In this document: positions 1 through 64,000 of the stretch, piece after piece
How the letters are laid out: every line of letters starts with the position of its first letter
Numbering within the stretch: position 1 is the first letter of the stretch
Virus record (IMG/VR): IMGVR_UViG_3300042204_000022
Reading direction: 5' to 3' (one strand)
Origin: a virus
Lineage: Duplodnaviria; Heunggongvirae; Uroviricota; Caudoviricetes
DNA length: 64,000 nucleotides
The notes under the pieces: model-generated
The model's input: only the letters and a program-made list of their open reading frames with translations
Databases searched by the model: none
What the model was told of the DNA's origin: nothing
Translations under genes and position numbers: made by a program

Positions 1-190
1 GTGTAGCCGATCACACACGCTATATATGGGGTCTTGTATTGTTGCATATTGTCTGAAATTATATTATAAAATTAGTTATATTTTGGGGTTGTGATTGCTT
101 GCAATATGTCTATGTCTGATATATACTAGTAACAGTTAGCAAGAGTACAGGTTGCTACACAATAATATATAACTGTACAGGAGAACAACA

Positions 191-475
191 ATGGCAACAG
201 TAAAAGTAAATAGTATCCAGAGGAAGCTTTTTGTGGAGCACGCTGGCAAGCTAGTAGAAGTCAAGCAGATTGAGGACGCTACAGAGTATCCAAAGGGCAC
301 TACAATCTACACAAAAGAAGCAGCCAAGGGCAAGGAAGCGGGCAAGGCGCTATATGCCGTAGCCGTGGAGGACTTTATTCCAAAGAAGCGTAAAAGCTCC
401 AAGGAGTCCATCCAGTCTATGCTAGCCAATGGTATGAGCGCCGAGGAGATTGTCGCCAAGCTTGCGGGGCTATAG
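191..475 (+). CDS. hypothetical protein (Lys-rich, 94 aa)
   Basis: ORF with upstream AGGAG-like RBS; no recognisable motif. Confidence 0.45.
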   Translation: MATVKVNSIQRKLFVEHAGKLVEVKQIEDATEYPKGTTIYTKEAAKGKEAGKALYAVAVEDFIPKKRKSSKESIQSMLANGMSAEEIVAKLAGL

Positions 476-693
476 TACACAATACGGGAGACTATGCTAT
501 GTAGTGTAGTCTCCTTATATATATATAATACAAAAAGAGGAGGGACAGAGTATGCCCGCGAAAATAAAGCACGCTATAAATATATTGGCCGGATTCCTTA
601 TTATATGGGGAGGATGGACTTGTATTGTAGCGGATATAAATTATATATGCCTCCCGGCTTTTATGCTCGGACTTGTGGCGTATATGTTAAATA

Positions 694-1011
694 ATGAGGA
701 GGGAGTCCATGAGCTATAAAATACACGGGACGGGAGCCAGTCGGCTGTTAGTGCTGCCAATGAGGGAAGCCCACCGCTGGCGGTTTATGCAAGTTATAAA
801 TGGACAGGCGGTCCTAGTAAAGTTTACACAAGCGGGCAAGCGGCTGCTGGCGGCCGTATCGGACACGGTGCTAGTATATAAGAAGCCTCACGCCAACGCC
901 TTCCACTATGAGTATATGCAAGCCAACAGGGGAGCACTCTCCAGAGGGGAGCCGGGGGCGGACTCGGAGCGTATTCTGGACAATATGCTGGAGTATATAG
1001 AGGCAATATAG
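694..1011 (+). CDS. hypothetical protein
   Basis: ORF, GGAGG RBS upstream. Confidence 0.4.
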   Translation: MRRESMSYKIHGTGASRLLVLPMREAHRWRFMQVINGQAVLVKFTQAGKRLLAAVSDTVLVYKKPHANAFHYEYMQANRGALSRGEPGADSERILDNMLEYIEAI

Positions 1012-1140
1012 CCCGCCAAAAAATATACAATGCAATATAATATACAATCCTTCAAAATTGTTTGGAGGGTTGTTTTTATATTCCATCATATTTTGACAGG
1101 AAAGCAAGTTATGGGGAGGCATTTTTATGCCAAAGCGAGA

Positions 1141-1188
1141 AAATAGCGTTCGCCCCGCTAAACTGCCAATCGTCGGAATTTTTTTGGA
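1141..1188 (+). repeat. conserved early-region intergenic motif, copy 1 (AAATAGCGTTCGCCCCGCTAAACTGCC...TTTTTTTGGAAG)
   Basis: near-identical ~45-nt element recurs at 1196, 4477, 6854, 9587. Confidence 0.6.
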
Positions 1189-1195
1189 AGATAAA

Positions 1196-1245
1196 GAAAA
1201 TCGCGTCTGGGACGTTAAACTGCCAGACTACGGACATTTTTTGCA
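1196..1245 (+). repeat. conserved early-region intergenic motif, copy 2 (GGACGTTAAACTGCCAGACTACGGACATTTTTTG)
   Basis: shares CGYTAAACTGCC core + T-run. Confidence 0.5.
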
Positions 1246-1504
1246 AGTTGCAAGCGGCTTGTGAGAAATTAAAAATTAAAATTAAGGCTTGCAGAGGAGA
1301 CAATTATGTCAAACAATAATCCAGATAAAGATCAACTTTTGGCTGAGGAAATCGCACTAGTTTGCGTTCTTCAAGGAGTGGTATTGTAATGAAGTTTTTC
1401 GATATTATTCCAGAGCAATACAGAGTACGTAAGCCAATAACTGTTAAACAGCTAGGCATCAAAAAAGTGGTGGTTGTTCGCACTCGCCAGAATGGTGGTG
1501 TCGT

Positions 1505-1717
1505 ATGAGGCAAGAACAACTAATCCGAGACGAACACGATTACAATATCGAGTTTACGGATGTTATTAAAGTGGAGCAGGGGGAGCATTATACCTCCATA
1601 TCAAGGTTCTTCCGACTAGGTGAGAAAGCGGATATGGACCTGATACTCTTAACTCCACCAGAACTTAAGAAAATGGCTGAAGCATTGAATAATTTGCTCG
1701 CCGAGAAAGAAGGTTAG
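1505..1717 (+). CDS. hypothetical protein
   Basis: ORF. Confidence 0.4.
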   Translation: MRQEQLIRDEHDYNIEFTDVIKVEQGEHYTSISRFFRLGEKADMDLILLTPPELKKMAEALNNLLAEKEG

Positions 1718-1720
1718 TGT

Positions 1721-2248
1721 ATGGAAACCCCGAAACTATACTGCGGTACTTATGGCAAGTACAACAATGGCTCTATACAGGGTAAGTGGATGGACCTGTC
1801 TGAATACGATTCGGCAGAAGAGTTCTTCGCCGCCTGTAAAGAGTTGCACAAAGACGAGCGAGATCCTGAGTTTATGTTTCAGGACTTTGAGTGTTTTCCT
1901 AAGTCGCTTTATAGCGAAAGCATGGGAACCGAAGAAATTGAGGCTATTATAGCCTATGCAAAACTTAGCGACGACCAAAAAGAAATGGTTGAGGCGTTTT
2001 GTGATGCCACCGGATACACGATTGGCAAGTATTCCATAGAGCAAATCGAGGATGCGCTTGTGTTTACTGCTGATGGATCGAGCTTTTCTAGCGTAGAGGA
2101 GCAGCTTGGGTATGATTATGCCGAGAACGGGATGATTGATATTCCTGAAAGTGTAGCTCCTTATTTTAACTACAAAAGTTATGGCGAAGATATGATGATG
2201 GACCTATCTGAGTCGAATGGCTACGTGTTCAATCTGGACAACCTATAA
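1721..2248 (+). CDS. hypothetical acidic protein
   Basis: ORF, RBS; acidic composition. Confidence 0.5.
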   Translation: METPKLYCGTYGKYNNGSIQGKWMDLSEYDSAEEFFAACKELHKDERDPEFMFQDFECFPKSLYSESMGTEEIEAIIAYAKLSDDQKEMVEAFCDATGYTIGKYSIEQIEDALVFTADGSSFSSVEEQLGYDYAENGMIDIPESVAPYFNYKSYGEDMMMDLSESNGYVFNLDNL

Positions 2249-2299
2249 ATTAAAAGCCCCCAGATGGCGAAAAGTATAAATCTGGAGAAAGAATAAATT

Positions 2300-3175
2300 A
2301 TGCCAACTAAAAATGACGTTGCGACCGCTAAACAGGACCGCTACAAAATATTTTCTGACTATGTTGACAATCACGCCAACGAAATCTACATAGATTATCG
2401 GGACGAGTTGAGCAAAGAGCAGGTTAGTCAAATCCTAGAAGGCAAACTCGCAGAAGTTAGATGGGAAATCGAAGATAACGCAATGAGTTACATGGACAGG
2501 GAAGACTACTACTGGACTCATATGGCAGAAGAACTCAAAGTTGAAAAAGATGAGATTTTTGAGTGGCTTGACGACGAGGGCTTCTGGCCTCACAACGACT
2601 TGACTGACGATGGCATGCGAAGGTTGATGGAGAACACTTCTGTAGAGATTACGGCAATCGTATGGGATGCAGAGTGGAATTTCTACAACTGGGCGTATGG
2701 TGGACCTGTTAACTACTCAGACGTTAAAGAAAGCCTACGCATTCTAGGTATCAATCCACTAGAGTTCAAAAAAGCGTTCGATGATAGTTCAGTTAGCTTG
2801 GGAGGCTCGCACCGTTTGCGAGGGTACTTCCCTGATATGCCCAATCGTAAACCAGCCGTTGACGTAAACGAGCTACGTGGCAATATGATTGTTCTCTATG
2901 ATGGAGTTCTTAACTTCTGTCTAGGGGATTTAGCACAGGTGGCTGAAGTTGCGTCCGGCGAAACGAAGAATATCACATTTAAGGCGGGAACGAACGTCGT
3001 GATGTACGACTTCGGTAACGGGGCTGGTATCACAGAAGTCCAGCTGAAAGAAGACGTTACAATCCCACGCAAAAAAGTAGAGTTCAAAAACGATAACGAA
3101 AGTCGATACGGGATTCAGTCCTGTTATGGCTTTGTTCACAGTTATTGGACAGAAGGGAGCGTTCAAAATGGTTAG
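2300..3175 (+). CDS. hypothetical protein
   Basis: 291-aa ORF. Confidence 0.55.
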   Translation: MPTKNDVATAKQDRYKIFSDYVDNHANEIYIDYRDELSKEQVSQILEGKLAEVRWEIEDNAMSYMDREDYYWTHMAEELKVEKDEIFEWLDDEGFWPHNDLTDDGMRRLMENTSVEITAIVWDAEWNFYNWAYGGPVNYSDVKESLRILGINPLEFKKAFDDSSVSLGGSHRLRGYFPDMPNRKPAVDVNELRGNMIVLYDGVLNFCLGDLAQVAEVASGETKNITFKAGTNVVMYDFGNGAGITEVQLKEDVTIPRKKVEFKNDNESRYGIQSCYGFVHSYWTEGSVQNG

Positions 3176-3887
3176 TGTAGCAACAGATGGCGTAGTAACT
3201 GTACGAAGTTCAGCCTTGAGTGAGCAATTTTACACAATTGACACTTATGGGCAGTTTAGTACAGATTATCTCGACGAAGACTGGAAAGAAGAAAGTGTAT
3301 TTCATCATAAGCAGTTCGTAAAGGACCTTGCAGAGCTACACGCTGAAGTTATTGGCGAATACTGCGAACCGGGACGACCAGTTGAGGGATTACGTGTCGT
3401 AGATACATGGAGCCCGCGAGAATACAACTTTGCAACAGATCAGGCTGAGCTTGAGATTGACGTACATCTCGAAGAGCTTAGGAAATACCTAGAATATGGC
3501 GTTTCGACAGAGTTCGATGAGTTCCTGCACGAAAACTTCACCTCTAGGGACGGTTTTTGGTCGTTCACTCCGAACAATATCATGGACTTTAACGAAGTTC
3601 TTGATGGAGTGTCAGACGAATACAAAAGTCAGGAAGATTTTGATAAGTGCGTGGCTATTCTCGCTGGTTGGTATTTAACTCGTGAGGAGTTGACCGAGCA
3701 AGAGTACTTGGACGCTATGTACGACCGTGTCCATGAGCTGATGTACAACAATTTCGACCAGTTCACACAAGAAACGTGGGACGAGTACGATAAATGGTGC
3801 GAAACCCACACCGCCGAAGATGGAATGCGGGAGCTTGAAATCGACGAGTGGTTTAACGAATATAAGGAGAAGAAAGATGAGGTATAG
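3168..3887 (+). CDS. hypothetical acidic protein
   Basis: ORF; start moved to ATG 3168 (AAGGGAG RBS) to avoid overlap. Confidence 0.5.
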   Translation: MVSVATDGVVTVRSSALSEQFYTIDTYGQFSTDYLDEDWKEESVFHHKQFVKDLAELHAEVIGEYCEPGRPVEGLRVVDTWSPREYNFATDQAELEIDVHLEELRKYLEYGVSTEFDEFLHENFTSRDGFWSFTPNNIMDFNEVLDGVSDEYKSQEDFDKCVAILAGWYLTREELTEQEYLDAMYDRVHELMYNNFDQFTQETWDEYDKWCETHTAEDGMRELEIDEWFNEYKEKKDEV

Positions 3888-4122
3888 ACTATCTTGGCTA
3901 GAAACTTGGTCCGAGAAGCGTCAAGCTGATTTGCCTAACGTTGTTGTTGAGCATTTTGAAAACTCCGATGGTTGGTTCGACCACGAATACTCCTATCACT
4001 TTAGCGCGAACAGCGAGGACGAGGCGAAACAGATAGCGGCCGAATACTCACGACAATTTGAAGGCGGTGCTGTGTGGAGCCTCTATTGTGAAGATCCAAT
4101 AATGACAGAGGAGGATGTATGA
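3877..4122 (+). CDS. hypothetical protein
   Basis: ORF; internal ATG with AGGAGA RBS chosen. Confidence 0.4.
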   Translation: MRYRLSWLETWSEKRQADLPNVVVEHFENSDGWFDHEYSYHFSANSEDEAKQIAAEYSRQFEGGAVWSLYCEDPIMTEEDV

Positions 4123-4475
4123 GTCAAAGTATCATTGAAGAGTTGCATAAAATGCTAGTAAAGCCAACTAATAGCACGGACTACCCGTCAAAGACTGTAG
4201 ATTATACGCCTGAGCTATATTCTGACATCTGCGATAGCTTTCTGGACCACCACCAGACCGGATGGACCGTCTGCGGGGCTCAAGACCCTGCGGTTATTTA
4301 TCTAGGAGAGGCGTTCGCGAAGCAACACCCCGAACTGGCTGAATATGCCGTCGTTCGTGTTATAGATAAGTATTTGAACGAGTGGAACAGCGCAACTCTG
4401 CTCGAATTCTCTAATCAGGACATAACCGACGAGGAATATGCTCGTTACGAGGAGGTGATGCAAGAGCAGGAGTAG
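4119..4475 (+). CDS. hypothetical protein
   Basis: ORF, ATGA overlap with upstream gene. Confidence 0.5.
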   Translation: MSQSIIEELHKMLVKPTNSTDYPSKTVDYTPELYSDICDSFLDHHQTGWTVCGAQDPAVIYLGEAFAKQHPELAEYAVVRVIDKYLNEWNSATLLEFSNQDITDEEYARYEEVMQEQE

Positions 4476-4476
4476 A

Positions 4477-4528
4477 AAATGGCGTTCGGGGCGCTAAACT
4501 GCCTCGCTTACAAAAATTTTTCGAGATA
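4477..4528 (+). repeat. conserved early-region intergenic motif, copy 3
   Basis: AAAATGGCGTTCGGGGCGCTAAACTGCC...ACAAAAATTTTTCGAG immediately after stop codon. Confidence 0.6.
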
Positions 4529-4542
4529 AGAAAGGAACTGTT

Positions 4543-4884
4543 ATGAATATTTCGAGATTGCACTATCTTAGGGGCGAATTAGAAGCCGAAGAGATTAGTT
4601 TAGAAGAAATATCAGAGATTGAGGCTGCTTTTGCTGAAGTCCCTGATGTCGAGTTGACAGACTTGCGTGAAAATGCAATGGCTAGTGATATGCTAGACGT
4701 GCTCGAAGGGCGAGTTAGTACGGTTGAGAAAACTATCTACAATTGGGTGGAGCGAAACTTTGGCGAAAGCGAAGCGAACGACCCTAGCTGGGATATTAGT
4801 TCTCTGGCTGATGAAATAAATAATATACAAGTTATTTTCGGTGCTGAAGATAGCACACTAATCAAGCTCTTAGGAGAGGAGTAA
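4543..4884 (+). CDS. hypothetical acidic protein
   Basis: ORF. Confidence 0.5.
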   Translation: MNISRLHYLRGELEAEEISLEEISEIEAAFAEVPDVELTDLRENAMASDMLDVLEGRVSTVEKTIYNWVERNFGESEANDPSWDISSLADEINNIQVIFGAEDSTLIKLLGEE

Positions 4885-4888
4885 CATT

Positions 4889-5125
4889 ATGCGGTGGGCG
4901 AAAACAACAAAATATCAAGCAAGCGTGATGATAAATCTAAAAGCATACAACATTGTTTGTGAAGGCGAAGCAGGTGAAGACTACGCACTCAGTGTTAATG
5001 GAGAGTATATACGAGATGTATCGGCTCTACCAGAATATGAGGAGCTTGTTCAGATAATAGACGAAGAACTAATGCTCGAAGAGGAGGCCAATATTGGCTT
5101 TCCTCGTGAGCTAGAAAGGATTTAG
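4889..5125 (+). CDS. hypothetical protein
   Basis: ORF. Confidence 0.45.
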   Translation: MRWAKTTKYQASVMINLKAYNIVCEGEAGEDYALSVNGEYIRDVSALPEYEELVQIIDEELMLEEEANIGFPRELERI

Positions 5126-5126
5126 T

Positions 5127-5369
5127 ATGGTTCATTTAACTTTAGAGATAGCGTCGGCTGCGAAAGTAGAAAGGTACGACGAAAGTAAAAGCGACGCTTG
5201 GGAGCCTATAGCATCTTCGCAGGCTGAAGATGAGGTTGCAGCAAAGGCTCTTATGCTAGAAAATATATTAGAAGCCTTGAACGACGAGAGCTTACTGCCA
5301 ACAAATGAATGGCTACGCTTGACGTATCGTGATAAAAACTTTAAGTTCATCAAAAGGGAGACATTCTAA
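5127..5369 (+). CDS. hypothetical protein
   Basis: ORF. Confidence 0.45.
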   Translation: MVHLTLEIASAAKVERYDESKSDAWEPIASSQAEDEVAAKALMLENILEALNDESLLPTNEWLRLTYRDKNFKFIKRETF

Positions 5370-5698
5370 TGGGCTACCGAGCAAACGTAATAACACAACA
5401 TCGAGAATATGGCGACCAGTCGTTTAGCGATTGGGACTTATTTGAAGACCTGTGGGGCGACTTTACTGGTTTTGTGGAGATAAACGTGCCAGAGGCGTGG
5501 ACATCACGTTCTGAAAATCTCGATTATTTTGAAGCCTCGAAAGATGGTATTAAAGAATATATCGAACATATCAAAGTGTTGCCGCCAGAAGAGAAGCACT
5601 CTCATTATGTGGACTACACGAATAAAGAGGTAATCGAGACGCTTGAGCGGGCAATCGAACAAGCACCAGACGATTATGTCAGTTGGGAGTGGTTCTAA
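5369..5698 (+). CDS. hypothetical protein
   Basis: ORF. Confidence 0.5.
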   Translation: MGYRANVITQHREYGDQSFSDWDLFEDLWGDFTGFVEINVPEAWTSRSENLDYFEASKDGIKEYIEHIKVLPPEEKHSHYVDYTNKEVIETLERAIEQAPDDYVSWEWF

Positions 5699-6020
5699 TG
5701 GCGAAAATGAATAATGATGATGCAATAAACGCATTGGTAGTTGTCCTTGAGCAAGATCGGGGCGACTATCATCTAAGCGAGCAGGACCTAGACAGTGCGT
5801 TAAAAGCCTGCGAACACGTTATTAAAATTGTGCAGAAGTATAAGGAGAAGAATAATGCCTAGTGACGAAGAGCTAACGAACCACATTATTTGGCTTACGA
5901 TAAATGAAGCACTCACTGAGAAGCTTGGTATGGAGCATATTGGTGGGGGCGATGGCACGTTCGGGTTCGAGGACGAGTACAAAAAGGGTAACTTTAAGAT
6001 AACGATTGGAATGAAAAACA

Positions 6021-6626
6021 ATGGCTAATTTAAGTGATGCGTTCGGAACAGTTCGGGTCGATGGTGTAGGAAAAGAATTCTTAGAGTTCTTAGATGCAGT
6101 TCAGGGCACCGAAGAAAAAGCCTACTATAAGTTGGTAGATATTGAAGATTATCGAGAAGTTGAGCCCGACGAAAAGAATAATCTTGAGTTCACGTTCAGC
6201 ACATCAGGGCGATGGAGCTACGGTAATAACCTAGAGGGCTATCTGAAGGGTGAGTGGATGAATGGTGAAAATCGTGGTGCGTGGGAGAAACTCATTGACG
6301 CTCTACGAGACAGCGGTGGCTTTATCGAAGTCGATTACAAAGACAGCGACACGGCGATGGACTGGATGGGCGAGGGTGTTGCAACTTTACGAGTCAGTTC
6401 AGAAGAAGGTGGCGATATTGAGTTCAATGACAGTTTTGAGTCCGAAAACATTACTCTTGAGAAGTATGCAGAACAGCAAGGCTTTACAGAGTATGAAGCG
6501 TTTGAGTATATCTACGGCGATGAAGTAGCTGATAAATACAAAGAGTATTGCGAAACTGAAGAAGCGAAAGGTAACACCCCAGCCAAGCCAGATACGTGGT
6601 ACGAAAGTATTTACGAGGACGAATAG
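6021..6626 (+). CDS. hypothetical acidic protein
   Basis: 201-aa ORF. Confidence 0.55.
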   Translation: MANLSDAFGTVRVDGVGKEFLEFLDAVQGTEEKAYYKLVDIEDYREVEPDEKNNLEFTFSTSGRWSYGNNLEGYLKGEWMNGENRGAWEKLIDALRDSGGFIEVDYKDSDTAMDWMGEGVATLRVSSEEGGDIEFNDSFESENITLEKYAEQQGFTEYEAFEYIYGDEVADKYKEYCETEEAKGNTPAKPDTWYESIYEDE

Positions 6627-6627
6627 T

Positions 6628-6855
6628 ATGGATAGCGATGCGTTTTGGTGCATAACATTAGGATTGTTGATTCTGCGTGCGTTCTGGAAGCATCAACGTG
6701 CTAAGGGCGTAGTAGAACGCAATCGCAACACCGTGAAGGCTAAGTGGGACCGTAAGCGTTCTAGAAAGGAGGCGCAAGAAGAAAAAGAAGAGCGGGAGCA
6801 GGAAATAGCCGAGGTTATCTCAGTTATTATTCCTACGCTCGATAATGGACAGTAA
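6628..6855 (+). CDS. small membrane-anchored protein
   Basis: N-terminal hydrophobic helix, basic/acidic tail. Confidence 0.4.
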   Translation: MDSDAFWCITLGLLILRAFWKHQRAKGVVERNRNTVKAKWDRKRSRKEAQEEKEEREQEIAEVISVIIPTLDNGQ

Positions 6856-6903
6856 ATGGCGTTCGCACCGCCTAAACAGCACCGACTACAAAATTTTTTG
6901 AGG
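6854..6903 (+). repeat. conserved early-region intergenic motif, copy 4
   Basis: AAATGGCGTTCGCACCGCCTAAACAGC...ACAAAATTTTTTGAGG after stop. Confidence 0.6.
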
Positions 6904-6910
6904 AGAAAGT

Positions 6911-7273
6911 ATGAAAACATTTGAGATTGTTACCAAGAAAACGGTAACGCAAGAGCAAATCGAAAACATTCTTACGGATGCGTTCGAGGGTGGCGTTATG
7001 ACTGATTGGTGCGAGGGTGTTGTCATCGTGAAGGAGCCAGAAGAGCAGTACGATTATGCAAGTGAGGTACTAACTCGTGGTGGCGAACTGAGTATCGTTG
7101 ACGGTCAAGAATACATCCCCGAAACAGACAGTTATGGTAAGGCGTATACACTAACTTTAGATATGGTGCTGAAAGCACTGGGCGAGTCAAAGATTGATTT
7201 CGAAGACTATGATGCGGTTGATGCCGACCAAGTTATTCAGATTGCATTGTTTGGTGAGGTGATATATGGCTAA
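6911..7273 (+). CDS. hypothetical protein
   Basis: ORF. Confidence 0.5.
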   Translation: MKTFEIVTKKTVTQEQIENILTDAFEGGVMTDWCEGVVIVKEPEEQYDYASEVLTRGGELSIVDGQEYIPETDSYGKAYTLTLDMVLKALGESKIDFEDYDAVDADQVIQIALFGEVIYG

Positions 7274-7517
7274 GGTAGCATTTGAGATGAAGAAATGTCC
7301 TCGATGTGGTGAAGACAGCATGGATGACAGAGAAGTGATGAATGCGTTGAGTCGAAGGGATAACCACACCTATATTTGTAGCCCATGCGGTACGCAAGAA
7401 GCGTTCGTTGATATGGGGCTGATTAGTGAGGTTGAGTGGTATTCAACTATCCCGAAAGTAGAAGAAACGATTAAGGCGCTGGTGGGAGCAGGAAGGATTA
7501 AGTTACAGAATGAGTAA
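7266..7517 (+). CDS. zinc-ribbon protein (CPRCG...CSPCG)
   Basis: two CxxC pairs. Confidence 0.45.
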   Translation: MAKVAFEMKKCPRCGEDSMDDREVMNALSRRDNHTYICSPCGTQEAFVDMGLISEVEWYSTIPKVEETIKALVGAGRIKLQNE

Positions 7518-8217
7518 ATTTTTCGACGGAATAATGGAGGGGTACGATGCAGACGAGAAAGCCAGTAAGTACCCTGTCAGTTTAGGTTACACAGAAACTG
7601 GTACAGAAGTAAAACTGGACATCAAGCAGATGAAGCACACGCTTGTATCTGGTATGAGCCAGTCTGGTAAGAGTACAATGGTACGCAAGTTTTTACCTAG
7701 TCTTGTGAAGTATGCAGATGTTGCTATCTTTAGTACGAAGTCAAGCGATTTCGTTGACTATGAGAAGACGGCGTATGTTGCAGCCGATGTCGATCGAATG
7801 GGAAGTCTTATTCGACGAACGGTGGGCGAAGTAGAGCGACGTATTGACCGACTTGGTAAGCTACGACGAGAGAAGGGGATGGACCAGCAGTGTCCTGACA
7901 CGCCTCTTATTCTGTTGATTGACGAGTTTCAATCGTTTGCAGAACTGGCCGACCAAGCAACTAACGACGCACTGAAGCGGATTATCCGAGAGGGCGCTGG
8001 CTTGAACGTGTTTATCTACATCATTACACAGACTCCTAACAAGCGAGTGTTGGGTGATGGTCTACGAGATAACATTTCAACAGACATCGCCTTCAAACAG
8101 CGTGATGCGTATGGTTCACGAATGGCTATCGGTACACGAGAGGTCGAGTTCATCGAGCTACGACAGTGTATTGTCCGTAACATCGACAAGAAGTTCAAAA
8201 TTACACGTTTGCACTAA
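7510..8217 (+). CDS. P-loop NTPase (FtsK/HerA-like ATPase)
   Basis: Walker A GMSQSGKST, Walker B LILLIDEFQ. Confidence 0.55.
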   Translation: MSKFFDGIMEGYDADEKASKYPVSLGYTETGTEVKLDIKQMKHTLVSGMSQSGKSTMVRKFLPSLVKYADVAIFSTKSSDFVDYEKTAYVAADVDRMGSLIRRTVGEVERRIDRLGKLRREKGMDQQCPDTPLILLIDEFQSFAELADQATNDALKRIIREGAGLNVFIYIITQTPNKRVLGDGLRDNISTDIAFKQRDAYGSRMAIGTREVEFIELRQCIVRNIDKKFKITRLH

Positions 8218-8342
8218 TCACGGTTATATGGTACTTTAGGGTTTTTACGAGGGTCTACGACGATAGACGAGGGTAAAAAGGGTAAAAAAGTACCACACGT
8301 ATTTCAGTGAGGTGTTTACGTACATTACGATTAAATTGAAAG

Positions 8343-8801
8343 GTGATTATGCACAGAGGAAAAGCTATACAGCCAGATCGAGAATGCGAATGGTGCAACA
8401 AGCCGCTACCTGCTCTGCGACATCCGAGTACAAGATATTGTGATACGATTTGTCGTGGACGAGATCGTTGGCAGCGAGAAAACGTTGGTCAGGGCATTAA
8501 GTGTTTAGATTGCGGTAAGCGGTTCAATCGAGTGGGCAGCCACGTCGTACAGGTTCACGGTTATGAGAATGTTATCGAGTACCGCAGAGAGCATGGCTTA
8601 ATGGCGAAAGAGACCCACACAAAAGCACACGCTAATGCAATGCGTAAGAAGGTTGTTGATAAGTCTTTAGATAATCTAAAGCTTGGCAAGAGCACCCGTT
8701 TCGTTGAGGGCGGTTCGCACGCTGAAGAACTGAAGAAGTTCTGGGACAATCGCAAGCAGAAAAAGGGTTACATCGAAAATAATACGCCACTAGGGGGATA
8801 A
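8343..8801 (+). CDS. Ros/MucR-like zinc-finger DNA-binding protein
   Basis: CLDCGKRF...GSHVVQVHGYENVIEYRREHGL resembles Ros/MucR C2H2 finger. Confidence 0.5.
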   Translation: MIMHRGKAIQPDRECEWCNKPLPALRHPSTRYCDTICRGRDRWQRENVGQGIKCLDCGKRFNRVGSHVVQVHGYENVIEYRREHGLMAKETHTKAHANAMRKKVVDKSLDNLKLGKSTRFVEGGSHAEELKKFWDNRKQKKGYIENNTPLGG

Positions 8802-9256
8802 TGAAAGAAGAAAAATTGAAGGCAGCTATTCTGCTTGGCGCTGAGCTAATGATAGAGCACGGGCTAAGTGACTGGAAGTTAGACATCGTTAATAAGCGTA
8901 CAACTCTTGGCGAGACGTACTACCGCACGAAAACTATCGAGTTAAGTCAACGGTTTATTCTTGTCAGTACAAGAGATGAGTTTAGAGAAACAATGCTACA
9001 CGAGATAGCACACGCTCTGATTGGTCCTGGTTATGCACACGGCCCGGTGTTTGTCGAGAAGTGTCTAGCGATTGGCGGCAACCCTGAGTCATCGGGCAAT
9101 ATCACTATTCGCTCATACTTGTACCGTTGCGAGAACTGCGGTACGGCTGGTGGACACAATAAAGTTATTGACGCTTACTGTAAGAAGTGTTTCGATAAGG
9201 GCATATACGCAAAGTTAATCGGCGAAAAGAACAAAATAAAAGTAAGGAGTTGGTAG
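8801..9256 (+). CDS. SprT-like zinc metalloprotease
   Basis: HEIAH motif followed by C-terminal CxxC...CxxC zinc ribbon. Confidence 0.55.
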   Translation: MKEEKLKAAILLGAELMIEHGLSDWKLDIVNKRTTLGETYYRTKTIELSQRFILVSTRDEFRETMLHEIAHALIGPGYAHGPVFVEKCLAIGGNPESSGNITIRSYLYRCENCGTAGGHNKVIDAYCKKCFDKGIYAKLIGEKNKIKVRSW

Positions 9257-9522
9257 TGAGTAACCCTACGAAGACACGCTTGGCGAGAGATTTGTACGAC
9301 GAGCTACGAAAGCAGGATCTGGTACATATAATGTTTGAAGGACTAATGGGTGACGCGGTATGGATTAGTTCTGGTCGTCGAGCGTACAGACTAAAGGACT
9401 TAAGTGATATGCACCTAATGAATATCAAGCAAAAGTACTGGAAGAAATCTCAGTTAGTCCCTGAGTGCATTATGAATGAGTGGAACCGTCGGGAAGAGGC
9501 AAGATTGGCATCCAAATGTTAG
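9250..9522 (+). CDS. hypothetical protein
   Basis: ORF. Confidence 0.35.
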   Translation: MVVSNPTKTRLARDLYDELRKQDLVHIMFEGLMGDAVWISSGRRAYRLKDLSDMHLMNIKQKYWKKSQLVPECIMNEWNRREEARLASKC

Positions 9523-9586
9523 TGCCAGCAGGAAATGGTGATTGTTTGGCTAATCTACCAGCCACGTTTATCATTTCCGCCTCTGA

Positions 9587-9630
9587 AAATGGCGTTTGCG
9601 GCGTTAAACTGCCGTCTGTTGAAAAATCCG
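9587..9630 (+). repeat. conserved early-region intergenic motif, copy 5
   Basis: AAAATGGCGTTTGCGGCGTTAAACTGCC at the + / - strand convergence point. Confidence 0.55.
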
Positions 9631-9792
9631 CCACAAAACCGGGCACTGAAGCACCAACAATATCTGTTTCGATAGGCTGGACTATGAAACCGCCTATGGT
9701 CATATATCCCATGACTGCGTTATACTCATAGTCCCCAAATTGGTACAGATAATCTAAAAACTGCCCATAGAGAAAGATTTTATCGCCGAAAA

Positions 9793-10851
9793 CTACTTTG
9801 GGTTGACCCATACTGGCATTTTTCCTTCTTTTACGTAGACTTGACCGTCAAATAGGTCAATTTCATACACTTTACCTGAATAATTCTGCTTTTTGATGAA
9901 CTTGGGCGAGTAGGTGGCGGTAACTTCGGTTACTTCGAGCTGTAAAACGTCTTTTCTAAGCTCACCACGACCCGCATCAGTACCTTTTGCTGCGACAACA
10001 CGCACCATAGCACCAAAACCCCACACGGTACACAAAAGTACTAGACTTTTTATCAGTTTATCGTTATTTGTTGTAAATCTATAGGGTCCTTCAGTGTCTG
10101 GTTTACGAGTTAGGGACTTCATTGTGTCAATAAGAGCTTTTGAGAGCGTCTTAGAGCCCCCGTAGACCATTTTGTCGGGTAAATACATATCTTTGCGTTT
10201 AGAAGACCCTAGACGCGTTATAAGACGGTCTGAGAGCGTGTTATTCGTCTTTACACGTATCATCCACTTATCATTCGTGAAAGAAGGTATCAAAGACCAT
10301 TCAACGCCAATTCTGTCAAGTATGTCCGCGAGAAGAACAACCTCATCTTCTCTTTTATCTTTGTCTAGGTAGAGAGTGAGTGCTTTTTTGCGTGGTCCTG
10401 CTTTGTCGAAATAGCCTCTGCACAGCACGAAGCCCACCAAAACGTACCAGTCATGCTCTGAGATGGTTACCCACCTTCTGCCAAACTCTGAATGGATGAC
10501 AATAGTCTCCCTTTTGAATTCTTCTGGTGGAACGTACTTAAACTGACGATATATCCTATTATTTTTGTCAATTTTTAGATTTTTAGCTGGTTCATAACGA
10601 AAATCTCTACCCGAAACGTCAGTAGAGCGGTCATAAGCTACTTTATGGTCGGGAGTTGTAGAGAACTGCCAGTTTCTAGCACCGATCGTGAGGATTTCAC
10701 CGTTGTATTGGCTTTTTTTAAGGGCGAAAGGTTGTATAAACTCCGCATCACCTAAAAAATTTCTGACAAGAACCCTGTCACGACCACCGATGTCTTCGAT
10801 GTTCTTGAAGCCTGAGTCTGTGAAGATGGATGTACCTTCAATAAACGCCAT
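9793..10851 (-). CDS. free-standing Hint-domain / LAGLIDADG-like homing endonuclease-like protein
   Basis: intein-like blocks (TIGARNW..TTPDHKV; LVGFVLCRGYFDKAG) but no Cys1 or terminal HN; separate ORF abutting terL. Confidence 0.5.
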   Translation of the reverse strand: MAFIEGTSIFTDSGFKNIEDIGGRDRVLVRNFLGDAEFIQPFALKKSQYNGEILTIGARNWQFSTTPDHKVAYDRSTDVSGRDFRYEPAKNLKIDKNNRIYRQFKYVPPEEFKRETIVIHSEFGRRWVTISEHDWYVLVGFVLCRGYFDKAGPRKKALTLYLDKDKREDEVVLLADILDRIGVEWSLIPSFTNDKWMIRVKTNNTLSDRLITRLGSSKRKDMYLPDKMVYGGSKTLSKALIDTMKSLTRKPDTEGPYRFTTNNDKLIKSLVLLCTVWGFGAMVRVVAAKGTDAGRGELRKDVLQLEVTEVTATYSPKFIKKQNYSGKVYEIDLFDGQVYVKEGKMPVWVNPK

Positions 10852-10852
10852 G

Positions 10853-12289
10853 TTACCACCTAATATATGAGCTGATGTTCTTTGGCTTGAACTTATTAGC
10901 AGCCATATTTGCGATCATGGCTGAGTCGGCATGGTCAGGCGAGCGAGCAAGTAGCTGTCTCAGCTCTTTCTTGTTAGTAATACGAGGCTTGCCCGTGTCT
11001 AGGTCATAACGGTGAGCGGTGAGCTGTCTTAACAGGTTACCTTTTTCAAAAATTGTGTTGAGAACTTTAACCTTGCCTTCGTCACCGTCAAGCATGAACT
11101 GATAATAGCCTTCGTTTCTTGTCTGAAGCGTCGCCATGTACACATTAACAGCCCAACCGTAAACACGTAGTGCGTCTCTTAAACTGGCTCCGATTCCATT
11201 TCCTTCTATAGTGATGTTCTTTGCAAGGGGTTTAGAGAAACCATGCTTCTCGGCGAAAGCAATAAGCTTACCAGCGATGTGAAACCCAATAGCGTCATCT
11301 TTGCCCTGTGGTGATGAAATTTCGATCTGTTCTGTAATAATTCCATCTTCAACAAGAGTAACTACAGTATCGTCTTTACCTGCGTCTGAAGGGTCAACAC
11401 CAATAAACTTGTTGAACTTTCTGGGTTTTCCGTCTTCGTCAACTGAGTTACCGTCTTCATCATAGATATATTCTGGTCTCTTAAACACGGTCATCTTATC
11501 GACAAGCGCCATAGGGAACAGCGAGTCATCTTCATCCAAGTAATCCCAGTCACCGTCGAGCAGACGCTTCTTTTCTTGAGGGGGTAGACGACGTAGACCC
11601 TCAACGTAGTTCTGGTCAATAAATGGGTTGTCGAGTACGGTAGAACGAACGTATGCGCTGTACGCATCAACGCGTTCATCGTTTACCCAAACGTGACCGC
11701 TCTTCCAGCGTTGCATACGACCGCCACCAAGAGCGTCATATTTGTCGAAGTATTCTTGACGAACGAACCCCGGAGATGGGTTACAAGATGAAACTACCTT
11801 ACCAGTAATTCCATACTCTTTGTTCATCCAACGGTTAACACGAGAGGCAAGAACGTCATACGCTTTTTTATTTACCTCACCTACCTCGTCAACGAATGCA
11901 CCAGTAAGTTCAAGCGAACCGAGGCTTTCCATTTCAGGGTCTGATGGCTTTGCGGTTAGATCGAGCAGAAGAATAGATGAACCGTTCGTGTACTCAAGTG
12001 TTGAGTCAAGAAAGTTGATCTTGTAGTCATTCTCAGTAATCCCCAGTGTGCGATGCACTTTTGAAATAAGTGTGGCGAGAGTAGTTTGCTTTAGGCTCTT
12101 TAACTCTTTACGAGCGAGACCCCAACGCGTGCCGGGATATTTCTTACATGCGATCGCACACAAGAGACCAATGAGAAAGGACTTACCACCTCCTGCTCCA
12201 CCACCAAAGACAATAGATACGACTTGGGGGTCGTCAAACTGTTGCATGGCTAGGCTTTGCACTTCTGAGATTGTTAGGTCGGGGGACAT
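10853..12289 (-). CDS. terL: terminase large subunit
   Basis: Walker A VFGGGAGGGKSF near N-terminus; C-terminal nuclease motif IGVDPSDAGKDDTVV. Confidence 0.85.
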   Translation of the reverse strand: MSPDLTISEVQSLAMQQFDDPQVVSIVFGGGAGGGKSFLIGLLCAIACKKYPGTRWGLARKELKSLKQTTLATLISKVHRTLGITENDYKINFLDSTLEYTNGSSILLLDLTAKPSDPEMESLGSLELTGAFVDEVGEVNKKAYDVLASRVNRWMNKEYGITGKVVSSCNPSPGFVRQEYFDKYDALGGGRMQRWKSGHVWVNDERVDAYSAYVRSTVLDNPFIDQNYVEGLRRLPPQEKKRLLDGDWDYLDEDDSLFPMALVDKMTVFKRPEYIYDEDGNSVDEDGKPRKFNKFIGVDPSDAGKDDTVVTLVEDGIITEQIEISSPQGKDDAIGFHIAGKLIAFAEKHGFSKPLAKNITIEGNGIGASLRDALRVYGWAVNVYMATLQTRNEGYYQFMLDGDEGKVKVLNTIFEKGNLLRQLTAHRYDLDTGKPRITNKKELRQLLARSPDHADSAMIANMAANKFKPKNISSYIRW

Positions 12290-12290
12290 G

Positions 12291-12779
12291 TTACTCCTCT
12301 ATTTGCTTGATTTCGCCTTCAAGCACTTCTGACGCATCAATAGCATCGTCTAGTTGCTTAGAGGGAACAACCTGAATCGTAAACTCAGACTTCTGAAAGA
12401 AGCCGTTATCAGATTCGAGAAGAACCTTATCACCGAAACCAGTTTTGCGAATCCATTCAGCGGCTCTGATGTCTCCACCCATAGCCTTAACCATCATAAC
12501 GGTAGCAATAATGTAACCACCGCTTTTAGACGGTAGTCTGCTCCAGTATTCTGGCTGGTTAGCAACAACCTTATCAATCAAATCATCGTCGTTAAGAATA
12601 TCCCTAACGATCTTGTCGAGGTTGCGAGGACGCTTAGCGACAGAGACAGGGGGCACGTATACGCCCGCTTCTTTTGCTGCTTTAGCTTTTTCTCTTTTTT
12701 CTTTTTGAGCGGCTCTGGCTTTTTCGAGGTTTTTCAACAGCCTTTGCTTACGCTCTTCAGGCGTTTCTGTTTTTGTCAT
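12291..12779 (-). CDS. putative terminase small subunit
   Basis: Lys-rich small protein immediately upstream of terL; positional inference only. Confidence 0.35.
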   Translation of the reverse strand: MTKTETPEERKQRLLKNLEKARAAQKEKREKAKAAKEAGVYVPPVSVAKRPRNLDKIVRDILNDDDLIDKVVANQPEYWSRLPSKSGGYIIATVMMVKAMGGDIRAAEWIRKTGFGDKVLLESDNGFFQKSEFTIQVVPSKQLDDAIDASEVLEGEIKQIEE

Positions 12780-12807
12780 TCTCTATCTATTATAACAATT
12801 TTGCCTT

Positions 12808-12845
12808 TTTACAAATAAAAAACCACCGAGGAGGGTTCGGTGGCG
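12808..12845 (-). terminator. rho-independent terminator
   Basis: CCACCGAACCCTCCTCGGTGG hairpin followed by TTTTTTATTT on minus strand. Confidence 0.6.
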
Positions 12846-13127
12846 GGGGAATAATTTCCAAGGACGTGGTGATGGGCTGGGATACTACTTCTAGCACTTT
12901 ACCAGCATGTCTCGGCTACCTAACTAGTCTCAAAGTAAATTGTCGATTTGTTTTCTTGTAATTAGCCGATTTTCCTAAAACACTCCATTTCTGAAGACTC
13001 GTGCCGCGTCCATGGTTACTCCACGACACTTGTACTCTTTCGAGCTATTTCGGGCTTTATCCGTTAGGAAGATTGTTAAGCTACCATCACCTGTCTATAT
13101 CTAATTATAGCAAACCGTTTATGCTTG

Positions 13128-13748
13128 TCAAGCCTTTTTTGCACTTTTTTCCAAAAAATCGAAAGTTTCTTGCCATGTTGGGATTCTGACCACTGTTGGG
13201 TGGACTTCATGACGCATATTCCAGCCGTACTGACCGAATAAGATAGAGCGAACCCCCGCTTCGGCTGCTGCATTAACATGTTCAGGTGCGTCGTCTATTA
13301 AACAGACCGCCCCTATCTTTCTGCATATCTCTACTTTCGGTACTTCAGCTTCAGGTGTTCTATTAAAGTGTATGTCGCTGAAAACGTCAGGCAGTTGGGC
13401 TTCGACCCACTCTACGGTGCGATCTCTTGAACTATAATCCCTAGCAGTAATAATCTGAAGATCAAACCACCTCTTCAGACCGTTCAAGCCTATTCTTACC
13501 TCATCTGAGACAATTTGGCTATCGGGTTCAACACTCTCTTTGAACTGCTCATACCTATCAAGACATTCAGCAGCACCTATGCCTGCTGCACGACCGAGAG
13601 CACGTTCGTAGTACCCCCAGTAATCGTCGTGGTGCATAAAGTGGTCTAGGGTTAGATCAGTACCATACTTTTCGTTCTGGAATGCAATGAACGAGGCTAG
13701 AGAGGGATTTATAACGTCATCAATATCGATTGCAAGAGTTTCTTTCAT
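13128..13748 (-). CDS. HAD-superfamily 5'(3')-deoxyribonucleotidase-like
   Basis: N-terminal IDIDDV motif, HAD fold signature. Confidence 0.55.
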   Translation of the reverse strand: MKETLAIDIDDVINPSLASFIAFQNEKYGTDLTLDHFMHHDDYWGYYERALGRAAGIGAAECLDRYEQFKESVEPDSQIVSDEVRIGLNGLKRWFDLQIITARDYSSRDRTVEWVEAQLPDVFSDIHFNRTPEAEVPKVEICRKIGAVCLIDDAPEHVNAAAEAGVRSILFGQYGWNMRHEVHPTVVRIPTWQETFDFLEKSAKKA

Positions 13749-13767
13749 ATTTCTATTATACAGGAAG

Positions 13768-14127
13768 CTACCTATATTGCCTTATAATCTCTTTAATATC
13801 ATCTTCGGTTACTTTATTTTGAGCTGTGGACAAATAGTAAATGCCATCAACTGCGTCTTGACCATACGCCGCGACCAATTTAGCTTCGTACACCTTCAGA
13901 TTGCCCCCAAGCTCTACGTTGCAATGATTGCACTGAGGCCAGCAGTTAAATGGGTGCCAGCGAGTGTTTAAGTACCTTCTGGGGCGAAAATGACCGCACT
14001 GAAGCTCTTCTATAGATAAATAATCACCACAAGTAAAGCAGTGGTTGCGACCGAACCTCGCACCACGATTACGAATATGCAGGCTGAAAACACGATCAGC
14101 CTCTCTAATTGAGGTTTGTCTCGACAC
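13768..14127 (-). CDS. HNH endonuclease
   Basis: CFTCG...CGHF...H...CNHCN. Confidence 0.7.
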   Translation of the reverse strand: MSRQTSIREADRVFSLHIRNRGARFGRNHCFTCGDYLSIEELQCGHFRPRRYLNTRWHPFNCWPQCNHCNVELGGNLKVYEAKLVAAYGQDAVDGIYYLSTAQNKVTEDDIKEIIRQYR

Positions 14128-14408
14128 TACGCTCCCATTTTCTTGCGGTCTGCTGCCGAAATCTTTCTATCTGATCTCCATGTACGTAAACTCGCCCAAT
14201 AACTAGAGTTATTACCCATCGGTCCACCGCAATATTGACACGGTACGTTGTCGGTACGCATATCTTGCTTAGTGTATTTACCACAGTCAATGCAGGGCTT
14301 CATAACAAAGTCTCTATTAGCGATGTCTTCTTCGGTGTAGAGACCGTCCATCTCGAAGGTGGTAGGAACTTTATTCATCGGGAGTTGCATACTCCCAAAA
14401 ATCGTCAA
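14127..14408 (-). CDS. zinc-ribbon protein
   Basis: CIDCG...CQYCG. Confidence 0.4.
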   Translation of the reverse strand: MTIFGSMQLPMNKVPTTFEMDGLYTEEDIANRDFVMKPCIDCGKYTKQDMRTDNVPCQYCGGPMGNNSSYWASLRTWRSDRKISAADRKKMGA

Positions 14409-14658
14409 ACTTTTCGTACACTAAACAGGCGGGACAGCGAGAATCTGTACCAACAATTTCAGGGAAATCTTCAACGTCTTTCAGTTTACAGCGAGGACCC
14501 CAGCCCTTTCTGAGTAACCTTTCGACCTGTTTCTTGAGTTCTAGATACTCTTGACGGTCATTACTTATCTTTTTCTTCTTGAATAGCACGTAGCATCTCC
14601 TTTCTCGGTGGTTTTTCTGAGCGTCTGCGTCTTGCGTGTATCTCGTTATGTAGGGCAC
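14371..14658 (-). CDS. hypothetical protein
   Basis: ORF; overlaps neighbours, one of the pair may be shorter. Confidence 0.3.
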   Translation of the reverse strand: MPYITRYTQDADAQKNHRERRCYVLFKKKKISNDRQEYLELKKQVERLLRKGWGPRCKLKDVEDFPEIVGTDSRCPACLVYEKFDDFWEYATPDE

Positions 14659-14848
14659 GACAGATAAACACTTTATTGATTTCTAGCGCCCTAAACTGAC
14701 GCTCGACTTTCGTTTTGTAATCTCTTTCTGGCCAATACTCGTGATGAACATCTTCGTAGCATTCGCCTTCTCTTTCAAAGACACGACAATTCTCACGATC
14801 TTCAGGGCTACAGGGAAAGCTCTCCACTATCTTCTCTTTCTGACACAA
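14561..14848 (-). CDS. hypothetical Cys/His-rich protein
   Basis: ORF. Confidence 0.3.
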   Translation of the reverse strand: MCQKEKIVESFPCSPEDRENCRVFEREGECYEDVHHEYWPERDYKTKVERQFRALEINKVFICRALHNEIHARRRRSEKPPRKEMLRAIQEEKDK

Positions 14849-15131
14849 AAATCTTCATAGTTCTACCCTCATCTTGAACGCTCAGATTAACTTTTTTGTT
14901 TTTGTCCCACATCACCACCTGACGACCTATCATCTTTCTACCACAACAGATAGGACATACGTGCCCCGAAATAGAATAATTCTCTGCGACCACGATTCCC
15001 TTACCGTCGCAGGTGACACATGGCGTGTGGTCAATAATCTCAAGACGGCTTACGTCTGTACGTTGTCTCAGTTCTTCTAGTAGGTCTTCGATTTCATATT
15101 CGCCGAGACCGATTGTGTTTGGTTTTCTCAT
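14808..15131 (-). CDS. hypothetical zinc-binding protein
   Basis: CVTCDG...CPICCG. Confidence 0.4.
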   Translation of the reverse strand: MRKPNTIGLGEYEIEDLLEELRQRTDVSRLEIIDHTPCVTCDGKGIVVAENYSISGHVCPICCGRKMIGRQVVMWDKNKKVNLSVQDEGRTMKIFVSEREDSGELSL

Positions 15132-15385
15132 TTATCTAGTAGCTCCATTAGCTGACACTCAGCTTCGTAGTCTGCACGGTCTGCTTCAGGGTCGCCCTCA
15201 AGCTGTTCACCGCAATCTGCACAAACATACCCCTTGCTCTCGGTCTGATAATGACCGTTGATTCCTAGGTGGTCTTCTACGTAGTCAACAATCTCCATGT
15301 CTTCGTCGTGAAGACAGAAAAACATACCGCCCTCGAACTCCCACGTACATCCTGGTATATATTCGATTTTGATATGCTTTACCAT
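15128..15385 (-). CDS. hypothetical protein
   Basis: ORF; TATAAT 7 nt upstream of ATG. Confidence 0.4.
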   Translation of the reverse strand: MVKHIKIEYIPGCTWEFEGGMFFCLHDEDMEIVDYVEDHLGINGHYQTESKGYVCADCGEQLEGDPEADRADYEAECQLMELLDK

Positions 15386-15417
15386 AAGCTCTATTATAAA
15401 GCGGTCATGCTAAAAAA

Positions 15418-15630
15418 TCAAGAGACTGTTTCATTTTTCTCTGGTAGTTGTTTGATTATCTCTGATGCGATCTTCATTGCATTGTAATTACCGAACCTAA
15501 ACCACTTCACGACAGCGGGGTTTGGGTGTTCAATGCTCATCTTTTTTACATCTACCATCGTAAACGCCTTAAGAATCGCTTTTTTATCTGCTTTCGTTAG
15601 CACTCTACGGCGATCTCGCTTTCTGGCCAC
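15418..15630 (-). CDS. hypothetical basic protein
   Basis: ORF. Confidence 0.4.
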   Translation of the reverse strand: MARKRDRRRVLTKADKKAILKAFTMVDVKKMSIEHPNPAVVKWFRFGNYNAMKIASEIIKQLPEKNETVS

Positions 15631-15857
15631 AAGTCTTCGGGTGATAGGGTGTCCTCTACTGAGGTAATCTGTTTTGATTCGATCGCAATCTCTGCTGCCT
15701 CTTCTGGCAGAACGAATTGCTCTGAATTGGTGAGAAAACCTAGAATCTTTTCACCGCAGAGACCGAGCTTACTTCCTAATGAGGTTATCTCCCCATAATT
15801 ACGACCCCCAAGCACTTCTCCGTTAGCGTACATGATAGCTGCCCTTGTGATAACCAT
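15597..15857 (-). CDS. hypothetical protein
   Basis: ORF with AGGGG RBS. Confidence 0.4.
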   Translation of the reverse strand: MVITRAAIMYANGEVLGGRNYGEITSLGSKLGLCGEKILGFLTNSEQFVLPEEAAEIAIESKQITSVEDTLSPEDLWPESEIAVEC

Positions 15858-15920
15858 AAAACACCCCCTAATTAGCTTATATTCCTATTATAACGGAAAA
15901 TAATCCAAAATGGAAGTGCT

Positions 15921-16562
15921 TTAATTTAATTCGTAAATATATTTGAATTCGGTGTAGTAGACGGTACGATCGTTCATGTTATAAAGACCACCGTAGTTCA
16001 TTTCTCTAATCGTCACCCATTTTTGGTCAAGCGATACACCAGTAACGTATGCTACGTGCCCCGCCCAACCCTGAGTAGTGGTTGCAACGGCTCCCTTTTT
16101 AGGCAGGTCGCCAACACTCCAGCCTTGAGCCTTTGCGTTTTGGTACCAAGTATTTGCATTTCCCCAGAAGTTACCGATGTCTGGTCTCATCGACTTCACG
16201 TACCACGTACAGTTACCGGCAGCATAACGGTTGCCCGCTGCGTCTGGTGCGTACTTATTGATGTGTACGAACATATTATCAAGATTTGCAAGCTGTGATT
16301 TAAGGGCTGTTAGCTCTTTAGAAAGCTCTTCTTTTGTCTTGCTTACCGTTTCAAGCTCTTTAACATGAACCTGTACTTCTTGAGTCTTTGTTTGAACGGT
16401 GTTCTTAATGCTGTCTACTTCGGATTGACGGCTAAAACCCCCACCAAAGATAGAGGGTTCAAGCCCTAAAGCACTGACCTGAGACGAAAATAAAAAGACA
16501 CTGACGAATAAAACGCACAGTGTCGCTAAGATAAGTTCGGAGATTGGTCTAAAACGGCTCAT
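15921..16562 (-). CDS. membrane-anchored CHAP-domain peptidoglycan hydrolase
   Basis: N-terminal TM, coiled coil, C-terminal GNCTWYV...GHVAYV Cys/His CHAP signature; start set at ATG overlapping upstream stop (TAATG). Confidence 0.6.
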   Translation of the reverse strand: MSRFRPISELILATLCVLFVSVFLFSSQVSALGLEPSIFGGGFSRQSEVDSIKNTVQTKTQEVQVHVKELETVSKTKEELSKELTALKSQLANLDNMFVHINKYAPDAAGNRYAAGNCTWYVKSMRPDIGNFWGNANTWYQNAKAQGWSVGDLPKKGAVATTTQGWAGHVAYVTGVSLDQKWVTIREMNYGGLYNMNDRTVYYTEFKYIYELN

Positions 16563-17263
16563 TAGTACCAACCCATCCTGTCGTGGTGTTCTTTTGCTGC
16601 CTCCCATGAGCCATAACGACCATATACGTAAGACTGCATCCAACGTAGTTGACAAACAGCGTCGGTCATCGCACACCCTGCGGTGTCACGAAGTTTTGAG
16701 CATGGTAGAGCCTGTGGGATGCCACACGCTGCGTTACCCTTATAATTACAGTCTGACTGACCGGGATTGTAAGCACATGGGTTACAAACTGATTCGCGAG
16801 TAATCAGATCAACGGCTATTGGGTGGGTTATACCAGCTTGTGCTAACCACGTAGAGCAGTTACCGCTGAGAGCTGATGCTGTCTGGGTTGCTGTTGCTGC
16901 GTTGATAACACGACTTGAAGAAGCTGCGAGTTTGGCTTTAGCTTCTGCTTTGGCTTGAAGCTCTTTTTCTAACCTCTGTCGCTCTTGTTCAAGTTTATTT
17001 TTTTCTTCTTCTAGTTTTTGAACTTCTTCTTGACTCTTTTGTTTGGACTCTTTGGTATGGTCAAGTTCTTTATCAAGCTTCTTGTACTCAGTGTTGAGTT
17101 GCTCGATACTATTTTTCTGGTTCTGTAAGTTTTGCCAAGTTCTTACGGCGTCCTGGAATCCTATGTATGCGATAGTCGCTACGAGGATTAGACCAAGGAC
17201 TATGGTAATTCTTTTGGTACTCATAATCCGGTTGCTGTTACGATTGCTCGTGTGAGTAGACAA
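16562..17263 (-). CDS. membrane-anchored coiled-coil protein with Cys-rich C-terminal domain (possible lytic/transglycosylase-like)
   Basis: TM + long coiled coil + 12-Cys C-terminal domain. Confidence 0.45.
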   Translation of the reverse strand: MSTHTSNRNSNRIMSTKRITIVLGLILVATIAYIGFQDAVRTWQNLQNQKNSIEQLNTEYKKLDKELDHTKESKQKSQEEVQKLEEEKNKLEQERQRLEKELQAKAEAKAKLAASSSRVINAATATQTASALSGNCSTWLAQAGITHPIAVDLITRESVCNPCAYNPGQSDCNYKGNAACGIPQALPCSKLRDTAGCAMTDAVCQLRWMQSYVYGRYGSWEAAKEHHDRMGWY

Positions 17264-17275
17264 CCTTGGTTCTCC

Positions 17276-17659
17276 CTATTTATACAATTTTGAGAATGCT
17301 TTAACTAATATTACCAGCCCGAAAACTGCTTGCGGAAGCAGAGCGATTCTCGATTCTGGGCTATCTACACCTATGAAGATGGTAGCGGTGCTGTAGGCAA
17401 TACTCACAAATACCAGCAGCTGTCCTATCCCCATTATAACATTATTTCTCTCCCTTTTGGCTTGCTCTTTCTCAGCTTTGGTGAGTTTTTTTGCTTTTTT
17501 AGGTGCTAATTTCACTTTTTTGACCGCTTTTGTAGCTTCAATAGCTGCGGTTTTAATCGCCTTAATAGGCGTGAACTCGAACTTTAGTTTATACTTTGAT
17601 AATTCACTCGTTTTCTTGCTCATGTTTCTTATGTTACTAAACGTAAGCACGATTGTCAA
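17276..17659 (-). CDS. holin-like small membrane protein
   Basis: Lys-rich N-terminus, two C-terminal TM helices. Confidence 0.4.
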   Translation of the reverse strand: MTIVLTFSNIRNMSKKTSELSKYKLKFEFTPIKAIKTAAIEATKAVKKVKLAPKKAKKLTKAEKEQAKRERNNVIMGIGQLLVFVSIAYSTATIFIGVDSPESRIALLPQAVFGLVILVKAFSKLYK

Positions 17660-17687
17660 GTATAATTTGTTATACTTGAAAGAGGTT

Positions 17688-18086
17688 ATGTTAAAAGATA
17701 AAAAGAAAATATGCTACAAATGCAAGGGAACTGACGATTTATTCGAGATCAGGGCTCATAAGGGCAAGAATATATACTTCTTGTGCAAACCTTGCAATAA
17801 AAAAGATAAAAAATACTACCACGATTCGGGTAAGAAGATGGTATACGAACATTATGGGGCACGTTGCAACTGCTGTGGCGAAAGCAAGTACCAGTTTCTC
17901 TCTGTTGACCATGTGAACAACGACGGTGGCGAGGAGAGATGGCCTAATGGCAACAGAATAACCGGAGTTCACCTATATAGAAGAATAATTTCATCCAATT
18001 TCCCCGACAAATACCAGATTTTGTGTATGAATTGTAATTTTGGTAAGCGTATGAACGGCGGAATTTGTCCTCACGCAACAGAGTAA
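17688..18086 (+). CDS. HNH endonuclease
   Basis: CYKCKG...CKPCN...CNCCG...VDHVNN...N; start trimmed to ATG with AAGAGG RBS. Confidence 0.7.
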   Translation: MLKDKKKICYKCKGTDDLFEIRAHKGKNIYFLCKPCNKKDKKYYHDSGKKMVYEHYGARCNCCGESKYQFLSVDHVNNDGGEERWPNGNRITGVHLYRRIISSNFPDKYQILCMNCNFGKRMNGGICPHATE

Positions 18087-18092
18087 GAACAG

Positions 18093-18410
18093 ATGTATGT
18101 AAAAAGAAATGGTAGATTAGTTAAAATCACCAAAATATCAATCGGTGCGGTGTCGCCATCACTTCTAAAGACAAAAAGAGACGCTTTCGAACGCAAAAAG
18201 AAGACAGCGGCATTCAAGAGGTGGAGAAAATACCAATATGCCATCGTTCAGAAGGGTCGCTGTTACTACTGCCACAGACCAATTAAGGGTAAATGGGTGA
18301 CAGACCACATCATTCCCCTGTTTAGAGGGGGCACTTCAGCGTATAAAAACCTCTGCGTAACATGCTGGGAGTGCAATCAACGCAAAGGTATTAAGATTTT
18401 GAAGCCGTAG
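18093..18410 (+). CDS. HNH endonuclease
   Basis: CYYCHRP...DHIIP...CWECNQRKG. Confidence 0.7.
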   Translation: MYVKRNGRLVKITKISIGAVSPSLLKTKRDAFERKKKTAAFKRWRKYQYAIVQKGRCYYCHRPIKGKWVTDHIIPLFRGGTSAYKNLCVTCWECNQRKGIKILKP

Positions 18411-18470
18411 ATATTGACATCGCTTATGTTATATAATATACTGCACTTATAAAATAATTAAGGAGAAGCG

Positions 18471-18905
18471 ATGTCAAAGAATACTAAAGAGTGGGACGAT
18501 ATGACAAAATCAGAAAAAAGAATTGGTATTATCGGTCTGATAGTTATATGTATTATAGTCCTAGGGGTTATAGGCTCTCTATTCGGTGGGGGCGACGCAG
18601 CGAGCGACAGAAGCATAAACCTCAATGATATTAAGGGCAAAGAGGGTCTAGTGGTATACAAAGACCTAGTAAACAAAAACTACGTCGTGAGCGCTGAGTA
18701 TGTCAACGATAGACTTCCGTCTGTGAACAAAGATATGACAGAATCATTTACGTCGGCGAATGTAGACAATTGCGAAGATAGGTTGGGATTTGATGCCTAC
18801 ACCGTGAGCGATATTGAGCAGAGCGGCGATAACGTGAAGATTGTTCTAACTGTAACGCCAAACAGTAACCAGACATGCCCTGACGGTTCAAAATATAATC
18901 CATAG
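18471..18905 (+). CDS. membrane-anchored hypothetical protein
   Basis: signal-anchor TM after Lys-rich N-terminus. Confidence 0.45.
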   Translation: MSKNTKEWDDMTKSEKRIGIIGLIVICIIVLGVIGSLFGGGDAASDRSINLNDIKGKEGLVVYKDLVNKNYVVSAEYVNDRLPSVNKDMTESFTSANVDNCEDRLGFDAYTVSDIEQSGDNVKIVLTVTPNSNQTCPDGSKYNP

Positions 18906-18923
18906 AAATAATACCTTGATTAA

Positions 18924-18957
18924 AAAACACCCTGCGATGTGGGGTGTTTTATTTTGA
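18924..18957 (+). terminator. rho-independent terminator (bidirectional)
   Basis: AAAAAACACCCTGCGATGTGGGGTGTTTTATTTT. Confidence 0.65.
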
Positions 18958-18969
18958 GGCCGTGAGACG

Positions 18970-19341
18970 CTAGATAGAATAGGGAGTGTGACAATGAGGA
19001 CAGATTATGTCAGACGCTCTCTGCCCGTACCTTATTCCACCCAGCCATAACTCTAAATTCTCTGGACGGTTATCCGTTCTGATGCCGTTGACATGGTGGA
19101 CACTCTCATTACGCTCCAGCTTCCTACCGAGTTTTTCTTGCATCACTACTCTGTGATGAGCGATTCTCTTGCCCTCATGCCAGACCTGGACATACCCATC
19201 CTTGTCTATGTATGTCTCATCGGCCCTGCGACCACGCTGCGATAATGAGTAATGGTCGTTGCACTTGACATGCTTAACTACCTTGCCTAGACGAACATAG
19301 GTCTTAACGGGTCCACCGCAGCCGTCTACTATACAAGTCAT
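18970..19341 (-). CDS. HNH endonuclease (HNH_3-type)
   Basis: HHRVVMQEKLGRKL...VHHVNGIRTDNRPENLELW; start trimmed to internal ATG. Confidence 0.65.
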   Translation of the reverse strand: MTCIVDGCGGPVKTYVRLGKVVKHVKCNDHYSLSQRGRRADETYIDKDGYVQVWHEGKRIAHHRVVMQEKLGRKLERNESVHHVNGIRTDNRPENLELWLGGIRYGQRASDIICPHCHTPYSI

Positions 19342-19628
19342 GACTTCGTGTAACGCTCTACAAGCACGGTAATCGCTGAAAACGATATTGCATACGCTAT
19401 AACCTGAAAAGCGTCTGTAGCGACGAATAGAGCGGTCACAGCACCTATATAGATCGAGAGACAGGTCATACACGATATAAGATCGAATAAACCGCCTCTT
19501 TGTTGCTGGTTTTTAGCTAATTTTGCCCTCAATATCTCGAAAATAGCGACGGGACCCATTTCGTGTGCGAGCATATACGATAAACGCCACGTAATTAGGC
19601 CGCCGACAATAATGGTTACGATGTCCAT
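19338..19628 (-). CDS. membrane protein
   Basis: 3 TM helices; start at MDIVTIIVGG. Confidence 0.35.
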   Translation of the reverse strand: MDIVTIIVGGLITWRLSYMLAHEMGPVAIFEILRAKLAKNQQQRGGLFDLISCMTCLSIYIGAVTALFVATDAFQVIAYAISFSAITVLVERYTKS

Positions 19629-19632
19629 GTCT

Positions 19633-19875
19633 CTAGGCCGGGCTGTCCGGAGTCTCAGGCTCTTCGACTTTATCGGGGTGGCTTGCAAGAATCTTGTCGA
19701 GTTCTTCTTGGTCCATTTTTGTCCCCGAAACGACAAAGCCATCTTGGGAGGTAACGAAGTAGGTGCCGTCCTCAAGCTTATAGATTAAGCCTGTCATAAA
19801 CATACGCTTAGACAGCTCTTCGTCGAATAGTGTCTCAACTACCTTAAGCATCTGTGGTAGCCTCTTCTGGTTCAT
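19633..19875 (-). CDS. hypothetical protein
   Basis: ORF. Confidence 0.4.
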   Translation of the reverse strand: MNQKRLPQMLKVVETLFDEELSKRMFMTGLIYKLEDGTYFVTSQDGFVVSGTKMDQEELDKILASHPDKVEEPETPDSPA

Positions 19876-20236
19876 TTAAGAATCCATTATCGTCAAGACC
19901 ACGCTCTTCGATTGCGGCAAGGTAATCCTTTAGCTGTTGTGCTTTGTTCTCGTAGACTGTAATACGTGACTGAACTTCAGCTTTCTCGATGTCTTCGTAC
20001 TTGAACTCTTTAAGTGCTGTCTCAAGAGCAGCCTTCAGTTCATTAAACGAGTTGAACCTGAATGGGATCTCCTGCACGTGACGAGATGGAGAGGTGATAA
20101 GTGCAGAGTACTTAACCTTGCCCGGTTCGATACTAGAGGTTGACACCTGAACCGTATAATCAAGGGTTGAATCCTTGAATACGTTGCGAATAATTTTCTT
20201 GATGATTTTTTCTGCTGCTAGTATGTCTTTTTCCAT
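19844..20236 (-). CDS. hypothetical protein
   Basis: ORF. Confidence 0.45.
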   Translation of the reverse strand: MEKDILAAEKIIKKIIRNVFKDSTLDYTVQVSTSSIEPGKVKYSALITSPSRHVQEIPFRFNSFNELKAALETALKEFKYEDIEKAEVQSRITVYENKAQQLKDYLAAIEERGLDDNGFLNEPEEATTDA

Positions 20237-20571
20237 TATTTTCTTCCTAATTTACGTTTGCGTTTTAATTCTTTGCGAGACTGACGAGCCCATGTTGCTT
20301 TTGTCTTATCTGGGTCATCTGGTGGAAATGTCCTGCGAGTCTTGCGGTTATTGACAACGATTTCGCCGTCGTTGCTAAAATTCAGGTTGTTTGATTTTTC
20401 TACTGGTCCCATTTACTTTTCCTTCTGTCCGAAGCCGAGCTTTTCTTTGTTTATGTGTTTTAAGTACCTGTTAAAAGCCTTAGCTAGAATCCTGACCTCT
20501 TTATTCTCGGCAGATTCTTCGAGGTCTTCTAGCCTCAGCAACAGTAACGCAAGTTCATCCATACTTCTATT

Positions 20572-21627
20572 TTAATCTTTTTTCTTACGCTTGTCCAGCA
20601 CAATATCTGTTCTTTCGTTAGAAAACTTCAGACGGTGGCATATTCCTGTGTTAATTTCACGAGCGATTTTCTTTTGTAGGTCGTACCCGATGTAACCGTA
20701 CTCGTCCCACTTACGAGACGCTGGCATTGACACATGCTCTAACCACTTCTTCCACCTAACATCTACACTGTCTTCTGGTGAGAAGATAGGATTAGCGTGT
20801 AGTTGCTCCATATCAAAGGTGTAGTGACGCTTCGACCACTCGTTGCCAGCAACTTTGTTCTGGTTAATCATAAACGAAAGCTCAGGGATCATAAACTTCA
20901 GAACTCCGAACTCCTCTAGTAAGGCGATACCAGTGTTGTGGTACTCGCCCATGAGAAGTTTGTCAATTTCCTGCACCCAACGCTCCTTTGAAACGTCAAG
21001 AATGCGATCTGCGAGCTGACGAGACTTACCAGTGAAATTAGGGTCAATATTGAAACCGTAGCGTGCGGCAAAGCGGGCAGCACGAAGAATACGAAGTGGG
21101 TCTTCTTGAATGCGGTCTTTAGGCATACCGACAGTCTTAATCTGCTTTGCGTAGATGTCGAGCTTACCGCCATAAGGGTCATAGATAGAACCGTCAGAGC
21201 GTAGAACCATTGCGTTCATCGTGAAGTCACGACGAGCAAGGTCTTCGTCAAGAGAAGTTACAAATGCTACCTCTGGCTTACGAGACTTAGAGGTGTAAAC
21301 TTCTGAGCGGAAGGTGGTTACTTCAACGTATTCGTACTTAAATACAGCATCAGAGAACCCGTATCCGTCATCGCCTATCATCTCAAGCTTGTCTTGAATC
21401 GGCACCTTAAAACCGATAGTACCAAACTTCTCACCGATAGTGTAGACACGACGACCCGCAGCCTTGACCTTCTCTGTCATTTCATCGGGCAGTAGAGAGG
21501 TGGTGAAATCGTAGTCTTTAGGTGTGTTACCCATTACGAGGTCACGAACAGAACCACCGACAAGATAAACATCTTCGGTGCCTAAAATTTTCTGTACTTC
21601 TTTTTGTATGTATAGTGCTTTTTCCAT
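20572..21627 (-). CDS. tRNA nucleotidyltransferase (CCA-adding enzyme / poly(A) polymerase family)
   Basis: GGSVRDL...DYDF nucleotidyltransferase head motif, RRDFTMNA, LRILRAARFAA; start set at MEKALYIQ. Confidence 0.75.
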   Translation of the reverse strand: MEKALYIQKEVQKILGTEDVYLVGGSVRDLVMGNTPKDYDFTTSLLPDEMTEKVKAAGRRVYTIGEKFGTIGFKVPIQDKLEMIGDDGYGFSDAVFKYEYVEVTTFRSEVYTSKSRKPEVAFVTSLDEDLARRDFTMNAMVLRSDGSIYDPYGGKLDIYAKQIKTVGMPKDRIQEDPLRILRAARFAARYGFNIDPNFTGKSRQLADRILDVSKERWVQEIDKLLMGEYHNTGIALLEEFGVLKFMIPELSFMINQNKVAGNEWSKRHYTFDMEQLHANPIFSPEDSVDVRWKKWLEHVSMPASRKWDEYGYIGYDLQKKIAREINTGICHRLKFSNERTDIVLDKRKKKD

Positions 21628-21896
21628 TATTCTATTTCCTCTAGGGTTGAAATGTCGATTTCGTGCATCTCCATCTCGATACGCATTCCCCAATCAGCCC
21701 AACCGTTTTCAATGATGTAATGTTTTGTGTGTTCTTTTACGAATTGATCGTGTTCTTCTTGTGTGCTTATCGGGTAGGGCTGAGCAGATAAATGCTTTAC
21801 ATAATACCCTTTGACTTCACGAGTTCTATAGCCAACAAATGGGTCGGGCGTTTCTGGGGGCAGTGTTGTAGCCTTATACCTTTTTGGCTCAGTCAT
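21627..21896 (-). CDS. hypothetical protein
   Basis: ORF. Confidence 0.4.
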   Translation of the reverse strand: MTEPKRYKATTLPPETPDPFVGYRTREVKGYYVKHLSAQPYPISTQEEHDQFVKEHTKHYIIENGWADWGMRIEMEMHEIDISTLEEIE

Positions 21897-22093
21897 TAGT
21901 CTTTATTCCCGCGAATTGCACCACCGAACAGCCACAGAAGGGCGTTGATGGCTAATGCTACATGAAATACGAGTGGCGTTGCACCGTAGTATTCAAGAAT
22001 AATGTTAGTCAAGAGCATAAGAACGAATGCACTTGCGAAAAAAATACCTACGAATAGGACTGCGATCATCCCTGTTGCTAAAAATGCTTTCAC
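21896..22093 (-). CDS. small membrane protein
   Basis: 2 TM helices. Confidence 0.4.
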   Translation of the reverse strand: MKAFLATGMIAVLFVGIFFASAFVLMLLTNIILEYYGATPLVFHVALAINALLWLFGGAIRGNKD

Positions 22094-22347
22094 TTCTTTG
22101 TCTCCTTTTCGACATATTCTTTGCCGTTTACTTTAATGGTTGTCTTACCGTTTTTAGTGACGATTTCAATCTTATTACCACCCTGTGAGATGGTTGATCT
22201 GCTCGTACCGAATGAAGATTTCTGAACTACCGAGCTATTGCCGTTAATGACAATATTATTCTCGCCGACAGAGTTAATCTCATTTTCGATTTGATCTGGC
22301 AGAGAATCCATCAAATCACTAAATTTATCCCAAAATCCCTTTTTCAT
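22090..22347 (-). CDS. hypothetical protein
   Basis: ORF. Confidence 0.4.
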   Translation of the reverse strand: MKKGFWDKFSDLMDSLPDQIENEINSVGENNIVINGNSSVVQKSSFGTSRSTISQGGNKIEIVTKNGKTTIKVNGKEYVEKETKK

Positions 22348-22465
22348 AGCTCGTCCTTTCTGTAATTTACGATTGCGTATAATTGGTCGTAGGTGAATGG
22401 GAATTCTGTGAGAAAAGCCTCGCTCACAACTGTTTTTTGCATATAGCTTGTAACAAAGATACTCA

Positions 22466-23395
22466 TTATTTTACCCTCTTATAACGACCTTTTATTTTTG
22501 GCTCACCATAATCTCCAGTATCTTCACGAGCCGATAGTAATTGGTCAATCAACTTAAAGTCCTCATCGCTAACGGTAAGCTGTTCTGATTTAGCTCTTGC
22601 TGGCGGCTTGCCCGTGCTGAACCAACTCCATTTATTCTCTACGTGTCTCTTAAGAAATGGTGTTAGACTAAGTTCGCCATCATAAGTTTCAGAATATGAC
22701 ATCCACGCAAGAACCTTGACAGGCTTTTCTCTTTTGACGAGAGTTCTGCGAGACCTGTTATACCAATACCTGTTGTCCTGTTCCTCTTTTTCTTCGTAGT
22801 AATCCCATACTTCACCAATACAGATGCTTTTCTGGGTAATCGTAGCATAAACACCACCGATCTCCCACTTAGTAGTCTTTTTAGCACTCTTCATTGCCTC
22901 TTTGTGGTTCTTGTCTTTGACAGCCTCTGCGTAAGCGTCCATACCCTCGTGTATGAATCCCGGTTGACCGCCCTTGCGAACAAACATAAGACCCTGTTTG
23001 ACTTTACCCTTCTCCATATCGCTATTGCGAATTAGGTCGGCGAGAATAGCGTCATTAACACCTACGATGAACTCCACCCCATCTTTCTCTACCTTGCACT
23101 TCCAGAACGATAGACGACCGCCTTGAGATGAACCGCCCGCTGAGTCAAGAATTGTAACGGTGAACCCGCTATTATCGAAAATATGTACATTTGGTGCGTG
23201 CACGATCGTCTCTTTGTCGTTATCGTACCTATTGTCGTAGCGAGTAGCCCAATCTTCTGCCGTTTTGCGAGCTTTTTCGTCATCGGCTTCGAAAATATAG
23301 CCGTCAAACGTCTCTTTACCGCGCCAAGACTGCTGTTTCTGAGAGCAGACAGCAACGCCTACTTTGTCCATCATTTTCCAGTAGTTATACGCCAT
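22466..23395 (-). CDS. hypothetical protein (member of RNA-repair cassette)
   Basis: 309-aa ORF, no recognised motif. Confidence 0.5.
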   Translation of the reverse strand: MAYNYWKMMDKVGVAVCSQKQQSWRGKETFDGYIFEADDEKARKTAEDWATRYDNRYDNDKETIVHAPNVHIFDNSGFTVTILDSAGGSSQGGRLSFWKCKVEKDGVEFIVGVNDAILADLIRNSDMEKGKVKQGLMFVRKGGQPGFIHEGMDAYAEAVKDKNHKEAMKSAKKTTKWEIGGVYATITQKSICIGEVWDYYEEKEEQDNRYWYNRSRRTLVKREKPVKVLAWMSYSETYDGELSLTPFLKRHVENKWSWFSTGKPPARAKSEQLTVSDEDFKLIDQLLSAREDTGDYGEPKIKGRYKRVK

Positions 23396-24074
23396 GTTTC
23401 ATCCTTATCTCGTACAAGAGATTGTTAAGTCTTTCATAGTCTGGCTCATCTGGCAGCACAGATACAATATTCTCAAACTCTGCGTCTTGACGCATAAACT
23501 CATCAACCACTTCATCTGCTGTCTTTTCGCCCATAGCAAAGAGGTATTCACGCTGTTCTGGGGTGACCTTAACCTGAAGCGTGCCAGTTTCAAGTAGCTG
23601 ACGTGCTTGCATGAGAAGTCTGAAGCAGTGACGTGTGTGTTTTGCGAAACGATTCTTAAGAGAACTGTCGTAGCCGTCGAGACCCTGCTCGGTGCGGTTG
23701 TTCAGACGCTTAGCTTGCGAGAATGCGTACCCACGATAGGCGTTCATCACCGCTTTCGTAGATAGAAATGCGTCGCGGTTATCAATCAACATCTGACCGA
23801 TAGGTGAAAGCTCTGTGTATTCATTTAAGTAAAGAAGCTCGGTGACAGTTGGGTTGCCCGAAACGACAAGTTTCATAAATTTACCCACTTCGTGATATAC
23901 CCAATCTGGGTCTACGTGGTCTTTTGTCGTGTGCTGTGGGTCGAAGCCCATCTCCAACACCTTGCGGGTAGGAAGTAAGTAAACACCCTTAATATCAACA
24001 TCCGAATTTTCAGTGTTAAGTCCGTATGCGGTGCTACCCGTAATACCTTCTAGAATAATATTATCTGGCTTCAT
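23385..24074 (-). CDS. Pol-beta-superfamily nucleotidyltransferase
   Basis: GSTAYGLNTENSDVDIKGV (GS-x9-SDxD nucleotidyltransferase fold motif). Confidence 0.55.
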   Translation of the reverse strand: MKPDNIILEGITGSTAYGLNTENSDVDIKGVYLLPTRKVLEMGFDPQHTTKDHVDPDWVYHEVGKFMKLVVSGNPTVTELLYLNEYTELSPIGQMLIDNRDAFLSTKAVMNAYRGYAFSQAKRLNNRTEQGLDGYDSSLKNRFAKHTRHCFRLLMQARQLLETGTLQVKVTPEQREYLFAMGEKTADEVVDEFMRQDAEFENIVSVLPDEPDYERLNNLLYEIRMKHGV

Positions 24075-24432
24075 CTCTCTTCGCTTTCATTAGAGTTATT
24101 CCATCTTTTGCATCTTGCAGTCTTTTTTCGGTGTATTCGCTTTTGTAAGAGCCTTTTTCATAGTCTGCGATGTCGCCATCAACCATATCTGACATCATGT
24201 CTATAACACTAGTCGCTTTTAGCTCTTCTTCTTTGACTTCGATCTCGACAATTTCAGCATCGAGATAAACCTCAGCACGTGACGGCCTATAGCTATAGCG
24301 GTCCATAAACTGACGTAGGTGATTTTTAAGGTGACCGATGTTAGCCCAAGTCTTACCGCCCTTAGTAAAGTCAGGGTCCATTCCACCAGAGGAGTAACGT
24401 CCATCTTTGTCTCTAATCCTATAGACTTTCAC
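24061..24432 (-). CDS. hypothetical protein
   Basis: ORF. Confidence 0.4.
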   Translation of the reverse strand: MKVYRIRDKDGRYSSGGMDPDFTKGGKTWANIGHLKNHLRQFMDRYSYRPSRAEVYLDAEIVEIEVKEEELKATSVIDMMSDMVDGDIADYEKGSYKSEYTEKRLQDAKDGITLMKAKRDEAR

Positions 24433-24901
24433 GTGCAGCCTTTTTCAGACCCCTAAATACGAATCCGCTTTCTACTTTTAGATTTCCGGGAATAATAATC
24501 TTCTCTTTTGTACCTACGTCGATACCAAGTGCTGTGTCTACGTGCTTTACAGTTACGTGACCATTGTAAAGTGGGAATGCTTCGAATACCTGACGCAGCT
24601 CCTCGTTGTCACCTACGAATGCTGCAAGAGCGGTGATAGAGTATGCGTCTACTTCGTTTACGCCTTCATCGATGTAATAATCTGAGTCAATCTCAGCACC
24701 GTCGAGGTAAATTGCGAGGTTCTGAAGTTGCATGGCGTTCTTCGCTTCAAGAACAATTACTGTGCGACGAAAATCGCTTAAGAAGTCTTCTTTAGAGTTG
24801 CCATTAAGTAACATTGCTGAGTGAACAGCTTGAGCAGCTGCTTTGCCGGGAGACATCTTTAGCTCGCCGTTCAAAACTACGTACATTATTGGATTTTTCA
24901 T
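24419..24901 (-). CDS. peptidyl-tRNA hydrolase, PTH2 family
   Basis: YVVLNGELKMSPGKAAAQAVHSA resembles PTH2 N-terminal signature. Confidence 0.6.
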   Translation of the reverse strand: MKNPIMYVVLNGELKMSPGKAAAQAVHSAMLLNGNSKEDFLSDFRRTVIVLEAKNAMQLQNLAIYLDGAEIDSDYYIDEGVNEVDAYSITALAAFVGDNEELRQVFEAFPLYNGHVTVKHVDTALGIDVGTKEKIIIPGNLKVESGFVFRGLKKAARESL

Positions 24902-25230
24902 TTTTGTGCCTCCATAAGATAGTCGTACAGCTCGCCAGCGTCATGAATCGCCAACCTTTTGGTGTTCGGGTCATCTGCATCGCCGAGATAAACAGCATAC
25001 GTCTCAGCATTCTTGCCACACTCAGGGCCGTCCCAGAACCACCAGCTGATGATTTCATCGTGGTCGAGCGTCTCAATTACCTTCTCTACGAGAGGAGTAC
25101 TGAACACAAGACTATGATTAAATCCGTCTTTTACAACATTATCCAGAGACTTACCAATTTCCCTGTCACGTTCTTCTTGTGCGATTAGTGCGTTGATGAT
25201 TTGTACGAACTGCTCTTTTGATATATTCAT
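24898..25230 (-). CDS. hypothetical protein
   Basis: ORF. Confidence 0.4.
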   Translation of the reverse strand: MNISKEQFVQIINALIAQEERDREIGKSLDNVVKDGFNHSLVFSTPLVEKVIETLDHDEIISWWFWDGPECGKNAETYAVYLGDADDPNTKRLAIHDAGELYDYLMEAQK

Positions 25231-25265
25231 GTACTAAATATAACAAAGCATAAGCAGAATGTCAA

Positions 25266-26180
25266 CTAAAATTCGTAACGAACATCACCCCTCTGTAGGA
25301 CGTTGATTCCATAGTAGTCTCTCAGGTGATTTGCTACACGAGGACGGTCATCAATCCAGAATAGGATGTTATACTTCCCGCGAATATGCTCTTCGATGAA
25401 CTCACCTTTAACGATAGCGTCGTTGCGGTTGTCGTTCTCTGCACGCATCACGAGCTTGTCGTATTCGATGTCGTTTTTCTCTAACCATGCCTCAGTTTCT
25501 GGGCGACATACTGCGTCACGTCCTGAGAAGATAAATAGCTCTACGTCATCTATGCCACGTTTGCCGTGTATAAACTGCACCCCGTCTAATAAGGCTGCAA
25601 CACCGAGGTTAATTTCGTCATTACCAACTTTATGCCATTCATAAGGCGAACGGTTTTTTGGACCGTTTGTGAGACTGCCGTCTAGGTCGCTTACTACCAA
25701 CCATTTGAGGCTTGGGTCGTAGCTAAGAAATGTTGGCAGCGTCTTAACGCTTTCATGAAACATTCTGCGGATAACTTGTTCGCCAACACTGTCTTCACGG
25801 TTCTTATCACGTTCAATCACCTCTGCGAGTGGTACATCTAAGAAACTTTCGATGACCACCTCAGCACCAAATTCTTTTGCGATATTTGTGATTCTGGTGA
25901 CGTGTTTTTGCACAAGGTTTGTGTCTGAAGAGACTACGCTTTTACCTTGTGAAAGTGCTTGCTGAATAAGACGGTCACGTTCTTTGATAACGATTGACTC
26001 ATCGCCACGTTTGTGACTGTACGCACCGTCCTTAAACAGGCGACCATCTTTGCGGATTTCATCTTTTTCTACACGTACACGATTCTCTTTATCTTCTGAT
26101 ACCCATTGACGGGCGAACGTAGTTTTACCAGAAGCCGGTAGACCCCTAGTAATTACTACGGTTAATTTACTATTCTTCAT
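25266..26180 (-). CDS. polynucleotide 5'-kinase / 3'-phosphatase (Pnkp, T4 PseT-like)
   Basis: N-terminal P-loop GLPASGKTTFA; C-terminal HAD phosphatase DLDGSL...FWIDDRP. Confidence 0.75.
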   Translation of the reverse strand: MKNSKLTVVITRGLPASGKTTFARQWVSEDKENRVRVEKDEIRKDGRLFKDGAYSHKRGDESIVIKERDRLIQQALSQGKSVVSSDTNLVQKHVTRITNIAKEFGAEVVIESFLDVPLAEVIERDKNREDSVGEQVIRRMFHESVKTLPTFLSYDPSLKWLVVSDLDGSLTNGPKNRSPYEWHKVGNDEINLGVAALLDGVQFIHGKRGIDDVELFIFSGRDAVCRPETEAWLEKNDIEYDKLVMRAENDNRNDAIVKGEFIEEHIRGKYNILFWIDDRPRVANHLRDYYGINVLQRGDVRYEF

Positions 26181-26412
26181 TTTGATTTTCTCCACGAAGG
26201 GCTACGAGTGTGGTGTCTCTTTTTCTAAGTATAGTATCTACGGTAACTCCGTAAGCGCCTTCAAGTACCTCTGATGCGAGGTTCATTCTTTTTTCTATTT
26301 CTGTAGCTTTTTCGCCAAGCTTTAGTATATGATCTACGATTCCTTCTGGACCCATAGATTCGAGTAGTTCAACTTCTGACAATCCGGGCAATGATTCTTG
26401 GCGTTCTATCAT
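26170..26412 (-). CDS. hypothetical protein
   Basis: ORF. Confidence 0.35.
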   Translation of the reverse strand: MIERQESLPGLSEVELLESMGPEGIVDHILKLGEKATEIEKRMNLASEVLEGAYGVTVDTILRKRDTTLVALRGENQNEE

Positions 26413-27680
26413 TCTACTTTACCTTCCTCTTCCATATCTAGTGCTTCTTCGTCCATCATCTTGCTTTCGTGAGCAAAAAATAGAGGACTCTTCAGCTTAG
26501 CAATATATGGGGCTAGACCTTCGATGCGAATACACACGCCTTCGTCACAAGGGCTTTCCTTGTCTAGCGGTACAGCATTAGCGTAACCACCATGTAGTGT
26601 ATCATGATAATTCGTATCTAACCACTCTTCAGGGTTAAAGTCTTGGTGCTTACCACGCCATAGTTCTGGCACGTGCTTCAAGCCACGATCGCGAGTCCAC
26701 TCTTTGAGCTGATCCCAGCTAAGGTCAGTCATAATACCCTGACCGTTGATCTGTGCGACACGGTAAACGTAGAAGTCGTTTGTCATGTGAGGCACACGGT
26801 AGGTATAGTTCTTCTGAATTGGTACACCATCTGGTGTCCATCCGATTAGCTCGCCATAAACGACGAAGTTTTCAGGAACGAGGTCGTCGTACTTCTTCGC
26901 TGCTTCAGTCCAGATGTCGTGTTCATAGAAGTGCATCTGACGTTCGTTATTCGCATCCTTAATAACACGGTTTGAACCGTACACGTGGTCGTATTCAGTT
27001 TTCTGCACACGTACACCAAGCTTAGATGCGACCTTCTCAACGACAGATAGTTTGCGTGCTACGGGAATGTTAGAGAAACGAAGCAGGGTACCGTGAAGCT
27101 TCTGAGTCACGATGATTTCTGTGTATGGCTTGAACGTATCGAGAACACGGTAGTACTGTGATGTGTCATAGTGACGAGGGAAGAGTTTTTCGTCTACACG
27201 AGTGAACACCTTGTGCTTGTTATTTTCGTGAGCTGGTGTTGATTTGCGCTTGACTTCATACTTCTTACAGATTTCGAAGCCATTCAATTCTTCAAATACG
27301 TCACCGACCTTAAGTTCGCTCAGGTCTACCTTAGTGTAGGCGAGAGATGAAAGTGGCATGAACAACGCATCAGAGCGGTTGCCGCGAAGCTTAATAGCCT
27401 TAACACGACGGTTGTCTTCGATGAATCCAGTCTTGTCTTTGTCTTCGTTAAACTCGTGATGACGAAACAGGTTGTTCTTAGCAGTGTACTCATCGCTAAG
27501 CTGCGTTCCCGCTACGAATACGACACCGACAGTGCCAATCTCAGTTTCCTTAGAAACTACCGCCTGCATACCCAGCAGTGGTGCACCAAGAAGATTGTCA
27601 CTGTTTTCAAGTGGGTTGAGAGCACTAATCTTTACGATCTGTGCTGCATAGTTTATGTTTTCAGGTTCTTTTAGTTTCAC
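26409..27680 (-). CDS. ATP-dependent RNA ligase (Rnl2-like motifs; N-terminal extension + C-terminal nucleotidyltransferase domain, DraRnl/Rnl5-like architecture)
   Basis: motif I TQKLHGT (KxHGT), motif III-like VYGELIGW, motif IV EGVCIRIEG, C-terminal K-rich; NTase domain located in C-terminal half. Confidence 0.65.
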   Translation of the reverse strand: MKLKEPENINYAAQIVKISALNPLENSDNLLGAPLLGMQAVVSKETEIGTVGVVFVAGTQLSDEYTAKNNLFRHHEFNEDKDKTGFIEDNRRVKAIKLRGNRSDALFMPLSSLAYTKVDLSELKVGDVFEELNGFEICKKYEVKRKSTPAHENNKHKVFTRVDEKLFPRHYDTSQYYRVLDTFKPYTEIIVTQKLHGTLLRFSNIPVARKLSVVEKVASKLGVRVQKTEYDHVYGSNRVIKDANNERQMHFYEHDIWTEAAKKYDDLVPENFVVYGELIGWTPDGVPIQKNYTYRVPHMTNDFYVYRVAQINGQGIMTDLSWDQLKEWTRDRGLKHVPELWRGKHQDFNPEEWLDTNYHDTLHGGYANAVPLDKESPCDEGVCIRIEGLAPYIAKLKSPLFFAHESKMMDEEALDMEEEGKVE

Positions 27681-28038
27681 TTTCTTTTTCCTTTTTGAAT
27701 AAATCGTTTAGCTCTGGTAAATTCTCCTCATAGAACATTAGTGCCATTGCGTTCCATGCTACTGCTGCTATGTGGTCTTCAGTTCTGTCGCCCTCTCTCC
27801 ATTGAATGAGGTGACGAAATAATGATGCGTAGGCACGAGAAAACGGTTGACCTTTCTTCCAGTTGTCGTCGCCGTATTTCTCTGCACCACGTGCATACAA
27901 GTCTGCGAGTCTGCGAAGCCCCTCTGTTGGGATTAGATCAAAGCGAGGCTTGCCATCTTGAACGTCTCTCACCATGCCAGTTGAAAAGCTCTGCCTCTTG
28001 CCAGAATCCTTTGTAATAAATTCTTTCTTACCGCTCAT
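27661..28038 (-). CDS. MazG-like / dNTP diphosphohydrolase N-terminal-domain-like protein
   Basis: RFDLIPTEGLRRLADLYARGAEKYGDDNWKKG; start moved to ATG 28038 (leaderless). Confidence 0.35.
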   Translation of the reverse strand: MSGKKEFITKDSGKRQSFSTGMVRDVQDGKPRFDLIPTEGLRRLADLYARGAEKYGDDNWKKGQPFSRAYASLFRHLIQWREGDRTEDHIAAVAWNAMALMFYEENLPELNDLFKKEKESETKRT

Positions 28039-28075
28039 GCTTTTATTATATCTGAGCAAAGTGCTTATGTCAACT
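28039..28075 (-). promoter_or_regulatory. sigma70-like promoter, leaderless start (TTGACA-N17-TATAAT-N6-ATG)
   Basis: minus-strand TTGACATAAGCACTTTGCTCAGATATAATAAAAGC-ATG. Confidence 0.6.
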
Positions 28076-28867
28076 AGAGACGTACCAAATTCCCTCAGAT
28101 TGATACGTGAACTTTACGACGATTGATCTATCTGTTGCGGGTATCTCAATTTCAAGATTCTGAAAGCTTGTGAGGTGGGTTACGTGAACTGACCAGTCAA
28201 TATAATTCTTAAACCCTTGCTGACGAAGAAACAGCCCCAAGTTAACATCGGGACCGAGCCCGTTACTTGAGAAGAACCTATGCTGGACATAGTAATCAGC
28301 CCTAATAAGAGCACAATAGAGACCACAAGCATCAATTTCATCTATTGTAGGGTCTTTTGCTTTACTTTCGAGTGAAGTGACGGCTTTCGGTTCAAATACA
28401 TCATTCGCACGCCACGCACCAACATAAAACGAACCCCACCTGCCAAGCTCGACACCAGTAATCATTCCTGCATCTGGTTTTGACTCAGCGATAGCAACGA
28501 GACGCTCTAGGGCGTTGGGGGGTAGAATACCGTCATCTTCAATGCTAAAAACCCAGCTCGGCTCATAATCTTCTGTCACGAGCTCTGGGGCTGGCGGCAG
28601 TATGTCTGCAATCTGGTTGTGTATGTTTGAGATGTTTATGCGACGCTCAGCGATGGTCGCACCGGGACCGCTATTTGTTGATTTGACGCAAAGCTTCTGC
28701 TCAAAATCTAGTTCGAGTATTTTGTTTCTTACAGTTACAAAGTCTTCATCAGAGCCATCAAATATGACTATGAGATTATTCGGTTTATGTGTTTGTTTTA
28801 ATAGGGATTCAATAACTCTATCTAGGTACTTCGTCCTCGACACTGGCAGTATTGTTGTTATCGTCAT
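28070..28867 (-). CDS. glycosyltransferase family 2-like (GT-A)
   Basis: ILPVSRTKYL...VIFDGSDED pattern. Confidence 0.45.
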   Translation of the reverse strand: MTITTILPVSRTKYLDRVIESLLKQTHKPNNLIVIFDGSDEDFVTVRNKILELDFEQKLCVKSTNSGPGATIAERRINISNIHNQIADILPPAPELVTEDYEPSWVFSIEDDGILPPNALERLVAIAESKPDAGMITGVELGRWGSFYVGAWRANDVFEPKAVTSLESKAKDPTIDEIDACGLYCALIRADYYVQHRFFSSNGLGPDVNLGLFLRQQGFKNYIDWSVHVTHLTSFQNLEIEIPATDRSIVVKFTYQSEGIWYVSS

Positions 28868-29519
28868 TTTTGTTTAATTCTATTTTGTTAAATTCCTTGC
28901 CATCGATAATCTCTAGCACGGTTTGATCGCCGATAGGCGTGTTGTCTTGATGTTCTGAGAATGTGTCTATGCACCAAACATTCTCTTGTGGGTTCCAGAT
29001 CGTCTCGCTTGGGTTGTGTCCGATCACCTGTGGACCTGACTTATAGGTAACATACCCGCCGTACTCTCTAGGGCGAGCCCAAATAGGGCTTGTGTCATTC
29101 CATAAACCAGCTACACTTTCATCGCCGTCCCATTCTTCAGTAACGCCAGCATGAGAGAATGTTACTCCATCTAGCTCAAGAATTGGCGGTAGAGATAGAA
29201 GCCATTGTTTGATTTTCTTATTTTCTGGTGCGTTAACAAGTTGGTAAGTCACCCCATTCCATCCACTTGAGCGACCTGCAATTTCTGGGTGAATGTAGGC
29301 GTAGTCATGGTTGCCAATAACAGCGAACACCTTTTTAGGATTAGAATCCATTAGCATCTTTAGTAGACGCCACGTTGCAAGAGATTCACCGGGAGTCGTG
29401 TTCCAGTTATCTGCGTAGTCCCCGCAAAAAACAACAGCATCGTAATCTTCTACGATCTTTTCTACTTTTTCAATCATCCATGACTTTGTGTGTACGTCAC
29501 CTACCGCAAGTATCTTCAT
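28818..29519 (-). CDS. calcineurin-like metallophosphoesterase
   Basis: GDVH...GDYAD...GNHD motifs. Confidence 0.65.
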   Translation of the reverse strand: MKILAVGDVHTKSWMIEKVEKIVEDYDAVVFCGDYADNWNTTPGESLATWRLLKMLMDSNPKKVFAVIGNHDYAYIHPEIAGRSSGWNGVTYQLVNAPENKKIKQWLLSLPPILELDGVTFSHAGVTEEWDGDESVAGLWNDTSPIWARPREYGGYVTYKSGPQVIGHNPSETIWNPQENVWCIDTFSEHQDNTPIGDQTVLEIIDGKEFNKIELNKNDDNNNTASVEDEVPR

Positions 29520-29526
29520 ATCTCTA

Positions 29527-30585
29527 TTATACCTCTAATTTCGCCAAAAGTAAATCCCACTTATGCTTAATTACTTCGTAAGAGTATTGGTCTTTTGCTA
29601 TTTTTCTTGCTGAATCCTTGTACCCGATTCTTAACTCGTCACCTAAGACAGCAAACTGAGTGATTCTACCCGCCAGAGCGGTGTGGTCTGCTGAGTAAAC
29701 ATCAATCATGGTTCTCGCCATAAACTCGGTCTTTTTTTCTGCTGGTACGAGCCAGTAGGGTGGCAAAATCTTATTATTAGGGTCAATGTCGGTCATAATG
29801 ACGGGCAAACCCGCTGCGAGTGCTTCATTCATCGGTAAGCACGCCCCAGCGTACCTGCGAGGTAGAATCATAGCGTCATACCAGCGGTAAAGCTCCCTCT
29901 CATCTGCTGGCTCTTCTCTGTCAATTCTCACCCTTGGGTCATCTGACTCAACTTCAGTTGTTTGCGTTTTAATAACAAGCTCAAAGTCTACCTCAGCAGG
30001 AATAAGTTTAACTGCTGCGAGTAGGTCTTGTGTACCGTTGCGATCTTCATACGTTTTACGGCCAGCGATATGTAGAAACCTAGGCTTACCAAATCTGTGC
30101 CTATTCTGCTGGTAGATGATGTCATACGCCTCTAGGTCTACTGGTGATTTTAGAATAGGTACTTCGCCGAAAATCGTCTCAAGCTTATCGTTGTTCCACT
30201 CAGAGTGATTTGCGAGAATATCTGGTCTAGGTAGAAGTGGACGCTGAAGCCAGTCGCAGAACTCATAATTAGACACCAAAATAGTCTTAACACCAAGCTG
30301 TTTTGCACGAGCAGTCAGTTCATACCCAGCCGTGTAGTCGATTTCGCACGTAACGAGAACATCTATGCCTTCAAGTACCTGATCGAGATTTCTCAAATTG
30401 ATGAAACCGTGTACGCTGTATCTATTGTCTGTGAGACCATCTAATAGCTCTGGATGCTGTTCGTTGCCATTAACCGAACTGAAGTCTATGACGATCAACT
30501 TGTCAGCGTTCAACATCTTAGCGATGTTTCTTGTCTGCACCCCTAAACCAGTAAGGTCTTGACGAACAATAACTCCTATTTTCAT
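29527..30585 (-). CDS. GT-B-fold glycosyltransferase (GT4-like)
   Basis: C-terminal EALAAGLPVIMTD nucleotide-sugar binding motif. Confidence 0.5.
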   Translation of the reverse strand: MKIGVIVRQDLTGLGVQTRNIAKMLNADKLIVIDFSSVNGNEQHPELLDGLTDNRYSVHGFINLRNLDQVLEGIDVLVTCEIDYTAGYELTARAKQLGVKTILVSNYEFCDWLQRPLLPRPDILANHSEWNNDKLETIFGEVPILKSPVDLEAYDIIYQQNRHRFGKPRFLHIAGRKTYEDRNGTQDLLAAVKLIPAEVDFELVIKTQTTEVESDDPRVRIDREEPADERELYRWYDAMILPRRYAGACLPMNEALAAGLPVIMTDIDPNNKILPPYWLVPAEKKTEFMARTMIDVYSADHTALAGRITQFAVLGDELRIGYKDSARKIAKDQYSYEVIKHKWDLLLAKLEV

Positions 30586-31205
30586 GCTAGCCCCCTTCTT
30601 TTTCTCTCTATGTCCAGATCGTAGCCCGCATTATTTTTGTAATTCTTTGTACGCTCTTCGTGTGGGTGCCAATGATGGATAAAAGAGTCTGGGGTGTCCC
30701 TAATCATCGTGTGGTTCAGTTTATACGGTTCGACGAACATGTTATCGTCACCGCCGTATGATTTCCACTCAACCCACTTGTGATCTTCCCATTGCTGTTT
30801 TGTGACCGCTACTTGCCCGAATGAATGAACGCCCCAATCGCCCGTTTTGCGATCTTCGTTCTCCATCCACATTATCGGTGCATAAACCCACCCTTCGGGT
30901 ACTAACCTAACAATTTTATCGATAACTTCTTGCACCACGACCACATCAGCATCTAAGAAGAAGAGAATATCACCCTTTGCGCTCTCTGCTGCAACATTTT
31001 TCGCTTTACCTATTGACCAGTCGCCTTCCCATCTAGCTACGGTGATCTCAAATTCATACGCATGAGCTAGCGCCTCCCAGTTAATGTCGTCTGAGTAGTT
31101 GTCCCCGATAACAACCTCAAAGTCGCCCTTAACACGTCTTAGCGAATCTAGACAACGAATTAAGTTGGCTGCACGGTTCTTTAGTGGGATGCAAATTGAA
31201 ATCAT
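30582..31205 (-). CDS. glycosyltransferase family 2
   Basis: ICIPLKNR...EVVIGDNYSDD...ILFFLDADV (DxD). Confidence 0.7.
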   Translation of the reverse strand: MISICIPLKNRAANLIRCLDSLRRVKGDFEVVIGDNYSDDINWEALAHAYEFEITVARWEGDWSIGKAKNVAAESAKGDILFFLDADVVVVQEVIDKIVRLVPEGWVYAPIMWMENEDRKTGDWGVHSFGQVAVTKQQWEDHKWVEWKSYGGDDNMFVEPYKLNHTMIRDTPDSFIHHWHPHEERTKNYKNNAGYDLDIERKRRGLA

Positions 31206-31912
31206 TTGTGGTTCTCTAGGTAGATGTTACAGCCTCTTTCTGGTACGCCGAACGTGGAGAAGCTGAAGTCACTTAAGAATGGTTTAATAATCGATACGAA
31301 GTCTTCTACATTGTTGTGTTCGTCAAACTCAATCGCATACCTTCTCGCTCTGAGAATTGAAGCTTCACTCGCACCAGTAATCATTGGTAGCTCTGAGCCC
31401 TCGATGTCGCACTTAACGAAGTCAATTTTGTTTTCACTCACTTCTTCCAACAACTCATCGTAGGTGATAATCTCAATCTCTTGAGTATTGACAGCACCCG
31501 TAAGGCGGGAGCTACCTGCGTTGTTCGTGATGCCCGAATAGCCACTAAAGTCAGATACACCCTTTGGTATAACCGTTACCTTAGAGCCTCTTTCGAAAAG
31601 CTGTTTGTTTGCGAGAAGGTTTTTGCGAAGTATCTCAATGTTATTCTCTTCTGGCTCAACCGCATAAACGTGAACCGCTTTTCCTGCTTCGTGAGCGACG
31701 CTCAGAACGAATAGGGTGAAGACACCGATGTTCGCGCCAATATCAAGCACGACAGGATTTTTCTGCTCTAGAAAGTTGCCATCGAACCTATAAATGTTGA
31801 GGTTGAATATTTCTCTAACCACGGCATAGTCATCGTCGCTGTCGGGACGAGTGCTGATTATTATGTCGGTGTATAGACCGGGAATTGTATAATCTCTATA
31901 CTTCATTTTCAA
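31202..31912 (-). CDS. FkbM-family methyltransferase
   Basis: VLDIGANIGVFTL...VYAVEPEENNIEIL. Confidence 0.6.
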   Translation of the reverse strand: MKMKYRDYTIPGLYTDIIISTRPDSDDDYAVVREIFNLNIYRFDGNFLEQKNPVVLDIGANIGVFTLFVLSVAHEAGKAVHVYAVEPEENNIEILRKNLLANKQLFERGSKVTVIPKGVSDFSGYSGITNNAGSSRLTGAVNTQEIEIITYDELLEEVSENKIDFVKCDIEGSELPMITGASEASILRARRYAIEFDEHNNVEDFVSIIKPFLSDFSFSTFGVPERGCNIYLENHK

Positions 31913-32849
31913 ATACCGTGTTTAGAATTGTTTGCCAGCGGGTAACGTAGGTATGGTCACGCTTCGTTCTCAGGAAACCTGCATGACGAATCGCCTCACG
32001 TTCTTCGTCGTGGGTAAGATAATAGTCAATTTTCTCTTTAAGGTCGTCAAGATTTCCGTGCTCGTAAAGAACAATTTCTTTACCATCTTCGTACTGGTCT
32101 TCAACTCCTTTAATGTTGGGGAAAATCTGAAATGCGCCACGCCCAGGCTGCTCAAAGAGACGGTCGCTAAAGTAATATGGGTACTCGAAGTTGAGATTAA
32201 GCGTGTCACCAACCGCAATCTTCGCATTGCGATAAATCTGATTAAGCGGTAGACCTCTAATCTGACCAACATCTCCGTCGTTGCCGATATGAATAAAACG
32301 CTGACCGTATGTCTTCTTTAGAAAATCAACCAACTGTGGGCGGTACGGGTACTCTGGGTGGTACTTTCTACTTCCTGTGAATACGATGTCGTATCTGACA
32401 CGTTGCTGTGGTAGCATCTGCACTTCTTCGCCGAATACACCAGCCGGTAGATAAACTCCCTTAGTGTCGGTGTTTTCATTCATCCAGTCAGCCATTAACT
32501 TGTCTACTGTGAAGAAATAATGAAGACTCTTGTAATAGTCGTCGTTCGTAATATCTTTTTCACGATCAAGACCGAACCATAGGTCGAGGTGATAAGTGAT
32601 GAAGGGAATACCCTTATCTTTGAGTGCATCTGAAACCATTTGCCACGTCATAAAGCCGGGGGTGTTCCACCCGTGCGTGTGAATCGCAACAACGAGATCG
32701 CTTCTAAGACCGTGCTCTAGTAGTTGTTCCTTCGTCGTGTGCGATTCTTGAAGCCTTACTACCTCATGCCCCATTGAAGATAGGCTACGGGCGTGGTGAG
32801 ACTCACTGGTAAAATCGACAGAAAAATTGCCTAATATAACTATCTTCAT
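31896..32849 (-). CDS. CgeB-like / GT1-like glycosyltransferase
   Basis: C-terminal GRGAF...EAIRHAGF...TW pattern; weak. Confidence 0.4.
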   Translation of the reverse strand: MKIVILGNFSVDFTSESHHARSLSSMGHEVVRLQESHTTKEQLLEHGLRSDLVVAIHTHGWNTPGFMTWQMVSDALKDKGIPFITYHLDLWFGLDREKDITNDDYYKSLHYFFTVDKLMADWMNENTDTKGVYLPAGVFGEEVQMLPQQRVRYDIVFTGSRKYHPEYPYRPQLVDFLKKTYGQRFIHIGNDGDVGQIRGLPLNQIYRNAKIAVGDTLNLNFEYPYYFSDRLFEQPGRGAFQIFPNIKGVEDQYEDGKEIVLYEHGNLDDLKEKIDYYLTHDEEREAIRHAGFLRTKRDHTYVTRWQTILNTVFENEV

Positions 32850-33089
32850 CTACTTCTCGTCTACGGGAACAACCCTCGCCGTTCTCGCCTCTGTATCAAA
32901 TTCAACAGTGATATATTCTCCGTACTCCCACCATTCGCCTGCGACATCAAGAGCCTTCTCTACACGTAACTCACGAACCGCTTCTTGTTCGTCTTCAGCG
33001 AGACCGCTATTCTTTAGCTCTTCGTCTACGGCTTCTTCTACTGCGTCTTGAAGAACGTCTGTGTCTTTAATAAATACTTTTACTTTCAT
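32850..33089 (-). CDS. hypothetical acidic protein
   Basis: ORF. Confidence 0.4.
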   Translation of the reverse strand: MKVKVFIKDTDVLQDAVEEAVDEELKNSGLAEDEQEAVRELRVEKALDVAGEWWEYGEYITVEFDTEARTARVVPVDEK

Positions 33090-33349
33090 GCTAACTCCTT
33101 TGGCTTTTGGGTGCTCGTGCCTTTAATACCGCATTGAACTGCGAGCGACATTTGGTCTACTGGTGATGAATAATCGTTTGGTCCCGATTTAAGAATTGCT
33201 TGGCGAAACTGAGTGATGCCCTGACGATTCCAGTTATTGTACTGGTTGTAGGATACGTACTGACCACCGCCGACGCTAACGACGACCATTTCTGGGTACA
33301 AGACGTAGGTTAGTTTTCCCCTATTGATGATTTTTGGTTTTTCTTTCAT
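33086..33349 (-). CDS. hypothetical protein
   Basis: ORF. Confidence 0.4.
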   Translation of the reverse strand: MKEKPKIINRGKLTYVLYPEMVVVSVGGGQYVSYNQYNNWNRQGITQFRQAILKSGPNDYSSPVDQMSLAVQCGIKGTSTQKPKELA

Positions 33350-33369
33350 ACACTCAGATTAGCATAACC

Positions 33370-34182
33370 TTAAACATTTACAAACTCTGGTTTTACGTCT
33401 CCCTGACTCTCTGTTATCGCCTTGCGATCACTAAAGTAGCCATAACACTCGTTACACTGGTACTGGCGGTAGCGAGAAGTGTTTGTCGTGCGATACGCCT
33501 TAACCCTGAAACTATATGAACCACAGCGAGGGCAGGAATCCCACTCTCCCGAAATACGAGATAAACTTGGGTGCGAGTGCATAAACGAACGCATCTTGAG
33601 GTAGATTCCCGTCGTGACCCTTACGTCTTGCTCGTTATAAATCTTGAGCTTCTTGTAGGCTTTAGGATCGTTATTGATGAAACAATCCTCCCACAAATCT
33701 CCGACCTTGAATTTTGTCTTTTTGCCGACACCCAATTCTTCGCCCAAGTTGTCTAGGGTGTTGTTGTTGAACCTGAAGTAACGCTTAGCGATCTTCTTGG
33801 TGTCGATTGACTTAGTAGGTGGAATCGGCTCTAGACCGTTATGGATAAAGAACGTATTCGCCATCTTGATGTCGAAATTGTCTGAGTTCTGACCGAGAAT
33901 AATGTCTGCGTCAGAAAGAACCTTGTGTAGTTCGAGTGCGAGCAGTTTGTCGTTGTGCGGGTCAACCTTAAAGGTGTCCATGTCAGCGAGACTAAGCGAG
34001 TGAATCTTCTTCTGCCCTACCACCTGCCACGCAAAGCTCATGAGCACTTGGCGATCTTTTACTTTTAATATTCCCGTCTCCCATGTTGGCGGGTAGAAAT
34101 AGCCTAACGCCGGGCTGACCTCTAGGTCAAAGCTAATGATGCAAGGCTTTTTGATTGCTTGGATTGGTTCGTCATGTTGCAA
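33370..34182 (-). CDS. RNase H-fold 3'-5' exonuclease-like protein with C-terminal zinc ribbon
   Basis: ISFDLE (DxE), QNSDNFDI, YNEQDV acidic motifs; CPRCG...CNEC. Confidence 0.4.
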   Translation of the reverse strand: MQHDEPIQAIKKPCIISFDLEVSPALGYFYPPTWETGILKVKDRQVLMSFAWQVVGQKKIHSLSLADMDTFKVDPHNDKLLALELHKVLSDADIILGQNSDNFDIKMANTFFIHNGLEPIPPTKSIDTKKIAKRYFRFNNNTLDNLGEELGVGKKTKFKVGDLWEDCFINNDPKAYKKLKIYNEQDVRVTTGIYLKMRSFMHSHPSLSRISGEWDSCPRCGSYSFRVKAYRTTNTSRYRQYQCNECYGYFSDRKAITESQGDVKPEFVNV

Positions 34183-34236
34183 GATTTTGTTTCTCCATAT
34201 CTGTTCCTCCTATAATAACCATAAGCGTTTTGAATG

Positions 34237-35133
34237 TCAAGACTTTTTCCTAATTTTCACACTTTCCTTGAGGATTTTAGGGGCGACGTGCTTCCACTTG
34301 ACTGTATGATGAACCCTGAACGCATCCGTATTCACCCTATCGCCCCTGTTATGAAGAACTCCGATCTTAACACCAGAAGGGTGGCTCATAACCGAGTAGA
34401 AGGATTTAACATACGTGCCAAACTTTTTGTACATATCGGTGTTACCGCTATTGTTACTTTGGGTTTGCTTCTGGTTGATTGCGATGAATCCTGTCGTCAA
34501 GAAGAGCACGCCTCTACTGGATAGGGTGGTGTATGCAACAACATCGTCGTTCATTGTGCCCGAAAAGTCGAATGGTCTCTCGGTATCGATAATCCATGAA
34601 TTCATGCCTTTTCTTCTATACTGATCGACCGCCATTTTTGATTGACCGCCCCCAATATAGTCGCCTGACTGAGCCATGCAGATGGACTGAAGTCTTGGTG
34701 TTGATTTTAGGTAATCAAGCATTATTTCGAACACTTTGTCAAGTGCATTATTGTCTTCAGCGAGCATTTTTGAAGAATATTCGATCTGAGGATTCATTCT
34801 CCACCTAACTGAGTCGTAATCGTCTTCAAACTCAGCGAAATACCTGTAGCCAAGACCCTGTGCAATGTCAATACACGCTTGACGAGCGTAAACGATTGAT
34901 TTATGAAAGTTGAAGTTGTCCATAGAGTCGGTTAACCCCATGTAGGTCTTCTTGTTGAATACGACAATCTTGTCTTCGCCGAAAATCTCTTTATAGCGGT
35001 CTATAGTGGGGTCTAAATCATCAAGTACGATGTACCAATCCCCCGTATAGCCAAACCTTTTAAGAGTATTGACAGTAAATACGTTATCTGGTCTGCCATG
35101 AGACAAAATTAGAACACAAAAATTACTCTTCAC
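34237..35133 (-). CDS. putative nucleotide-sugar transferase (GT-A-like)
   Basis: ILSHGRPDN...LDDLD pattern; weak. Confidence 0.3.
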   Translation of the reverse strand: MKSNFCVLILSHGRPDNVFTVNTLKRFGYTGDWYIVLDDLDPTIDRYKEIFGEDKIVVFNKKTYMGLTDSMDNFNFHKSIVYARQACIDIAQGLGYRYFAEFEDDYDSVRWRMNPQIEYSSKMLAEDNNALDKVFEIMLDYLKSTPRLQSICMAQSGDYIGGGQSKMAVDQYRRKGMNSWIIDTERPFDFSGTMNDDVVAYTTLSSRGVLFLTTGFIAINQKQTQSNNSGNTDMYKKFGTYVKSFYSVMSHPSGVKIGVLHNRGDRVNTDAFRVHHTVKWKHVAPKILKESVKIRKKS

Positions 35134-35467
35134 TCTTGCGAATCTCCATCAGACGCTTATTCATCTGAACGAAGCCATTTGCGATCGCATCATCAAAGTC
35201 GATAATCACTAAACCTGATTGTTCGAACAATTCCTGCACTTCAGCAGGAGAATTTGCGTAATATTCAGCGACTTTGTCGTAATTGAACTTGTAATGACGA
35301 GTCGCAGCAGCACGCAAGAAAGTTTTCACGCCATTCGGTGCCACGCTATCGTTAATTTTGCTTATTAAGTCATCAAATACAGTTGTGTCAACTAATTCTG
35401 AGAGTTTTGGCTTTTCTCCCTTAATTTCATAGATGGGGGCCTTAATTTTTGATGTGTACTCACTCAT
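35123..35467 (-). CDS. hypothetical protein
   Basis: ORF. Confidence 0.4.
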   Translation of the reverse strand: MSEYTSKIKAPIYEIKGEKPKLSELVDTTVFDDLISKINDSVAPNGVKTFLRAAATRHYKFNYDKVAEYYANSPAEVQELFEQSGLVIIDFDDAIANGFVQMNKRLMEIRKSEE

Positions 35468-35867
35468 TTCTGATTTTTAGAACCTCTTTTGTTGTTGACC
35501 ATTTGTGTTTTCTTGGTAAATATTGTAAACGTTCGTTTCCGATTATTTTTTTGCCTTCTTCGAATCCTGTTTCTTTGTACTCGTCTGACAAAAAATACAC
35601 GTCGTAGTCTAGTAATTTTAGTAGTTCTAACAGGTTTTCCTCACTTTCACAAGGGATTACCTCATCGACACACTCTAGCGCCATCAATTTCAGGTATCTT
35701 TCTTCGATCGGCTCTGTATAGAGCTTATGACTTCTAATACTTTGGTCTCTGACTATGATGCAAATCAATTTTGTACAATGTTTTTTTGCTAATTTCAATG
35801 CTTCGATGTGACCGACGTGTAGAAGGTTGAACCCACCGGGCATTATTCCGATTTTTTCAGTATTCAT
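35460..35867 (-). CDS. cytidylyltransferase-like nucleotidyltransferase (HxGH)
   Basis: GGFNLLHVGHIEAL motif as in glycerol-3-P cytidylyltransferase/PPAT. Confidence 0.65.
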   Translation of the reverse strand: MNTEKIGIMPGGFNLLHVGHIEALKLAKKHCTKLICIIVRDQSIRSHKLYTEPIEERYLKLMALECVDEVIPCESEENLLELLKLLDYDVYFLSDEYKETGFEEGKKIIGNERLQYLPRKHKWSTTKEVLKIRNE

Positions 35868-36282
35868 ATTTCTATTATACAGGAATGGTTTTCTAAAGCG
35901 TAAGAAAAATGGTATTTCAGAGAGAGGGCAAGGAGACTCCTCCCCCTACCCCTCCAAGAGATAGGGAGAGAGAATGACTTATTTCGTCGGTCGGTTAGTC
36001 AACTGGCGGTTCCCCTCGGATTTCTCCTATTATACCCGCCCAACAAACTCGCCGTCTACGTCTACCGCACCTTGACCATTTCTGCCCACGCTAGTACTAA
36101 CGAACCATTTTGGTAATTAACAGCATTGGGGACTTGCACCCCTCTTATGACCCCCGTCATATAGCTTGTTGCTCATTCGCTCGTCTGAAAGACTTGCTCT
36201 TCTAAGTTTAGCACGTAAAGCTTATGCTTTGCAAGACCATAAGCGGGACAAACTGTCCAATTTATTATCATGCTAATGTCTA

Positions 36283-36318
36283 TTGCTTTTATTTTACGCT
36301 AATGCTATATTAAAACGC
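36283..36318 (+). promoter_or_regulatory. sigma70-like promoter (TTGCTT-N17-TATATT)
   Basis: sequence inspection upstream of 36332. Confidence 0.4.
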
Positions 36319-36331
36319 AAGGGGAATCAAA

Positions 36332-36796
36332 ATGTTTATAGAACTCAAAAAAGCTGTCGTTAACACAAACCTTATAGAATCATTCACTGAGCAGTACGTG
36401 TGGTTTACGTCAAGCAGAGAAGCGATGGCTATTGATACTGATGACTACCAAAAACTTTACGACGCTCTAGTGCCTCGTACTCGCAAGACAAAAGATGTTG
36501 TACCAAAAAATGAATTAAACATTTTATTCGACGAACTACACACGCTCACTGGCGGCAAGGGTAAAGCGGTCTTCTCGCTGAACCGTGAAAAGAAACTGAA
36601 CGATCTTATTACCAAGCACAGGTTGACTCCTGAAATACTCAAGGTCGCAGCCGAGAACATTGGTAAAGACGCTTTCTTGCAGGGCGATAATGATTCTAAA
36701 AAACGCTACGGCGATATTGACTATTTGCTTCGCCCAGATAAGGCCGCTAAATGGTCTGAAGTGGTAGTGCAAAGAAAGAGGGGAATGTTTCAGTAA
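36332..36796 (+). CDS. hypothetical protein (possibly replication-associated)
   Basis: ORF immediately upstream of dnaB-like gene. Confidence 0.5.
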   Translation: MFIELKKAVVNTNLIESFTEQYVWFTSSREAMAIDTDDYQKLYDALVPRTRKTKDVVPKNELNILFDELHTLTGGKGKAVFSLNREKKLNDLITKHRLTPEILKVAAENIGKDAFLQGDNDSKKRYGDIDYLLRPDKAAKWSEVVVQRKRGMFQ

Positions 36797-38109
36797 TGGA
36801 TGATAACGCCGTATATGACATCGATGCAGAAATGTCGGTGCTTGGTTCACTGATGATTGATGGCGAGAGAATCGCCAAAGTAATGGAAATTTTGACTCAC
36901 GAGGATTTCTACGAAAGACGTAATGAACTCGTATTTCGTGGTATGGAGTGGCTCGCTAAAAAGGGAATTGAGATTGACATCATCACCCTATCTGATGCGC
37001 TGAAGCAGGCGAAAGTTCTCGACGAGATCGGAGGCAGTGCGTATCTTGCAGAAGTCACAAATTATGTTCCTACATCTTTGCATGTGTTAAACTATGCAAA
37101 GATAGTAGCAGACCATTCTGCGAAAAGAAAAATAAACAAAATGGCAGTAGAAATGTCAGAGATGTCAACCAACGGTGCGAGCCTCGAAGAGACTCTTGCT
37201 AAGGTTAAAGAGAAAATCTCTGAAGTTAATAACTTGGGCGGTAAAGAGAATAAATACCAAGTTGCTTCGATGCTTGATTATATTGACGAAGCCCAAGAGA
37301 GGTATGATAACTGGGGTAAGATGCAGGGATTATCAACTGGTTTTCCTAGTATCGACAAACTCACTCTCGGTCTTGTTGGCGGTGAGCTGATTATTGTCGC
37401 AGGTCAGACATCTCGTGGTAAAACACTATTGTCTATGAATATCGCTAATAACATAGCAAAGACAGGTAAGACGGTTCTTTTTGTCACGCTCGAAATGACA
37501 CACGCCGAGCTTACGTCAAGGTATATGTTTGTGAACGGTGGTGCTGGCAGCGAGAGTTTTGGCGGGGTTGCAGCAAACACGCTATTTCAGGCGAATGACG
37601 AACTCGACTGGAAAGACATCGATGGTCTCATCAAGAACGCAAAAGAAGAGCTGAACGTTGACCTTGTAGTGATTGACCACCTTCACTATTTCACTCGTGA
37701 ACTTGCAAACGTCGCTGAAGATTTAGGTCGTATCACGAAAGAGTTCAAGAAGAACGCCATTCGCTATAACATTCCTATTATCCTCATTTCGCACGTGAGA
37801 AAGATGGCTAAAGACGAGCAGCTGTCAGGTGAATCGCTTCGTGGTTCATCGCTTATCGCACAGGACGCAGACATCGTGCTTCTCGTTGACCGTGACCCAG
37901 AAACTAATGCAATGGGTGTGATGGTTGATAAGAACCGTAACCGTGGAAAGCTCAGTGATCGTACTAAAGACTGGCAGGGCAAGGACGAGCGTGAGATTAA
38001 CACCATCTTCCTTGAATTCAACAACACGAAGTTGCACGACCCAGAAGATGTACCGAAGCCTCTTCAGCAGTTATTTCCCGGCTCGGTCTCAGTCCCTCTA
38101 AACGAATAG
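36796..38109 (+). CDS. dnaB: DnaB-type replicative helicase
   Basis: N-terminal DnaB domain (AEMSVLGSLMID), Walker A GQTSRGKT, ISHVRK. Confidence 0.85.
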   Translation: MDDNAVYDIDAEMSVLGSLMIDGERIAKVMEILTHEDFYERRNELVFRGMEWLAKKGIEIDIITLSDALKQAKVLDEIGGSAYLAEVTNYVPTSLHVLNYAKIVADHSAKRKINKMAVEMSEMSTNGASLEETLAKVKEKISEVNNLGGKENKYQVASMLDYIDEAQERYDNWGKMQGLSTGFPSIDKLTLGLVGGELIIVAGQTSRGKTLLSMNIANNIAKTGKTVLFVTLEMTHAELTSRYMFVNGGAGSESFGGVAANTLFQANDELDWKDIDGLIKNAKEELNVDLVVIDHLHYFTRELANVAEDLGRITKEFKKNAIRYNIPIILISHVRKMAKDEQLSGESLRGSSLIAQDADIVLLVDRDPETNAMGVMVDKNRNRGKLSDRTKDWQGKDEREINTIFLEFNNTKLHDPEDVPKPLQQLFPGSVSVPLNE

Positions 38110-38135
38110 TTTTGCCAAAATAGTATAATGAAGGT

Positions 38136-38510
38136 ATGAAACTAACCATAAGCGGCGACTGTCCTTCAAAGAAAAACAACAAAAGGATAGTCACAAACAG
38201 AAAAACAGGCAAGCCCTTCATTATCTCCAGCGAACGTCATAATACGTGGGAGTCTACTGCACTAGTAGAGCTTCAGCAACAATTTCAGGGTTGTAAAGTG
38301 ACCGAATACCCGATCGGAATTACCGCAATATTTTATAACGGTTCTAAAAGAAGAAAAGACCTAGATAATCAAATATCAAGCGTGCTTGATGTGATGGTAA
38401 AAGCAGGGGTAATCGAAGACGACAATGTTAATTTTATAGACTCAATTCAGCTACAGTATGGCGGGGTCGATAAAGAAGCACCTCGTGTTGAAATATTCTT
38501 AGACGATTGA
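38136..38510 (+). CDS. rusA: RusA-like Holliday junction resolvase
   Basis: KDLDNQISSVLDVMVKAGVIEDDNVN matches RusA catalytic motif. Confidence 0.7.
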   Translation: MKLTISGDCPSKKNNKRIVTNRKTGKPFIISSERHNTWESTALVELQQQFQGCKVTEYPIGITAIFYNGSKRRKDLDNQISSVLDVMVKAGVIEDDNVNFIDSIQLQYGGVDKEAPRVEIFLDD

Positions 38511-38578
38511 CAATAAGATTTTAATTCTGTATAATTCGAATCGGTGGCATTACTAGCTAAAAACCAGCAGGAGGACAT

Positions 38579-38758
38579 ATGTTCGGTTTTAAGAAGAAGG
38601 TGCAAGAAATCAAAGAGCAGCCAGTCAAGAAGAAGACAGCTCCTCGCAAATACAAGCAACTAGCAGTTACAGCTGAAGCTCACGCTAAAGTCAGCAAGAT
38701 GGCTCTAAAGAAAAACACGACAATCATCGATCTAGTAGACGAACTTGTCGGAGTCTAA
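38579..38758 (+). CDS. ribbon-helix-helix DNA-binding protein
   Basis: KQLAVTAEAHAKVSKMALKKNTTIIDLVDELV RHH pattern. Confidence 0.45.
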   Translation: MFGFKKKVQEIKEQPVKKKTAPRKYKQLAVTAEAHAKVSKMALKKNTTIIDLVDELVGV

Positions 38759-38773
38759 CAGAAAGGGAGAAAC

Positions 38774-39328
38774 ATGGGAATACTAAAAGACTGGAAAGAA
38801 GATACCAATGGGTATGTTTTTACTTCTAGAGTAGCCTATTTTTTCTCCCCTAAAGTTTGGCTCAGACTTCACAAGTGGCGTAAACAGCGTGCTGATCGTG
38901 GATGGTCAGACCGTGACACTTGGGGTGCTGGCGACCATATCGCAAGAATGACAGCTGAAATGCTTCAGCACTTAAACGACGAGAGTTACTGTGATTGGCC
39001 TGAGTGGTTCAGGCTGAATGTAAAAGAAGAAGGAAAAGGGGCGTACAAAGACCTTCAGTCTGTAATTGATGACATCAACCAATTTCTTGACTTCACACAT
39101 ACGACTTGGGCTGACGGTCTATCACCAAAACCAAAGAGCGAAGGACTAGTAATTGACGGAGTCTATAATTCACCCAACTGGGTAGAAGACGAGACCGGCA
39201 AGACCCTCACCGAAGCAGCCGTCAAGCGTCGCATCACTAAGCACGCAGACGAATGGAACAGACGCTATAAGAAAGCAAATAAGGCGATGGGATTCTTCGG
39301 TCGCCATTTTACTAGCTTCTGGGACTAA
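38774..39328 (+). CDS. hypothetical protein
   Basis: ORF. Confidence 0.5.
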   Translation: MGILKDWKEDTNGYVFTSRVAYFFSPKVWLRLHKWRKQRADRGWSDRDTWGAGDHIARMTAEMLQHLNDESYCDWPEWFRLNVKEEGKGAYKDLQSVIDDINQFLDFTHTTWADGLSPKPKSEGLVIDGVYNSPNWVEDETGKTLTEAAVKRRITKHADEWNRRYKKANKAMGFFGRHFTSFWD

Positions 39329-39332
39329 AAAA

Positions 39333-39356
39333 GAACCCCCAACTAAGGGGGTTTTA
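39333..39356 (+). terminator. rho-independent terminator
   Basis: AGAACCCCCAACTAAGGGGGTTTTAAT. Confidence 0.65.
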
Positions 39357-40006
39357 ATATTCAGTACGGCTAGATGTAAAGCTTTGCGACCATTAAGTTC
39401 GCTGAGATGATACATATCTACACACTAGCCGTATTCGCGAGAGATAACGCTCTTTTTCTTTTTGTAGACTCTGTATCTATCTACTCTCATTATACATCAA
39501 GCTTATGCTTTGTAAAGTTCAAAATGGTGGAGCTGCGGGGTACTGCCCCCCGGTCCTCATAAAATCCAACTAGACTTCTACAGGTTTAGTTTCATTTATC
39601 CGTGAAACGACGGGATGTTTGCGGGGATCTCCTGCCAGGGCACTTTTTACGTTAAGTCCGAAACGTAAAGTTTGAGTTCGCTTTTGGCGAAACTCTTGTT
39701 CATTCTTCTCAATAGTTTGTGATACAGCCTGATCTCTTTGCGTCCAGAGCGTTTATTCTCCTTCTTCCCAGAGGGGCAATATCTACAGTAAGACAGACTA
39801 GCTGCCATAACGCGTCTCTTAAACCAGTGCGTAAGCTGGCTGAAGGCTAAACATTGCCTTCACTTTTGCGAATAGTTTTGCAATTAAAATAGTTTTAAGT
39901 CTTACGACTACCTGCGATCTAATTTTCAATATACAAGTCGAATCTTGGTCAACCCCATATAACTATTATATACCATAAGCATAAATAAAAAAAGTCTAAA
40001 AAAGTG

Positions 40007-40042
40007 TTGACATTGAAAAACATAAGCTGTATAGTGGGTTAT
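40007..40042 (+). promoter_or_regulatory. sigma70-like promoter (TTGACA-N17-TATAGT)
   Basis: TTGACATTGAAAAACATAAGCTGTATAGT upstream of 40059. Confidence 0.55.
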
Positions 40043-40058
40043 ATAAGGAGAAAAAGAT

Positions 40059-41501
40059 ATGAGCTTTTTAGACGAATTGCAAAAGAATACAAACAAGAAC
40101 ACTCGCACACTCAATGGTGCGGTAACTAACGATAGTACCCTAGATGCTAATCTAGACTACTTCTCACTCGCAGGAGCGATGCGTAATCGTGTAAACGATA
40201 CACGCCGCCTTTTCGCTAAGGCTTTCGCAGCCGACCCGCAGACAGCTTTGCGTACACTATTCTATCTACGTGACATTCGTGGTGGTCAGGGTGAGCGTGA
40301 AGTCTTTCGTGCTGGTCTTCAGGAGCTAGAAGATATTTCGCCAGAAACCGCTAACTTGGTAATCCAAAACAACTGGATCGGTGAGTATGGCCGTTACGAT
40401 GATCTATTATCATTCCGCAACGGCGAAACACTCGGCGCTCTTGCAGAATTCATTCGTCACCAGCTCGATGCCGACACTGACGCTATGGCTGATGGTGATC
40501 CAGTATCGTTGCTTGCTAAGTGGCTACCTTCAGAAAACGCATCAAGCAAGACTACTCGTGGTCAGGCTGTTGCACTAGCTAAGTTGCTTGGCTTGAAGCC
40601 AAGTCAGTACCGCCGTAAGATCGTTGCTCTTCGTAAGTACATCAAGTTGCTTGAACAGCAGATGTCTAAGAACGAATGGTCTGAAATTGACTACTCTAAG
40701 ATTCCTTCACAGGCTGGTCGCAAGCACGTTAAGGCGTTTATGCGTCATGACGAAGAACGCTACCGTGACTTCTTGAGCAAGGTAGAAAAGGGTGAAGCTA
40801 AGATCAATACAAGCACTCTATACACATACGAAGTGTTTGACATGGTTCGCAGTGGTCACGACCAAGCTGCAAACGCAATGTGGGCTAACCTACCAGATTA
40901 CACAAACGGTACAGACGCACTTGTTCTCGCCGACGTATCTGGTTCAATGAGCGGTCGTCCTATGAGCGTATCAGTATCACTTGCCCTTTACTTCGCAGAA
41001 CGTAACAAGGGTGTGTTCAGTAACAAGTTTATGACCTTCAGCGAACGCCCAGCGGTTGTAGATGTAGTTGGTAACTCTCTCACAGATAAGCTTCGTTTCA
41101 TCGAAAGCCGTGACTGGGGTATGAGCACCAACCTTGAAGCTGCATTTGACGCTATTCTGTCAGCAGCCGTAGCATCTGGTCAGGGTCAAGACGGTATGCC
41201 TAAGACTCTATATGTCATCTCAGACATGGAGTTCAATCAGGCTGTATCAAACCCAAGCGAAAGCATCTTCGACAACGCACAGCGTAAGTTCAAAGAAAAG
41301 GGTCTTGAGCTACCACACGTAGTGTTCTGGAACGTCAACTCATGGCAAGACCAAGCACCAGCGACAAAATTTGACAATCGTGTTACACTTATCTCAGGTT
41401 CGAGTCAGAGCACATTCCAGCACGCCGTGAACGGCAAGACACCAATCGAGCTCATGCTAGATGTAGTGAACAGCGAACGCTACGCACAAATCGTACTTTA
41501 A
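40059..41501 (+). CDS. vWA-domain protein with N-terminal helical domain (DUF2828/TROVE-Ro60-like architecture)
   Basis: MIDAS motif LVLADVSGSMSG; ~280-aa N-terminal domain; immediately followed by tRNA-like ncRNA array. Confidence 0.55.
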   Translation: MSFLDELQKNTNKNTRTLNGAVTNDSTLDANLDYFSLAGAMRNRVNDTRRLFAKAFAADPQTALRTLFYLRDIRGGQGEREVFRAGLQELEDISPETANLVIQNNWIGEYGRYDDLLSFRNGETLGALAEFIRHQLDADTDAMADGDPVSLLAKWLPSENASSKTTRGQAVALAKLLGLKPSQYRRKIVALRKYIKLLEQQMSKNEWSEIDYSKIPSQAGRKHVKAFMRHDEERYRDFLSKVEKGEAKINTSTLYTYEVFDMVRSGHDQAANAMWANLPDYTNGTDALVLADVSGSMSGRPMSVSVSLALYFAERNKGVFSNKFMTFSERPAVVDVVGNSLTDKLRFIESRDWGMSTNLEAAFDAILSAAVASGQGQDGMPKTLYVISDMEFNQAVSNPSESIFDNAQRKFKEKGLELPHVVFWNVNSWQDQAPATKFDNRVTLISGSSQSTFQHAVNGKTPIELMLDVVNSERYAQIVL

Positions 41502-41564
41502 TAGATTAGACGCTTACAGCAACCATAAAAAAATTCAATTTTGCATTTGAAAAAGCTCATGCGT

Positions 41565-41647
41565 CTAGGTACATTTAGAACATTTTAGTCTCCAACAGCA
41601 ACACTACAAAAACTTTCAACTATTCAATGAAACAAATAAGTGAGACT
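41565..41647 (+). ncRNA. tandem ncRNA module 1 (minimal; closing helix AGTCTC/GAGACT + CAACAGCAAC motif)
   Basis: CTAGGTAC leader, helix 41587-92/41642-47. Confidence 0.4.
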
Positions 41648-41652
41648 AGGTA

Positions 41653-41784
41653 CATAGAAATTTAACAATTAGACCCAACCAGCAACTATCTACTTTCCAC
41701 TTTCAATTGGAGTGATGTCGGTTCGAATCCGGCTGGAGCTTCGGCTCTATCGTCTAACGGTAGGACACTATTTATTTGGGTCTA
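41653..41784 (+). ncRNA. tandem ncRNA module 2: circularly permuted tRNA-Glu(UUC)-like domain
   Basis: closing helix TAGACCC/GGGTCTA; anticodon arm (CUUUCAA)-T arm GGTTCGAATCC-acceptor 3' TGGAGCT-2 nt-acceptor 5' GGCTCTA-D arm TCGTCTAACGGTAGGAC; acceptor strands pair 7/7. Confidence 0.5.
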
Positions 41785-41788
41785 GGTA

Positions 41789-41931
41789 CATTGACATATT
41801 TAGTCACTTCCAGCAACTATATCGCATAGGGAGCGAGATCATGGTGGTTCGAGTCCACCCGCCCTGAACATGACAGTGTGTAGCCGAATTGGTTTAGGCG
41901 CTCGCACGCAACAACAGTGACTAGGTACTTT
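41789..41931 (+). ncRNA. tandem ncRNA module 3: permuted tRNA-like domain
   Basis: closing helix AGTCACT/AGTGACT; T arm GGTGGTTCGAGTCCACC, acceptor 3' CGCCCTG-A-6 nt-acceptor 5' CAGTGTG-D arm. Confidence 0.45.
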
Positions 41932-41936
41932 GAAAA

Positions 41937-42120
41937 TTTAGGCGCAACCAGCAATTATATATTTGGATGTTAACCACGTGGTCGCAGGTTCAAGTCCTGC
42001 CTCCCCGACCAAATACTGTTCATTAAGCCTCGACTCATGCGGATGGAGCTATGAGCCATCAGGGTGGACAGTACCGGCGGGGAGTAGCTCAGTTGGTAGA
42101 GCACGTATTATTTGCGCCTA
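41937..42120 (+). ncRNA. tandem ncRNA module 4: permuted tRNA-like domain with encoded CCA
   Basis: closing helix TAGGCGC/GCGCCTA; T arm GCAGGTTCAAGTCCTGC-CTCCCCG-A-CCA ... CGGGGAG-TAGCTCAGTTGGTAGAGC. Confidence 0.45.
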
Positions 42121-42234
42121 GTATTAAAATCTTCAGTGTTTTAACGACGATATTGGTGATGGGTTTGAGTCTCATTCCAGTGCACGCTGGCTAGTATCGT
42201 CTTTTAAGCACTGAAAAGTAATAAAGGAGAGAGA

Positions 42235-42861
42235 ATGTCCAAAAAGAGCGTAGAGAAGAAGCTCAAAGGTGGGTTCTTCAGCTTCAATCAGAAGATTCCT
42301 AGTGGGATAACACTCACAAGCGAAGAGACCAAAGAGGTCATCGAGCTATGGAAAGAAGACGTAGAGGTCATAAAGACCAACACCGAGAAGCTTAACAGCG
42401 CCGACACAGCAATCGAGAGAAATCTGACTAGACTGCCAGAAAGTCTCTCTCAAGTTAGCAACGCCAGAAACGATGCTATACGTTACTTTAAGATCACCAA
42501 AGACCCGATTAAGCGTCGTGAGTGGGCTCGCAGGTTGATAGTTGCAGATAATGCACATAAGTCAATCAAAGCATCTCAAGACCGCATGAACGTCACCAGA
42601 GCGAGAATTCAGTCAGTCGTCAAAGACGCTGCACTCGAAAAACTAGCACTAGACGTGAGAATTTCAGAAGCAGAAGCCTACGTGAAGATGGGCGAGGGTC
42701 TTCAACTAGTAGGTGAGATGCTTGTCTCGGCGAGAACAAGGGCAAAGAGAGCTGATATGGAGTTCTCGACGCTTGAGTTTAACACCGAACAGCTAGAAGC
42801 CCACGTCGTAAACTATAAAGATGAAAAACTAATCGCAGAAGCGGAGAAAATACTAGGTTAA
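42235..42861 (+). CDS. hypothetical coiled-coil protein
   Basis: ORF with GGAG RBS. Confidence 0.5.
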   Translation: MSKKSVEKKLKGGFFSFNQKIPSGITLTSEETKEVIELWKEDVEVIKTNTEKLNSADTAIERNLTRLPESLSQVSNARNDAIRYFKITKDPIKRREWARRLIVADNAHKSIKASQDRMNVTRARIQSVVKDAALEKLALDVRISEAEAYVKMGEGLQLVGEMLVSARTRAKRADMEFSTLEFNTEQLEAHVVNYKDEKLIAEAEKILG

Positions 42862-42863
42862 TT

Positions 42864-43055
42864 ATGAGCGGTAAATTAGACGAAATTGTAGAAAAGTTCA
42901 AAGATCAAGCACCCGAATTGGTCAAAGACAACAAAGGTGCACTTATTGGTGCGGTACTTGGTTACCTTCTGACTGACAGTAAGCAAGCCCAGAGCACTAT
43001 TCTCGGTGCAATCGCTGGTGCTGTTATCGTAGACAAGAAGAAGGACGAAGAATAA
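42864..43055 (+). CDS. small membrane protein (glycine-zipper)
   Basis: GALIGAVLGYLL...GAIAGAVI. Confidence 0.4.
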   Translation: MSGKLDEIVEKFKDQAPELVKDNKGALIGAVLGYLLTDSKQAQSTILGAIAGAVIVDKKKDEE

Positions 43056-43330
43056 TGAAAGTACTCGAAGTTTACGGAGATGGCGATTATTCAGCTGTTA
43101 GCTATGAAGACGCTATCAGTAGCGGTGAAGTCAACGCCCTAGAGCTGTGGAATAAAGCAAATGAAAACGGTAGTTCGCTCGAATACGAGAACGAAGACAC
43201 CGATACATACTTCGAGTACGAAGCACATGAGTTCGGCGAAGTAGACCCAGCATTTATTAGTTTCGTGCTTGATGAAATCTGTGATTATGATTATCTTAAG
43301 CACCACAATATGTACGTGGTAGAGGGCTAA
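43055..43330 (+). CDS. hypothetical acidic protein
   Basis: ORF. Confidence 0.4.
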   Translation: MKVLEVYGDGDYSAVSYEDAISSGEVNALELWNKANENGSSLEYENEDTDTYFEYEAHEFGEVDPAFISFVLDEICDYDYLKHHNMYVVEG

Positions 43331-43486
43331 GATGATTTTGGTAATACTAGGGTGTTTAACCGCTCTTCTAAACCTAATCATAGCTGCGTTTGTCGGGCTT
43401 AGCTCGTCAACGTTTCTTGGTCTAGGGTTCTCTGCAATAACAATTATTATCGGTTTCGCCGACATAGCACTAGAAAGGAAAAAGTA

Positions 43487-43816
43487 ATGGCAAAGGCAAC
43501 AAAATCATTAGTTGACGCACAACTACCATCAACCATTAAAGAGGGCGTTGAAGCGATCGCAAAAGGTCTTGGAGTAGCAGCTATCGAGCTTTGGTCAATC
43601 TTCGTTCGCCAGTACGTAGTTAAAGGTATCACAGAAGTGTTTACCGCACTTGTCCTTATCGGTGCTGGTGTATTTATCGCATTTCAGGCTGGTTATTGGG
43701 CGTTAATTCCACTTACAGCAGCGTTACCGTTCTGCTATGGTGCAATTCTGCTTCTTGGCAACCCAAAATACTACGCAATTCAGGATATTACGAAGAAAAT
43801 TAAAGAGCTGAAGTAA
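43487..43816 (+). CDS. membrane protein
   Basis: 2-3 TM helices. Confidence 0.45.
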   Translation: MAKATKSLVDAQLPSTIKEGVEAIAKGLGVAAIELWSIFVRQYVVKGITEVFTALVLIGAGVFIAFQAGYWALIPLTAALPFCYGAILLLGNPKYYAIQDITKKIKELK

Positions 43817-44115
43817 TGTTTGTCGTCTCTCATCATATCGGCGAAATCTACAGTCGCAAGAATGAAGCCTACGAAAAGATGATTAAAGAGAGGGCTCGTA
43901 ACTCTAGCTACTATACAGAATCAGAGCTACGCGATCGTTACCCAAGCCCAAAGGCACAAATCATCAAGTTTCTCAAGATGACATCCGCCTCTGTCGGTAT
44001 AGCGTTGTTCGGTATTGCTTTCATTGCATACATCGTAACGCACGTCGAGGTTGAGGTAGAAAGTAATCAAACAACAAGTCAGGAGCAAAAGAATGCAACA
44101 GATACTAGCAAGTAA
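43816..44115 (+). CDS. membrane protein
   Basis: C-terminal TM. Confidence 0.4.
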   Translation: MFVVSHHIGEIYSRKNEAYEKMIKERARNSSYYTESELRDRYPSPKAQIIKFLKMTSASVGIALFGIAFIAYIVTHVEVEVESNQTTSQEQKNATDTSK

Positions 44116-44656
44116 GTGGGCGAAACCAGCAATCATTGCGGGTATCGTATTAGTCGCCTTACTCACAATAATCCCTATCTTTTCGGGGACATATAATCGT
44201 GTCGTTACCCTAGAAGAGAATATCAACACATCAAATAGTAACATCAACAAAGAAGAACAGCGTCGTGTAGACCTATTCAATAACTTGGTTGATGCGGTTG
44301 AGTCTTCTAAGAAGTTCGAGCAAGACACTATTGTAAAGCTGTCTGAAGCACGTGGTCTCGCTAATTCAGGTAAGATCGAGCAAGCACAGCTAACACTCGC
44401 GGCAACCGTTGAGGCGTACCCAGAGATTAAATCGGTCGCACTTTATGACAAGACAATGACCGAGTTCTCTATAACAGAAAACCGCATTGCTGGCTACCGT
44501 GAGCAGTATAACAGCGATGTTCGTTCATATAACCGTAAAGTTCGTTCGTTCCCTACAAACCTAGTTCTAGGTATCATGGGTTACGAGAAACAGGATTTCA
44601 AGTACTTGGATTATGATGTACCAGCCCAAGGACATCGCAACCTATTTAGCGAATAA
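44093..44656 (+). CDS. LemA-family protein
   Basis: N-terminal TM then RRVDLFNNLV...YPEIKS...ENRIA..R..YN..V..YN....FP pattern. Confidence 0.65.
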   Translation: MQQILASKWAKPAIIAGIVLVALLTIIPIFSGTYNRVVTLEENINTSNSNINKEEQRRVDLFNNLVDAVESSKKFEQDTIVKLSEARGLANSGKIEQAQLTLAATVEAYPEIKSVALYDKTMTEFSITENRIAGYREQYNSDVRSYNRKVRSFPTNLVLGIMGYEKQDFKYLDYDVPAQGHRNLFSE

Positions 44657-45461
44657 GAAAAGACTGCTGTACCTTGCTGTTGTAGCGGGTGCAGTATTTC
44701 TTATATTCATAGGCATACCGATTAAGTATGCAATTATGGATGGTGCTGAGCAAGAGGCTCGTCTCTATCAAACTGCTATACAGGCTGCCGATACTACACA
44801 GTTAAACTATTCTATTGATACAAAGCAGGGCAATGTTCTCGCCGAAGTAACTGTTAAGTCGGTTGACCTAGTTAAGTTCCCAGAAATGAACAAATCATTC
44901 TCTAAAGTAGAGAAGAGAGAGCAAACCTACACTAAGCACTACCGCACCGTCTGTACCTACGATGATGAGGGCAATGTTAAAGAGTGCCACCAAGAAACTT
45001 ATTATACTTGGGACACCACTGATAATTGGGAGCTGTCAGGCAGTCAAGTTGAGATGGCTGAGAGAAAGTACCCAATTAGTCTATTCGCATTAAGCACTCG
45101 TGGTGTTGATGCAAGTGAAATTATTGATGGTCAAGATGGTCATTACGTCTACGAACGCACAAAGGGTGGTATTTTTGGTAGATCATGGCTGAGTAGTGAT
45201 ACTGAGGGCGATAAAAGGTATTCTTATAGCATTTTAGAGCTGCCTAAGTCAGGCACGATTTTTTTGAACCTCTCAGAGAGCGTACAACCAGTTTTCGGTA
45301 ACAAAGTTGAGTTGCGTACCAAGAAACCAGCTGAACTCGTCACAGACGCTCAGAATAGCGTACAAACAAAAAGCACCGTTTTCACGGTGTTTTGGGTAAT
45401 TCTGATTCTTGCAGAGCTTGGCGGCCTAGGTTACGCTGTCTTTCGTTACGAAGATTATTAG
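44613..45461 (+). CDS. membrane protein (N- and C-terminal TM, periplasmic middle)
   Basis: downstream partner of LemA. Confidence 0.5.
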   Translation: MMYQPKDIATYLANKKRLLYLAVVAGAVFLIFIGIPIKYAIMDGAEQEARLYQTAIQAADTTQLNYSIDTKQGNVLAEVTVKSVDLVKFPEMNKSFSKVEKREQTYTKHYRTVCTYDDEGNVKECHQETYYTWDTTDNWELSGSQVEMAERKYPISLFALSTRGVDASEIIDGQDGHYVYERTKGGIFGRSWLSSDTEGDKRYSYSILELPKSGTIFLNLSESVQPVFGNKVELRTKKPAELVTDAQNSVQTKSTVFTVFWVILILAELGGLGYAVFRYEDY

Positions 45462-45609
45462 CTCTGACTTCTTCTAGAACCCTATTCATGACTCTAAAGA
45501 ATATTTCATCGTACTGCTGACACATCTCGTCAGCTATTTCGCTCACTCTTGCTTGACGCTCGAATGGGTCTTCTGGTAAATTCCATGTGTTTATTTTTTC
45601 GGGGCTCAT
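45382..45609 (-). CDS. hypothetical protein
   Basis: ORF convergent with upstream gene; weak. Confidence 0.25.
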   Translation of the reverse strand: MSPEKINTWNLPEDPFERQARVSEIADEMCQQYDEIFFRVMNRVLEEVRANNLRNERQRNLGRQALQESELPKTP

Positions 45610-45627
45610 ACCCCTATTATACTCTTG

Positions 45628-45702
45628 TGGCTCAGAGACTAGGGCTCGAACCTAGATAACAACCTTCAAAGGGTTGCGTCCTACCAGTTAGACGATCTCT
45701 GA
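45628..45702 (-). tRNA. tRNA-Gln(TTG)
   Basis: manual cloverleaf: acceptor TCAGAGA/TCTCTGA, T-loop GGTTCGAGCCC, anticodon loop CTTTGAA, CCA encoded. Confidence 0.7.
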
Positions 45703-45705
45703 TTA

Positions 45706-45793
45706 TGGCGGAAGACGTAGGACACGAACCCAACGCCCTTGCGAACGCACATATCTTAGCAGGATAGTCTAGCACCTCGCTAGTTCATCTTCC
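45706..45793 (-). tRNA. tRNA-Ser(GCT), type II
   Basis: 88 nt, long variable arm, anticodon loop CTGCTAA; T-loop with T58. Confidence 0.55.
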
Positions 45794-45797
45794 ATCT

Positions 45798-45871
45798 TGG
45801 CTGCCTCGCGTGGATTCGAACCACAATTAACTGATTCAGAGTCAGTCGTCCTACCATTAGACGACAAGGCA
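45798..45871 (-). tRNA. tRNA-Gln(CTG)
   Basis: anticodon loop ACTCTGA, T-loop GGTTCGAATCC. Confidence 0.65.
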
Positions 45872-45878
45872 ATAATTA

Positions 45879-45953
45879 TGGGGTGTCAGACGAGTCCCGA
45901 CATCGCAACTCCAACGTCACAGGTTGGTATGATTCCTTTTCACTACCGACACC
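45879..45953 (-). tRNA. tRNA-His(GTG)-like with G-1/C73 and aberrant T arm
   Basis: G-1 + GTGTCGG/CTGACAC acceptor, anticodon loop CTGTGAC; T arm non-canonical. Confidence 0.35.
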
Positions 45954-45961
45954 ATATTGTT

Positions 45962-46050
45962 TGGCGGAAGGCTGAAGTGTCGATCTCCAAGAGGTTGCCC
46001 CCTCCAACTGTTTTCAAGACAGTGCCCAGAGCCGTCTGGGATAACCTTCC
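45962..46050 (-). tRNA. tRNA-Ser(TGA)-like, type II, non-canonical T-loop ATCGACA
   Basis: acceptor GGAAGGT/GCCTTCC, anticodon stem ACTGT/ACAGT loop CTTGAAA. Confidence 0.4.
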
Positions 46051-46056
46051 TTATTT

Positions 46057-46139
46057 GGTCGCCCTACTAGGATTCGAACCTAGAGTCAATTAAGACAGCG
46101 GGTTTAAGCCGCCTGCGTGAACCTTTTCGCCATAGAGCG
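46057..46139 (-). tRNA. tRNA-Leu(TAA), type II
   Basis: anticodon loop CTTAAAC, T-loop GGTTCGAATCC. Confidence 0.6.
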
Positions 46140-46145
46140 ATATTC

Positions 46146-46231
46146 TGGTGCCGAAGGAGAGACTCGAACTCTCACGCCCTCACGGGCACTGGTTTCTAAA
46201 ACCAGCGTGTCTACCATTCCACCACTTCGGC
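46146..46231 (-). tRNA. tRNA-Leu(TAG), type II
   Basis: anticodon loop TTTAGAA, variable arm GCCCGTGAGGGCG. Confidence 0.6.
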
Positions 46232-46244
46232 ATAAATTGTTAAT

Positions 46245-46330
46245 TGGTACGTCTAGCTAGATTCGAACTAGCACACCCTTTCGGGCAACAGGGTTTGAGC
46301 CTGCCGTGTCTACCGTTCCACCATAGACGC
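46245..46330 (-). tRNA. tRNA-Leu(CAA), type II
   Basis: anticodon loop CTCAAAC. Confidence 0.6.
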
Positions 46331-46335
46331 TTATC

Positions 46336-46410
46336 TGGAGCACCCAACCGGAATCGAACCGATGTATTCCGCTTTGCAGGCGGTCGCCTAGGCCACTCGG
46401 CCATAGGTGC
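46336..46410 (-). tRNA. tRNA-Cys(GCA)
   Basis: anticodon loop CTGCAAA, T-loop GGTTCGATTCC. Confidence 0.65.
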
Positions 46411-46417
46411 ATAATTT

Positions 46418-46493
46418 TGGTGGCACCGGTTGGACTTGAACCAACGACCCCTCCCTTTTCAGGGGAGTGCTCTACCAGCTGAGCTACAGTGCC
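46418..46493 (-). tRNA. tRNA-Phe(GAA)
   Basis: anticodon loop CTGAAAA, D arm GCTCAGCTGGTAGAGC. Confidence 0.7.
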
Positions 46494-46496
46494 ACA

Positions 46497-46571
46497 TGGT
46501 CAGAGTTCTGGGAGTCGAACCCAGCATATCCCGCGTCCAAGGCGGGCATCACACCCCGCAATCTAACTCTG
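46497..46571 (-). tRNA. tRNA-Pro(TGG)
   Basis: anticodon stem CCCGC/GCGGG loop CTTGGAC. Confidence 0.55.
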
Positions 46572-46577
46572 ATAATA

Positions 46578-46654
46578 TGGTCAGGATAGGAAGTGCTGCC
46601 CTCCCCGCCTCTGAGTCCCAAACCCAGCGCTCTGCTAACATGAGCTATATCCTG
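46578..46654 (-). tRNA. tRNA-Pro(TGG)-like with non-canonical T-loop GGCAGCA
   Basis: good acceptor/D/anticodon arms (loop TTTGGGA) but T-loop lacks TTC. Confidence 0.4.
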
Positions 46655-46657
46655 ATA

Positions 46658-46731
46658 TGGCTCCTCCGACTGGACTCGAACCAGTAATAACTCCTTAACA
46701 GGGAGACGTGTTACCATTACACTACAGAGGA
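46658..46731 (-). tRNA. tRNA-Asn(GTT)
   Basis: anticodon loop CTGTTAA. Confidence 0.65.
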
Positions 46732-46745
46732 ATAAATTGTTAATT

Positions 46746-46821
46746 TGGCGGAGAAGACGGGATTCGAACCCGCGATCTCTCCCGTGACAGGGGAGTGTGT
46801 TAACCGCTACACCACATCTCC
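46746..46821 (-). tRNA. tRNA-Asp(GTC)
   Basis: anticodon loop CTGTCAC, T-loop GGTTCGAATCC. Confidence 0.65.
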
Positions 46822-46826
46822 AAATT

Positions 46827-46900
46827 TGGCAGGCCCCAAAAGATTTGAACTCTTACTAAGGGGTTTGGAATCCCTTGTGCTGCCATTACACTAGAGGCCT
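46827..46900 (-). tRNA. tRNA-Trp(CCA)
   Basis: anticodon loop TTCCAAA, T-loop AGTTCAAATCT. Confidence 0.6.
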
Positions 46901-47404
46901 AAAAGTGCTTAGTTTTGTTGATTTGTACTAAGCTTCACCGATTGGCGCTACCTGTCGCCATCAAATCGGGAACAAAATCCGGCAAGACCTTTCATCGGTA
47001 GCCTTGCATGAGCCTGACACTATGCTGTTTTCGCTTATTCAACACATAGCCGCGAACGTACTCGCAGAGGGCAGCGAAGCCCTATCGTACAACCAATATT
47101 CGTGGTTCAGTCTTTCAGCTAGACACGACGCATAGCTAGCTATAGCACTATACGCCTCTCAATTGGCTATCACCACTTATAGTATATGACCACGCGCCTC
47201 CCACAGTCGTGTTGGTTTCCCTCATACTCCTCTCTTTCGAGTGCTACCCTCATCACCGTGTTTTCGAGCTTTCGCATGTTCACAGCATGTTAGGGTAACT
47301 TTTAGCCTTGTCCGTCATTCTAATTGTTAAAGTAAAAGCACCAACCTTTGTGGGATTGGTGCCTTATATGTTTGTTTTACTTTGCTCTAACTATAGAGAA
47401 AACA

Positions 47405-47478
47405 TTAGACACCAATACCAAACTGATCTGGGCAATTCCAGAGCAATGAGGGCTGTAGATGACTAAATAAGTTACTCA
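47405..47478 (-). CDS. tiny leaderless ORF (24 aa) downstream of tRNA-array promoter
   Basis: ATG 7 nt after TATAAT; MSNLFSHLQPSLLWNCPDQFGIGV. Confidence 0.25.
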
Positions 47479-47479
47479 T

Positions 47480-47514
47480 ATCTCTATTATAGCACACATA
47501 AATATAAACGCAAG
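47480..47514 (-). promoter_or_regulatory. sigma70-like promoter with extended -10 (TTGCGT-N16-TGTGCTATAAT) feeding minus-strand tRNA array 1
   Basis: near-identical to promoter at 56720-56755. Confidence 0.55.
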
Positions 47515-47635
47515 CACTTTTTATAAAAATAAACAAAAACACCCCACTCGAATGGGGTGACAACCACTGCGTTATACCTGATACGGCGGTCAAGGCAACC
47601 GTCCTTCCCGTAACGAGGTGTGTGATTCTTCGTTA

Positions 47636-47671
47636 CTTCTTATTATAGGCGGTCAAAATGCTTATGTCAAT
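47636..47671 (-). promoter_or_regulatory. sigma70-like promoter (TTGACATAAGC-N-TATAAT)
   Basis: minus-strand TTGACATAAGCATTTTGACCGCCTATAAT. Confidence 0.5.
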
Positions 47672-47814
47672 AGTCTGGGGGAGGGTTTTCGGCGAAAAAC
47701 ATTTGTTACCCTCTAATTTGTGTGGTCTTACATCAGAATTGATGAACGAATTCTACCCATCAAATCAACTACCTACCGATACGCTTATGTTATCAAATTA
47801 AATCTATATGTCAA

Positions 47815-47901
47815 TGGTACCAGCTGGAGGATTCGAACCTTCCGAAGCCCGAAGGCGAGTGATTTACAGTCACTATGCTTTGACCGCTTGCATAAACTGG
47901 C
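47815..47901 (-). tRNA. tRNA-Tyr(GTA), long variable arm
   Basis: anticodon loop CTGTAAA, T-loop GGTTCGAATCC, CCA encoded. Confidence 0.6.
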
Positions 47902-47904
47902 TTA

Positions 47905-47979
47905 TGGTGACCCTAGCGGGATTCGAACCCGCGATCCGGGAGTGAAAGTCCCGTGACTTAACCGCTTGTCCATAGGGCC
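47905..47979 (-). tRNA. tRNA-Glu(TTC)
   Basis: anticodon loop CTTTCAC, T-loop GGGTTCGAATCCCGC. Confidence 0.65.
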
Positions 47980-48079
47980 ATGAAATTAAAAAACCGCCTC
48001 TCGGCGATCTACTTTGAGCATATACAAAGAGTGCCGAGTTATTCGGTTACACGTTCCTCGTATGAATATGTCTTGCTCA

Positions 48080-48116
48080 TACCCTTATTATAGCACATGA
48101 AAAAAATAAGCACAAT
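48080..48116 (-). promoter_or_regulatory. candidate promoter with extended -10 TGTGCTATAAT for tRNA-Glu/Tyr
   Basis: weak -35 TTGTGC. Confidence 0.35.
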
Positions 48117-48121
48117 AAGTA

Positions 48122-48157
48122 TTGACTTTATTTCCGCTTACGCCTATAATGAAAAGC
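48122..48157 (+). promoter_or_regulatory. sigma70-like promoter (TTGACT-N17-TATAAT)
   Basis: upstream of 48192. Confidence 0.6.
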
Positions 48158-48191
48158 ATAAGCAGTCCTAAACTTCAAGAAAGGAAGAAAC

Positions 48192-48407
48192 ATGAAAGAA
48201 ATTAAAGAGCTTATCGATGTCACCCTAGCTTGGGGTAGTGATATAGCGGATTTGTGGACAGGTACACAATTCGAAAAACAAATAGACTTGCAGCAAGCAC
48301 AAATAATAAAAGCAGCAGAAAAAGAAGACTGGAAGAAAGCCGAAAATCTCACCACAGACTTAGCACAATTTCTCTTCTACGCTGAAGAGGAGTACGCACG
48401 TGGCTAA
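48192..48407 (+). CDS. hypothetical protein
   Basis: ORF. Confidence 0.4.
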   Translation: MKEIKELIDVTLAWGSDIADLWTGTQFEKQIDLQQAQIIKAAEKEDWKKAENLTTDLAQFLFYAEEEYARG

Positions 48408-49473
48408 CACAACCAGTTATCATAGTAAATTAGTAGGAGTCAGCTTTGAGGGTCGTCAAGACGTTATTGCTGATATTAAGCAGTTAGTTGATGACGGTAA
48501 CGACATCGATCTTCGTTTTCGCCGTGAACCAGATAATGAATACGACAAAGACGCAGTGGCGATTGACGCTCTCATTCCCGGCGGTACTGTTGGCTTTGAT
48601 GACAACACTAGCGTAGATGTGTCTGAAGAATGGGTACAGGTAGGTTATATCGCCCGTGATAAGAACAGCGAGCTTGCAAGTGTGCTAGATGCGGGTAAGA
48701 AAGCAAGCATTAAACTGAGCGACATCACTGGTGGCGACGGTAAAAGCTATGGTGTCAACGTCTACATCGAATACGAGAAGAAACGTAAGACAGTTAGACC
48801 AGAAACAGCAGAGCTTGTCAAAGACATCTTCGGTAACGAAATCTTTTACGATGACGCAAGCCACCAATACACCAACGCATTAGGTGAAATTTACCTTTCG
48901 GGCAGTAAATATGCTGAACAATTCGAAAAACCATTCCCTAAAGAGCAGATTAGTAACGCCATGGCGAGAAAGAACGGTCTCGGTGATGGTGGCGCGAAAG
49001 AAATTCAAGAAATGTGGGAGCTAAAAGCACTTGCTTCAGCTTCATTCGGTACAGCGATTCACGCTGCACTAGAGCTTTACGGTCGTTTTAAGAAGCTTGC
49101 AGAGAGTGTAGGTAAAGAAACCCACCTTCACGACAATACGGTGCTAGGACAAGCTGTGACGAGCTTCTACGAAGAGCATCCAGACGTTACTAACGCTCGT
49201 TACGAGTGCTTGGTGGTTGACCACAACAAAAAGCGTGCTGGTCGCATTGACCGTATTGAAATTAACGAAGATAAGAGCGTGTATATCACCGACTTCAAGA
49301 CCAACTCAGATATTCAGAAGAGTCTCAGCAAGTATTGGCTACAGCTCAGTTTCTACGCTGCGATTCTGAAGGCGAACGGTGTTAAGGTTAAGGGTCTGAA
49401 GATTTACCACTACGCAGGTGACAAATGGAACACAATTCTCGGCGATGTAGTCGATATTGACAATGAAGCTTAA
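48400..49473 (+). CDS. HIRAN-domain / PD-(D/E)xK nuclease fusion protein
   Basis: N-terminal HIRAN-like LVGVSFEGRQ...LRFRREPDNEYDKDAV; C-terminal GRIDRIE...YITDFKT...QLSFYAA (D..D/ExK + QxxxY as in RecB/Cas4-family nucleases). Confidence 0.5.
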   Translation: MANTTSYHSKLVGVSFEGRQDVIADIKQLVDDGNDIDLRFRREPDNEYDKDAVAIDALIPGGTVGFDDNTSVDVSEEWVQVGYIARDKNSELASVLDAGKKASIKLSDITGGDGKSYGVNVYIEYEKKRKTVRPETAELVKDIFGNEIFYDDASHQYTNALGEIYLSGSKYAEQFEKPFPKEQISNAMARKNGLGDGGAKEIQEMWELKALASASFGTAIHAALELYGRFKKLAESVGKETHLHDNTVLGQAVTSFYEEHPDVTNARYECLVVDHNKKRAGRIDRIEINEDKSVYITDFKTNSDIQKSLSKYWLQLSFYAAILKANGVKVKGLKIYHYAGDKWNTILGDVVDIDNEA

Positions 49474-49491
49474 GCTTGATAGTATAAAACC

Positions 49492-49995
49492 ATGAGCAAT
49501 TACATTTTCGTAGACGTAGAAGCACGCGGGTCATCACCAGTAAACGGTACGATGACAGAATTTGGTGCAGTACATGGAACAAGCAAAGAAACATATCACG
49601 GTGTACTATTTGAGGGTTCACCAGACCCAGAAAACCCGGCTATTCCCGTAGTAGGTAAGCGTCTTCTATCAGACAAAGAGGTCGCTGAAGACTTTCTTAA
49701 CTGGTTGAGGCATGTTTGTAAGAATGACCGTCCCGTATTCGTGAGCGACAACGTAGCTTACGACTGGATGTGGATTGCTGGTATGTTTGATCGTGCAGGT
49801 ATCGATAACCCATTTGGTCATTCTGGTCGTCGCATTTCTGACTTTTGGGCTGGTCTTCAACATAATTTCGGCGAAACACAGTCGTGGAAGCGTTTTCGTA
49901 AGACTAAGCACGACCATAACCCTGTAAACGACGCTATGGGCAACGTAGAAGCATTCGAAGAGATTAAGAAGATAGCAAAGGAGTTAAGAAAATGA
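49492..49995 (+). CDS. DEDDh 3'-5' exonuclease (DnaQ-like)
   Basis: FVDVEARG (DxE), SDNVAYDWMW (D), HNPVNDAMG (H..D). Confidence 0.6.
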   Translation: MSNYIFVDVEARGSSPVNGTMTEFGAVHGTSKETYHGVLFEGSPDPENPAIPVVGKRLLSDKEVAEDFLNWLRHVCKNDRPVFVSDNVAYDWMWIAGMFDRAGIDNPFGHSGRRISDFWAGLQHNFGETQSWKRFRKTKHDHNPVNDAMGNVEAFEEIKKIAKELRK

Positions 49996-50095
49996 GACGC
50001 TTACTATGTTTCATAGGATTCCATTCGTATAGAGTGATTGGCATCATTACCACGCCGCTATTCAGCGAAGAAGGCCGTGCCACAGTGTGTAAAGT

Positions 50096-50449
50096 GTGCG
50101 GGAAAAGCAAGTGATTATGTCGAACTACATAGACGAAGTAAAAGAAGAGCTCGCTAAGCACATTAGGGTCGGCAAGGGGTTGATGAATGTCTACTCCCTG
50201 CTGGTGCTTGTGAAGGGTACAGATACCACCCTAGAAGACGTACACGACGCTTGGGCTGTCAATATTAACCAGTCGTGGGACAAAGAACAATACGGTGAAC
50301 ATTTCTCGATGGTGCCATTTAACGAATTAAAGAAGGAGACGCAAGACAAAGATCAGCATTTTGTAGACGGTATTCATAAAACAGCTCAGATACTTAAGGA
50401 GAGGGTATGGCAGTCAGAGATACAAGCAAGAGAGCATACGAAGAAGTAG
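50096..50449 (+). CDS. hypothetical protein
   Basis: ORF. Confidence 0.45.
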   Translation: MREKQVIMSNYIDEVKEELAKHIRVGKGLMNVYSLLVLVKGTDTTLEDVHDAWAVNINQSWDKEQYGEHFSMVPFNELKKETQDKDQHFVDGIHKTAQILKERVWQSEIQAREHTKK

Positions 50450-50682
50450 CCCCAGAGTTGGGCGACCGACAGAAAGTCGTGTTAGAGACCATTGGTCGTG
50501 CGAAGAGACCTGTTAATAATCAAGAGATAGCTAATTTTCTCGGAAAACCTATTAACACTATCACCCCAAGAACCAATGAACTCGTAGGACTAGAAAAGGT
50601 AGAGCTTGCGTTCAAAGCAGTCTATCCAGCAACAAAGAGAACGGTCTGTTACTGGAAAATAAAAGATGTGTCTATTGCATAA
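50407..50682 (+). CDS. winged-helix DNA-binding protein (MarR-like)
   Basis: VLETIGRAKRPVNNQEIANFLGKPINTITPRTNELV. Confidence 0.4.
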   Translation: MAVRDTSKRAYEEVAPELGDRQKVVLETIGRAKRPVNNQEIANFLGKPINTITPRTNELVGLEKVELAFKAVYPATKRTVCYWKIKDVSIA

Positions 50683-50772
50683 GTACCAATACATCGGGTA
50701 CGTGATGGTCACAAGGTGGCTAGGAGGTGTCGCAGGGGGAATACCCTATGAACACCTAGAAGAAGCAAAAAA

Positions 50773-51138
50773 ATGCAAAAAGTGCGGGAAGATAAAGGTA
50801 ATAGAATGAGATACGGAAAAATACAAGAAACCAATCAGTCAGCTGAAGACTTCAGAAAAGATACTGTTCTGTACGACATAGATCGTGGTCAGTTCGGTAA
50901 TGGTGGCTTCAGCAAGGAGATGGTTGAGTTTTTGAGAACTAATAAAGAAGAAATTCAGGATATATTCTGTGACAGCGATACGGTCTATATTCTACCAGCA
51001 TCAAAGCAGTTCGCAGCCGACTTATTTAATAAGTGTATCGGCGAAAAAGACAGCTATGACGATTATTCTGGTATTGCAGATGAAATCGACTGGCTAAAAC
51101 TCGGAAAGCGCTATTGGCTGCGTCTATGGTGGGACTAG
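50773..51138 (+). CDS. hypothetical protein
   Basis: ORF. Confidence 0.4.
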   Translation: MQKVREDKGNRMRYGKIQETNQSAEDFRKDTVLYDIDRGQFGNGGFSKEMVEFLRTNKEEIQDIFCDSDTVYILPASKQFAADLFNKCIGEKDSYDDYSGIADEIDWLKLGKRYWLRLWWD

Positions 51139-51626
51139 ACCAGTATGTCACAATCGCTACTGACGTAAGTTCTGACCACGAACACGGTATTACGACTTGG
51201 GCTTGCTATATACGACATGATGGAGGTGTAATAAAATATGTTGCACCATTCAAAGAACATTATGTCAATACAGCACTCGCCGAAACTTACGCCTTAGCGA
51301 ACGCATTAGTTCTTGCAGAAAAAAGCATCAAAGACTGGTCTCGTAGCAAAGTTATCATATATAACGAAGTTGCGATCGTACTAAGTCCTTGCAAAACAAA
51401 AGCGGGTAATATACGCAAAAGAGATGCCATAAGGTCAGAGCAAATCATGAAAATTTCTCTACCAATTCTGAACAGGGCGAAGAGCTATGAGCTGCGTGAC
51501 ATCAAAGCCCACTACAAACACTGGAGAACCGATGCAAACCCAGCCAAGTACGCAATTAACAGATGGTGCGATGTTGAATCAAGAACTTTACTGAGGTACT
51601 TGAGAAGACAGAAAAAACGCAAATAA
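51114..51626 (+). CDS. hypothetical protein
   Basis: ORF. Confidence 0.4.
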   Translation: MAASMVGLDQYVTIATDVSSDHEHGITTWACYIRHDGGVIKYVAPFKEHYVNTALAETYALANALVLAEKSIKDWSRSKVIIYNEVAIVLSPCKTKAGNIRKRDAIRSEQIMKISLPILNRAKSYELRDIKAHYKHWRTDANPAKYAINRWCDVESRTLLRYLRRQKKRK

Positions 51627-51692
51627 AGTGCTTGTGCTTATCGATTTTTTCAGCTATAATTAGATAAGAAAGAAATAATATAAGGAGAATCA

Positions 51693-52379
51693 ATGAGTCT
51701 ATCACAAGAAAGACCAACTAACCCAGCGACACGCTTTTTGAAAGTCAAGAGCGGTGCCGTAGTATATTACGATAAAGAAACCCAAGAGAATGTAACGGTA
51801 CCAACGCCATTTGAGTTCATCGTTCTCGATCAGCTTGCAACCATTCGTGGGTGGAGCGACGCAGACGGCTCAGGCTTCTGGAGCAATGAAGTTCGCAAGG
51901 TAGGTAGCGATACACTTACAGTTCGTACCTCAAAGGGTATCAAAGAATCTGGTATCTGGCGTGACATCAAGGGAAGTGCAGACCTTTCGGGTGCTAAGTA
52001 TAATGCAAGCATCTATGTAGCACATGCGTCTACAAACGGTCTCGCAATCGCAAACTTTGGTTTGTCAGGTGCAGCACTCAATGCGTGGATTGAATTCACA
52101 CAGAAGAACCGTGTTACAAACTCAAAGGTCGTCCTAAAAGAATGGGCTGACGCTAAGAAGGGTGCAGTATCTTACAAAGTGCCTGTATTCGAAGCAGTAC
52201 CATTGACCGATGCAGAAAAAGCCGAAGCAGTACAGCTCGACCAAGAGCTTCAGGCTTACTTCGCTGAATATTTTAGCTACACACCAGATAGCCACACAGA
52301 AGCTGTTGGCTTGACTCAAGACGTAGTTATTGACGACATCGATGACGGACCTATTGACCTAAGCGAGATTCCTTTCTAG
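51693..52379 (+). CDS. SSB-like protein with acidic C-terminal tail
   Basis: C-terminus VVIDDIDDGPIDLSEIPF resembles SSB DDDIPF protein-interaction tail. Confidence 0.4.
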   Translation: MSLSQERPTNPATRFLKVKSGAVVYYDKETQENVTVPTPFEFIVLDQLATIRGWSDADGSGFWSNEVRKVGSDTLTVRTSKGIKESGIWRDIKGSADLSGAKYNASIYVAHASTNGLAIANFGLSGAALNAWIEFTQKNRVTNSKVVLKEWADAKKGAVSYKVPVFEAVPLTDAEKAEAVQLDQELQAYFAEYFSYTPDSHTEAVGLTQDVVIDDIDDGPIDLSEIPF

Positions 52380-52507
52380 GAGAATCGTATGGCAGCTGGT
52401 CTATTGATCGTAGCTCTAGTTCTGGCGGTATGTACAGTGATCTTACTGGTTACCGTCAGGGCTGACATAAAAGAACAAAATAATAAAACTAAGAAGGGCA
52501 AGAAGTA

Positions 52508-53302
52508 ATGTATAGCGGTAACAACACTCGTAAGTATGTAGGTTTGATTCTCGCAGGTATTTTGGTACTTTTGGGCGTAATCACTCTATTCTCATCGATG
52601 CGTAGTGTAGACACTGGTCAAGTTGGTGTCGTAACACAGTATGGTCGTGTAACAGGTCGTGAACTGAGCGAAGGTTTCTCATGGGTTCTTCCTTGGGGAA
52701 TTAACAACGTCACAGTATATGATGTCAAAAATCAAAAAGAAGAAGTTCAAAGCAACGCTGCAACAAAAGACTTGCAGGACGTTGGCGGTACTCTCGTTAT
52801 CAACTACCAGTTGAATCGTGGCGAAGTATCAAAGATGCACAAAGAGGTTGGTAAAGAGTACAAAGATAAGCTCGTAACACCAGCTCTCAACGAAGTGTTC
52901 AAGGCGGCTACAGCCAAATACAACGCAAGTGAGCTAATCACCCAGCGTGCTGAAGTCAAGAACGACGTGTATGAAGGTCTTAAGTCTCGTCTAGAGAAGT
53001 ACGGCATTCAGGTACTCGATGTAAGCATCACAAACTTTAACTTCAGTAAAGAATTCAACGCAGCTATCGAAGCAGTTCAGATCGCAAATCAGAACGTAGC
53101 ACGTGCTCGTCAGGAACTTGAAACAGCTAAGGTTGAGGCAGAAAAGAAGGTCGCAGAAGCAGAGGGTGCAGCTGAAGCACAGCGTCTACAGCAGCAGACA
53201 TTGACCCAAGAACTGTTGACAAAGCAGTACCTCGAAAAGTGGGACGGTAAACTACCAACCTACGTAGGTAACGGCGCAAACTTCTACATGCCGGTAAAAT
53301 AA
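52508..53302 (+). CDS. SPFH/band-7 (prohibitin/HflK-like) membrane protein
   Basis: N-terminal TM; VDTGQVGVV...QVLDVSITNFNFSKEF...coiled coil. Confidence 0.7.
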   Translation: MYSGNNTRKYVGLILAGILVLLGVITLFSSMRSVDTGQVGVVTQYGRVTGRELSEGFSWVLPWGINNVTVYDVKNQKEEVQSNAATKDLQDVGGTLVINYQLNRGEVSKMHKEVGKEYKDKLVTPALNEVFKAATAKYNASELITQRAEVKNDVYEGLKSRLEKYGIQVLDVSITNFNFSKEFNAAIEAVQIANQNVARARQELETAKVEAEKKVAEAEGAAEAQRLQQQTLTQELLTKQYLEKWDGKLPTYVGNGANFYMPVK

Positions 53303-53304
53303 AC

Positions 53305-53673
53305 ATGAACATCGATACCGCAATCAGTGGTATGATGCAAGCAAGGGAGGCTCTTCAAGAAGCAGAGAGCCTCTCATCACCAACACACATCAGCGACAAC
53401 ATGTACCGTCTCGCACAATACGTCTCAGCGGTCGAAGAAGGTCTTGGTACACTAGAAGAAGACCTCGAAGTAAAAGAGTCAGTATTCTTCAAGGAAATGA
53501 CCGACGCTGGTAACTCGGTTAACGCAACTCAAGTGTCGATGAAATACGAGTTTGCAAAAGACAGGGCATACATAAACAAGATAACGAGACTCGTGTCAAG
53601 TAGCTGGAAGCTAATTAGTGCATCACAGTCACGCATAAAAAATCTCGTAGAAGAAAGCAAAAACCAAATATAA
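53305..53673 (+). CDS. hypothetical protein
   Basis: ORF. Confidence 0.45.
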   Translation: MNIDTAISGMMQAREALQEAESLSSPTHISDNMYRLAQYVSAVEEGLGTLEEDLEVKESVFFKEMTDAGNSVNATQVSMKYEFAKDRAYINKITRLVSSSWKLISASQSRIKNLVEESKNQI

Positions 53674-53675
53674 AA

Positions 53676-53703
53676 AAGCCCCAACTAAGGGGCTCTTTTT
53701 TTA
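53676..53703. terminator. bidirectional rho-independent terminator
   Basis: AAAAAAGCCCCAACTAAGGGGCTCTTTTTTT between convergent genes. Confidence 0.7.
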
Positions 53704-54048
53704 TTCCCAATCTTCGGGAAAACTATCCATCGTTGCGAGATCGTGCAGTGAAGCTCTCTCGAATGCTTCAACGTCTGATCTTGAAATTTCTGGTAGGTTA
53801 AGGTGTTGTGGGTATTCGTTCTCTTTCATATATTCTGAAAGCTCTTGATACCCGTTTACAAAGTTGAACACATAGAACGATTGCTGAACTTCGTTGTCTC
53901 TGACATCATAGCAGTAAACGTGGTTGTAAATAGCGAGTTTACCCATGAAGGTGTATAGCGACGCGGTGTCTCTTCTCGCTTCAAACGTCTCCCCATTAGG
54001 GAGAGTTAGCTTTGCAACTGGCTCACTCTCATTCATGTCTCTTTCCAT
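53701..54048 (-). CDS. hypothetical protein
   Basis: ORF. Confidence 0.45.
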   Translation of the reverse strand: MERDMNESEPVAKLTLPNGETFEARRDTASLYTFMGKLAIYNHVYCYDVRDNEVQQSFYVFNFVNGYQELSEYMKENEYPQHLNLPEISRSDVEAFERASLHDLATMDSFPEDWE

Positions 54049-55024
54049 CTAGATAGAATCCGTCTTCTTGGAACATCACCGGCTGTATGTGGTGGTTTGA
54101 ACCGTTATGATCTATCATTATTAGTCCTTGCTGCCAGTCTTCGGCTCTTTTAACCAGTACGCCTTGCGAATCAACAGTATGACGAAAACCAGGCACAGCC
54201 CCGTCAGTACGAGCCAGACAACCGGGAGAAGCAGCAGCAATAGTAAGTTGGCCAATCCTGCGAGGGAAAGTACGATAAGCAAGCTCCTGTCTGTGGGTGT
54301 GTCCGTAGAGAGTTGTTTCTCTTTCTTCTTTGAGGTATTTTGCGGCATTTGAGCCTCCCTTGGCTACATTAGTTCCGTGAATAGCCTTTAGGTTATCCTC
54401 TAGCCACAATGTGCCGTTAGGGTAGCCGTCTATGCTGTTTATTTCTAGGTCATCGTATCTCACGAGATACTGAAGTGTTAGAACCGCAAGTTCGTGTGCT
54501 GCGTTCGCACGTCTCAATCCCAGAACTTCAGCTGCATTTTTGCGGACATAATCGTCCATGCGTTGTTCGTGATTGCCGTGTACAACAGAGATATTAGCAT
54601 CAGGTGCATTAGCACGGGTTTGTGCTAAGAAGTTATGATATGTATCGATAGCTCCCTGTGTTGACCCAACCCACTCTGTTCTTTGTGCGAAACGTGACAT
54701 TGATGGTAGGTCAACCATGTCGCCGACAAAAACAATGTTGTCTGGCTGAGTTTCAACTACCGCCTTCTGAAACCTATCGAATGCTTCTTGGTCGTGAAAG
54801 GGGATTTGTGCATCACCAGCGACGAGAGTACGAGCATCCGATCTGAAAGCTTTGCCTCTTCTGGTTGGCGTTATTTTAGTTGGTGCTGCTCTACTGACTA
54901 CTAGATCGTGTATATCTACATCTTCTACTGTGTGGTCATAGCTGTGAAGGGTTGTATGAACCCACTCACCTTTTTCGCGGTCGAAGGCACCAGCCTCCCA
55001 TGATTTGGCAGGTTTCTGCTCCAT
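54029..55024 (-). CDS. calcineurin-like metallophosphoesterase
   Basis: GDMVD...GNHE...GHTH motifs. Confidence 0.6.
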   Translation of the reverse strand: MEQKPAKSWEAGAFDREKGEWVHTTLHSYDHTVEDVDIHDLVVSRAAPTKITPTRRGKAFRSDARTLVAGDAQIPFHDQEAFDRFQKAVVETQPDNIVFVGDMVDLPSMSRFAQRTEWVGSTQGAIDTYHNFLAQTRANAPDANISVVHGNHEQRMDDYVRKNAAEVLGLRRANAAHELAVLTLQYLVRYDDLEINSIDGYPNGTLWLEDNLKAIHGTNVAKGGSNAAKYLKEERETTLYGHTHRQELAYRTFPRRIGQLTIAAASPGCLARTDGAVPGFRHTVDSQGVLVKRAEDWQQGLIMIDHNGSNHHIQPVMFQEDGFYLDGKRHE

Positions 55025-55153
55025 ATATTTTCTCTCCGATTATTTGTTTTATATGCAGCATCTACCGTGCTTGTTTTGAACTGTGTTTTTTGTAAGGTTC
55101 TATACTCATTATAGCAAATTAAAAGACCCATCTCTGGGTCTGGGATTTTTCTA

Positions 55154-55229
55154 TGGAGGGCTCGGTGGGGATCGAACCCACGACTTTTCGGTTAAGAGCC
55201 GAATGCTCTGCCAGCTGAGCTACAAGCCC
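55154..55229 (-). tRNA. tRNA-Lys(CTT)
   Basis: anticodon loop CTCTTAA, T-loop GGGTTCGATCCCC. Confidence 0.65.
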
Positions 55230-55237
55230 ATAGTTTT

Positions 55238-55314
55238 TGGTGGAGTGACGGGGAGTCGAACCCCGCTCAGTCTGCTTGCAAAGCAGTCTCGCCTACCTCG
55301 GAACATGTCACCCC
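55238..55314 (-). tRNA. tRNA-Ala(TGC)
   Basis: anticodon loop TTTGCAA, T-loop GGTTCGACTCC. Confidence 0.65.
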
Positions 55315-55319
55315 GTGTA

Positions 55320-55396
55320 TGGTGCAGAGTCAGGGATTCGAACCCCGAACCTTCACGTTCGTAGCGTGATGCTCTATCCAGTTGAGCTAACCCTGC
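55320..55396 (-). tRNA. tRNA-Arg(ACG)
   Basis: anticodon loop CTACGAA, D arm GCTCAACTGGATAGAGC. Confidence 0.65.
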
Positions 55397-55399
55397 TTA

Positions 55400-55474
55400 T
55401 GGTTGCGGGCCAGGGAGTTGAACCCTGCTCTTAGGCTTATGAGACCTACCAGTTCACCGGAACTGTAACCCGCA
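55400..55474 (-). tRNA. tRNA-Met(CAT) (elongator/initiator/Ile2 not distinguished)
   Basis: anticodon loop CTCATAA, T-loop GGTTCAACTCC. Confidence 0.6.
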
Positions 55475-55500
55475 TTATGGGTACACTATTGCTACAATCA

Positions 55501-55571
55501 ACTCTTGGTTGGATTCGAACCAACGACCTACGGGTTTTCGACCCGTTGCTCTACCGCTGAGCTACAAATTC
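55501..55571 (-). pseudogene. chimeric tRNA-like element with non-complementary acceptor strands
   Basis: good D arm, anticodon arm (loop TCGAAAA, C33) and T arm GTTGGTTCGAATCCAAC but 5' GAATTTG vs 3' CAAGAGT do not pair. Confidence 0.4.
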
Positions 55572-55635
55572 TGACATAGTGTACGGTTCTGTAAAAGTAG
55601 GCGTGCACACCTACATGAACATACGAATTGTTAAA

Positions 55636-55712
55636 TGGTGGCTCCTCAAGGACTCGAACCTTGAACTTCTGGTATGTAACACCAGCGCTCTAACCAATTG
55701 AGCTAAGGAGCC
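55636..55712 (-). tRNA. tRNA-Val(TAC)
   Basis: anticodon loop GTTACAT, T-loop GGTTCGAGTCC. Confidence 0.6.
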
Positions 55713-55726
55713 ATGAGTTGTTATTT

Positions 55727-55800
55727 TGGTCGGCGTAGAAGGTAACGCTCCTTCGTCAACCGCGTATAAGACGGTCGCTCTACTTTTGAGCTATACGCCA
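55727..55800 (-). tRNA. tRNA-Ile(TAT)-like with non-canonical T-loop AGCGTTA
   Basis: acceptor TGGCGTA/TACGCCG, anticodon loop CTTATAC. Confidence 0.35.
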
Positions 55801-55804
55801 TTAT

Positions 55805-55880
55805 TGGTACCGCCGGAAGGATTTGAACCCTCACCGCCGACGTTAGAACCGTCGTGTGCTATCCATTACACTACAGCGGT
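55805..55880 (-). tRNA. tRNA-Arg(TCT)
   Basis: anticodon stem CGACG/CGTCG loop GTTCTAA, T-loop GGTTCAAATCC. Confidence 0.65.
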
Positions 55881-56216
55881 ATATCTTTGATAGGTTCTCT
55901 CTGCATGACAGTTCGCACAGACAACCTCACATTTCGCAATCTCATCAAGTATTCTTTTTTCTGAGTACCCCTTCTTGTGAGCTTTGCCTAGATCGAATAG
56001 CTTATCTTCATCACTCACGTGGTCATATTGCATGACATAAGGAGGGTACTGTATACCACAGTCTACACAAGGTTTCTGCTTATACGACCTGATTAGGTCA
56101 AGCAGTTTCTTCTTACGTGCGTCTGCCCTATCGATGTAATATTGCTTGTTGTTTTTGTAATGTTCACGAATATACTTTGCCATATATTCTTTTCTATTTT
56201 TGTGTTCTAAGGTCAT
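55866..56216 (-). CDS. HNH endonuclease inserted in tRNA array
   Basis: CVDCG...YDHVSDE...CANCH; 3' end overlaps 5' end of tRNA-Arg(TCT) by ~13 nt. Confidence 0.65.
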   Translation of the reverse strand: MTLEHKNRKEYMAKYIREHYKNNKQYYIDRADARKKKLLDLIRSYKQKPCVDCGIQYPPYVMQYDHVSDEDKLFDLGKAHKKGYSEKRILDEIAKCEVVCANCHAERTYQRYTAVV

Positions 56217-56245
56217 AATATAATTATAACACTTATGCTTTTGGT

Positions 56246-56323
56246 CGTGCTTCAGGGATTCGAACCCTGACCGTCTGGTTGGAAGCCAGAAATGCTAATC
56301 CATTGAACACCAAAGCACGGTCT
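56246..56323 (-). tRNA. tRNA-Gly(TCC)
   Basis: anticodon loop CTTCCAA, perfect acceptor CGTGCTT/AAGCACG. Confidence 0.6.
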
Positions 56324-56327
56324 TGGA

Positions 56328-56403
56328 GCCGCCTTCCGGAATCGAACCGGAAACCTGATGCTTACAAAGCAACTGCTCTACCAATTGAGCTAAGGCGGCG
56401 TAT
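56328..56403 (-). tRNA. tRNA-Thr(TGT)
   Basis: anticodon loop TTTGTAA, D arm GCTCAATTGGTAGAGC. Confidence 0.6.
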
Positions 56404-56406
56404 GGT

Positions 56407-56481
56407 TGGCGATGGAGGTGCTGCCCCTCCGACCTCTTGAGTATCAGACAAGTGCTCTACTGCTGAGCTAATCGCCAAAAT
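56407..56481 (-). tRNA. tRNA-Ile(GAT) with non-canonical T-loop GGCAGCA
   Basis: perfect acceptor TGGCGAT/ATCGCCA, anticodon loop CTGATAC; T-loop identical to that of 46578-46654. Confidence 0.45.
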
Positions 56482-56492
56482 GTTAATGTGGT

Positions 56493-56568
56493 GGGCTCGG
56501 TCGGAGTCGAACCGACGATCGTTCGCTTAAAAGGCGAGTGCTTGACCAAACTAGCTTCGAGCCCTTAA
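56493..56568 (-). tRNA. tRNA-Lys(TTT)
   Basis: anticodon loop CTTTTAA, T-loop GGTTCGACTCC. Confidence 0.55.
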
Positions 56569-56719
56569 GAATGAAAAAAGGGCTTTTTGCCCCTTACTAT
56601 AATCTACTTGAATGTGAAAATAATAAGGGTTTACTGTTTGGCTTTGCCTCCGCGAATGACCATAGCGAAAGAAGCCGTTGTCACGGTTGCCTTTGTTGTA
56701 GCTATAATTCTTTCAGCCA

Positions 56720-56755
56720 TATCTCTATTATAGCACAGAGAATAATAAACGCAAG
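56720..56755 (-). promoter_or_regulatory. sigma70-like promoter with extended -10 (TTGCGT-N17-TGTGCTATAAT) feeding minus-strand tRNA array 2
   Basis: near-identical to 47480-47514; followed 7 nt later by a tiny leaderless ORF. Confidence 0.55.
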
Positions 56756-56790
56756 CGATTTCACAAAGATTTTTATTTTCAGGTAATATT

Positions 56791-56826
56791 GTTGACAAAC
56801 ATAAGCGTTTTGTGTAGTATAGTGAT
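56791..56826 (+). promoter_or_regulatory. sigma70-like promoter (TTGACA-N17-TAGTAT)
   Basis: TTGACAAACATAAGCGTTTTGTGTAGTAT upstream of 56851. Confidence 0.55.
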
Positions 56827-56850
56827 ATAAACCATCAATAGGGCAAAAAC

Positions 56851-57105
56851 ATGAGTTTATTCAAAAAATATCGAGCGTTCATAGAATCAATCAAGCCATA
56901 CGGTCTCTACACCGAAATATCAAAGAAGCACTTGAAGATCATGAAAGATGGCAAGATGGTTACGAGCGTGTCACTCACCCCTAGAGAAACTGAAGTCGCT
57001 ATCGATCATACCCTTCGACACTTGATAAAAGATGGTCACTTACCTAAAATAAACAGAAGTCACTACGAGCACGAACTAAAGCAGCTAGCACGGAATAAAT
57101 CATGA
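56851..57105 (+). CDS. hypothetical protein
   Basis: ORF. Confidence 0.4.
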   Translation: MSLFKKYRAFIESIKPYGLYTEISKKHLKIMKDGKMVTSVSLTPRETEVAIDHTLRHLIKDGHLPKINRSHYEHELKQLARNKS

Positions 57106-57305
57106 ATATAGTATTTGATAAATCACTCGGTAGAAAATTGCTAGTAGCTATCTTTAAGAGGCAATCTTCTAGGTGTCAGTACTGCGACAAGAAGGTCACC
57201 GAGAAGAACTTGGGAATGGTCGTGCAAACTGAAGATGGTATGCGTGCTAGGTGTAACAGCGTCTTGTGCTTGATTCAATATATTAACGAAAAGGACAGTA
57301 AGTAG
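57102..57305 (+). CDS. hypothetical Cys-containing protein
   Basis: ORF. Confidence 0.35.
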   Translation: MNIVFDKSLGRKLLVAIFKRQSSRCQYCDKKVTEKNLGMVVQTEDGMRARCNSVLCLIQYINEKDSK

Positions 57306-57553
57306 TGTTATACGAGAAAGTTTTTAACAGAATCTTTCGCAGGTGGAGGTGCGACCACGACCCAGTTGAGTATGACAAAGAGGTGTATAAGACATCAGAC
57401 AGTGGCGGTAGTTTTTACTACTATTACGACTACCATACCGTGTATACGCACACAACTACGTTTTATAAATGTTCTTTTTGCGGGTATAAGACTAAAGAGA
57501 CGAAGACGACAGGCGAAAGGATTGAACATAGCAGGAGTACATACTGGAGATGA
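57305..57553 (+). CDS. zinc-ribbon protein
   Basis: CDHD...CSFCG. Confidence 0.35.
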   Translation: MLYEKVFNRIFRRWRCDHDPVEYDKEVYKTSDSGGSFYYYYDYHTVYTHTTTFYKCSFCGYKTKETKTTGERIEHSRSTYWR

Positions 57554-57963
57554 GAACCCTAGAAAAGAGGTTTGGCGATAAGGTGATACGCATACAGGTT
57601 GACTCTGACGACCCAGATGTTGTTGCTTACGCACAGAATCAGCTAGACACTTACGAAGAACGTGAAGAGCAGAAAAGACTTAACACTATTCGTCGTGGTC
57701 GTATTGAGTTATTACTTATTGAGCTAAAGGCTATTGACCAGAAGATATTGAACGCCGCAAAACACTACGCACCGTTTGGGTATCAGCCATTTGTTGATAG
57801 CTACTCTGCTTTGATTACCGCTACGCTGCTTCAGGGGGGTGTTGTGCTTGGTCTAATCAACCAGAAAGAACTGTCGCTCATTCACGAACTCAGACGCTCT
57901 GTTCCTATTGATTTATATGAAGAGAAGAAGCGTATTGAACAAGAATTGGAACTTTTGAGATGA
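57550..57963 (+). CDS. hypothetical protein
   Basis: ORF. Confidence 0.4.
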   Translation: MRTLEKRFGDKVIRIQVDSDDPDVVAYAQNQLDTYEEREEQKRLNTIRRGRIELLLIELKAIDQKILNAAKHYAPFGYQPFVDSYSALITATLLQGGVVLGLINQKELSLIHELRRSVPIDLYEEKKRIEQELELLR

Positions 57964-58126
57964 GTGAAATCAGCAATGCTGAATACGAAGCGGCACTAGA
58001 GAGACTTGCAGAGATCGAGTCTGAGGCCGATGGTCTGTATGACCGTCTTGATGAGTTACAGAATGAGCGACAGGAACTCGATGATGTGGTGTATCTTTAC
58101 GAAAGAGAGCAGGAGGCTTTAGACGA

Positions 58127-58549
58127 ATGAAAGTATTATTTCTTGACATCGATGGCGTGGTAAACAAGCAAGAGAACTTCGATCGCAGTAAAAACCCCGG
58201 ACCATACCCGCTTGACAGCTACTGTGCGTTCTTAGTGGGTCGCATACAGCTTCAGACGGGTTGTGAGGTCGTTCTAAGCTCAAGTTGGAGACATCACCCA
58301 GAAGGTGTGCAGAACGTCTCTGAGAGGGTCGTGCCGCTCTTAGACAAGACACCTTATTTACCGGGAGTTCGTGGTGATGAAATCAAAGCATGGCTAGACA
58401 AGCACCCCGAAGTAGAAGGATATGCAATTCTCGATGACGATAGCGACATGCTTGACGAACAGAAGCCTCATTTCTTTAAGACCAGTTTCAAAAAAGGTCT
58501 GACTGATGAGATAGCCGAGAAAGTGATTGAGCATCTTGGGCGTATTTAA
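58127..58549 (+). CDS. small HAD-superfamily phosphatase-like protein (RNA-repair-associated HAD type)
   Basis: LFLDIDGVVN ... SSW ... ILDDDSD. Confidence 0.5.
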   Translation: MKVLFLDIDGVVNKQENFDRSKNPGPYPLDSYCAFLVGRIQLQTGCEVVLSSSWRHHPEGVQNVSERVVPLLDKTPYLPGVRGDEIKAWLDKHPEVEGYAILDDDSDMLDEQKPHFFKTSFKKGLTDEIAEKVIEHLGRI

Positions 58550-58808
58550 TAAGAGGTGGAGCCAACTGTGGTGTCTACACTTCTGGTGTAAGGGTGTTGC
58601 TATTTCTGCCGAGTACGGCAAGGGCTATCTATACAGGTATCATTGTACCGAATGCGATAAGGTCATTCATCGTTGGTCGGCTTACGGAGAACCTATTAGC
58701 GGTATCGTCAGAACAAGGTGGGAAGAATATAAAAAGAAGGACCCAAGATATAACTTAAGTCCTCCGATTATACCTTTGAATAAAGATATATCTGATTATC
58801 TAGATTAG
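58527..58808 (+). CDS. hypothetical protein
   Basis: ORF; start uncertain. Confidence 0.3.
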   Translation: MSILGVFNKRWSQLWCLHFWCKGVAISAEYGKGYLYRYHCTECDKVIHRWSAYGEPISGIVRTRWEEYKKKDPRYNLSPPIIPLNKDISDYLD

Positions 58809-58830
58809 TGTCGCCGGATAAGTTTTTATT

Positions 58831-59292
58831 TTATCCTATTGATAGGGTGTAGTTTGTTTTGTATTGATCGCCAGTGGTGCCTGACATTCTCACATTATCA
58901 CCAACCCAATATTTTTCCCAGTATGGGTTTAGACGACGGGGTACTTCTACGACCCTTGTGAACGGTACGATCTGCGTAACGTTAGGGCGAGCAAGCAGGT
59001 CTTTGACCATCTCCTGAAGAGTGTTTACCATCTCTTTAAGAGCCTCTACTTCGTCTGATTGTTTGACATCCTCTTTGAAGAGAATGTCTCTTGCTTCTTC
59101 TGGCTTAATAACGCCAGTCTCAACAAGTTGTGCTACCGAACTTGCTGTTGGTAGTTCTTTTAGTTTCCAAGTCAATTTCTTTTCTAATTCTGGTGCTTGA
59201 CCAGTTCCCTTTGGGGGTAGTGTTTCTTTCTTCATCTTCTTCATCTCCGATTGACCCGGCAACACTACTTTTATTATATCAAAAAGCCCCAA
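58831..59292 (-). CDS. hypothetical protein
   Basis: ORF. Confidence 0.45.
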   Translation of the reverse strand: MGLFDIIKVVLPGQSEMKKMKKETLPPKGTGQAPELEKKLTWKLKELPTASSVAQLVETGVIKPEEARDILFKEDVKQSDEVEALKEMVNTLQEMVKDLLARPNVTQIVPFTRVVEVPRRLNPYWEKYWVGDNVRMSGTTGDQYKTNYTLSIG

Positions 59293-59329
59293 CTGTGGAG
59301 GAGGGGCTTTGCTGTATATTAGCAGTATT

Positions 59330-59569
59330 TTATACTGTCGTCAACGCTGCGAGAAGTGATGGTCTGTCGAAACCACGAATAACTTTGCCGTTAATGACCG
59401 TTACAGGGACTGAAGTGCCGACGTTTAGTGCTTCAAGCTCTGCAAGTGCTTCATCATCTGAGTCGATCATCTTTGAGACATATTTATGCCCAAGCGAATC
59501 AAGCCACTGCTTTTCAGTCTTGCAGAATGCACACCACTCAGTCGAGTAGATTGTTATCACTACTGGCAA
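59330..59569 (-). CDS. nrdH: glutaredoxin-like NrdH-redoxin
   Basis: IYSTEWCAFCK CxxC thioredoxin-fold motif, 79 aa. Confidence 0.6.
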   Translation of the reverse strand: MPVVITIYSTEWCAFCKTEKQWLDSLGHKYVSKMIDSDDEALAELEALNVGTSVPVTVINGKVIRGFDRPSLLAALTTV

Positions 59570-59845
59570 CCTTCACACATAGTAAGGTCTGCTGGGTCAA
59601 CTGGAGCGTCAGCCTGACGACCGTTCTTCTTGTTAAAATCAACCTTCGCCGCTTCCATGGCTGCATCGATTGCCTTGAGTTTATCTTCGAGTGACATTTC
59701 GTCAGTAATAATTGCGTTTGCGTTCATGAAACCCTCCTTTTGGGCGAAAAATAATAACGTCCAGAGAGGAAGTTATATTCAATTTAATTGTGTCTGTCTT
59801 CTAATTATAGCACTTTGAGACTATGACATATTGTAGAGAAATGAA

Positions 59846-59872
59846 AAGAGCCCGAAGGCTCTAATCACCACT
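59846..59872 (-). terminator. rho-independent terminator
   Basis: minus-strand AGAGCCTTCGGGCTCTTTTCATTT. Confidence 0.5.
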
Positions 59873-59877
59873 AATGA

Positions 59878-60117
59878 CTACTTTTTTTTAGTGTCAACAA
59901 CCAATGAGGCTGTGTCTGTACCAGAGGTGGCAGCAGAACCAACACTGGTCAAAACTGATAGAACACCAGCACCGACAGCTACGCCGATTGCCTGAGCCCA
60001 GTCAACAGTAAGAATGTTAAACACTGCGTCGCTTGTAAGCCACAATGTAACAAGTGTCTGTGCCATAGTCTTGATAGCACGCTCTACTGCGTCTTTCCAG
60101 AATAGTTTTGTAAACAT
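59878..60117 (-). CDS. holin
   Basis: 79 aa, two TM helices, charged C-terminus KKK; immediately upstream of endolysin. Confidence 0.55.
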   Translation of the reverse strand: MFTKLFWKDAVERAIKTMAQTLVTLWLTSDAVFNILTVDWAQAIGVAVGAGVLSVLTSVGSAATSGTDTASLVVDTKKK

Positions 60118-61526
60118 TATTTGTCTCCCTTTAATTTGTTAATAAACTCACTGATTAGCTTCACAATCATTTCTAAGAATGCTGTTACCACGTTCTTGTC
60201 GATAGTCTCGATAGGTGGCTGTTCAGGAGCTGGAGCTGTAGGTTCTTCGGTAACAGGCTTCAGGTCGAGGTCGTCGAGGCGAATACCACGTCCTTCTTTC
60301 TTTTCTGTGCTGTACTGCGTAATCGCGTATTTGTGACCGAACCACTCAGTCATAGAGGCGACACGAATCTTCTCGCCACGAGGGATAACCTTAACAGTTG
60401 AACCATCTTCTAGGTTAACGAGGTCTGTGTCTGCACGAGTGTACATATCAACGTCTTCGATGTCGTACCACTTTTCTAGCCATTCTGGTTTTTCGTTGCC
60501 AGGAGTTTCAGGTACACCAACGTCTGCACGCTTGATGCCGTTTGCTACAGCGTGTTCTGCTGACCAGCTAGAGATGAGATACTCAACACCACCGACTGTC
60601 GTGGTCTTTACGAAGTCAACCCACGTACCGCCACCGAGTTGCTTAACGATAGAACCGTCAAGAAGGTTTACGATTGGGGTCTGTGTTGTAAGAACCTGAA
60701 GCTTAACAGGGGCAATATCTTTAAGGTTACGCTCCCATTCAGGCTTGGTTGGCACTGGTGCTGGGGCTACATAAATATCAAGGTCAGCTTGGTTGAAGCC
60801 ATTTGTAATTTTCTGCGTATAACTGTATTCAGTTAGTAGATAGGTAGAGCCGACAGACTTGTTAGTAACTTTACCGTAAATATCTACACGGTCGCCCTTA
60901 GCGAAAGTCTTAACTGAAATCATTCCTGCATGAGTAGTGGCGTTGAAGTTCCATAGATTTGTCTGCTTATTGAAGACATAAGTAACAGGTTTTGCAAGTT
61001 TCTCCCACACAAGGTCTGCTTTTGTTACTGGTGGTGGAGTAGGAGTGTTTGAAGAGTTGATAATCTGGGTAGCACGGTTCCAGATTTCTTCTACAGGAAG
61101 GTCGGCAGAGCAGAGCGTGTAAACTGAAGAAACATCACGGTGACGGTAGTAGTGGTTTACTATGCCACGATCACGAAGCCACGCCACAAGCTGTGCGGCG
61201 TTCTGAATAACAGTCTCGTTACGATAACCATTACGCCAGTCGCCATGATGTTCTACTGTAATAGAACGACGGTTTGAGGCGAGATTGCCGTCAGCCCAAG
61301 AGGTGTTTGCTTCAGATACTGCTTGATAAACAACTCCCGGAGTTGCAGTCACGATGTATGTAGCACTCGCTTGACGACTAGGGTTCTGAAATACCGCAGC
61401 AGCAGAGTCCGCCGACCCTACTACGTGGTGAAATGTGTGCTGACCATTACGACCACCGACACGACCAACTGTGTAGTTGTTTGGGTGGGCTGGTTTTTGA
61501 ATAATTGTTGGTGCTGCTACTGCCAT
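60117..61526 (-). CDS. endolysin: N-acetylmuramoyl-L-alanine amidase (Amidase_2/PGRP) with C-terminal duplicated binding domains
   Basis: HHVVG...ATYIV...SWADG...SITVEHHG...HYYRHRD...CSADLP; two C-terminal ~70-aa repeats. Confidence 0.75.
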   Translation of the reverse strand: MAVAAPTIIQKPAHPNNYTVGRVGGRNGQHTFHHVVGSADSAAAVFQNPSRQASATYIVTATPGVVYQAVSEANTSWADGNLASNRRSITVEHHGDWRNGYRNETVIQNAAQLVAWLRDRGIVNHYYRHRDVSSVYTLCSADLPVEEIWNRATQIINSSNTPTPPPVTKADLVWEKLAKPVTYVFNKQTNLWNFNATTHAGMISVKTFAKGDRVDIYGKVTNKSVGSTYLLTEYSYTQKITNGFNQADLDIYVAPAPVPTKPEWERNLKDIAPVKLQVLTTQTPIVNLLDGSIVKQLGGGTWVDFVKTTTVGGVEYLISSWSAEHAVANGIKRADVGVPETPGNEKPEWLEKWYDIEDVDMYTRADTDLVNLEDGSTVKVIPRGEKIRVASMTEWFGHKYAITQYSTEKKEGRGIRLDDLDLKPVTEEPTAPAPEQPPIETIDKNVVTAFLEMIVKLISEFINKLKGDK

Positions 61527-61545
61527 GTTTATTTTCCTACTCTTT

Positions 61546-62202
61546 TTAGTTTCTTAGATCGATTGGGTTTGTACATTCTGCCCAAGTTGGTAGTTTGTAT
61601 AAGTCACGCCATTCTGTTTTTGCTTCTGTGGTGTACTTCCACGCTACGTATCTCGTAGCAAGTGAATTGGTCGTGCGAATCACACAGGCGATTTCTGGTG
61701 TCAAACCGTTTGTACCGTTTGAACCCGCTGCCCCTGTCGCACCAGTTGCCCCCGTGTCACCTTTATCACCTTTGTCTCCCTTGAGGCCGATAAGTGATGC
61801 AAGCCATTCACTTTGAGTTCCTGCGAACCCATTTGCTGTCGCTACCTGATATGCTGAAAGACCTCTTGGTCCAATCAACGATGTGAGCCAGTCTGACTCG
61901 CTACCGTTGTAGCCGTTTTGTGCTGCTACTTGATAAGCACTAAGACCGTTGCTGCCGGGCTGCCCTTTGAAGGTCGCAAGCCACTCGGTTTCTGAACCCT
62001 TGTACCCGTTTCTGACGGCGATTTCGTATGCTGATTCACCTGCTTTTCCGGGAGCGCCGGGTGTAACGATACTGACTGGTTGTTTTCCCTGCCTGCTGAG
62101 TTCGTTTACTGTCTCATAATTCCGAATCATGAGCAACGACATCACTACGAGGACTACTCCTATTGTTGCTGGGAAAATTATCTTTTTTAGCGTGTTGCGC
62201 AT
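61546..62202 (-). CDS. collagen-like repeat protein (fibre-like)
   Basis: GxY triplets GLKGDKGDKGDTGATGATGAAGSNGTNG; three SAYQVA..NGY.GSE.WL repeats; N-terminal TM. Confidence 0.55.
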   Translation of the reverse strand: MRNTLKKIIFPATIGVVLVVMSLLMIRNYETVNELSRQGKQPVSIVTPGAPGKAGESAYEIAVRNGYKGSETEWLATFKGQPGSNGLSAYQVAAQNGYNGSESDWLTSLIGPRGLSAYQVATANGFAGTQSEWLASLIGLKGDKGDKGDTGATGATGAAGSNGTNGLTPEIACVIRTTNSLATRYVAWKYTTEAKTEWRDLYKLPTWAECTNPIDLRN

Positions 62203-62207
62203 TTTGT

Positions 62208-62513
62208 TTATACCTTCGCGGAGTTAACCACTAGTTGCCAAATGATTAGTACAACGACAGGTATCAGGGTGCTTACGATCAACCAAACTACCTTGTTGTA
62301 GGTATTCAGGTTCTTACGTAGCTCGGTGATCTTGTTGTCCCTCTTTTCTAGTTCGAGGGCGAGTTCTGTTTTTGTGGGGAAGTTTGCTGACTGATCTTTT
62401 ATTAGCTGCTTAATCTCGTTTTGAGTTGTCACAATGCTATCGATCTTGTCGGCTAGGTCAGTTACCTGCCATACCTTTGCTGGCTTCTCAGATTCTTCAA
62501 TTGTTTTTGTCAT
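62208..62513 (-). CDS. membrane protein with coiled coil
   Basis: C-terminal TM. Confidence 0.4.
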   Translation of the reverse strand: MTKTIEESEKPAKVWQVTDLADKIDSIVTTQNEIKQLIKDQSANFPTKTELALELEKRDNKITELRKNLNTYNKVVWLIVSTLIPVVVLIIWQLVVNSAKV

Positions 62514-62521
62514 TTTTTGTT

Positions 62522-62899
62522 TTATATATAGTTAGATTTATCTACGGCTACTAACTCTACCGTGACTTCACCATATTTGCACTCATTCAAGAAGCTTACC
62601 TTGTGGTCTGCTGCATAATACTGTGCTGTTTTATGTGAACTCGTCTGGGTGTCCCAAAACGTAACAGAGAAATAATCTTGGTTAATCGCTGCTGAAAGTG
62701 ACTGTGCGTGTGAGAAGTCGAGCACGCTTGTTGTCACGCTAATGTTTGGATAGACACCTATCATTGTCGCAACAATTCGTCCACTCATGTTACGATTAGC
62801 GTTCTTCCACAACTTGTTATACGTTAAAGTATAGTCAGTTACCTGACTAGTTGTTAAAGATACGCCATTGATGGTGATGATAGGGTTAGTTACGGACAT
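62522..62899 (-). CDS. hypothetical protein
   Basis: ORF. Confidence 0.4.
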   Translation of the reverse strand: MSVTNPIITINGVSLTTSQVTDYTLTYNKLWKNANRNMSGRIVATMIGVYPNISVTTSVLDFSHAQSLSAAINQDYFSVTFWDTQTSSHKTAQYYAADHKVSFLNECKYGEVTVELVAVDKSNYI

Positions 62900-62951
62900 T
62901 TTTTGTTTTTATCTCTTGTTTTATTATAACATAAAACAGATACTCTTCCAG

Positions 62952-63803
62952 CTAGACGCGAGTGAGCTTGGCGTGGGCTTTTTCTATGTCGTCTGTAATC
63001 AAATGTTCGTATAATTGTGTGATAGAAACGTTTGCATGACCCATAAGACGTTGCGTGTGCGAAAGTGATACGCCTTTTCTGAGTAGTTCTGTTGCGAATG
63101 AGTGTCTTAGGGCGTGGGGATATGCGTTAGGATAACCCGCTAAAATCATAGCTTTCTTAACTACGTGGTACGCCTTCTTTCTGGTGAGTGGTTCTCCCTC
63201 TGGGTCTATAAAACAAAAACCGCCATTTTCGGCGGATAATTGCTCAAGTTCGTCATATAGGTCTCTGGTCAGGAAAATCGGTCTCATATTACCACCCTTG
63301 CTCTTGATATAGAGCGTCGTGTCCCCCATTAAGTCTCTCTCGTTGATTGATATTGCCTCGCTGATTCGCATTCCCGTTGTGTACATAAGCCTTATTAGGG
63401 TGTCAGCAGGGTATTCTGCACATCTAACTATTTGTTTTATCTGTGCTGGTCGTAACCACGTTCTCGATTTGTAGTGTGGTCTGCACTTGACTTGGGTTTC
63501 ATCTACGTCCACCTCGATACCCATTTGTCTGATGAAATTTATATAAGATCGGATTGAGTTGTAGTAGGTGTACAAGGTTGATCGGGAGATTGTTTCGAGC
63601 TTTATCTCGCCCCACCTGAGTACGCTTTTTGTTGTTATCTGCGAGAAACTTCTTATTCTCATGTCTCTGATGTACATCGAGGTGTTCAGAACCACTCGGT
63701 CTATTGTTTGCTGAGAGTACCCCATGGATTTCTTTCTCGCATAGTACTGCTCAAGCAGTTTCTTCGGTGTTTCGTTCACTATTGATCTCCTTCTACCCTC
63801 CAA
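62952..63803 (-). CDS. int: tyrosine recombinase / integrase (XerC/D family)
   Basis: C-terminal HALRHSFATELLRKGVSLSHTQRLMGHANVSITQLYEHL with catalytic Tyr. Confidence 0.8.
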   Translation of the reverse strand: MEGRRRSIVNETPKKLLEQYYARKKSMGYSQQTIDRVVLNTSMYIRDMRIRSFSQITTKSVLRWGEIKLETISRSTLYTYYNSIRSYINFIRQMGIEVDVDETQVKCRPHYKSRTWLRPAQIKQIVRCAEYPADTLIRLMYTTGMRISEAISINERDLMGDTTLYIKSKGGNMRPIFLTRDLYDELEQLSAENGGFCFIDPEGEPLTRKKAYHVVKKAMILAGYPNAYPHALRHSFATELLRKGVSLSHTQRLMGHANVSITQLYEHLITDDIEKAHAKLTRV

Positions 63804-64000
63804 AACGTTAATGATTTTCCCCGTCCGACTATTCTATACTAAAATATATACTTTGTCAAGGCCCAATCGTTCAACACTCTTGCAGATAATGTTATAACGC
63901 CAAGAAAACTCAATACTGGCGCGACTACAGCTTTTGTAGCCACACAGCAAAGCACCTCTACGGTCGGTTCTTTTGTTGACTTAGCAACTACAGGTCCATC

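What the first reader, a model, noticed from the sequence alone, without database searches (positions are those of the whole stretch)
40007..42234. vWA/MIDAS protein followed by four tandem tRNA-like ncRNA modules with circularly permuted tRNA domains (candidate Ro60/Y-RNA-like system)
- The 730-bp ORF-free stretch 41501-42235 is organised into four repeating units.
- Each unit starts with (G/T)CTAGGTAC(A/T)T, then a 6-7 nt strand that pairs perfectly with a strand at the unit's 3' end: AGTCTC/GAGACT, TAGACCC/GGGTCTA, AGTCACT/AGTGACT, TAGGCGC/GCGCCTA.
- Each has a conserved CCAGCAAcTAT motif just inside the 5' helix strand.
- Units 2-4 carry tRNA-like domains in permuted order: anticodon arm/T arm/acceptor 3' strand, then a short linker, then acceptor 5' strand/D arm.
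- In unit 2 the two acceptor strands (TGGAGCT vs GGCTCTA) pair 7/7, and the anticodon loop (CUUUCAA) and D arm (TCGTCTAACGGTAGGAC) both look tRNA-Glu-like, so the halves belong together.
- In unit 4 CTCCCCG-A-CCA pairs 7/7 with the downstream CGGGGAG-TAGCTCAGTTGGTAGAGC.
- An acceptor stem closed by a loop with the ends emerging near the anticodon stem is the architecture of bacterial Y-RNA tRNA mimics (YrlA). Those are co-encoded with Ro60/Rsr, a TROVE+vWA protein.
- The gene immediately upstream (40059-41501) has a MIDAS vWA domain after a ~280-aa helical domain.
- The same genome carries an RNA ligase, a Pnkp and a CCA-adding enzyme.
- Permuted tRNA genes or Y-RNA-like arrays have, to my knowledge, not been described in this arrangement.
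Basis: partly seen in the sequence, partly recalled or inferred. Interest (0 to 1): 0.88.

Follow-up and report, generated by a model that had tools for sequence, protein, structure and literature searches.

The report
Phage Ro60-like protein with Y-RNA-like array
A phage gene for a protein shaped like the RNA-quality-control factor Ro60 is followed by five small structured RNAs, three of them rearranged tRNA look-alikes, and I could find no description of this RNA family although it sits next to the same gene in hundreds of phages and bacteria.

Summary

- **RNA array.** The gap 41501-42235 holds five modules, not four.
- **Module design.** Each has a 7-9 bp closing helix, then an invariant single-stranded CAGCAA, then a variable insert.
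- **tRNA mimics.** M2-M4 carry a tRNA-like domain in the order V hairpin, T arm, capped acceptor stem, D arm. This is the architecture of bacterial YrlA Y RNAs.
- **Covariation.** It is strong: 17 of 22 pairs show compensatory changes.
- **Association.** 69 of 80 viral loci and 50 of 62 bacterial or archaeal genome-contig loci carry modules beside the gene, at roughly 8-30 times the background density.
- **Prior knowledge.** No Rfam family reaches its threshold and no searchable paper describes these RNAs.
- **Side finding.** The stem plus UUACAGCAA design equals that of Dictyostelium Class I RNAs.

Binding of the RNAs to the protein, their expression and their function are inferred, not shown.

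The parts
40007..40035 (+). sigma-70-like promoter TTGACA-17-TATAGT upstream of the gene
   Evidence: It matches 11 of 12 consensus positions. No terminator-like site is found on the + strand up to 42400, so the gene and the RNA array are probably one transcript. This is an inference.
40059..41501 (+). Ro60-fold protein, 480 aa: N-terminal helical DUF2828 domain plus C-terminal vWA (DUF7788) with an intact MIDAS site
41507..41567 (+). Module M0, 61 nt: helix TAGACGC/GCGTCTA, motif UUACAGCAA at 41514-41522, no tRNA-like insert.
   Evidence: The covariance model R1 scores it at 50.5 bits, but it was one of the sequences used to build R1. Orthologues occupy the same first position in L018-L026.
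41586..41648 (+). Module M1, 63 nt: helix TAGTCTC/GAGACTA, motif CAACAGCAA, no tRNA-like insert
   Evidence: R1 scores it at 48 bits, but it was a training member. Orthologues carry compensated helices such as TAGTCACA/TGTGACTA and TAGTCCC/GGGACTA.
41670..41784 (+). Module M2, 115 nt: helix TAGACCCAA/TTGGGTCTA, CCAGCAA, V hairpin 41695-41712, T arm 41717-41733, UUCG-capped acceptor hairpin 41734-41749, D arm 41750-41766
   Evidence: The de-permuted sequence is called tRNA-Glu(ttc). Orthologues have fully compensated acceptor and T stems.
41801..41923 (+). Module M3, 123 nt: helix TAGTCACT/AGTGACTA, UCCAGCAA, V hairpin 41822-41836, T arm 41843-41859, acceptor hairpin 41860-41880 (6 of 7 pairs), D arm 41881-41901
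   Evidence: The L018 orthologue has a perfect 7/7 acceptor stem, CACCCTG/CAGGGTG. ARAGORN's identity call is ambiguous.
41939..42120 (+). Module M4, 182 nt: helix TAGGCGCAA/TTGCGCCTA, CCAGCAA, V hairpin 41964-41976, T arm 41984-42000, acceptor 3' strand plus encoded ACCA 42001-42011, 66-nt insert 42012-42077, acceptor 5' strand 42078-42084, D arm 42085-42103
   Evidence: The de-permuted sequence is called tRNA-Asn(gtt or att). Orthologues replace the insert with a UUCG tetraloop (L020) or a short loop (L025). The L020 orthologue matches the Rfam YrlA core at 44.9 bits.
42131..42218 (+). Strong three-way-junction hairpin between M4 and the next ORF (42235); not part of the CAGCAA family and of unknown role
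   Evidence: The stretch 42121-42240 that contains it folds at -37 kcal/mol. It is identical in L018 and absent in L019, L022 and L026.

Best explanation
This is a phage ribonucleoprotein locus of the Ro60/Y-RNA type, built from a divergent protein lineage and an RNA family I could not find described.

**What is shown.**
- The gene encodes a ring-of-helical-repeats plus vWA/MIDAS protein with the Ro60 fold (DUF2828 family).
- Five small RNA modules lie immediately downstream on the same strand.
- Each module has a 7-9 bp helix joining its 5' and 3' ends. An unpaired (U)UA-CAGCAA-(U/A)Y stretch follows the 5' strand, and a conserved G follows the 3' strand.
- M2, M3 and M4 add a tRNA mimic with T arm, closed acceptor stem and D arm. 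The helix that closes the module sits where the anticodon stem would be. This is the same order as in bacterial YrlA.

**What is inferred.**
1. The modules are transcribed with the gene from the promoter at 40007 and are cut into separate stable RNAs.
2. The helix plus CAGCAA motif is the handle that the Ro-like protein binds. It would be the counterpart of the GNCGAA or GGUCCGA Ro-binding element of Y RNAs.
3. The variable insert is the working end. The tRNA mimic would recruit tRNA-handling enzymes or an exonuclease to the protein.
4. M4 has a 7-bp acceptor stem, an encoded ACCA and a long leader-like insert. It is probably cut by RNase P and trimmed, as M. smegmatis YrlA is, giving a two-piece RNA with a free CCA end.
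5. The particle serves RNA surveillance or repair, or counters a host defence, during infection. It would act alongside the phage's own roughly 25 tRNAs, tmRNA, RNA ligase, PNKP and CCA-adding enzyme.

For: **Modules in the window.** Five occur in 735 nt against 0.04 expected by chance.

**Closing helix.** It is 100% paired across 21 modules from 12 sources (the window and 11 loci), and all 7 pairs show double changes. Slid controls pair at 31-41%. Pairing here was a selection criterion, so this figure is biased.

**tRNA-like domain.** These helices were not used to pick the modules.
- 99.3% of cells are paired.
- 17 of 22 pairs are compensatory.
- 0 of 500 shuffles reach the observed value.
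- Slid controls pair at 26-46%.

**Association with the gene.**
- 69 of 80 IMG/VR loci have at least one strict module on the gene strand.
- Density is 0.71 per kb upstream and 0.42 per kb downstream, against 0.05 per kb in the gene body and on the opposite strand. The peak lies within 750 nt of the gene.
- 50 of 62 bacterial or archaeal genome-contig loci also have modules, at 1.6 per kb upstream against 0.055 per kb.

**Host range.** Modules occur in phages of Mycobacterium, E. coli (Felixounavirus), Listeria, Staphylococcus, Campylobacter, Bacillus and Vibrio.

**Stable-RNA setting.** In phage JH2 and a Bacillus phage the modules sit between genuine tRNA genes, 11-14 nt away in JH2, on the same strand.

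**YrlA likeness.** The Rfam YrlA core hits at 44.9 bits, E 6.5e-9, and at 21.7 bits. YrlA's element order, and the RNase P cut and CCA addition in M. smegmatis, are documented (Chen 2014, PMC4201824).

**Hint of protein binding.** In Vibrio phage R10Z a mini-module in the 5' leader holds the ribosome-binding site and start codon of the gene. This looks like an autoregulatory operator.

**Function hints from the literature.**
- Bas63 gp130 is described as Ro60-like in structure, lies upstream of the tRNA cluster and counters the Ppl defence (PMC11482910). That it is a DUF2828 homologue is my inference.
- LeBron gp53 is toxic when overexpressed (PMC13148394).
- Thermus phage phiLo Ro60 binds phage Y-like RNAs and host PNPase (PMC12135203).
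Against: - There are no expression, end-mapping or binding data. The RNA-protein pairing rests on gene adjacency and analogy.
- No sequence-level link to TROVE or Ro60 was found.
- No module reaches Rfam's YrlA gathering score of 69 bits, and the window's own modules give no YrlA hit even at E up to 10.
- The YrlA and Y-RNA Ro-binding motif is absent.
- In most genomes the modules lie upstream, in the gene's leader. That also fits a purely cis-regulatory role.
- 11 of 80 and 12 of 62 loci show no strict module.
- The anticodon-like loop is not conserved among orthologues, so a specific tRNA identity is unlikely.
- The biological role is a guess drawn from neighbouring genes and from a preprint result on the likely Bas63 homologue.
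Confidence: 0.72

Rival explanations
1. The modules are cis-acting elements of the gene's own mRNA. They could be tandem operator sites for autoregulation or mRNA-stabilising structures, rather than separate trans-acting RNAs.
For: In most loci they lie in the 5' leader directly before the ribosome-binding site. In Vibrio phage R10Z one module encloses the RBS and the ATG. No promoter or terminator of their own is evident in the window.
Against: In the window and in mycobacteriophages they lie after the stop codon. In JH2 and a Bacillus phage they are interleaved with tRNA genes up to 2 kb from the gene. Up to seven or eight copies occur, with elaborate covarying tRNA-like domains that an operator would not need. 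The two roles are not exclusive.
Confidence: 0.12
2. The region holds decayed or rearranged tRNA genes, that is, tRNA pseudogenes or recombination debris from the phage's large tRNA set, with no function of its own.
For: The phage carries about 25 tRNA genes. The inserts contain recognisable T, D and acceptor elements.
Against: Two of the five modules have no tRNA part yet share the same frame. Orthologues at 60-83% protein identity keep every helix through compensatory changes. The same frame recurs in unrelated phage lineages. The inserts are not close copies of the phage's own tRNAs.
Confidence: 0.02
3. The RNAs are real and stable but work with a partner other than the adjacent protein. 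Candidates are a host RNA-binding protein, RNase P, the CCA-adding enzyme, or the phage RNA ligase and PNKP. The DUF2828 protein would then have an unrelated, for example vWA-mediated, role.
For: Adjacency is the only link to the protein. In Dictyostelium the RNAs of similar design were shown to bind an RRM protein, Rnp1A/CIBP (PMC7919456). tRNA mimics are by nature substrates of tRNA enzymes (Chen 2014).
Against: The association with this one gene family holds across very different genomes whose other genes differ: 69 of 80 and 50 of 62 loci, on the same strand and within 750 nt. The protein has the fold of a known small-RNA-binding ring. Ro60 genes are likewise flanked by their Y RNAs (Chen 2014).
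Confidence: 0.12

Closest known systems
Bacterial and phage Ro60 (Rsr, TROVE) with YrlA-type Y RNAs (Rfam RF02553; Chen et al. 2014; phiLo Ro60 with Yrl1 and Yrl2, 2025)
   Same: Both have a ring-plus-vWA/MIDAS protein fold. Small RNAs are encoded on the same strand next to the gene, often several. Each RNA has a 5'/3' stem and a short motif after the 5' strand. The tRNA mimic has the order V, T, capped acceptor, D. A 7-bp acceptor version is suited to RNase P cutting and CCA addition. RNA repair genes lie in the neighbourhood.
   Different: The protein belongs to a different sequence family (DUF2828/DUF7788, no TROVE hit). The recognition motif is CAGCAA, not GNCGAAN0-1G. Most modules (median 61 nt) have no tRNA part at all. 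Arrays reach 7-8 copies and can be interleaved with tRNA genes. Scores stay below YrlA's gathering threshold.
Dictyostelium Class I RNAs (Rfam RF01414; Kjellin et al. 2021)
   Same: Both are about 42-65 nt long with a 6-bp stem joining the ends. The motif C-UUACAGCAA follows the 5' strand directly, then comes a G-poor variable region and a short tail containing G after the 3' strand. This was the top Rfam match for two Staphylococcus phage modules, aligned in register over the full model.
   Different: Class I RNAs are eukaryotic, with dispersed genes that have their own promoter. They are reported as unique to dictyostelids, and their known direct binder is an RRM protein. Scores are 22.4 bits against a gathering score of 41.5. 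Whether dictyostelids have a DUF2828 protein was not testable here.
Circularly permuted tRNA genes (Cyanidioschyzon merolae) and two-piece (permuted) tmRNA
   Same: The 3' half (T arm, acceptor 3' strand, CCA) is encoded before the 5' half (acceptor 5' strand, D arm). Weak hits to permuted tmRNA models were seen.
   Different: Here the break lies between the D arm and the anticodon-like (V) hairpin, and it is bridged by a dedicated helix carrying a protein-binding motif. No functional anticodon identity is conserved. These are not decoding tRNAs.

Membership tests
Ro60 / TROVE protein family | Sequence match to the TROVE domain (Pfam PF05731) or to solved Ro60 sequences | tested here: not met
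   A Pfam scan at E up to 1 lists DUF2828, DUF7788 and vWA families but no TROVE. A profile of 34 homologues searched against all PDB sequences finds no Ro60.
Ro60 / TROVE protein family | Helical-repeat ring followed by a vWA domain (the Ro60 fold) | tested here: met
Ro60 / TROVE protein family | MIDAS motif in the vWA domain | tested here: met
   D292-x-S294-x-S296, T357 and D389 are invariant in 34 close and 11 distant homologues.
Ro60 / TROVE protein family | Binds Y RNAs and misfolded RNAs | not testable with these tools
   This needs immunoprecipitation or gel-shift experiments.
YrlA Y RNA (Rfam RF02553) | Score at or above the Rfam gathering threshold of 69 bits | tested here: not met
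   The window region 41400-42300 gives no YrlA hit at E up to 10. The best related hits are 44.9 bits (L020 orthologue of M4, model positions 23-86 only) and 21.7 bits (Faith1).
YrlA Y RNA (Rfam RF02553) | tRNA-like domain in the order V stem-loop, T arm, acceptor stem-loop, D arm, enclosed by a 5'/3' stem | tested here: met
   See the folds and coordinates. RNAalifold and pair counts give 17 of 22 compensatory pairs. The order follows Chen 2014.
YrlA Y RNA (Rfam RF02553) | GNCGAAN0-1G motif near the 5' end (the proposed Ro60 contact) | tested here: not met
   An invariant CAGCAA takes that position in the 332 modules selected on that motif. The outer part of the YrlA model, which carries the motif, does not align.
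YrlA Y RNA (Rfam RF02553) | Encoded within about 4 kb of the Ro60 gene on the same strand | tested here: met
   This holds for the Ro60-fold DUF2828 gene. Modules peak within 750 nt on the same strand.
Dictyostelium Class I RNA (Rfam RF01414) | Score at or above the gathering threshold of 41.5 bits | tested here: not met
   Two Staphylococcus phage modules score 22.4 bits (E about 0.05, full model). A Faith1 module scores 18.9 bits.
Dictyostelium Class I RNA (Rfam RF01414) | Short stem joining the 5' and 3' ends, with an 11-nt motif CCUUACAGCAA directly after the 5' strand (invariant U3, C6, C9, A10, A11) | tested here: inconclusive
   The design and the CAGCAA core are the same. C at -4 occurs in 68% and A at -1 in 68% of 332 modules, and many read C/N-UUACAGCAA exactly. 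U3 is not conserved in the phage set. Common descent and convergence cannot be told apart.
Dictyostelium Class I RNA (Rfam RF01414) | Dictyostelid genes with an upstream DUSE promoter element | tested here: not met
   The modules are phage or bacterial, tandem, and lie within operons.
Genuine (decoding) tRNA gene | Recognised as a tRNA by ARAGORN or the Rfam tRNA model in genomic order | tested here: not met
   No tRNA is called in 41500-42235 or in the orthologous arrays. A call appears only after artificial de-permutation.

The most novel reading that the evidence does not exclude
The stem-plus-(UUA)CAGCAA RNAs may be the universal partners of DUF2828 Ro60-fold proteins in viruses, bacteria, archaea and eukaryotes. 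The abundant Class I RNAs of dictyostelid amoebae, thought unique to that group and of unknown mechanism, would then belong to the same family. They would in effect be the 'Y RNAs' of a second, previously unrecognised Ro-like ribonucleoprotein lineage. [quoted passage not shown] That protein could be checked directly for a DUF2828/vWA architecture.
Probability: 0.25. Interest if true: 0.9.

Novelty: new variant of a known kind. Interest (0 to 1): 0.78.

Why it matters
- **A second Ro-like lineage.** Ro60 and Y RNAs are a classic but still poorly understood RNA-surveillance particle. A second protein lineage with its own RNA family would give a large comparative set for learning how such particles recognise their RNAs and what the tRNA mimic is for. 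The set already holds 332 distinct modules with natural variation in the working end.
- **Tractable model phages.** The gene occurs in well-studied phages: Felix O1-like coliphages, Listeria and Staphylococcus therapy phages, Campylobacter phages and cluster L mycobacteriophages. It is annotated there only as 'RNA-binding protein', and the RNAs are not annotated at all.
- **A concrete RNA candidate for a known phenotype.** A protein that is probably a homologue (Bas63 gp130) has been reported to counter a bacterial defence system (Ppl). These RNAs are the obvious missing component of that mechanism.
- **A testable hypothesis for Dictyostelium.** The match to Class I RNAs offers a hypothesis for a long-standing orphan RNA class.

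Tried and rejected
- **Rfam on the window.** The gathering run gave only tmRNA and tRNAs. An E-value scan of 41400-42300 gave only weak permuted-tmRNA-type hits and no YrlA or Y_RNA hit.
- **Phage DNA search.** Megablast of the locus and of 25 kb of the window against 50,697 phage records found nothing. The phage has no close sequenced relative, and its host was not identified. The closest GTDB hits are 54% identical, in Mycolicibacterium.
- **Covariance model R1.** Built from short modules, it finds short modules specifically but misses the long tRNA-like ones. A pattern-plus-pairing script was used instead.
- **Sequence-level link to Ro60.** None was found.
- **AlphaFold database search.** This was unavailable, so the eukaryotic distribution of the fold could not be read.
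- **Dictyostelium protein.** Attempts to learn what DDB_G0281243 is, or whether Dictyostelium has a DUF2828 protein, failed. Literature and supplement searches gave nothing, and the only vWA hit there is an unrelated Ras-vWA protein.
- **Bas63 gp130.** I tried to confirm that it is the DUF2828 homologue by guessing an accession and hit a different phage. The identity stays an inference from gene position and description.
- **Decoy idea.** I considered that the anticodon-like loops mimic specific tRNAs as decoys for anticodon nucleases. I set this aside because the loop sequence is not conserved among orthologues.
- **Tail hairpin 42131-42218.** Only one identical orthologue exists, so there is no covariation information.
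Full report
**Setting.** The window is part of a large tRNA-rich phage or prophage.
- It carries 23 ARAGORN tRNAs plus two more Rfam tRNA hits, all on the minus strand between 45.6 and 56.6 kb. A tmRNA lies at 39525-39956(-).
- It also encodes a terminase, an integrase, a PolyA_pol/CCA-adding family enzyme (20572-21693, -), a PNKP (25266-26195, -) and an RNA ligase (26409-27680, -).
- No near relative exists among 50,697 phage records.

**The protein.**
- ORF 40059-41501(+) is preceded by a near-consensus promoter, TTGACA-17-TATAGT, at 40007-40035.
- It has a DUF2828 N-terminal domain and a DUF7788/vWA C-terminal domain, and it matches PHROG 850 'RNA-binding protein' over its full length.
- It is 56% identical to the 'Ro-like RNA binding protein' of cluster L mycobacteriophages. 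Homologues occur in 704 phage records from Escherichia, Salmonella, Vibrio, Listeria, Staphylococcus, Campylobacter, Enterococcus, Bacillus and Aeromonas hosts.
- More than 7,900 homologues were found in the large protein collection.
- There is no sequence-level hit to TROVE or to solved Ro60 proteins.
- A confident AlphaFold2 model (pLDDT 89, pTM 0.88) has Ro60 proteins as its only full-length structural matches.
  - Foldseek: 1yvp_B, E 3.4e-6.
- The MIDAS residues are invariant.

**The RNA array in the window.** The gap 41501-42235 holds five modules, not four.

| Module | Coordinates | Length | tRNA-like insert |
|---|---|---|---|
| M0 | 41507-41567 | 61 nt | no |
| M1 | 41586-41648 | 63 nt | no |
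| M2 | 41670-41784 | 115 nt | yes |
| M3 | 41801-41923 | 123 nt | yes |
| M4 | 41939-42120 | 182 nt | yes |

- Each begins UAG(A/U/G)C and has a 7-9 bp helix closing its ends. CAGCAA lies 1-3 nt after the 5' strand. Each ends ...CUA, followed by G.
- Five such modules in 735 nt compare with 0.04 expected in dinucleotide shuffles, with at most 1 in 500 shuffles. The rest of the 64-kb window has only background-level stray matches.

**The tRNA-like inserts.**
- M2-M4 contain, in order: a short hairpin with a 7-8 nt loop, a T arm with a GGUUCRAnUCC loop, an acceptor-type stem closed on itself, and a D arm.
- M2's acceptor stem is capped by a UUCG tetraloop.
- M4's 7-bp stem is followed by an encoded ACCA and a 66-nt insert before the 5' strand.
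- Joining the halves in normal order makes ARAGORN call tRNA-Glu(ttc) for M2 and tRNA-Asn(gtt or att) for M4. M3 is ambiguous. Many junctions were tried, so the amino-acid identities are soft.
- The inserts are not copies of the phage's own tRNAs.

**Comparative evidence from close relatives.**
- Nine loci were read (L018-L026; L021 is a second contig carrying the same protein as L020), at 62-82% protein identity. Each has 4-6 modules in the same order after the gene.
- Their M2- and M4-type modules keep every helix through compensatory change.
  - Acceptor stems: TGGAGC/GCTCTA, TGCGAC/GTCGTA, CTCCCCG/CGGGGAG, CACGGTC/GACTGTG and GCCCTC/GAGGGT.
- M4's long insert is replaced by a UUCG tetraloop in L020 and by a short loop in L025.
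- On 13 tRNA-like modules, RNAalifold recovers four helices.
  - Closing helix, 7 bp.
  - T arm, 5 bp.
  - Acceptor hairpin, 6 bp.
  - D arm, 4 bp.
- 99.3% of cells pair and 17 of 22 pairs carry double changes. No shuffle of 500 reaches the observed values, and slid controls pair at 26-46%.
- Only the closing helix had been used to pick the modules, so the other three helices are unbiased support.
- For 21 short modules from the window and 11 loci, the closing helix is 100% paired with double changes at all 7 pairs. Pairing was a selection criterion there.

**A widespread family tied to this gene.**
- The same frame lies next to the gene in many phages.
  - Mycobacteriophage Faith1: three modules downstream, the middle one tRNA-like.
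  - E. coli phage JH2, a Felixounavirus: at least four modules.
  - Listeria LMSP-25: three modules upstream.
  - A Staphylococcus phage: three modules downstream.
  - Campylobacter NCTC12673: two modules upstream.
  - Bacillus vB_BcoS-136: seven modules.
- In JH2 and the Bacillus phage the modules sit between genuine tRNA genes, 11-14 nt apart in JH2, on the same strand. No tRNA finder calls them.
- In 80 further IMG/VR loci, 69 have at least one strict module on the gene strand.
  - Density is 0.71 per kb upstream and 0.42 per kb downstream, against 0.05 per kb in the gene body and on the other strand.
  - The peak lies within 750 nt of the gene.
- In 62 bacterial or archaeal genome-contig loci, 50 have modules, at 1.6 per kb upstream against 0.055 per kb.
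- Over 118 distinct modules from the viral loci the median length is 61 nt, and about 13-19% contain a T loop.
- Over 332 distinct modules from the viral and genome-contig loci together, further positions are conserved.
  - C at -4 occurs in 68% and A at -1 in 68%.
  - G is nearly absent for several nucleotides after the motif.
  - G follows the 3' strand in 80%.

**Relation to YrlA.**
- Chen et al. 2014 define YrlA by a GNCGAAN0-1G motif near the 5' end and by V, T, acceptor and D stem-loops. M. smegmatis YrlA, with its 7-bp acceptor stem, is cut by RNase P and receives CCA.
- The module layout is the same.
- Rfam's YrlA model matches the tRNA-like core of the L020 orthologue of M4 at 44.9 bits, E 6.5e-9, over model positions 23-86. 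It matches the Faith1 module end to end at 21.7 bits.
- Nothing reaches the gathering score of 69, the window's own modules are not hit, and the Ro-binding motif is replaced by CAGCAA.
- I therefore do not file these as YrlA. I read them as a sister design: the same tRNA-mimic module on a different protein-binding handle, matching a different Ro-fold protein lineage.

**Mechanism.**
- Shown: the Ro60 fold of the protein, the module architecture, its structural conservation and its tight linkage to the gene.
- Inferred:
  - co-transcription from the 40007 promoter and processing into single RNAs;
  - binding of the helix plus CAGCAA handle by the protein;
  - recruitment of tRNA-recognising enzymes or an exonuclease by the insert;
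  - RNase P cutting and 3' trimming of M4 to give a two-piece RNA with a CCA end;
  - a role in RNA surveillance, RNA repair or counter-defence.
- One hint of binding is a 47-nt mini-module in the 5' leader of the Vibrio phage R10Z gene. It holds the ribosome-binding site and places the start codon in its 3' strand, like an autoregulatory operator.
- Hints of function come from the literature.
  - Bas63 gp130 is Ro60-like in structure, lies upstream of the tRNA cluster and counters the Ppl defence. The authors guessed that some neighbouring 'tRNA genes' are Y RNAs (PMC11482910). That gp130 is a DUF2828 homologue is my inference, and a check by accession failed.
  - LeBron gp53 is toxic when overexpressed.
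  - phiLo Ro60 binds phage Y-like RNAs and host PNPase.

**Side finding.**
- Among 4,227 Rfam families, the best matches for two Staphylococcus phage modules were Dictyostelium Class I RNA. Both scored 22.4 bits at E about 0.05, over the full model and in register.
- The Faith1 module also matched at 18.9 bits.
- Class I RNAs are GUUGAC-C-UUACAGCAA-...-GUCAAC-UG. That is a short terminal stem, the same motif in the same place and a G-containing tail.
- They are reported as unique to dictyostelids and their mechanism is unknown (PMC7919456).
- One of four proteins pulled down with a Class I RNA, DDB_G0281243, has no known function.
- No paper connects Class I RNAs with Y RNAs.
- I could not test whether dictyostelids encode a DUF2828 protein. 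Homology, convergence on a similar binding site and coincidence all remain open.

**Novelty and limits.**
- The protein's Ro likeness is already in database annotations, and Ro60 with Y RNAs in phages is known.
- No Rfam family reaches threshold for the CAGCAA module family, and it appears in no paper I could search. Subscription-only literature was not searchable.
- Everything about expression, binding and function remains to be shown experimentally.

Noticed in passing
L014 4027-4163; L001 5529-5575; compare window 41507-41567: Rfam's Dictyostelium Class I RNA model is the top-scoring family for two Staphylococcus phage modules (22.4 bits, full length, in register). The Class I design, a 6-bp terminal stem plus C-UUACAGCAA, equals the phage module design. 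This may link an orphan amoebal RNA class to Ro-like particles.
   Followed up: partly
window 42131-42218: A strong three-way-junction hairpin lies between the last module and the next ORF (the 42121-42240 stretch folds at -37 kcal/mol). It contains a T-arm-like hairpin but no CAGCAA. It is identical in L018 and absent in other relatives. Its role is unknown.
   Followed up: partly
window 39525-39956 (-): A phage-encoded tmRNA (Rfam 72 bits) lies directly upstream of the Ro-like gene on the opposite strand. ARAGORN did not call it.
   Followed up: no
window 55505-55567 (-) and 56406-56477 (-): Two Rfam tRNA hits (55.4 and 51.2 bits) inside the tRNA arrays are not called by ARAGORN. The first matches only model positions 5-66, so it may be a truncated or unusual tRNA.
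   Followed up: no
L016 2455-2500 (Vibrio phage vB_ValM_R10Z): A 47-nt mini-module (GACATT / UUACAGCAA / AATGTC) in the 5' leader of the DUF2828 gene encloses the ribosome-binding site. The ATG start codon lies within its 3' strand. This suggests translational autoregulation by the protein.
   Followed up: partly
L012 4082-5500 (E. coli phage JH2); L017 1-2500 (Bacillus phage vB_BcoS-136): Modules are interleaved with genuine tRNA genes on the same strand. In JH2 the gaps are only 11-14 nt. They are therefore probably released by the tRNA-processing machinery. They are unannotated in both records.
   Followed up: partly
L024 4284-4399: One module has its tRNA-like parts in the normal order (hairpin, D arm, anticodon-like arm, T arm) inside the same closing helix and CAGCAA frame. 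The frame therefore accepts different insert topologies.
   Followed up: no
L019 4506-4692 versus window 41939-42120: The long insert in the acceptor loop of M4-type modules has an unrelated sequence in L019 and is absent in L020 and L025. It behaves like a variable leader or trailer rather than a conserved element.
   Followed up: partly
window 28070-35133 (-): A cluster of glycosyltransferases includes a TET-associated glycosyltransferase (34237-35133). This suggests DNA base hypermodification in this phage.
   Followed up: no
L171 1293-1412: A module (GAGGTGC / CAGCAA / GCACCTC) lies upstream of a DUF2828 gene on a contig binned to a Promethearchaeota (Asgard) MAG. It could be an archaeal virus or a binning artefact.
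   Followed up: no

Follow-up and report, generated by a model that had tools for sequence, protein, structure and literature searches.

Candidate leader-peptide attenuators ahead of three tRNA arrays in a phage genome

What controls transcription of the tRNA genes that this phage carries in dense arrays, and does the promoter found ahead of one array, with a mini-ORF starting directly behind it, belong to that control? The window, i.e. the whole 64,000-nt stretch of DNA analysed (IMG/VR record IMGVR_UViG_3300042204_000022, Caudoviricetes), was the subject of an earlier note made from the sequence alone, which had placed fifteen tRNA or tRNA-like genes back to back on the minus strand:

45628..46900 (-): array B, 15 tRNA(-like) genes, identified by ARAGORN, Rfam, fold, and synteny; CCA encoded in all

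The fifteen-gene array stands, and so does the list of tRNA identities given in that note. Its order is Trp, Asp, Asn, Pro, Pro, Phe, Cys, Leu(caa), Leu(tag), Leu(taa), Ser(tga), His, Gln(ctg), Ser(gct), and Gln(ttg); the first Pro, the His, and both Ser genes have non-canonical T-loops and were missed by ARAGORN. Running that tRNA finder on 45628-46900(-) returned 11 genes (Trp, Asp, Asn, Pro, Phe, Cys, Leu x3, and Gln x2), so the majority were not rejected. Rfam added the other Pro gene, Pro(tgg)-like and located at 46581-46654 (tRNA model, 36 bits), and the Ser(tga) gene at 45966-46050 (tRNA-Sec model, 45.5 bits, slightly below the gathering score of 47); in all, 12 of the 15 members score above the Rfam tRNA gathering score and 11 of the 15 above the ARAGORN threshold. 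The Ser(gct)-like (~45706-45793) and His(gtg)-like (~45878-45957) elements were rejected by both ARAGORN and Rfam; we retain them for their cloverleaf-like predicted folds with correct anticodon loops, and for the ARAGORN-recognised Ser(gct) and His(gtg) genes that relatives have at these positions (all relatives come from a single phage family and are thus not independent replicates). A CCA end, previously credited to most of the genes, is present in 15/15 units, and the gaps between units are 3-14 nt.

Two further arrays lie on the same strand:

47815..47979 (-): array A, tRNA-Glu(ttc) and tRNA-Tyr(gta), identified by ARAGORN/Rfam
55154..56564 (-): array C, tRNA genes split by an HNH ORF
55866-56216: HNH ORF within array C, with its own leaderless promoter

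Array C has Lys(ttt), Ile(gat), Thr, and Gly before the HNH ORF, and Arg(tct), Ile(tat), Val, an odd tRNA-like element, Met, Arg(acg), Ala, and Lys(ctt) after it; Ile(gat), like the four array B genes named above, has a non-canonical T-loop and escapes ARAGORN. The 20 amino acids are divided among the three arrays, as A {E,Y}, B {W,D,N,P,F,C,L,S,H,Q}, and C {K,I,T,G,R,V,M,A}. The array C set is rich in hydrophobic and basic residues.

Ahead of each array lies a promoter-like element with an ATG close behind:

47508..47513 (-): unit B -35-like hexamer TTGCGT, 16 nt upstream of the -10, read directly
47486..47494 (-): unit B extended -10 TGcTATAAT, with ATG (47479) exactly 6 nt further
48087..48095 (-): unit A extended -10 TGcTATAAT
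56727..56754 (-): unit C promoter, TTGCGT, 16 nt, TGcTATAAT

The promoter-plus-ATG motif at 47513-47477 is as the earlier note described it, and the same arrangement recurs at 56754-56718, as also described; a third copy, absent from that note, is at 48095-48080, in a unit that spans 48095-47992 ahead of tRNA-Glu/Tyr. The hexamer TTGCGT is common to units B and C, and relatives have the consensus TTGACA there. All three leader ORFs start 6 nt past the -10 element, and since the unit B ATG lies at exactly this distance, transcription there is predicted to begin with the A of the start codon. The leaderless start is predicted solely from the TATAAT-N6-ATG spacing; in one relative (L095) the leader B homologue is not leaderless and has a ~20-nt 5' region instead. 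In a genome-wide count, 11 of 59 TATAAT sites show this spacing as compared to 0.86 expected, which is far above chance, yet not confined to tRNA arrays: it serves at least seven ordinary protein genes with recognisable N-termini, as well as the tmRNA promoter. On this sequence evidence, the extended -10 with its putatively leaderless ATG is a genome-wide start signal of the phage and not a tRNA-specific one. The proposal of a dedicated regulatory design for tRNA expression thus holds in part, in that the promoter/ATG arrangement does belong to such a design, but the design is not merely a promoter driving an array. Its predicted tRNA-specific parts are the terminator after the mini-ORF, an antiterminator anchored at the stop codon, a codon match, the third unit, and a structured RNA in the gap. 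Likewise, the promoter does lie ~500 nt upstream of array B, but the gap is not empty spacer, being occupied by the conserved structured RNA candidate.

The mini-ORFs are as follows:

48039..48080 (-): leader ORF A, MSKTYSYEERVTE plus stop; 5/12 residues are Tyr or Glu
47405..47479 (-): leader ORF B, MSNLFSHLQPSLLWNCPDQFGIGV plus stop; predicted leaderless
56631..56720 (-): leader ORF C, MAERIIATTKATVTTASFAMVIRGGKAKQ plus stop; 24/28 residues are from the array C set

They are 13, 24, and 29 codons long (A, B, C), and each resembles a list of the amino acids that its own array serves. In leader B, 19 of 23 residues come from the 10-amino-acid set of array B, and all 10 types are represented. 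At the level of anticodons, the leaders sample 2/2 (A), 14/14 (B), and 11/11 (C) of those in their own array, including codons as rare as AGA, ATA, and TGG and all three Leu species, while sampling of other arrays' anticodons is low (0-3), except for the short leader A (5/11 of array C). Residues counted by set (A/B/C) give 5/2/5 for leader A, 0/19/4 for leader B, and 1/3/24 for leader C (chi-square p=1.7e-9); the composition match was spotted post hoc. Own-set residues make up 48 of 63, a diagonal that none of 200,000 random amino-acid partitions reaches, and the in-set fraction of each leader is reached by at most 3 of 449 small ORFs within the window. Among 200,000 random ORFs drawn with phage codon usage, full anticodon sampling was reached by none of the 23-codon ORFs simulated for B and by 579 for C. 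Leader A by itself is marginal (binomial p=0.009; 24% in the isoacceptor test). Residues outside the sets coincide with segments of RNA structure, GIGV encoding the antiterminator strand and ASFA one side of a hairpin within the ORF.

Behind the ORFs we find predicted attenuator structures:

47992..48038 (-): unit A attenuator; CTCGGC just past the stop, inner hairpin, terminator GATCGCCGAGAGGCGGTT plus T-tract
47337..47363 (-): unit B terminator hairpin GGCACCAA..TTGGTGC, then TTTTACTTT; 10-bp stem, -13.5 kcal/mol
47407..47420 (-): unit B antiterminator 5' strand (last codons GGT ATT GGT GTC)
56577..56629 (-): unit C attenuator; antiterminator overlapping the 5' half of terminator AAGGGGCAAAAAGCCCTTT plus T-tract

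An intrinsic terminator follows each of the three mini-ORFs, at 47992-48009 (A), 47337-47363 (B), and 56577-56595 (C). Those of units A and C were recovered by a terminator scan, and that of unit B was missed by the simple scan because its loop exceeds 8 nt. Units that combine a mini-ORF with a terminator were found by genome scan only upstream of tRNA arrays. From the T-tract to the first tRNA there are 11 nt in unit A and 11-14 nt over units A and C, and a scan for sigma-70-like promoters found no promoter-like site in the unit B spacer; tRNA synthesis would therefore need read-through of the terminators. Nearby, at 47670-47540, lies another promoter-plus-terminator unit, which lacks an ORF.

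In each unit the 5' half of the terminator has a predicted alternative partner at or near the end of the ORF. No segment pairs more strongly with the unit B terminator 5' half than the antiterminator strand (-15.5 kcal/mol, vs -7.7 for the next best), and in the predicted nascent-RNA fold 10 of the 11 nt of that half are paired with this strand, which 0/60 shuffles reproduce. In unit A, CTCGGC pairs with GCCGAG of the terminator 5' half (-8.5 vs -2.8 kcal/mol next best). The unit C antiterminator, ACCCTTATTAT, begins 1 nt past the stop and pairs with ATAGTAAGGG; it is the predicted minimum-energy fold in all seven homologues. Compensatory changes are seen in unit C (CCCTTATA/TATAAGGG, CCCTTGTA/TACAAGGG, and CCCTATC/GATAGGG), and covariation of the replacement type in unit B (TTGGTGTC/GGCACCAA, GGGCG/CGCCC, and GTAGGTGTC/GACACCTGC). 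Over three unrelated leader families, the terminator 5' half is predicted to pair, in the nascent RNA, at or beside the stop codon in 14 of 15 units; in the B unit of L112, the antiterminator strand lies 28 nt upstream of the stop. Shuffle controls were strong for B (0-1/60), C' (0/60), and the C unit of L034 (1/60), and weak for unit A and several C units (3-14/60) owing to their short helices.

Taking the ORFs, terminators, alternative pairings, codon/anticodon match, and conservation as read from the sequence, we infer where transcription starts, that the ORFs are translated, that ribosomes stall on them, and which way regulation runs, and propose that each of the three minus-strand arrays is probably under a ribosome-mediated (leader-peptide) transcription attenuator. 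A sigma-70-type promoter would start transcription at or beside the AUG of a 13-29-codon leader ORF, the central codons of which would serve as a checklist of the codons read by the downstream tRNAs. With aminoacyl-tRNAs plentiful, the ribosome would reach the end of the ORF and cover or melt the stop-codon segment; with this segment masked, the terminator hairpin would form and RNA polymerase would halt before the tRNA genes. Were any sampled tRNA scarce, possibly through host tRNA decay, cleavage by a host anticodon nuclease, or codon-usage mismatch, the ribosome would stall upstream in the leader ORF, leaving the stop-proximal segment to pair with the terminator 5' half as an antiterminator and allowing read-through into the array, which in unit B would first pass the ~430-nt structured RNA. 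The outcome would be negative feedback, each array being transcribed when its own products are limiting. In array C, the HNH ORF splits the array and has its own promoter, so the distal tRNAs may escape attenuator C. The wider reading, of a closed loop of tRNA control in which three polyvalent leaders cover the 20 amino acids and all phage isoacceptors, each gates its own array, and array B travels with a new class of ~430-nt RNA, has in our estimate slightly better than an even chance of being right.

Translation of the leaders might instead act by a different or opposite logic, with pyrBI-type coupling or a block to Rho, so that good tRNA supply would raise expression in a feed-forward manner. 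Leaderless mRNAs load 70S ribosomes at their extreme 5' end, which would favour tight coupling. Moreover, the antiterminator of units B and C is the minimum-energy fold even without a ribosome, such that the default state would be ON and the terminated state would need active input; no obvious anti-antiterminator (1:2) pairing was found in these two units, and this counts against the proposed attenuators as well. Nonetheless, the ORFs end 30-42 nt before the hairpins, which puts the terminators beyond reach of a terminating ribosome and is too far for pyrBI-like masking. The only element that the ribosome can access is the antiterminator 5' strand, so finished translation should favour termination, and positive feedback on tRNA supply makes little regulatory sense. 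We rate this logic very unlikely.

Metagenomic relatives, from IMG samples that include 3300020201, 3300022924, 3300004463, and 3300023106, carry homologous leaders that bear on the proposed attenuators and on two further alternatives. Homologues of leader A are MSNVYYSEERITD in L001 and MTTTVTYYEERNVWYS in L078; those of leader B, from five lineages, are 24-30 aa long with residues partly reordered and composition unchanged; and those of leader C number seven distinct sequences, in which ORF indels are all multiples of 3 and downstream indels are not. A 26-nt block spanning the leader C stop codon is invariant, third codon positions included, and the leader ORFs stay open in every lineage. 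Sampling of own-array anticodons is again near complete: A 2/2 and B 14/14 in L078; C 10/10 and B 11/12 in L001; B 13-14 of 13-14 and C' 9/10 in L112, L164, and L165; C 10/11 in L035; C 8/8 in L030; and B 12/12 in L095. Leaders also follow changes in array content. The L112 clade has tRNA-Glu in its C' array, and the C' leader has 4 Glu as compared to 0-1 in C leaders; where tRNA-Tyr is in array B (the L112 clade and L095), Tyr appears in the sensor zone of the leader, from which it is absent in the window, L001, and L078.

In pattern scans for relatives, the exact promoter 20-mer had 0 matches in viral contigs; a 15-nt spacer motif was too unspecific, with 5 true matches among at least 119; the unit A pattern retrieved L001 and chance matches only; and a combined-motif search found no further relatives. 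The sole match in the genome collection, a Limisphaerales MAG, was taken as chance, being without tRNAs.

One alternative is that the mini-ORFs encode functional micro-proteins (in the case of C, a small membrane peptide), with leaky terminators, constitutively expressed arrays, and a codon match that is coincidence or by-product. The leaders of L025 (38 aa) and C' (53 aa) do have 20-22-residue hydrophobic stretches between charged residues, C' is conserved at the peptide level among L112, L164, and L165, and B leaders share a recognisable W..C..D.F pattern. Because set C is hydrophobic and basic and these longer C leaders look like small membrane proteins, the composition argument is confounded for unit C. 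Yet the C leaders of the window and L001 are too short and too polar for a membrane span, and the A and B leaders are polar, so that membrane character cannot account for their composition; residue order differs among lineages while composition stays constant; and only four near-identical homologues of the C' peptide exist among 5.8 billion proteins, which argues against a protein family outside these arrays. Such micro-proteins would leave the antiterminator strands at the stop codons unexplained, and the three-way match is beyond chance (the partition and 14/14 anticodon results above). We therefore regard this alternative as unlikely.

Alternatively, the units may be non-coding, acting as small RNAs or as RNA-only riboregulators (T-box-like, or antiterminators dependent on a protein) with untranslated ORFs. 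The invariant 26-nt block over the unit C stop does indicate constraint on the RNA and not on the peptide alone, the tmRNA promoter shows TATAAT-N6-ATG without a coding role, and the ORF-less promoter-plus-terminator unit at 47670-47540 adds to this. Against such a role, no T-box or other Rfam family was matched even at permissive thresholds (for the T-box model, E<=5 over 45300-48200). The ORFs stay open despite heavy divergence, with indels only in 3s, and a composition and anticodon match would be meaningless in untranslated RNA. Seven bona fide protein genes start with TATAAT-N6-ATG, so the host evidently translates such mRNAs. On balance, untranslated units seem distinctly unlikely, and we return to the leader-peptide attenuators as the favoured explanation.

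Between the unit B terminator and tRNA-Trp lies the remaining component:

46901..47329 (-): candidate conserved ~430-nt structured RNA, with conserved blocks and helices covarying in relatives

This RNA candidate is GNRA-rich and multi-helix, directly adjoins array B, and measures 210-450 nt in relatives; its full-length alignment is poor, and its structure is partly tool-supported and otherwise taken from reading the sequences. Searched by itself against Rfam at E<=10, the spacer showed two chance-level matches (snoRNA and PreQ1) and no others, and covariance models for RNase P RNA, group I intron, ROOL, GOLLD, tmRNA, and 6S found no match in the spacer. ROOL and GOLLD are large ornate phage non-coding RNAs associated with tRNAs. 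The candidate resembles them as a conserved structured RNA beside a phage tRNA array, but it is smaller and has no sequence or structure match to either.

To our knowledge, regulation of phage tRNA genes is largely uncharted, and why some phages carry near-complete tRNA sets is debated, the proposals being that they compensate for codon usage, offset the decay of host tRNAs, or evade defences that cleave tRNAs. A literature search turned up no account of tRNA genes under leader-peptide attenuation. The tRNA clusters of T4 and T5 are likewise packed among homing-endonuclease ORFs and stable RNAs of unknown function. The T5 annotation shows a promoter, then the 719-nt RNAX, then tRNA-Arg; in a control scan of T5's 16 tRNA groups, no composition-matched mini-ORF lay upstream, save a Cys-rich ORF resembling a zinc ribbon, and we came across no attenuator design described for these groups. 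A possible precedent in E. coli, a leader ORF upstream of the tRNA-Phe genes, was rejected, as pheV has none. In pheST (with its pheM leader) and in T-box riboswitches, genes of the translation apparatus are tied to the availability of charged cognate tRNA. The phage units would similarly tie a component of the translation machinery to charged tRNA supply, whereas pheM responds to a single amino acid and governs a synthetase, and the T-box binds uncharged tRNA directly, without translation, and has no match here. We know of no case in which pheM or a T-box controls tRNA genes themselves.

Among classical leaders, thrL senses Thr and Ile, and ilvL senses Leu, Val, and Ile. The trpL, hisL, thrL, and ilvL attenuators of E. 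coli/Salmonella, outlined in PMC3082878 and PMC11857589, offer a close comparison in layout: they share with the phage units a short promoter-proximal ORF rich in regulatory codons and a terminator ahead of the genes under control. They also have, as is predicted for the phage units, a competing antiterminator, the 5' strand of which is masked by a ribosome at the end of the ORF. The phage units differ in being phage-borne and in regulating tRNAs instead of enzymes; in leaders without single-codon runs, which carry 2, 10, or 8 amino acids with each isoacceptor once or a few times; in that the three leaders jointly cover 20 amino acids; and in having, in units B and C, no obvious 1:2 pairing. 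The ilvBNC leader of Corynebacterium glutamicum, IlvL MTIIRLVVVTARRLP, has its transcription start 1 nt from the start codon and no ribosome-binding site, and is a multivalent Ile/Val/Leu sensor with terminator and antiterminator hairpins, according to PMC11857589 (citing Morbach et al. 2000). It resembles the multivalent, predicted leaderless leaders of the phage units, and differs in serving a bacterial biosynthetic operon and sensing three related amino acids, with no list matched to tRNA genes.

If the proposed attenuators are real, they extend textbook attenuation from amino-acid biosynthesis to tRNA genes, and a leader that samples every tRNA of its array would be a direct sequence-level sign of a phage monitoring tRNA availability. 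Under the closed loop, the phage would sense depletion of any tRNA species, as in host shut-off or defence by anticodon nuclease, and make that group; the prediction is that withholding one tRNA switches on one array. Such a compact natural sensor of tRNA supply could be used in synthetic biology. The units also suggest a search rule for viral and bacterial tRNA arrays, namely an upstream short ORF with codons that mirror the downstream anticodons.

Over the whole window at the gathering threshold, Rfam reports tRNAs and one tmRNA and nothing else; this tmRNA was not recognised by ARAGORN. A near-identity DNA search of isolate phage genomes gave tRNA-Asp as the sole match, and a distant DNA search of the same genomes with the spacer and leader B as query gave none. 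The genome also encodes an RNA ligase, a CCA-adding enzyme, a metallophosphoesterase, and a Ro-like protein, and this gene content, with the tmRNA, suggests that the phage invests heavily in maintaining tRNAs and translation. The terminase is only ~30% identical to those of Bacteroidota phages, and mycobacteriophage proteins match the Ro-like protein at 56% identity.

In the whole window ARAGORN finds 23 tRNA genes, all on the minus strand and in three groups, and Rfam recovers several that ARAGORN misses. With amino acids assigned from ARAGORN, Rfam and folding combined, the groups and two of the added genes are:

47815-47979, minus strand, array A (E, Y)
45628-46900, minus strand, array B (W, D, N, P, F, C, L, S, H, Q)
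55154-56564, minus strand, array C (K, I, T, G, R, V, M, A)
46581-46654, minus strand, second Pro(tgg) of array B, above the Rfam tRNA threshold
45966-46050, minus strand, Ser(tga) of array B, just below the Rfam tRNA-Sec threshold

The 20 amino acids are split among the three arrays without overlap. The earlier note had read 15 tRNA or tRNA-like genes in the array B interval, and this reading holds up: ARAGORN, the check it had proposed, accepts most of them (11/15), and the Pro(tgg) and Ser(tga) matches add two. The remaining two, one Ser(gct)-like and one His(gtg)-like, are called by neither ARAGORN nor Rfam; they fold into cloverleaves with correct anticodon loops, and at their positions relatives have recognised genes for these same two tRNAs. 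The encoded CCA end is present in 15/15 elements, which are spaced 3-14 nt apart. By itself such an array is ordinary for a large phage, but the control region ahead of it is not.

The promoter-plus-ATG motif lies at 47513-47477, exactly where the earlier note placed it, with the second copy at 56754-56718; a third, absent from that note, precedes tRNA-Glu and tRNA-Tyr (48095-48080). TATAAT-N6-ATG occurs at 11 of the 59 TATAAT sites in the window, versus 0.86 expected. The motif is thus real and does head the tRNA units, but it is not special to tRNAs, since it also starts ordinary protein genes (at least seven, whose N-termini are recognisable) and forms the tmRNA promoter; predicted leaderless starts are widespread in this phage. 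Units A, B and C (promoter, leader mini-ORF and terminator ahead of the array of the same letter) have mini-ORFs of 13, 24 and 29 codons, each followed by a hairpin and T-tract. Because only 11-14 nt separate the T-tract from the first tRNA in units A and C, and the stretch from the unit B terminator to tRNA-Trp holds no promoter-like site, read-through of the terminators is the sole route to the tRNAs.

The leader peptides are rich in the amino acids served by the array that follows them:

Leader A, MSKTYSYEERVTE, 5/12 residues in its own array's set
Leader B, MSNLFSHLQPSLLWNCPDQFGIGV, 19/23 residues in its own set, all ten types present
Leader C, MAERIIATTKATVTTASFAMVIRGGKAKQ, 24/28 residues in its own set

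The 3x3 table of leaders by arrays gives a chi-square p=1.7e-9, the observed diagonal is reached by none of 200,000 random amino-acid partitions (sets of 2, 10 and 8), and almost no small ORF of the window matches the in-set fractions. At the anticodon level, the leader holds a cognate codon for 2/2 own-array anticodons in A, 14/14 in B and 11/11 in C, and sampling across arrays is low; for B, none of 200,000 random ORFs with phage codon usage attains full coverage, and for C 0.3% do. The out-of-set residues map onto structural RNA segments: GIGV in leader B is a strand of the predicted antiterminator (the pairing that competes with the terminator hairpin), and ASFA in leader C is one strand of a conserved hairpin within ORF C.

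DNA and protein searches found no close isolate phage, and scanning viral and metagenome contigs by pattern and by protein yielded about ten related contigs with the same units. There are three A leaders in all, seven distinct C leaders (ending in RGGKAKQ in 7/7) and five B leaders:

Window, MSNLFSHLQPSLLWNCPDQFGIGV
Contig L001, MRTSSLHQQHLSLLNQPSCDFNWGYGV
Contig L078, MKATTLHQLNPSSWLQLCSQFNDTYGSGV
L112 clade (including L164 and L165), MKTLYSHSLLSQLWSNCPDQFSVGVVSYSS
Contig L095, MTYSLQQQLNCNHWPLSSDYFTLGA

In every case the relatives' leaders sample their own-array anticodons completely or nearly so. Across lineages the B leaders keep a constant composition with a partly changed residue order, as predicted by selection on codon content and not on peptide sequence. 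Relocations of tRNA-Glu and tRNA-Tyr offer a weak covariation test of the codon match. The L112 clade lacks unit A; its tRNA-Glu ends the C-type array (C'), whose leader has four Glu, and its tRNA-Tyr is in array B, with Tyr as codon 5 of the B leader. In L095, where array B also has a Tyr gene, the leader contains two Tyr codons, and the B leaders of the window, L001 and L078 have no Tyr in the sensor part. All indels within the C ORF keep to multiples of three, unlike the downstream ones. The idea that the units are non-coding riboregulators is contradicted by this coding signature and by the lack of an Rfam match for the units.

The terminator hairpins lie 30-42 nt past the stop codons, so that a terminating ribosome could not cover them. 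In predicted nascent-RNA folds, extended up to the terminator with its 3' half left out, the terminator 5' half pairs with a segment at the stop codon in 14 of the 15 units, which represent three unrelated leader families. The predicted antiterminators of the window are:

Unit A, 5' strand CTCGGC, immediately past the stop; partner GCCGAG
Unit B, 5' strand formed by the last codons, GGT-ATT-GGT-GTC; partner GGCACCAA
Unit C, 5' strand ACCCTTAT, from 1 nt past the stop; partner ATAAGGG

Compensatory pairs are seen among B units (TTGGTGTC/GGCACCAA, GGGCG/CGCCC and GTAGGTGTC/GACACCTGC) and among C units (CCCTTATA/TATAAGGG, CCCTTGTA/TACAAGGG and CCCTATC/GATAGGG). The per-unit shuffle control is strong for B and C' (0-1/60) and weak where the helices are short, in A and some C units, and we therefore regard the structural argument as supportive, not decisive. 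A 26-nt block across the C stop codon (GGAGGCAAAGCCAAACAGTAAACCCT; 56631-56657, minus strand) is invariant in 7/7 homologues, synonymous and third positions included, whereas the same seven leaders are ∼64% identical outside it. It includes GGAGG and a GGC-AAA-GCC mini-hairpin ∼11 nt upstream of the stop codon and may, we infer, act as a pause or positioning element.

We consider the control regions, whose layout matches the classical type, to be probably ribosome-mediated attenuators, with transcription starts, translation, stalling and polarity all inferred from sequence. Quick translation to the stop would mask the antiterminator strand, letting the terminator form and leaving the array untranscribed; a ribosome stalled at an earlier hungry codon would leave the strand free, allowing the antiterminator to form and the array to be transcribed. 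The opposite, pyrBI-like polarity is disfavoured by the geometry. It seems unlikely that the mini-ORFs instead encode functional micro-peptides ahead of leaky terminators: the long C-type leaders do resemble small membrane proteins, but this would leave leaders A and B, the anticodon-level match and the pairings anchored at stop codons unexplained, and a protein search found no homologues of the C' peptide outside these arrays. Under attenuation, since the downstream tRNAs decode the very codons that act as sensors, the circuit would be a negative feedback on phage tRNA supply, divided into three independently gated groups. If true, this would be a previously undescribed regulation of tRNA genes and would show directly what phages carry such genes for.

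The mechanism would be similar to trp/his/thr/ilv attenuation, the nearest match being the ilvBNC attenuator of Corynebacterium glutamicum, which is leaderless and multivalent (PMC11857589). Unlike attenuators of that type, the units belong to a phage and would gate tRNA genes, and their leaders form a checklist of up to 14 isoacceptors as compared to a one-codon run. Full-text literature searches turned up no published case of tRNA genes controlled by a leader peptide; Escherichia coli pheV has no leader ORF, and the phage T5 tRNA region shows no leader/array match. In the T5 record (L168), T5.070 (34627-34755), a 42-aa ORF directly upstream of tRNA-Cys, has five Cys in a CxxC...CxxC pattern that suggests a zinc ribbon; its link to tRNA-Cys is probably coincidence.

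The ∼500-nt gap noted earlier upstream of array B is more than plain distance, as ∼430 nt of it, GNRA-rich, are conserved in relatives:

46901-47329, minus strand, from the unit B terminator to tRNA-Trp
Relatives: L001 18385-18833; L078 1926-2245; L112 3020-3411; L095 385-597

Invariant blocks (GACGGACRAGGCTAA, TGGTTGTACGA, GATAAGCGA and CTACCRATGAAAGGTCT) alternate with variable insertions, and at least four helices covary; for example, the 3' hairpin keeps its pairing as GCTTAG/CTAAGC, GGGCGG/CCGCCC and GCTGG/CCAGC, and the hairpin with the GATAAGCGA loop has four different stems. It matches no Rfam family and, among the sequences compared, is confined to this phage family. We propose it as a candidate for a new structured RNA that is transcribed together with array B and presumably freed by RNase P cleavage at tRNA-Trp.

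Five further genes of the genome fit a phage lifestyle in which tRNA integrity is contested. Three of them, for a CCA-adding enzyme (20572-21693), an RNA ligase (26409-27680) and a metallophosphoesterase (54029-55024), each on the minus strand, together resemble a tRNA-repair toolkit, although every tRNA gene encodes CCA; the other two specify a Ro-like protein and a tmRNA. The tmRNA (39525-39956; Rfam, 72 bits; no ARAGORN call) has its own TATAAT-N6-ATG promoter (locus 39525-39973, minus strand) and adjoins the Ro-like (DUF2828/VWA) gene (40059-41501, plus strand). Between array A and unit B, 47540-47670 (minus strand) looks like a small RNA gene, with a perfect TTGACA-17-TATAAT promoter, a strong intrinsic terminator ∼95 nt on and no ORF. 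Downstream of tRNA-Tyr, 47701-47814 (minus strand; 78% identity to L001 18084-18158), with a TTGACA-16-TAACAT promoter-like site ahead, may be a second.

Non-canonical T-loops (GGCAGCA or GGCAGTA for TTCGAAT) occur in Pro*(tgg) (46581-46654), Ile*(gat) (56406-56477) and the tmRNA 3' end (39525-39560), all on the minus strand and with D-loops lacking the usual GG; further odd T-loops are found in Ile(tat) (55727-55800) and Ser*(tga) (45966-46050). Relatives have canonical versions of these odd-T-loop tRNAs. An odd tRNA-like element at 55484-55590 (minus strand) has a Phe-like body, with TCGAAAA as its anticodon loop, and its acceptor stem is weak. It is enclosed by an additional outer helix of 9 bp (GTACACTAT/ATAGTGTAC), after which comes CCA; its Rfam match is restricted to model positions 5-66. 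The motif TTAACAATT(T)AT, which may be a processing signal, is repeated in inter-tRNA spacers (e.g. 46732-46745 and 46232-46244), also in relatives, and stands right behind the unit B terminator (∼47325-47335). ORFs of the homing-endonuclease type lie inside the arrays: array C of the window is split by an HNH ORF (55866-56216, minus strand) that carries a leaderless promoter of its own, and L001 has such ORFs too (17400-17990 and 20180-20640), where an ORF-containing insertion breaks tRNA-Tyr and a LAGLIDADG ORF lies within array B.
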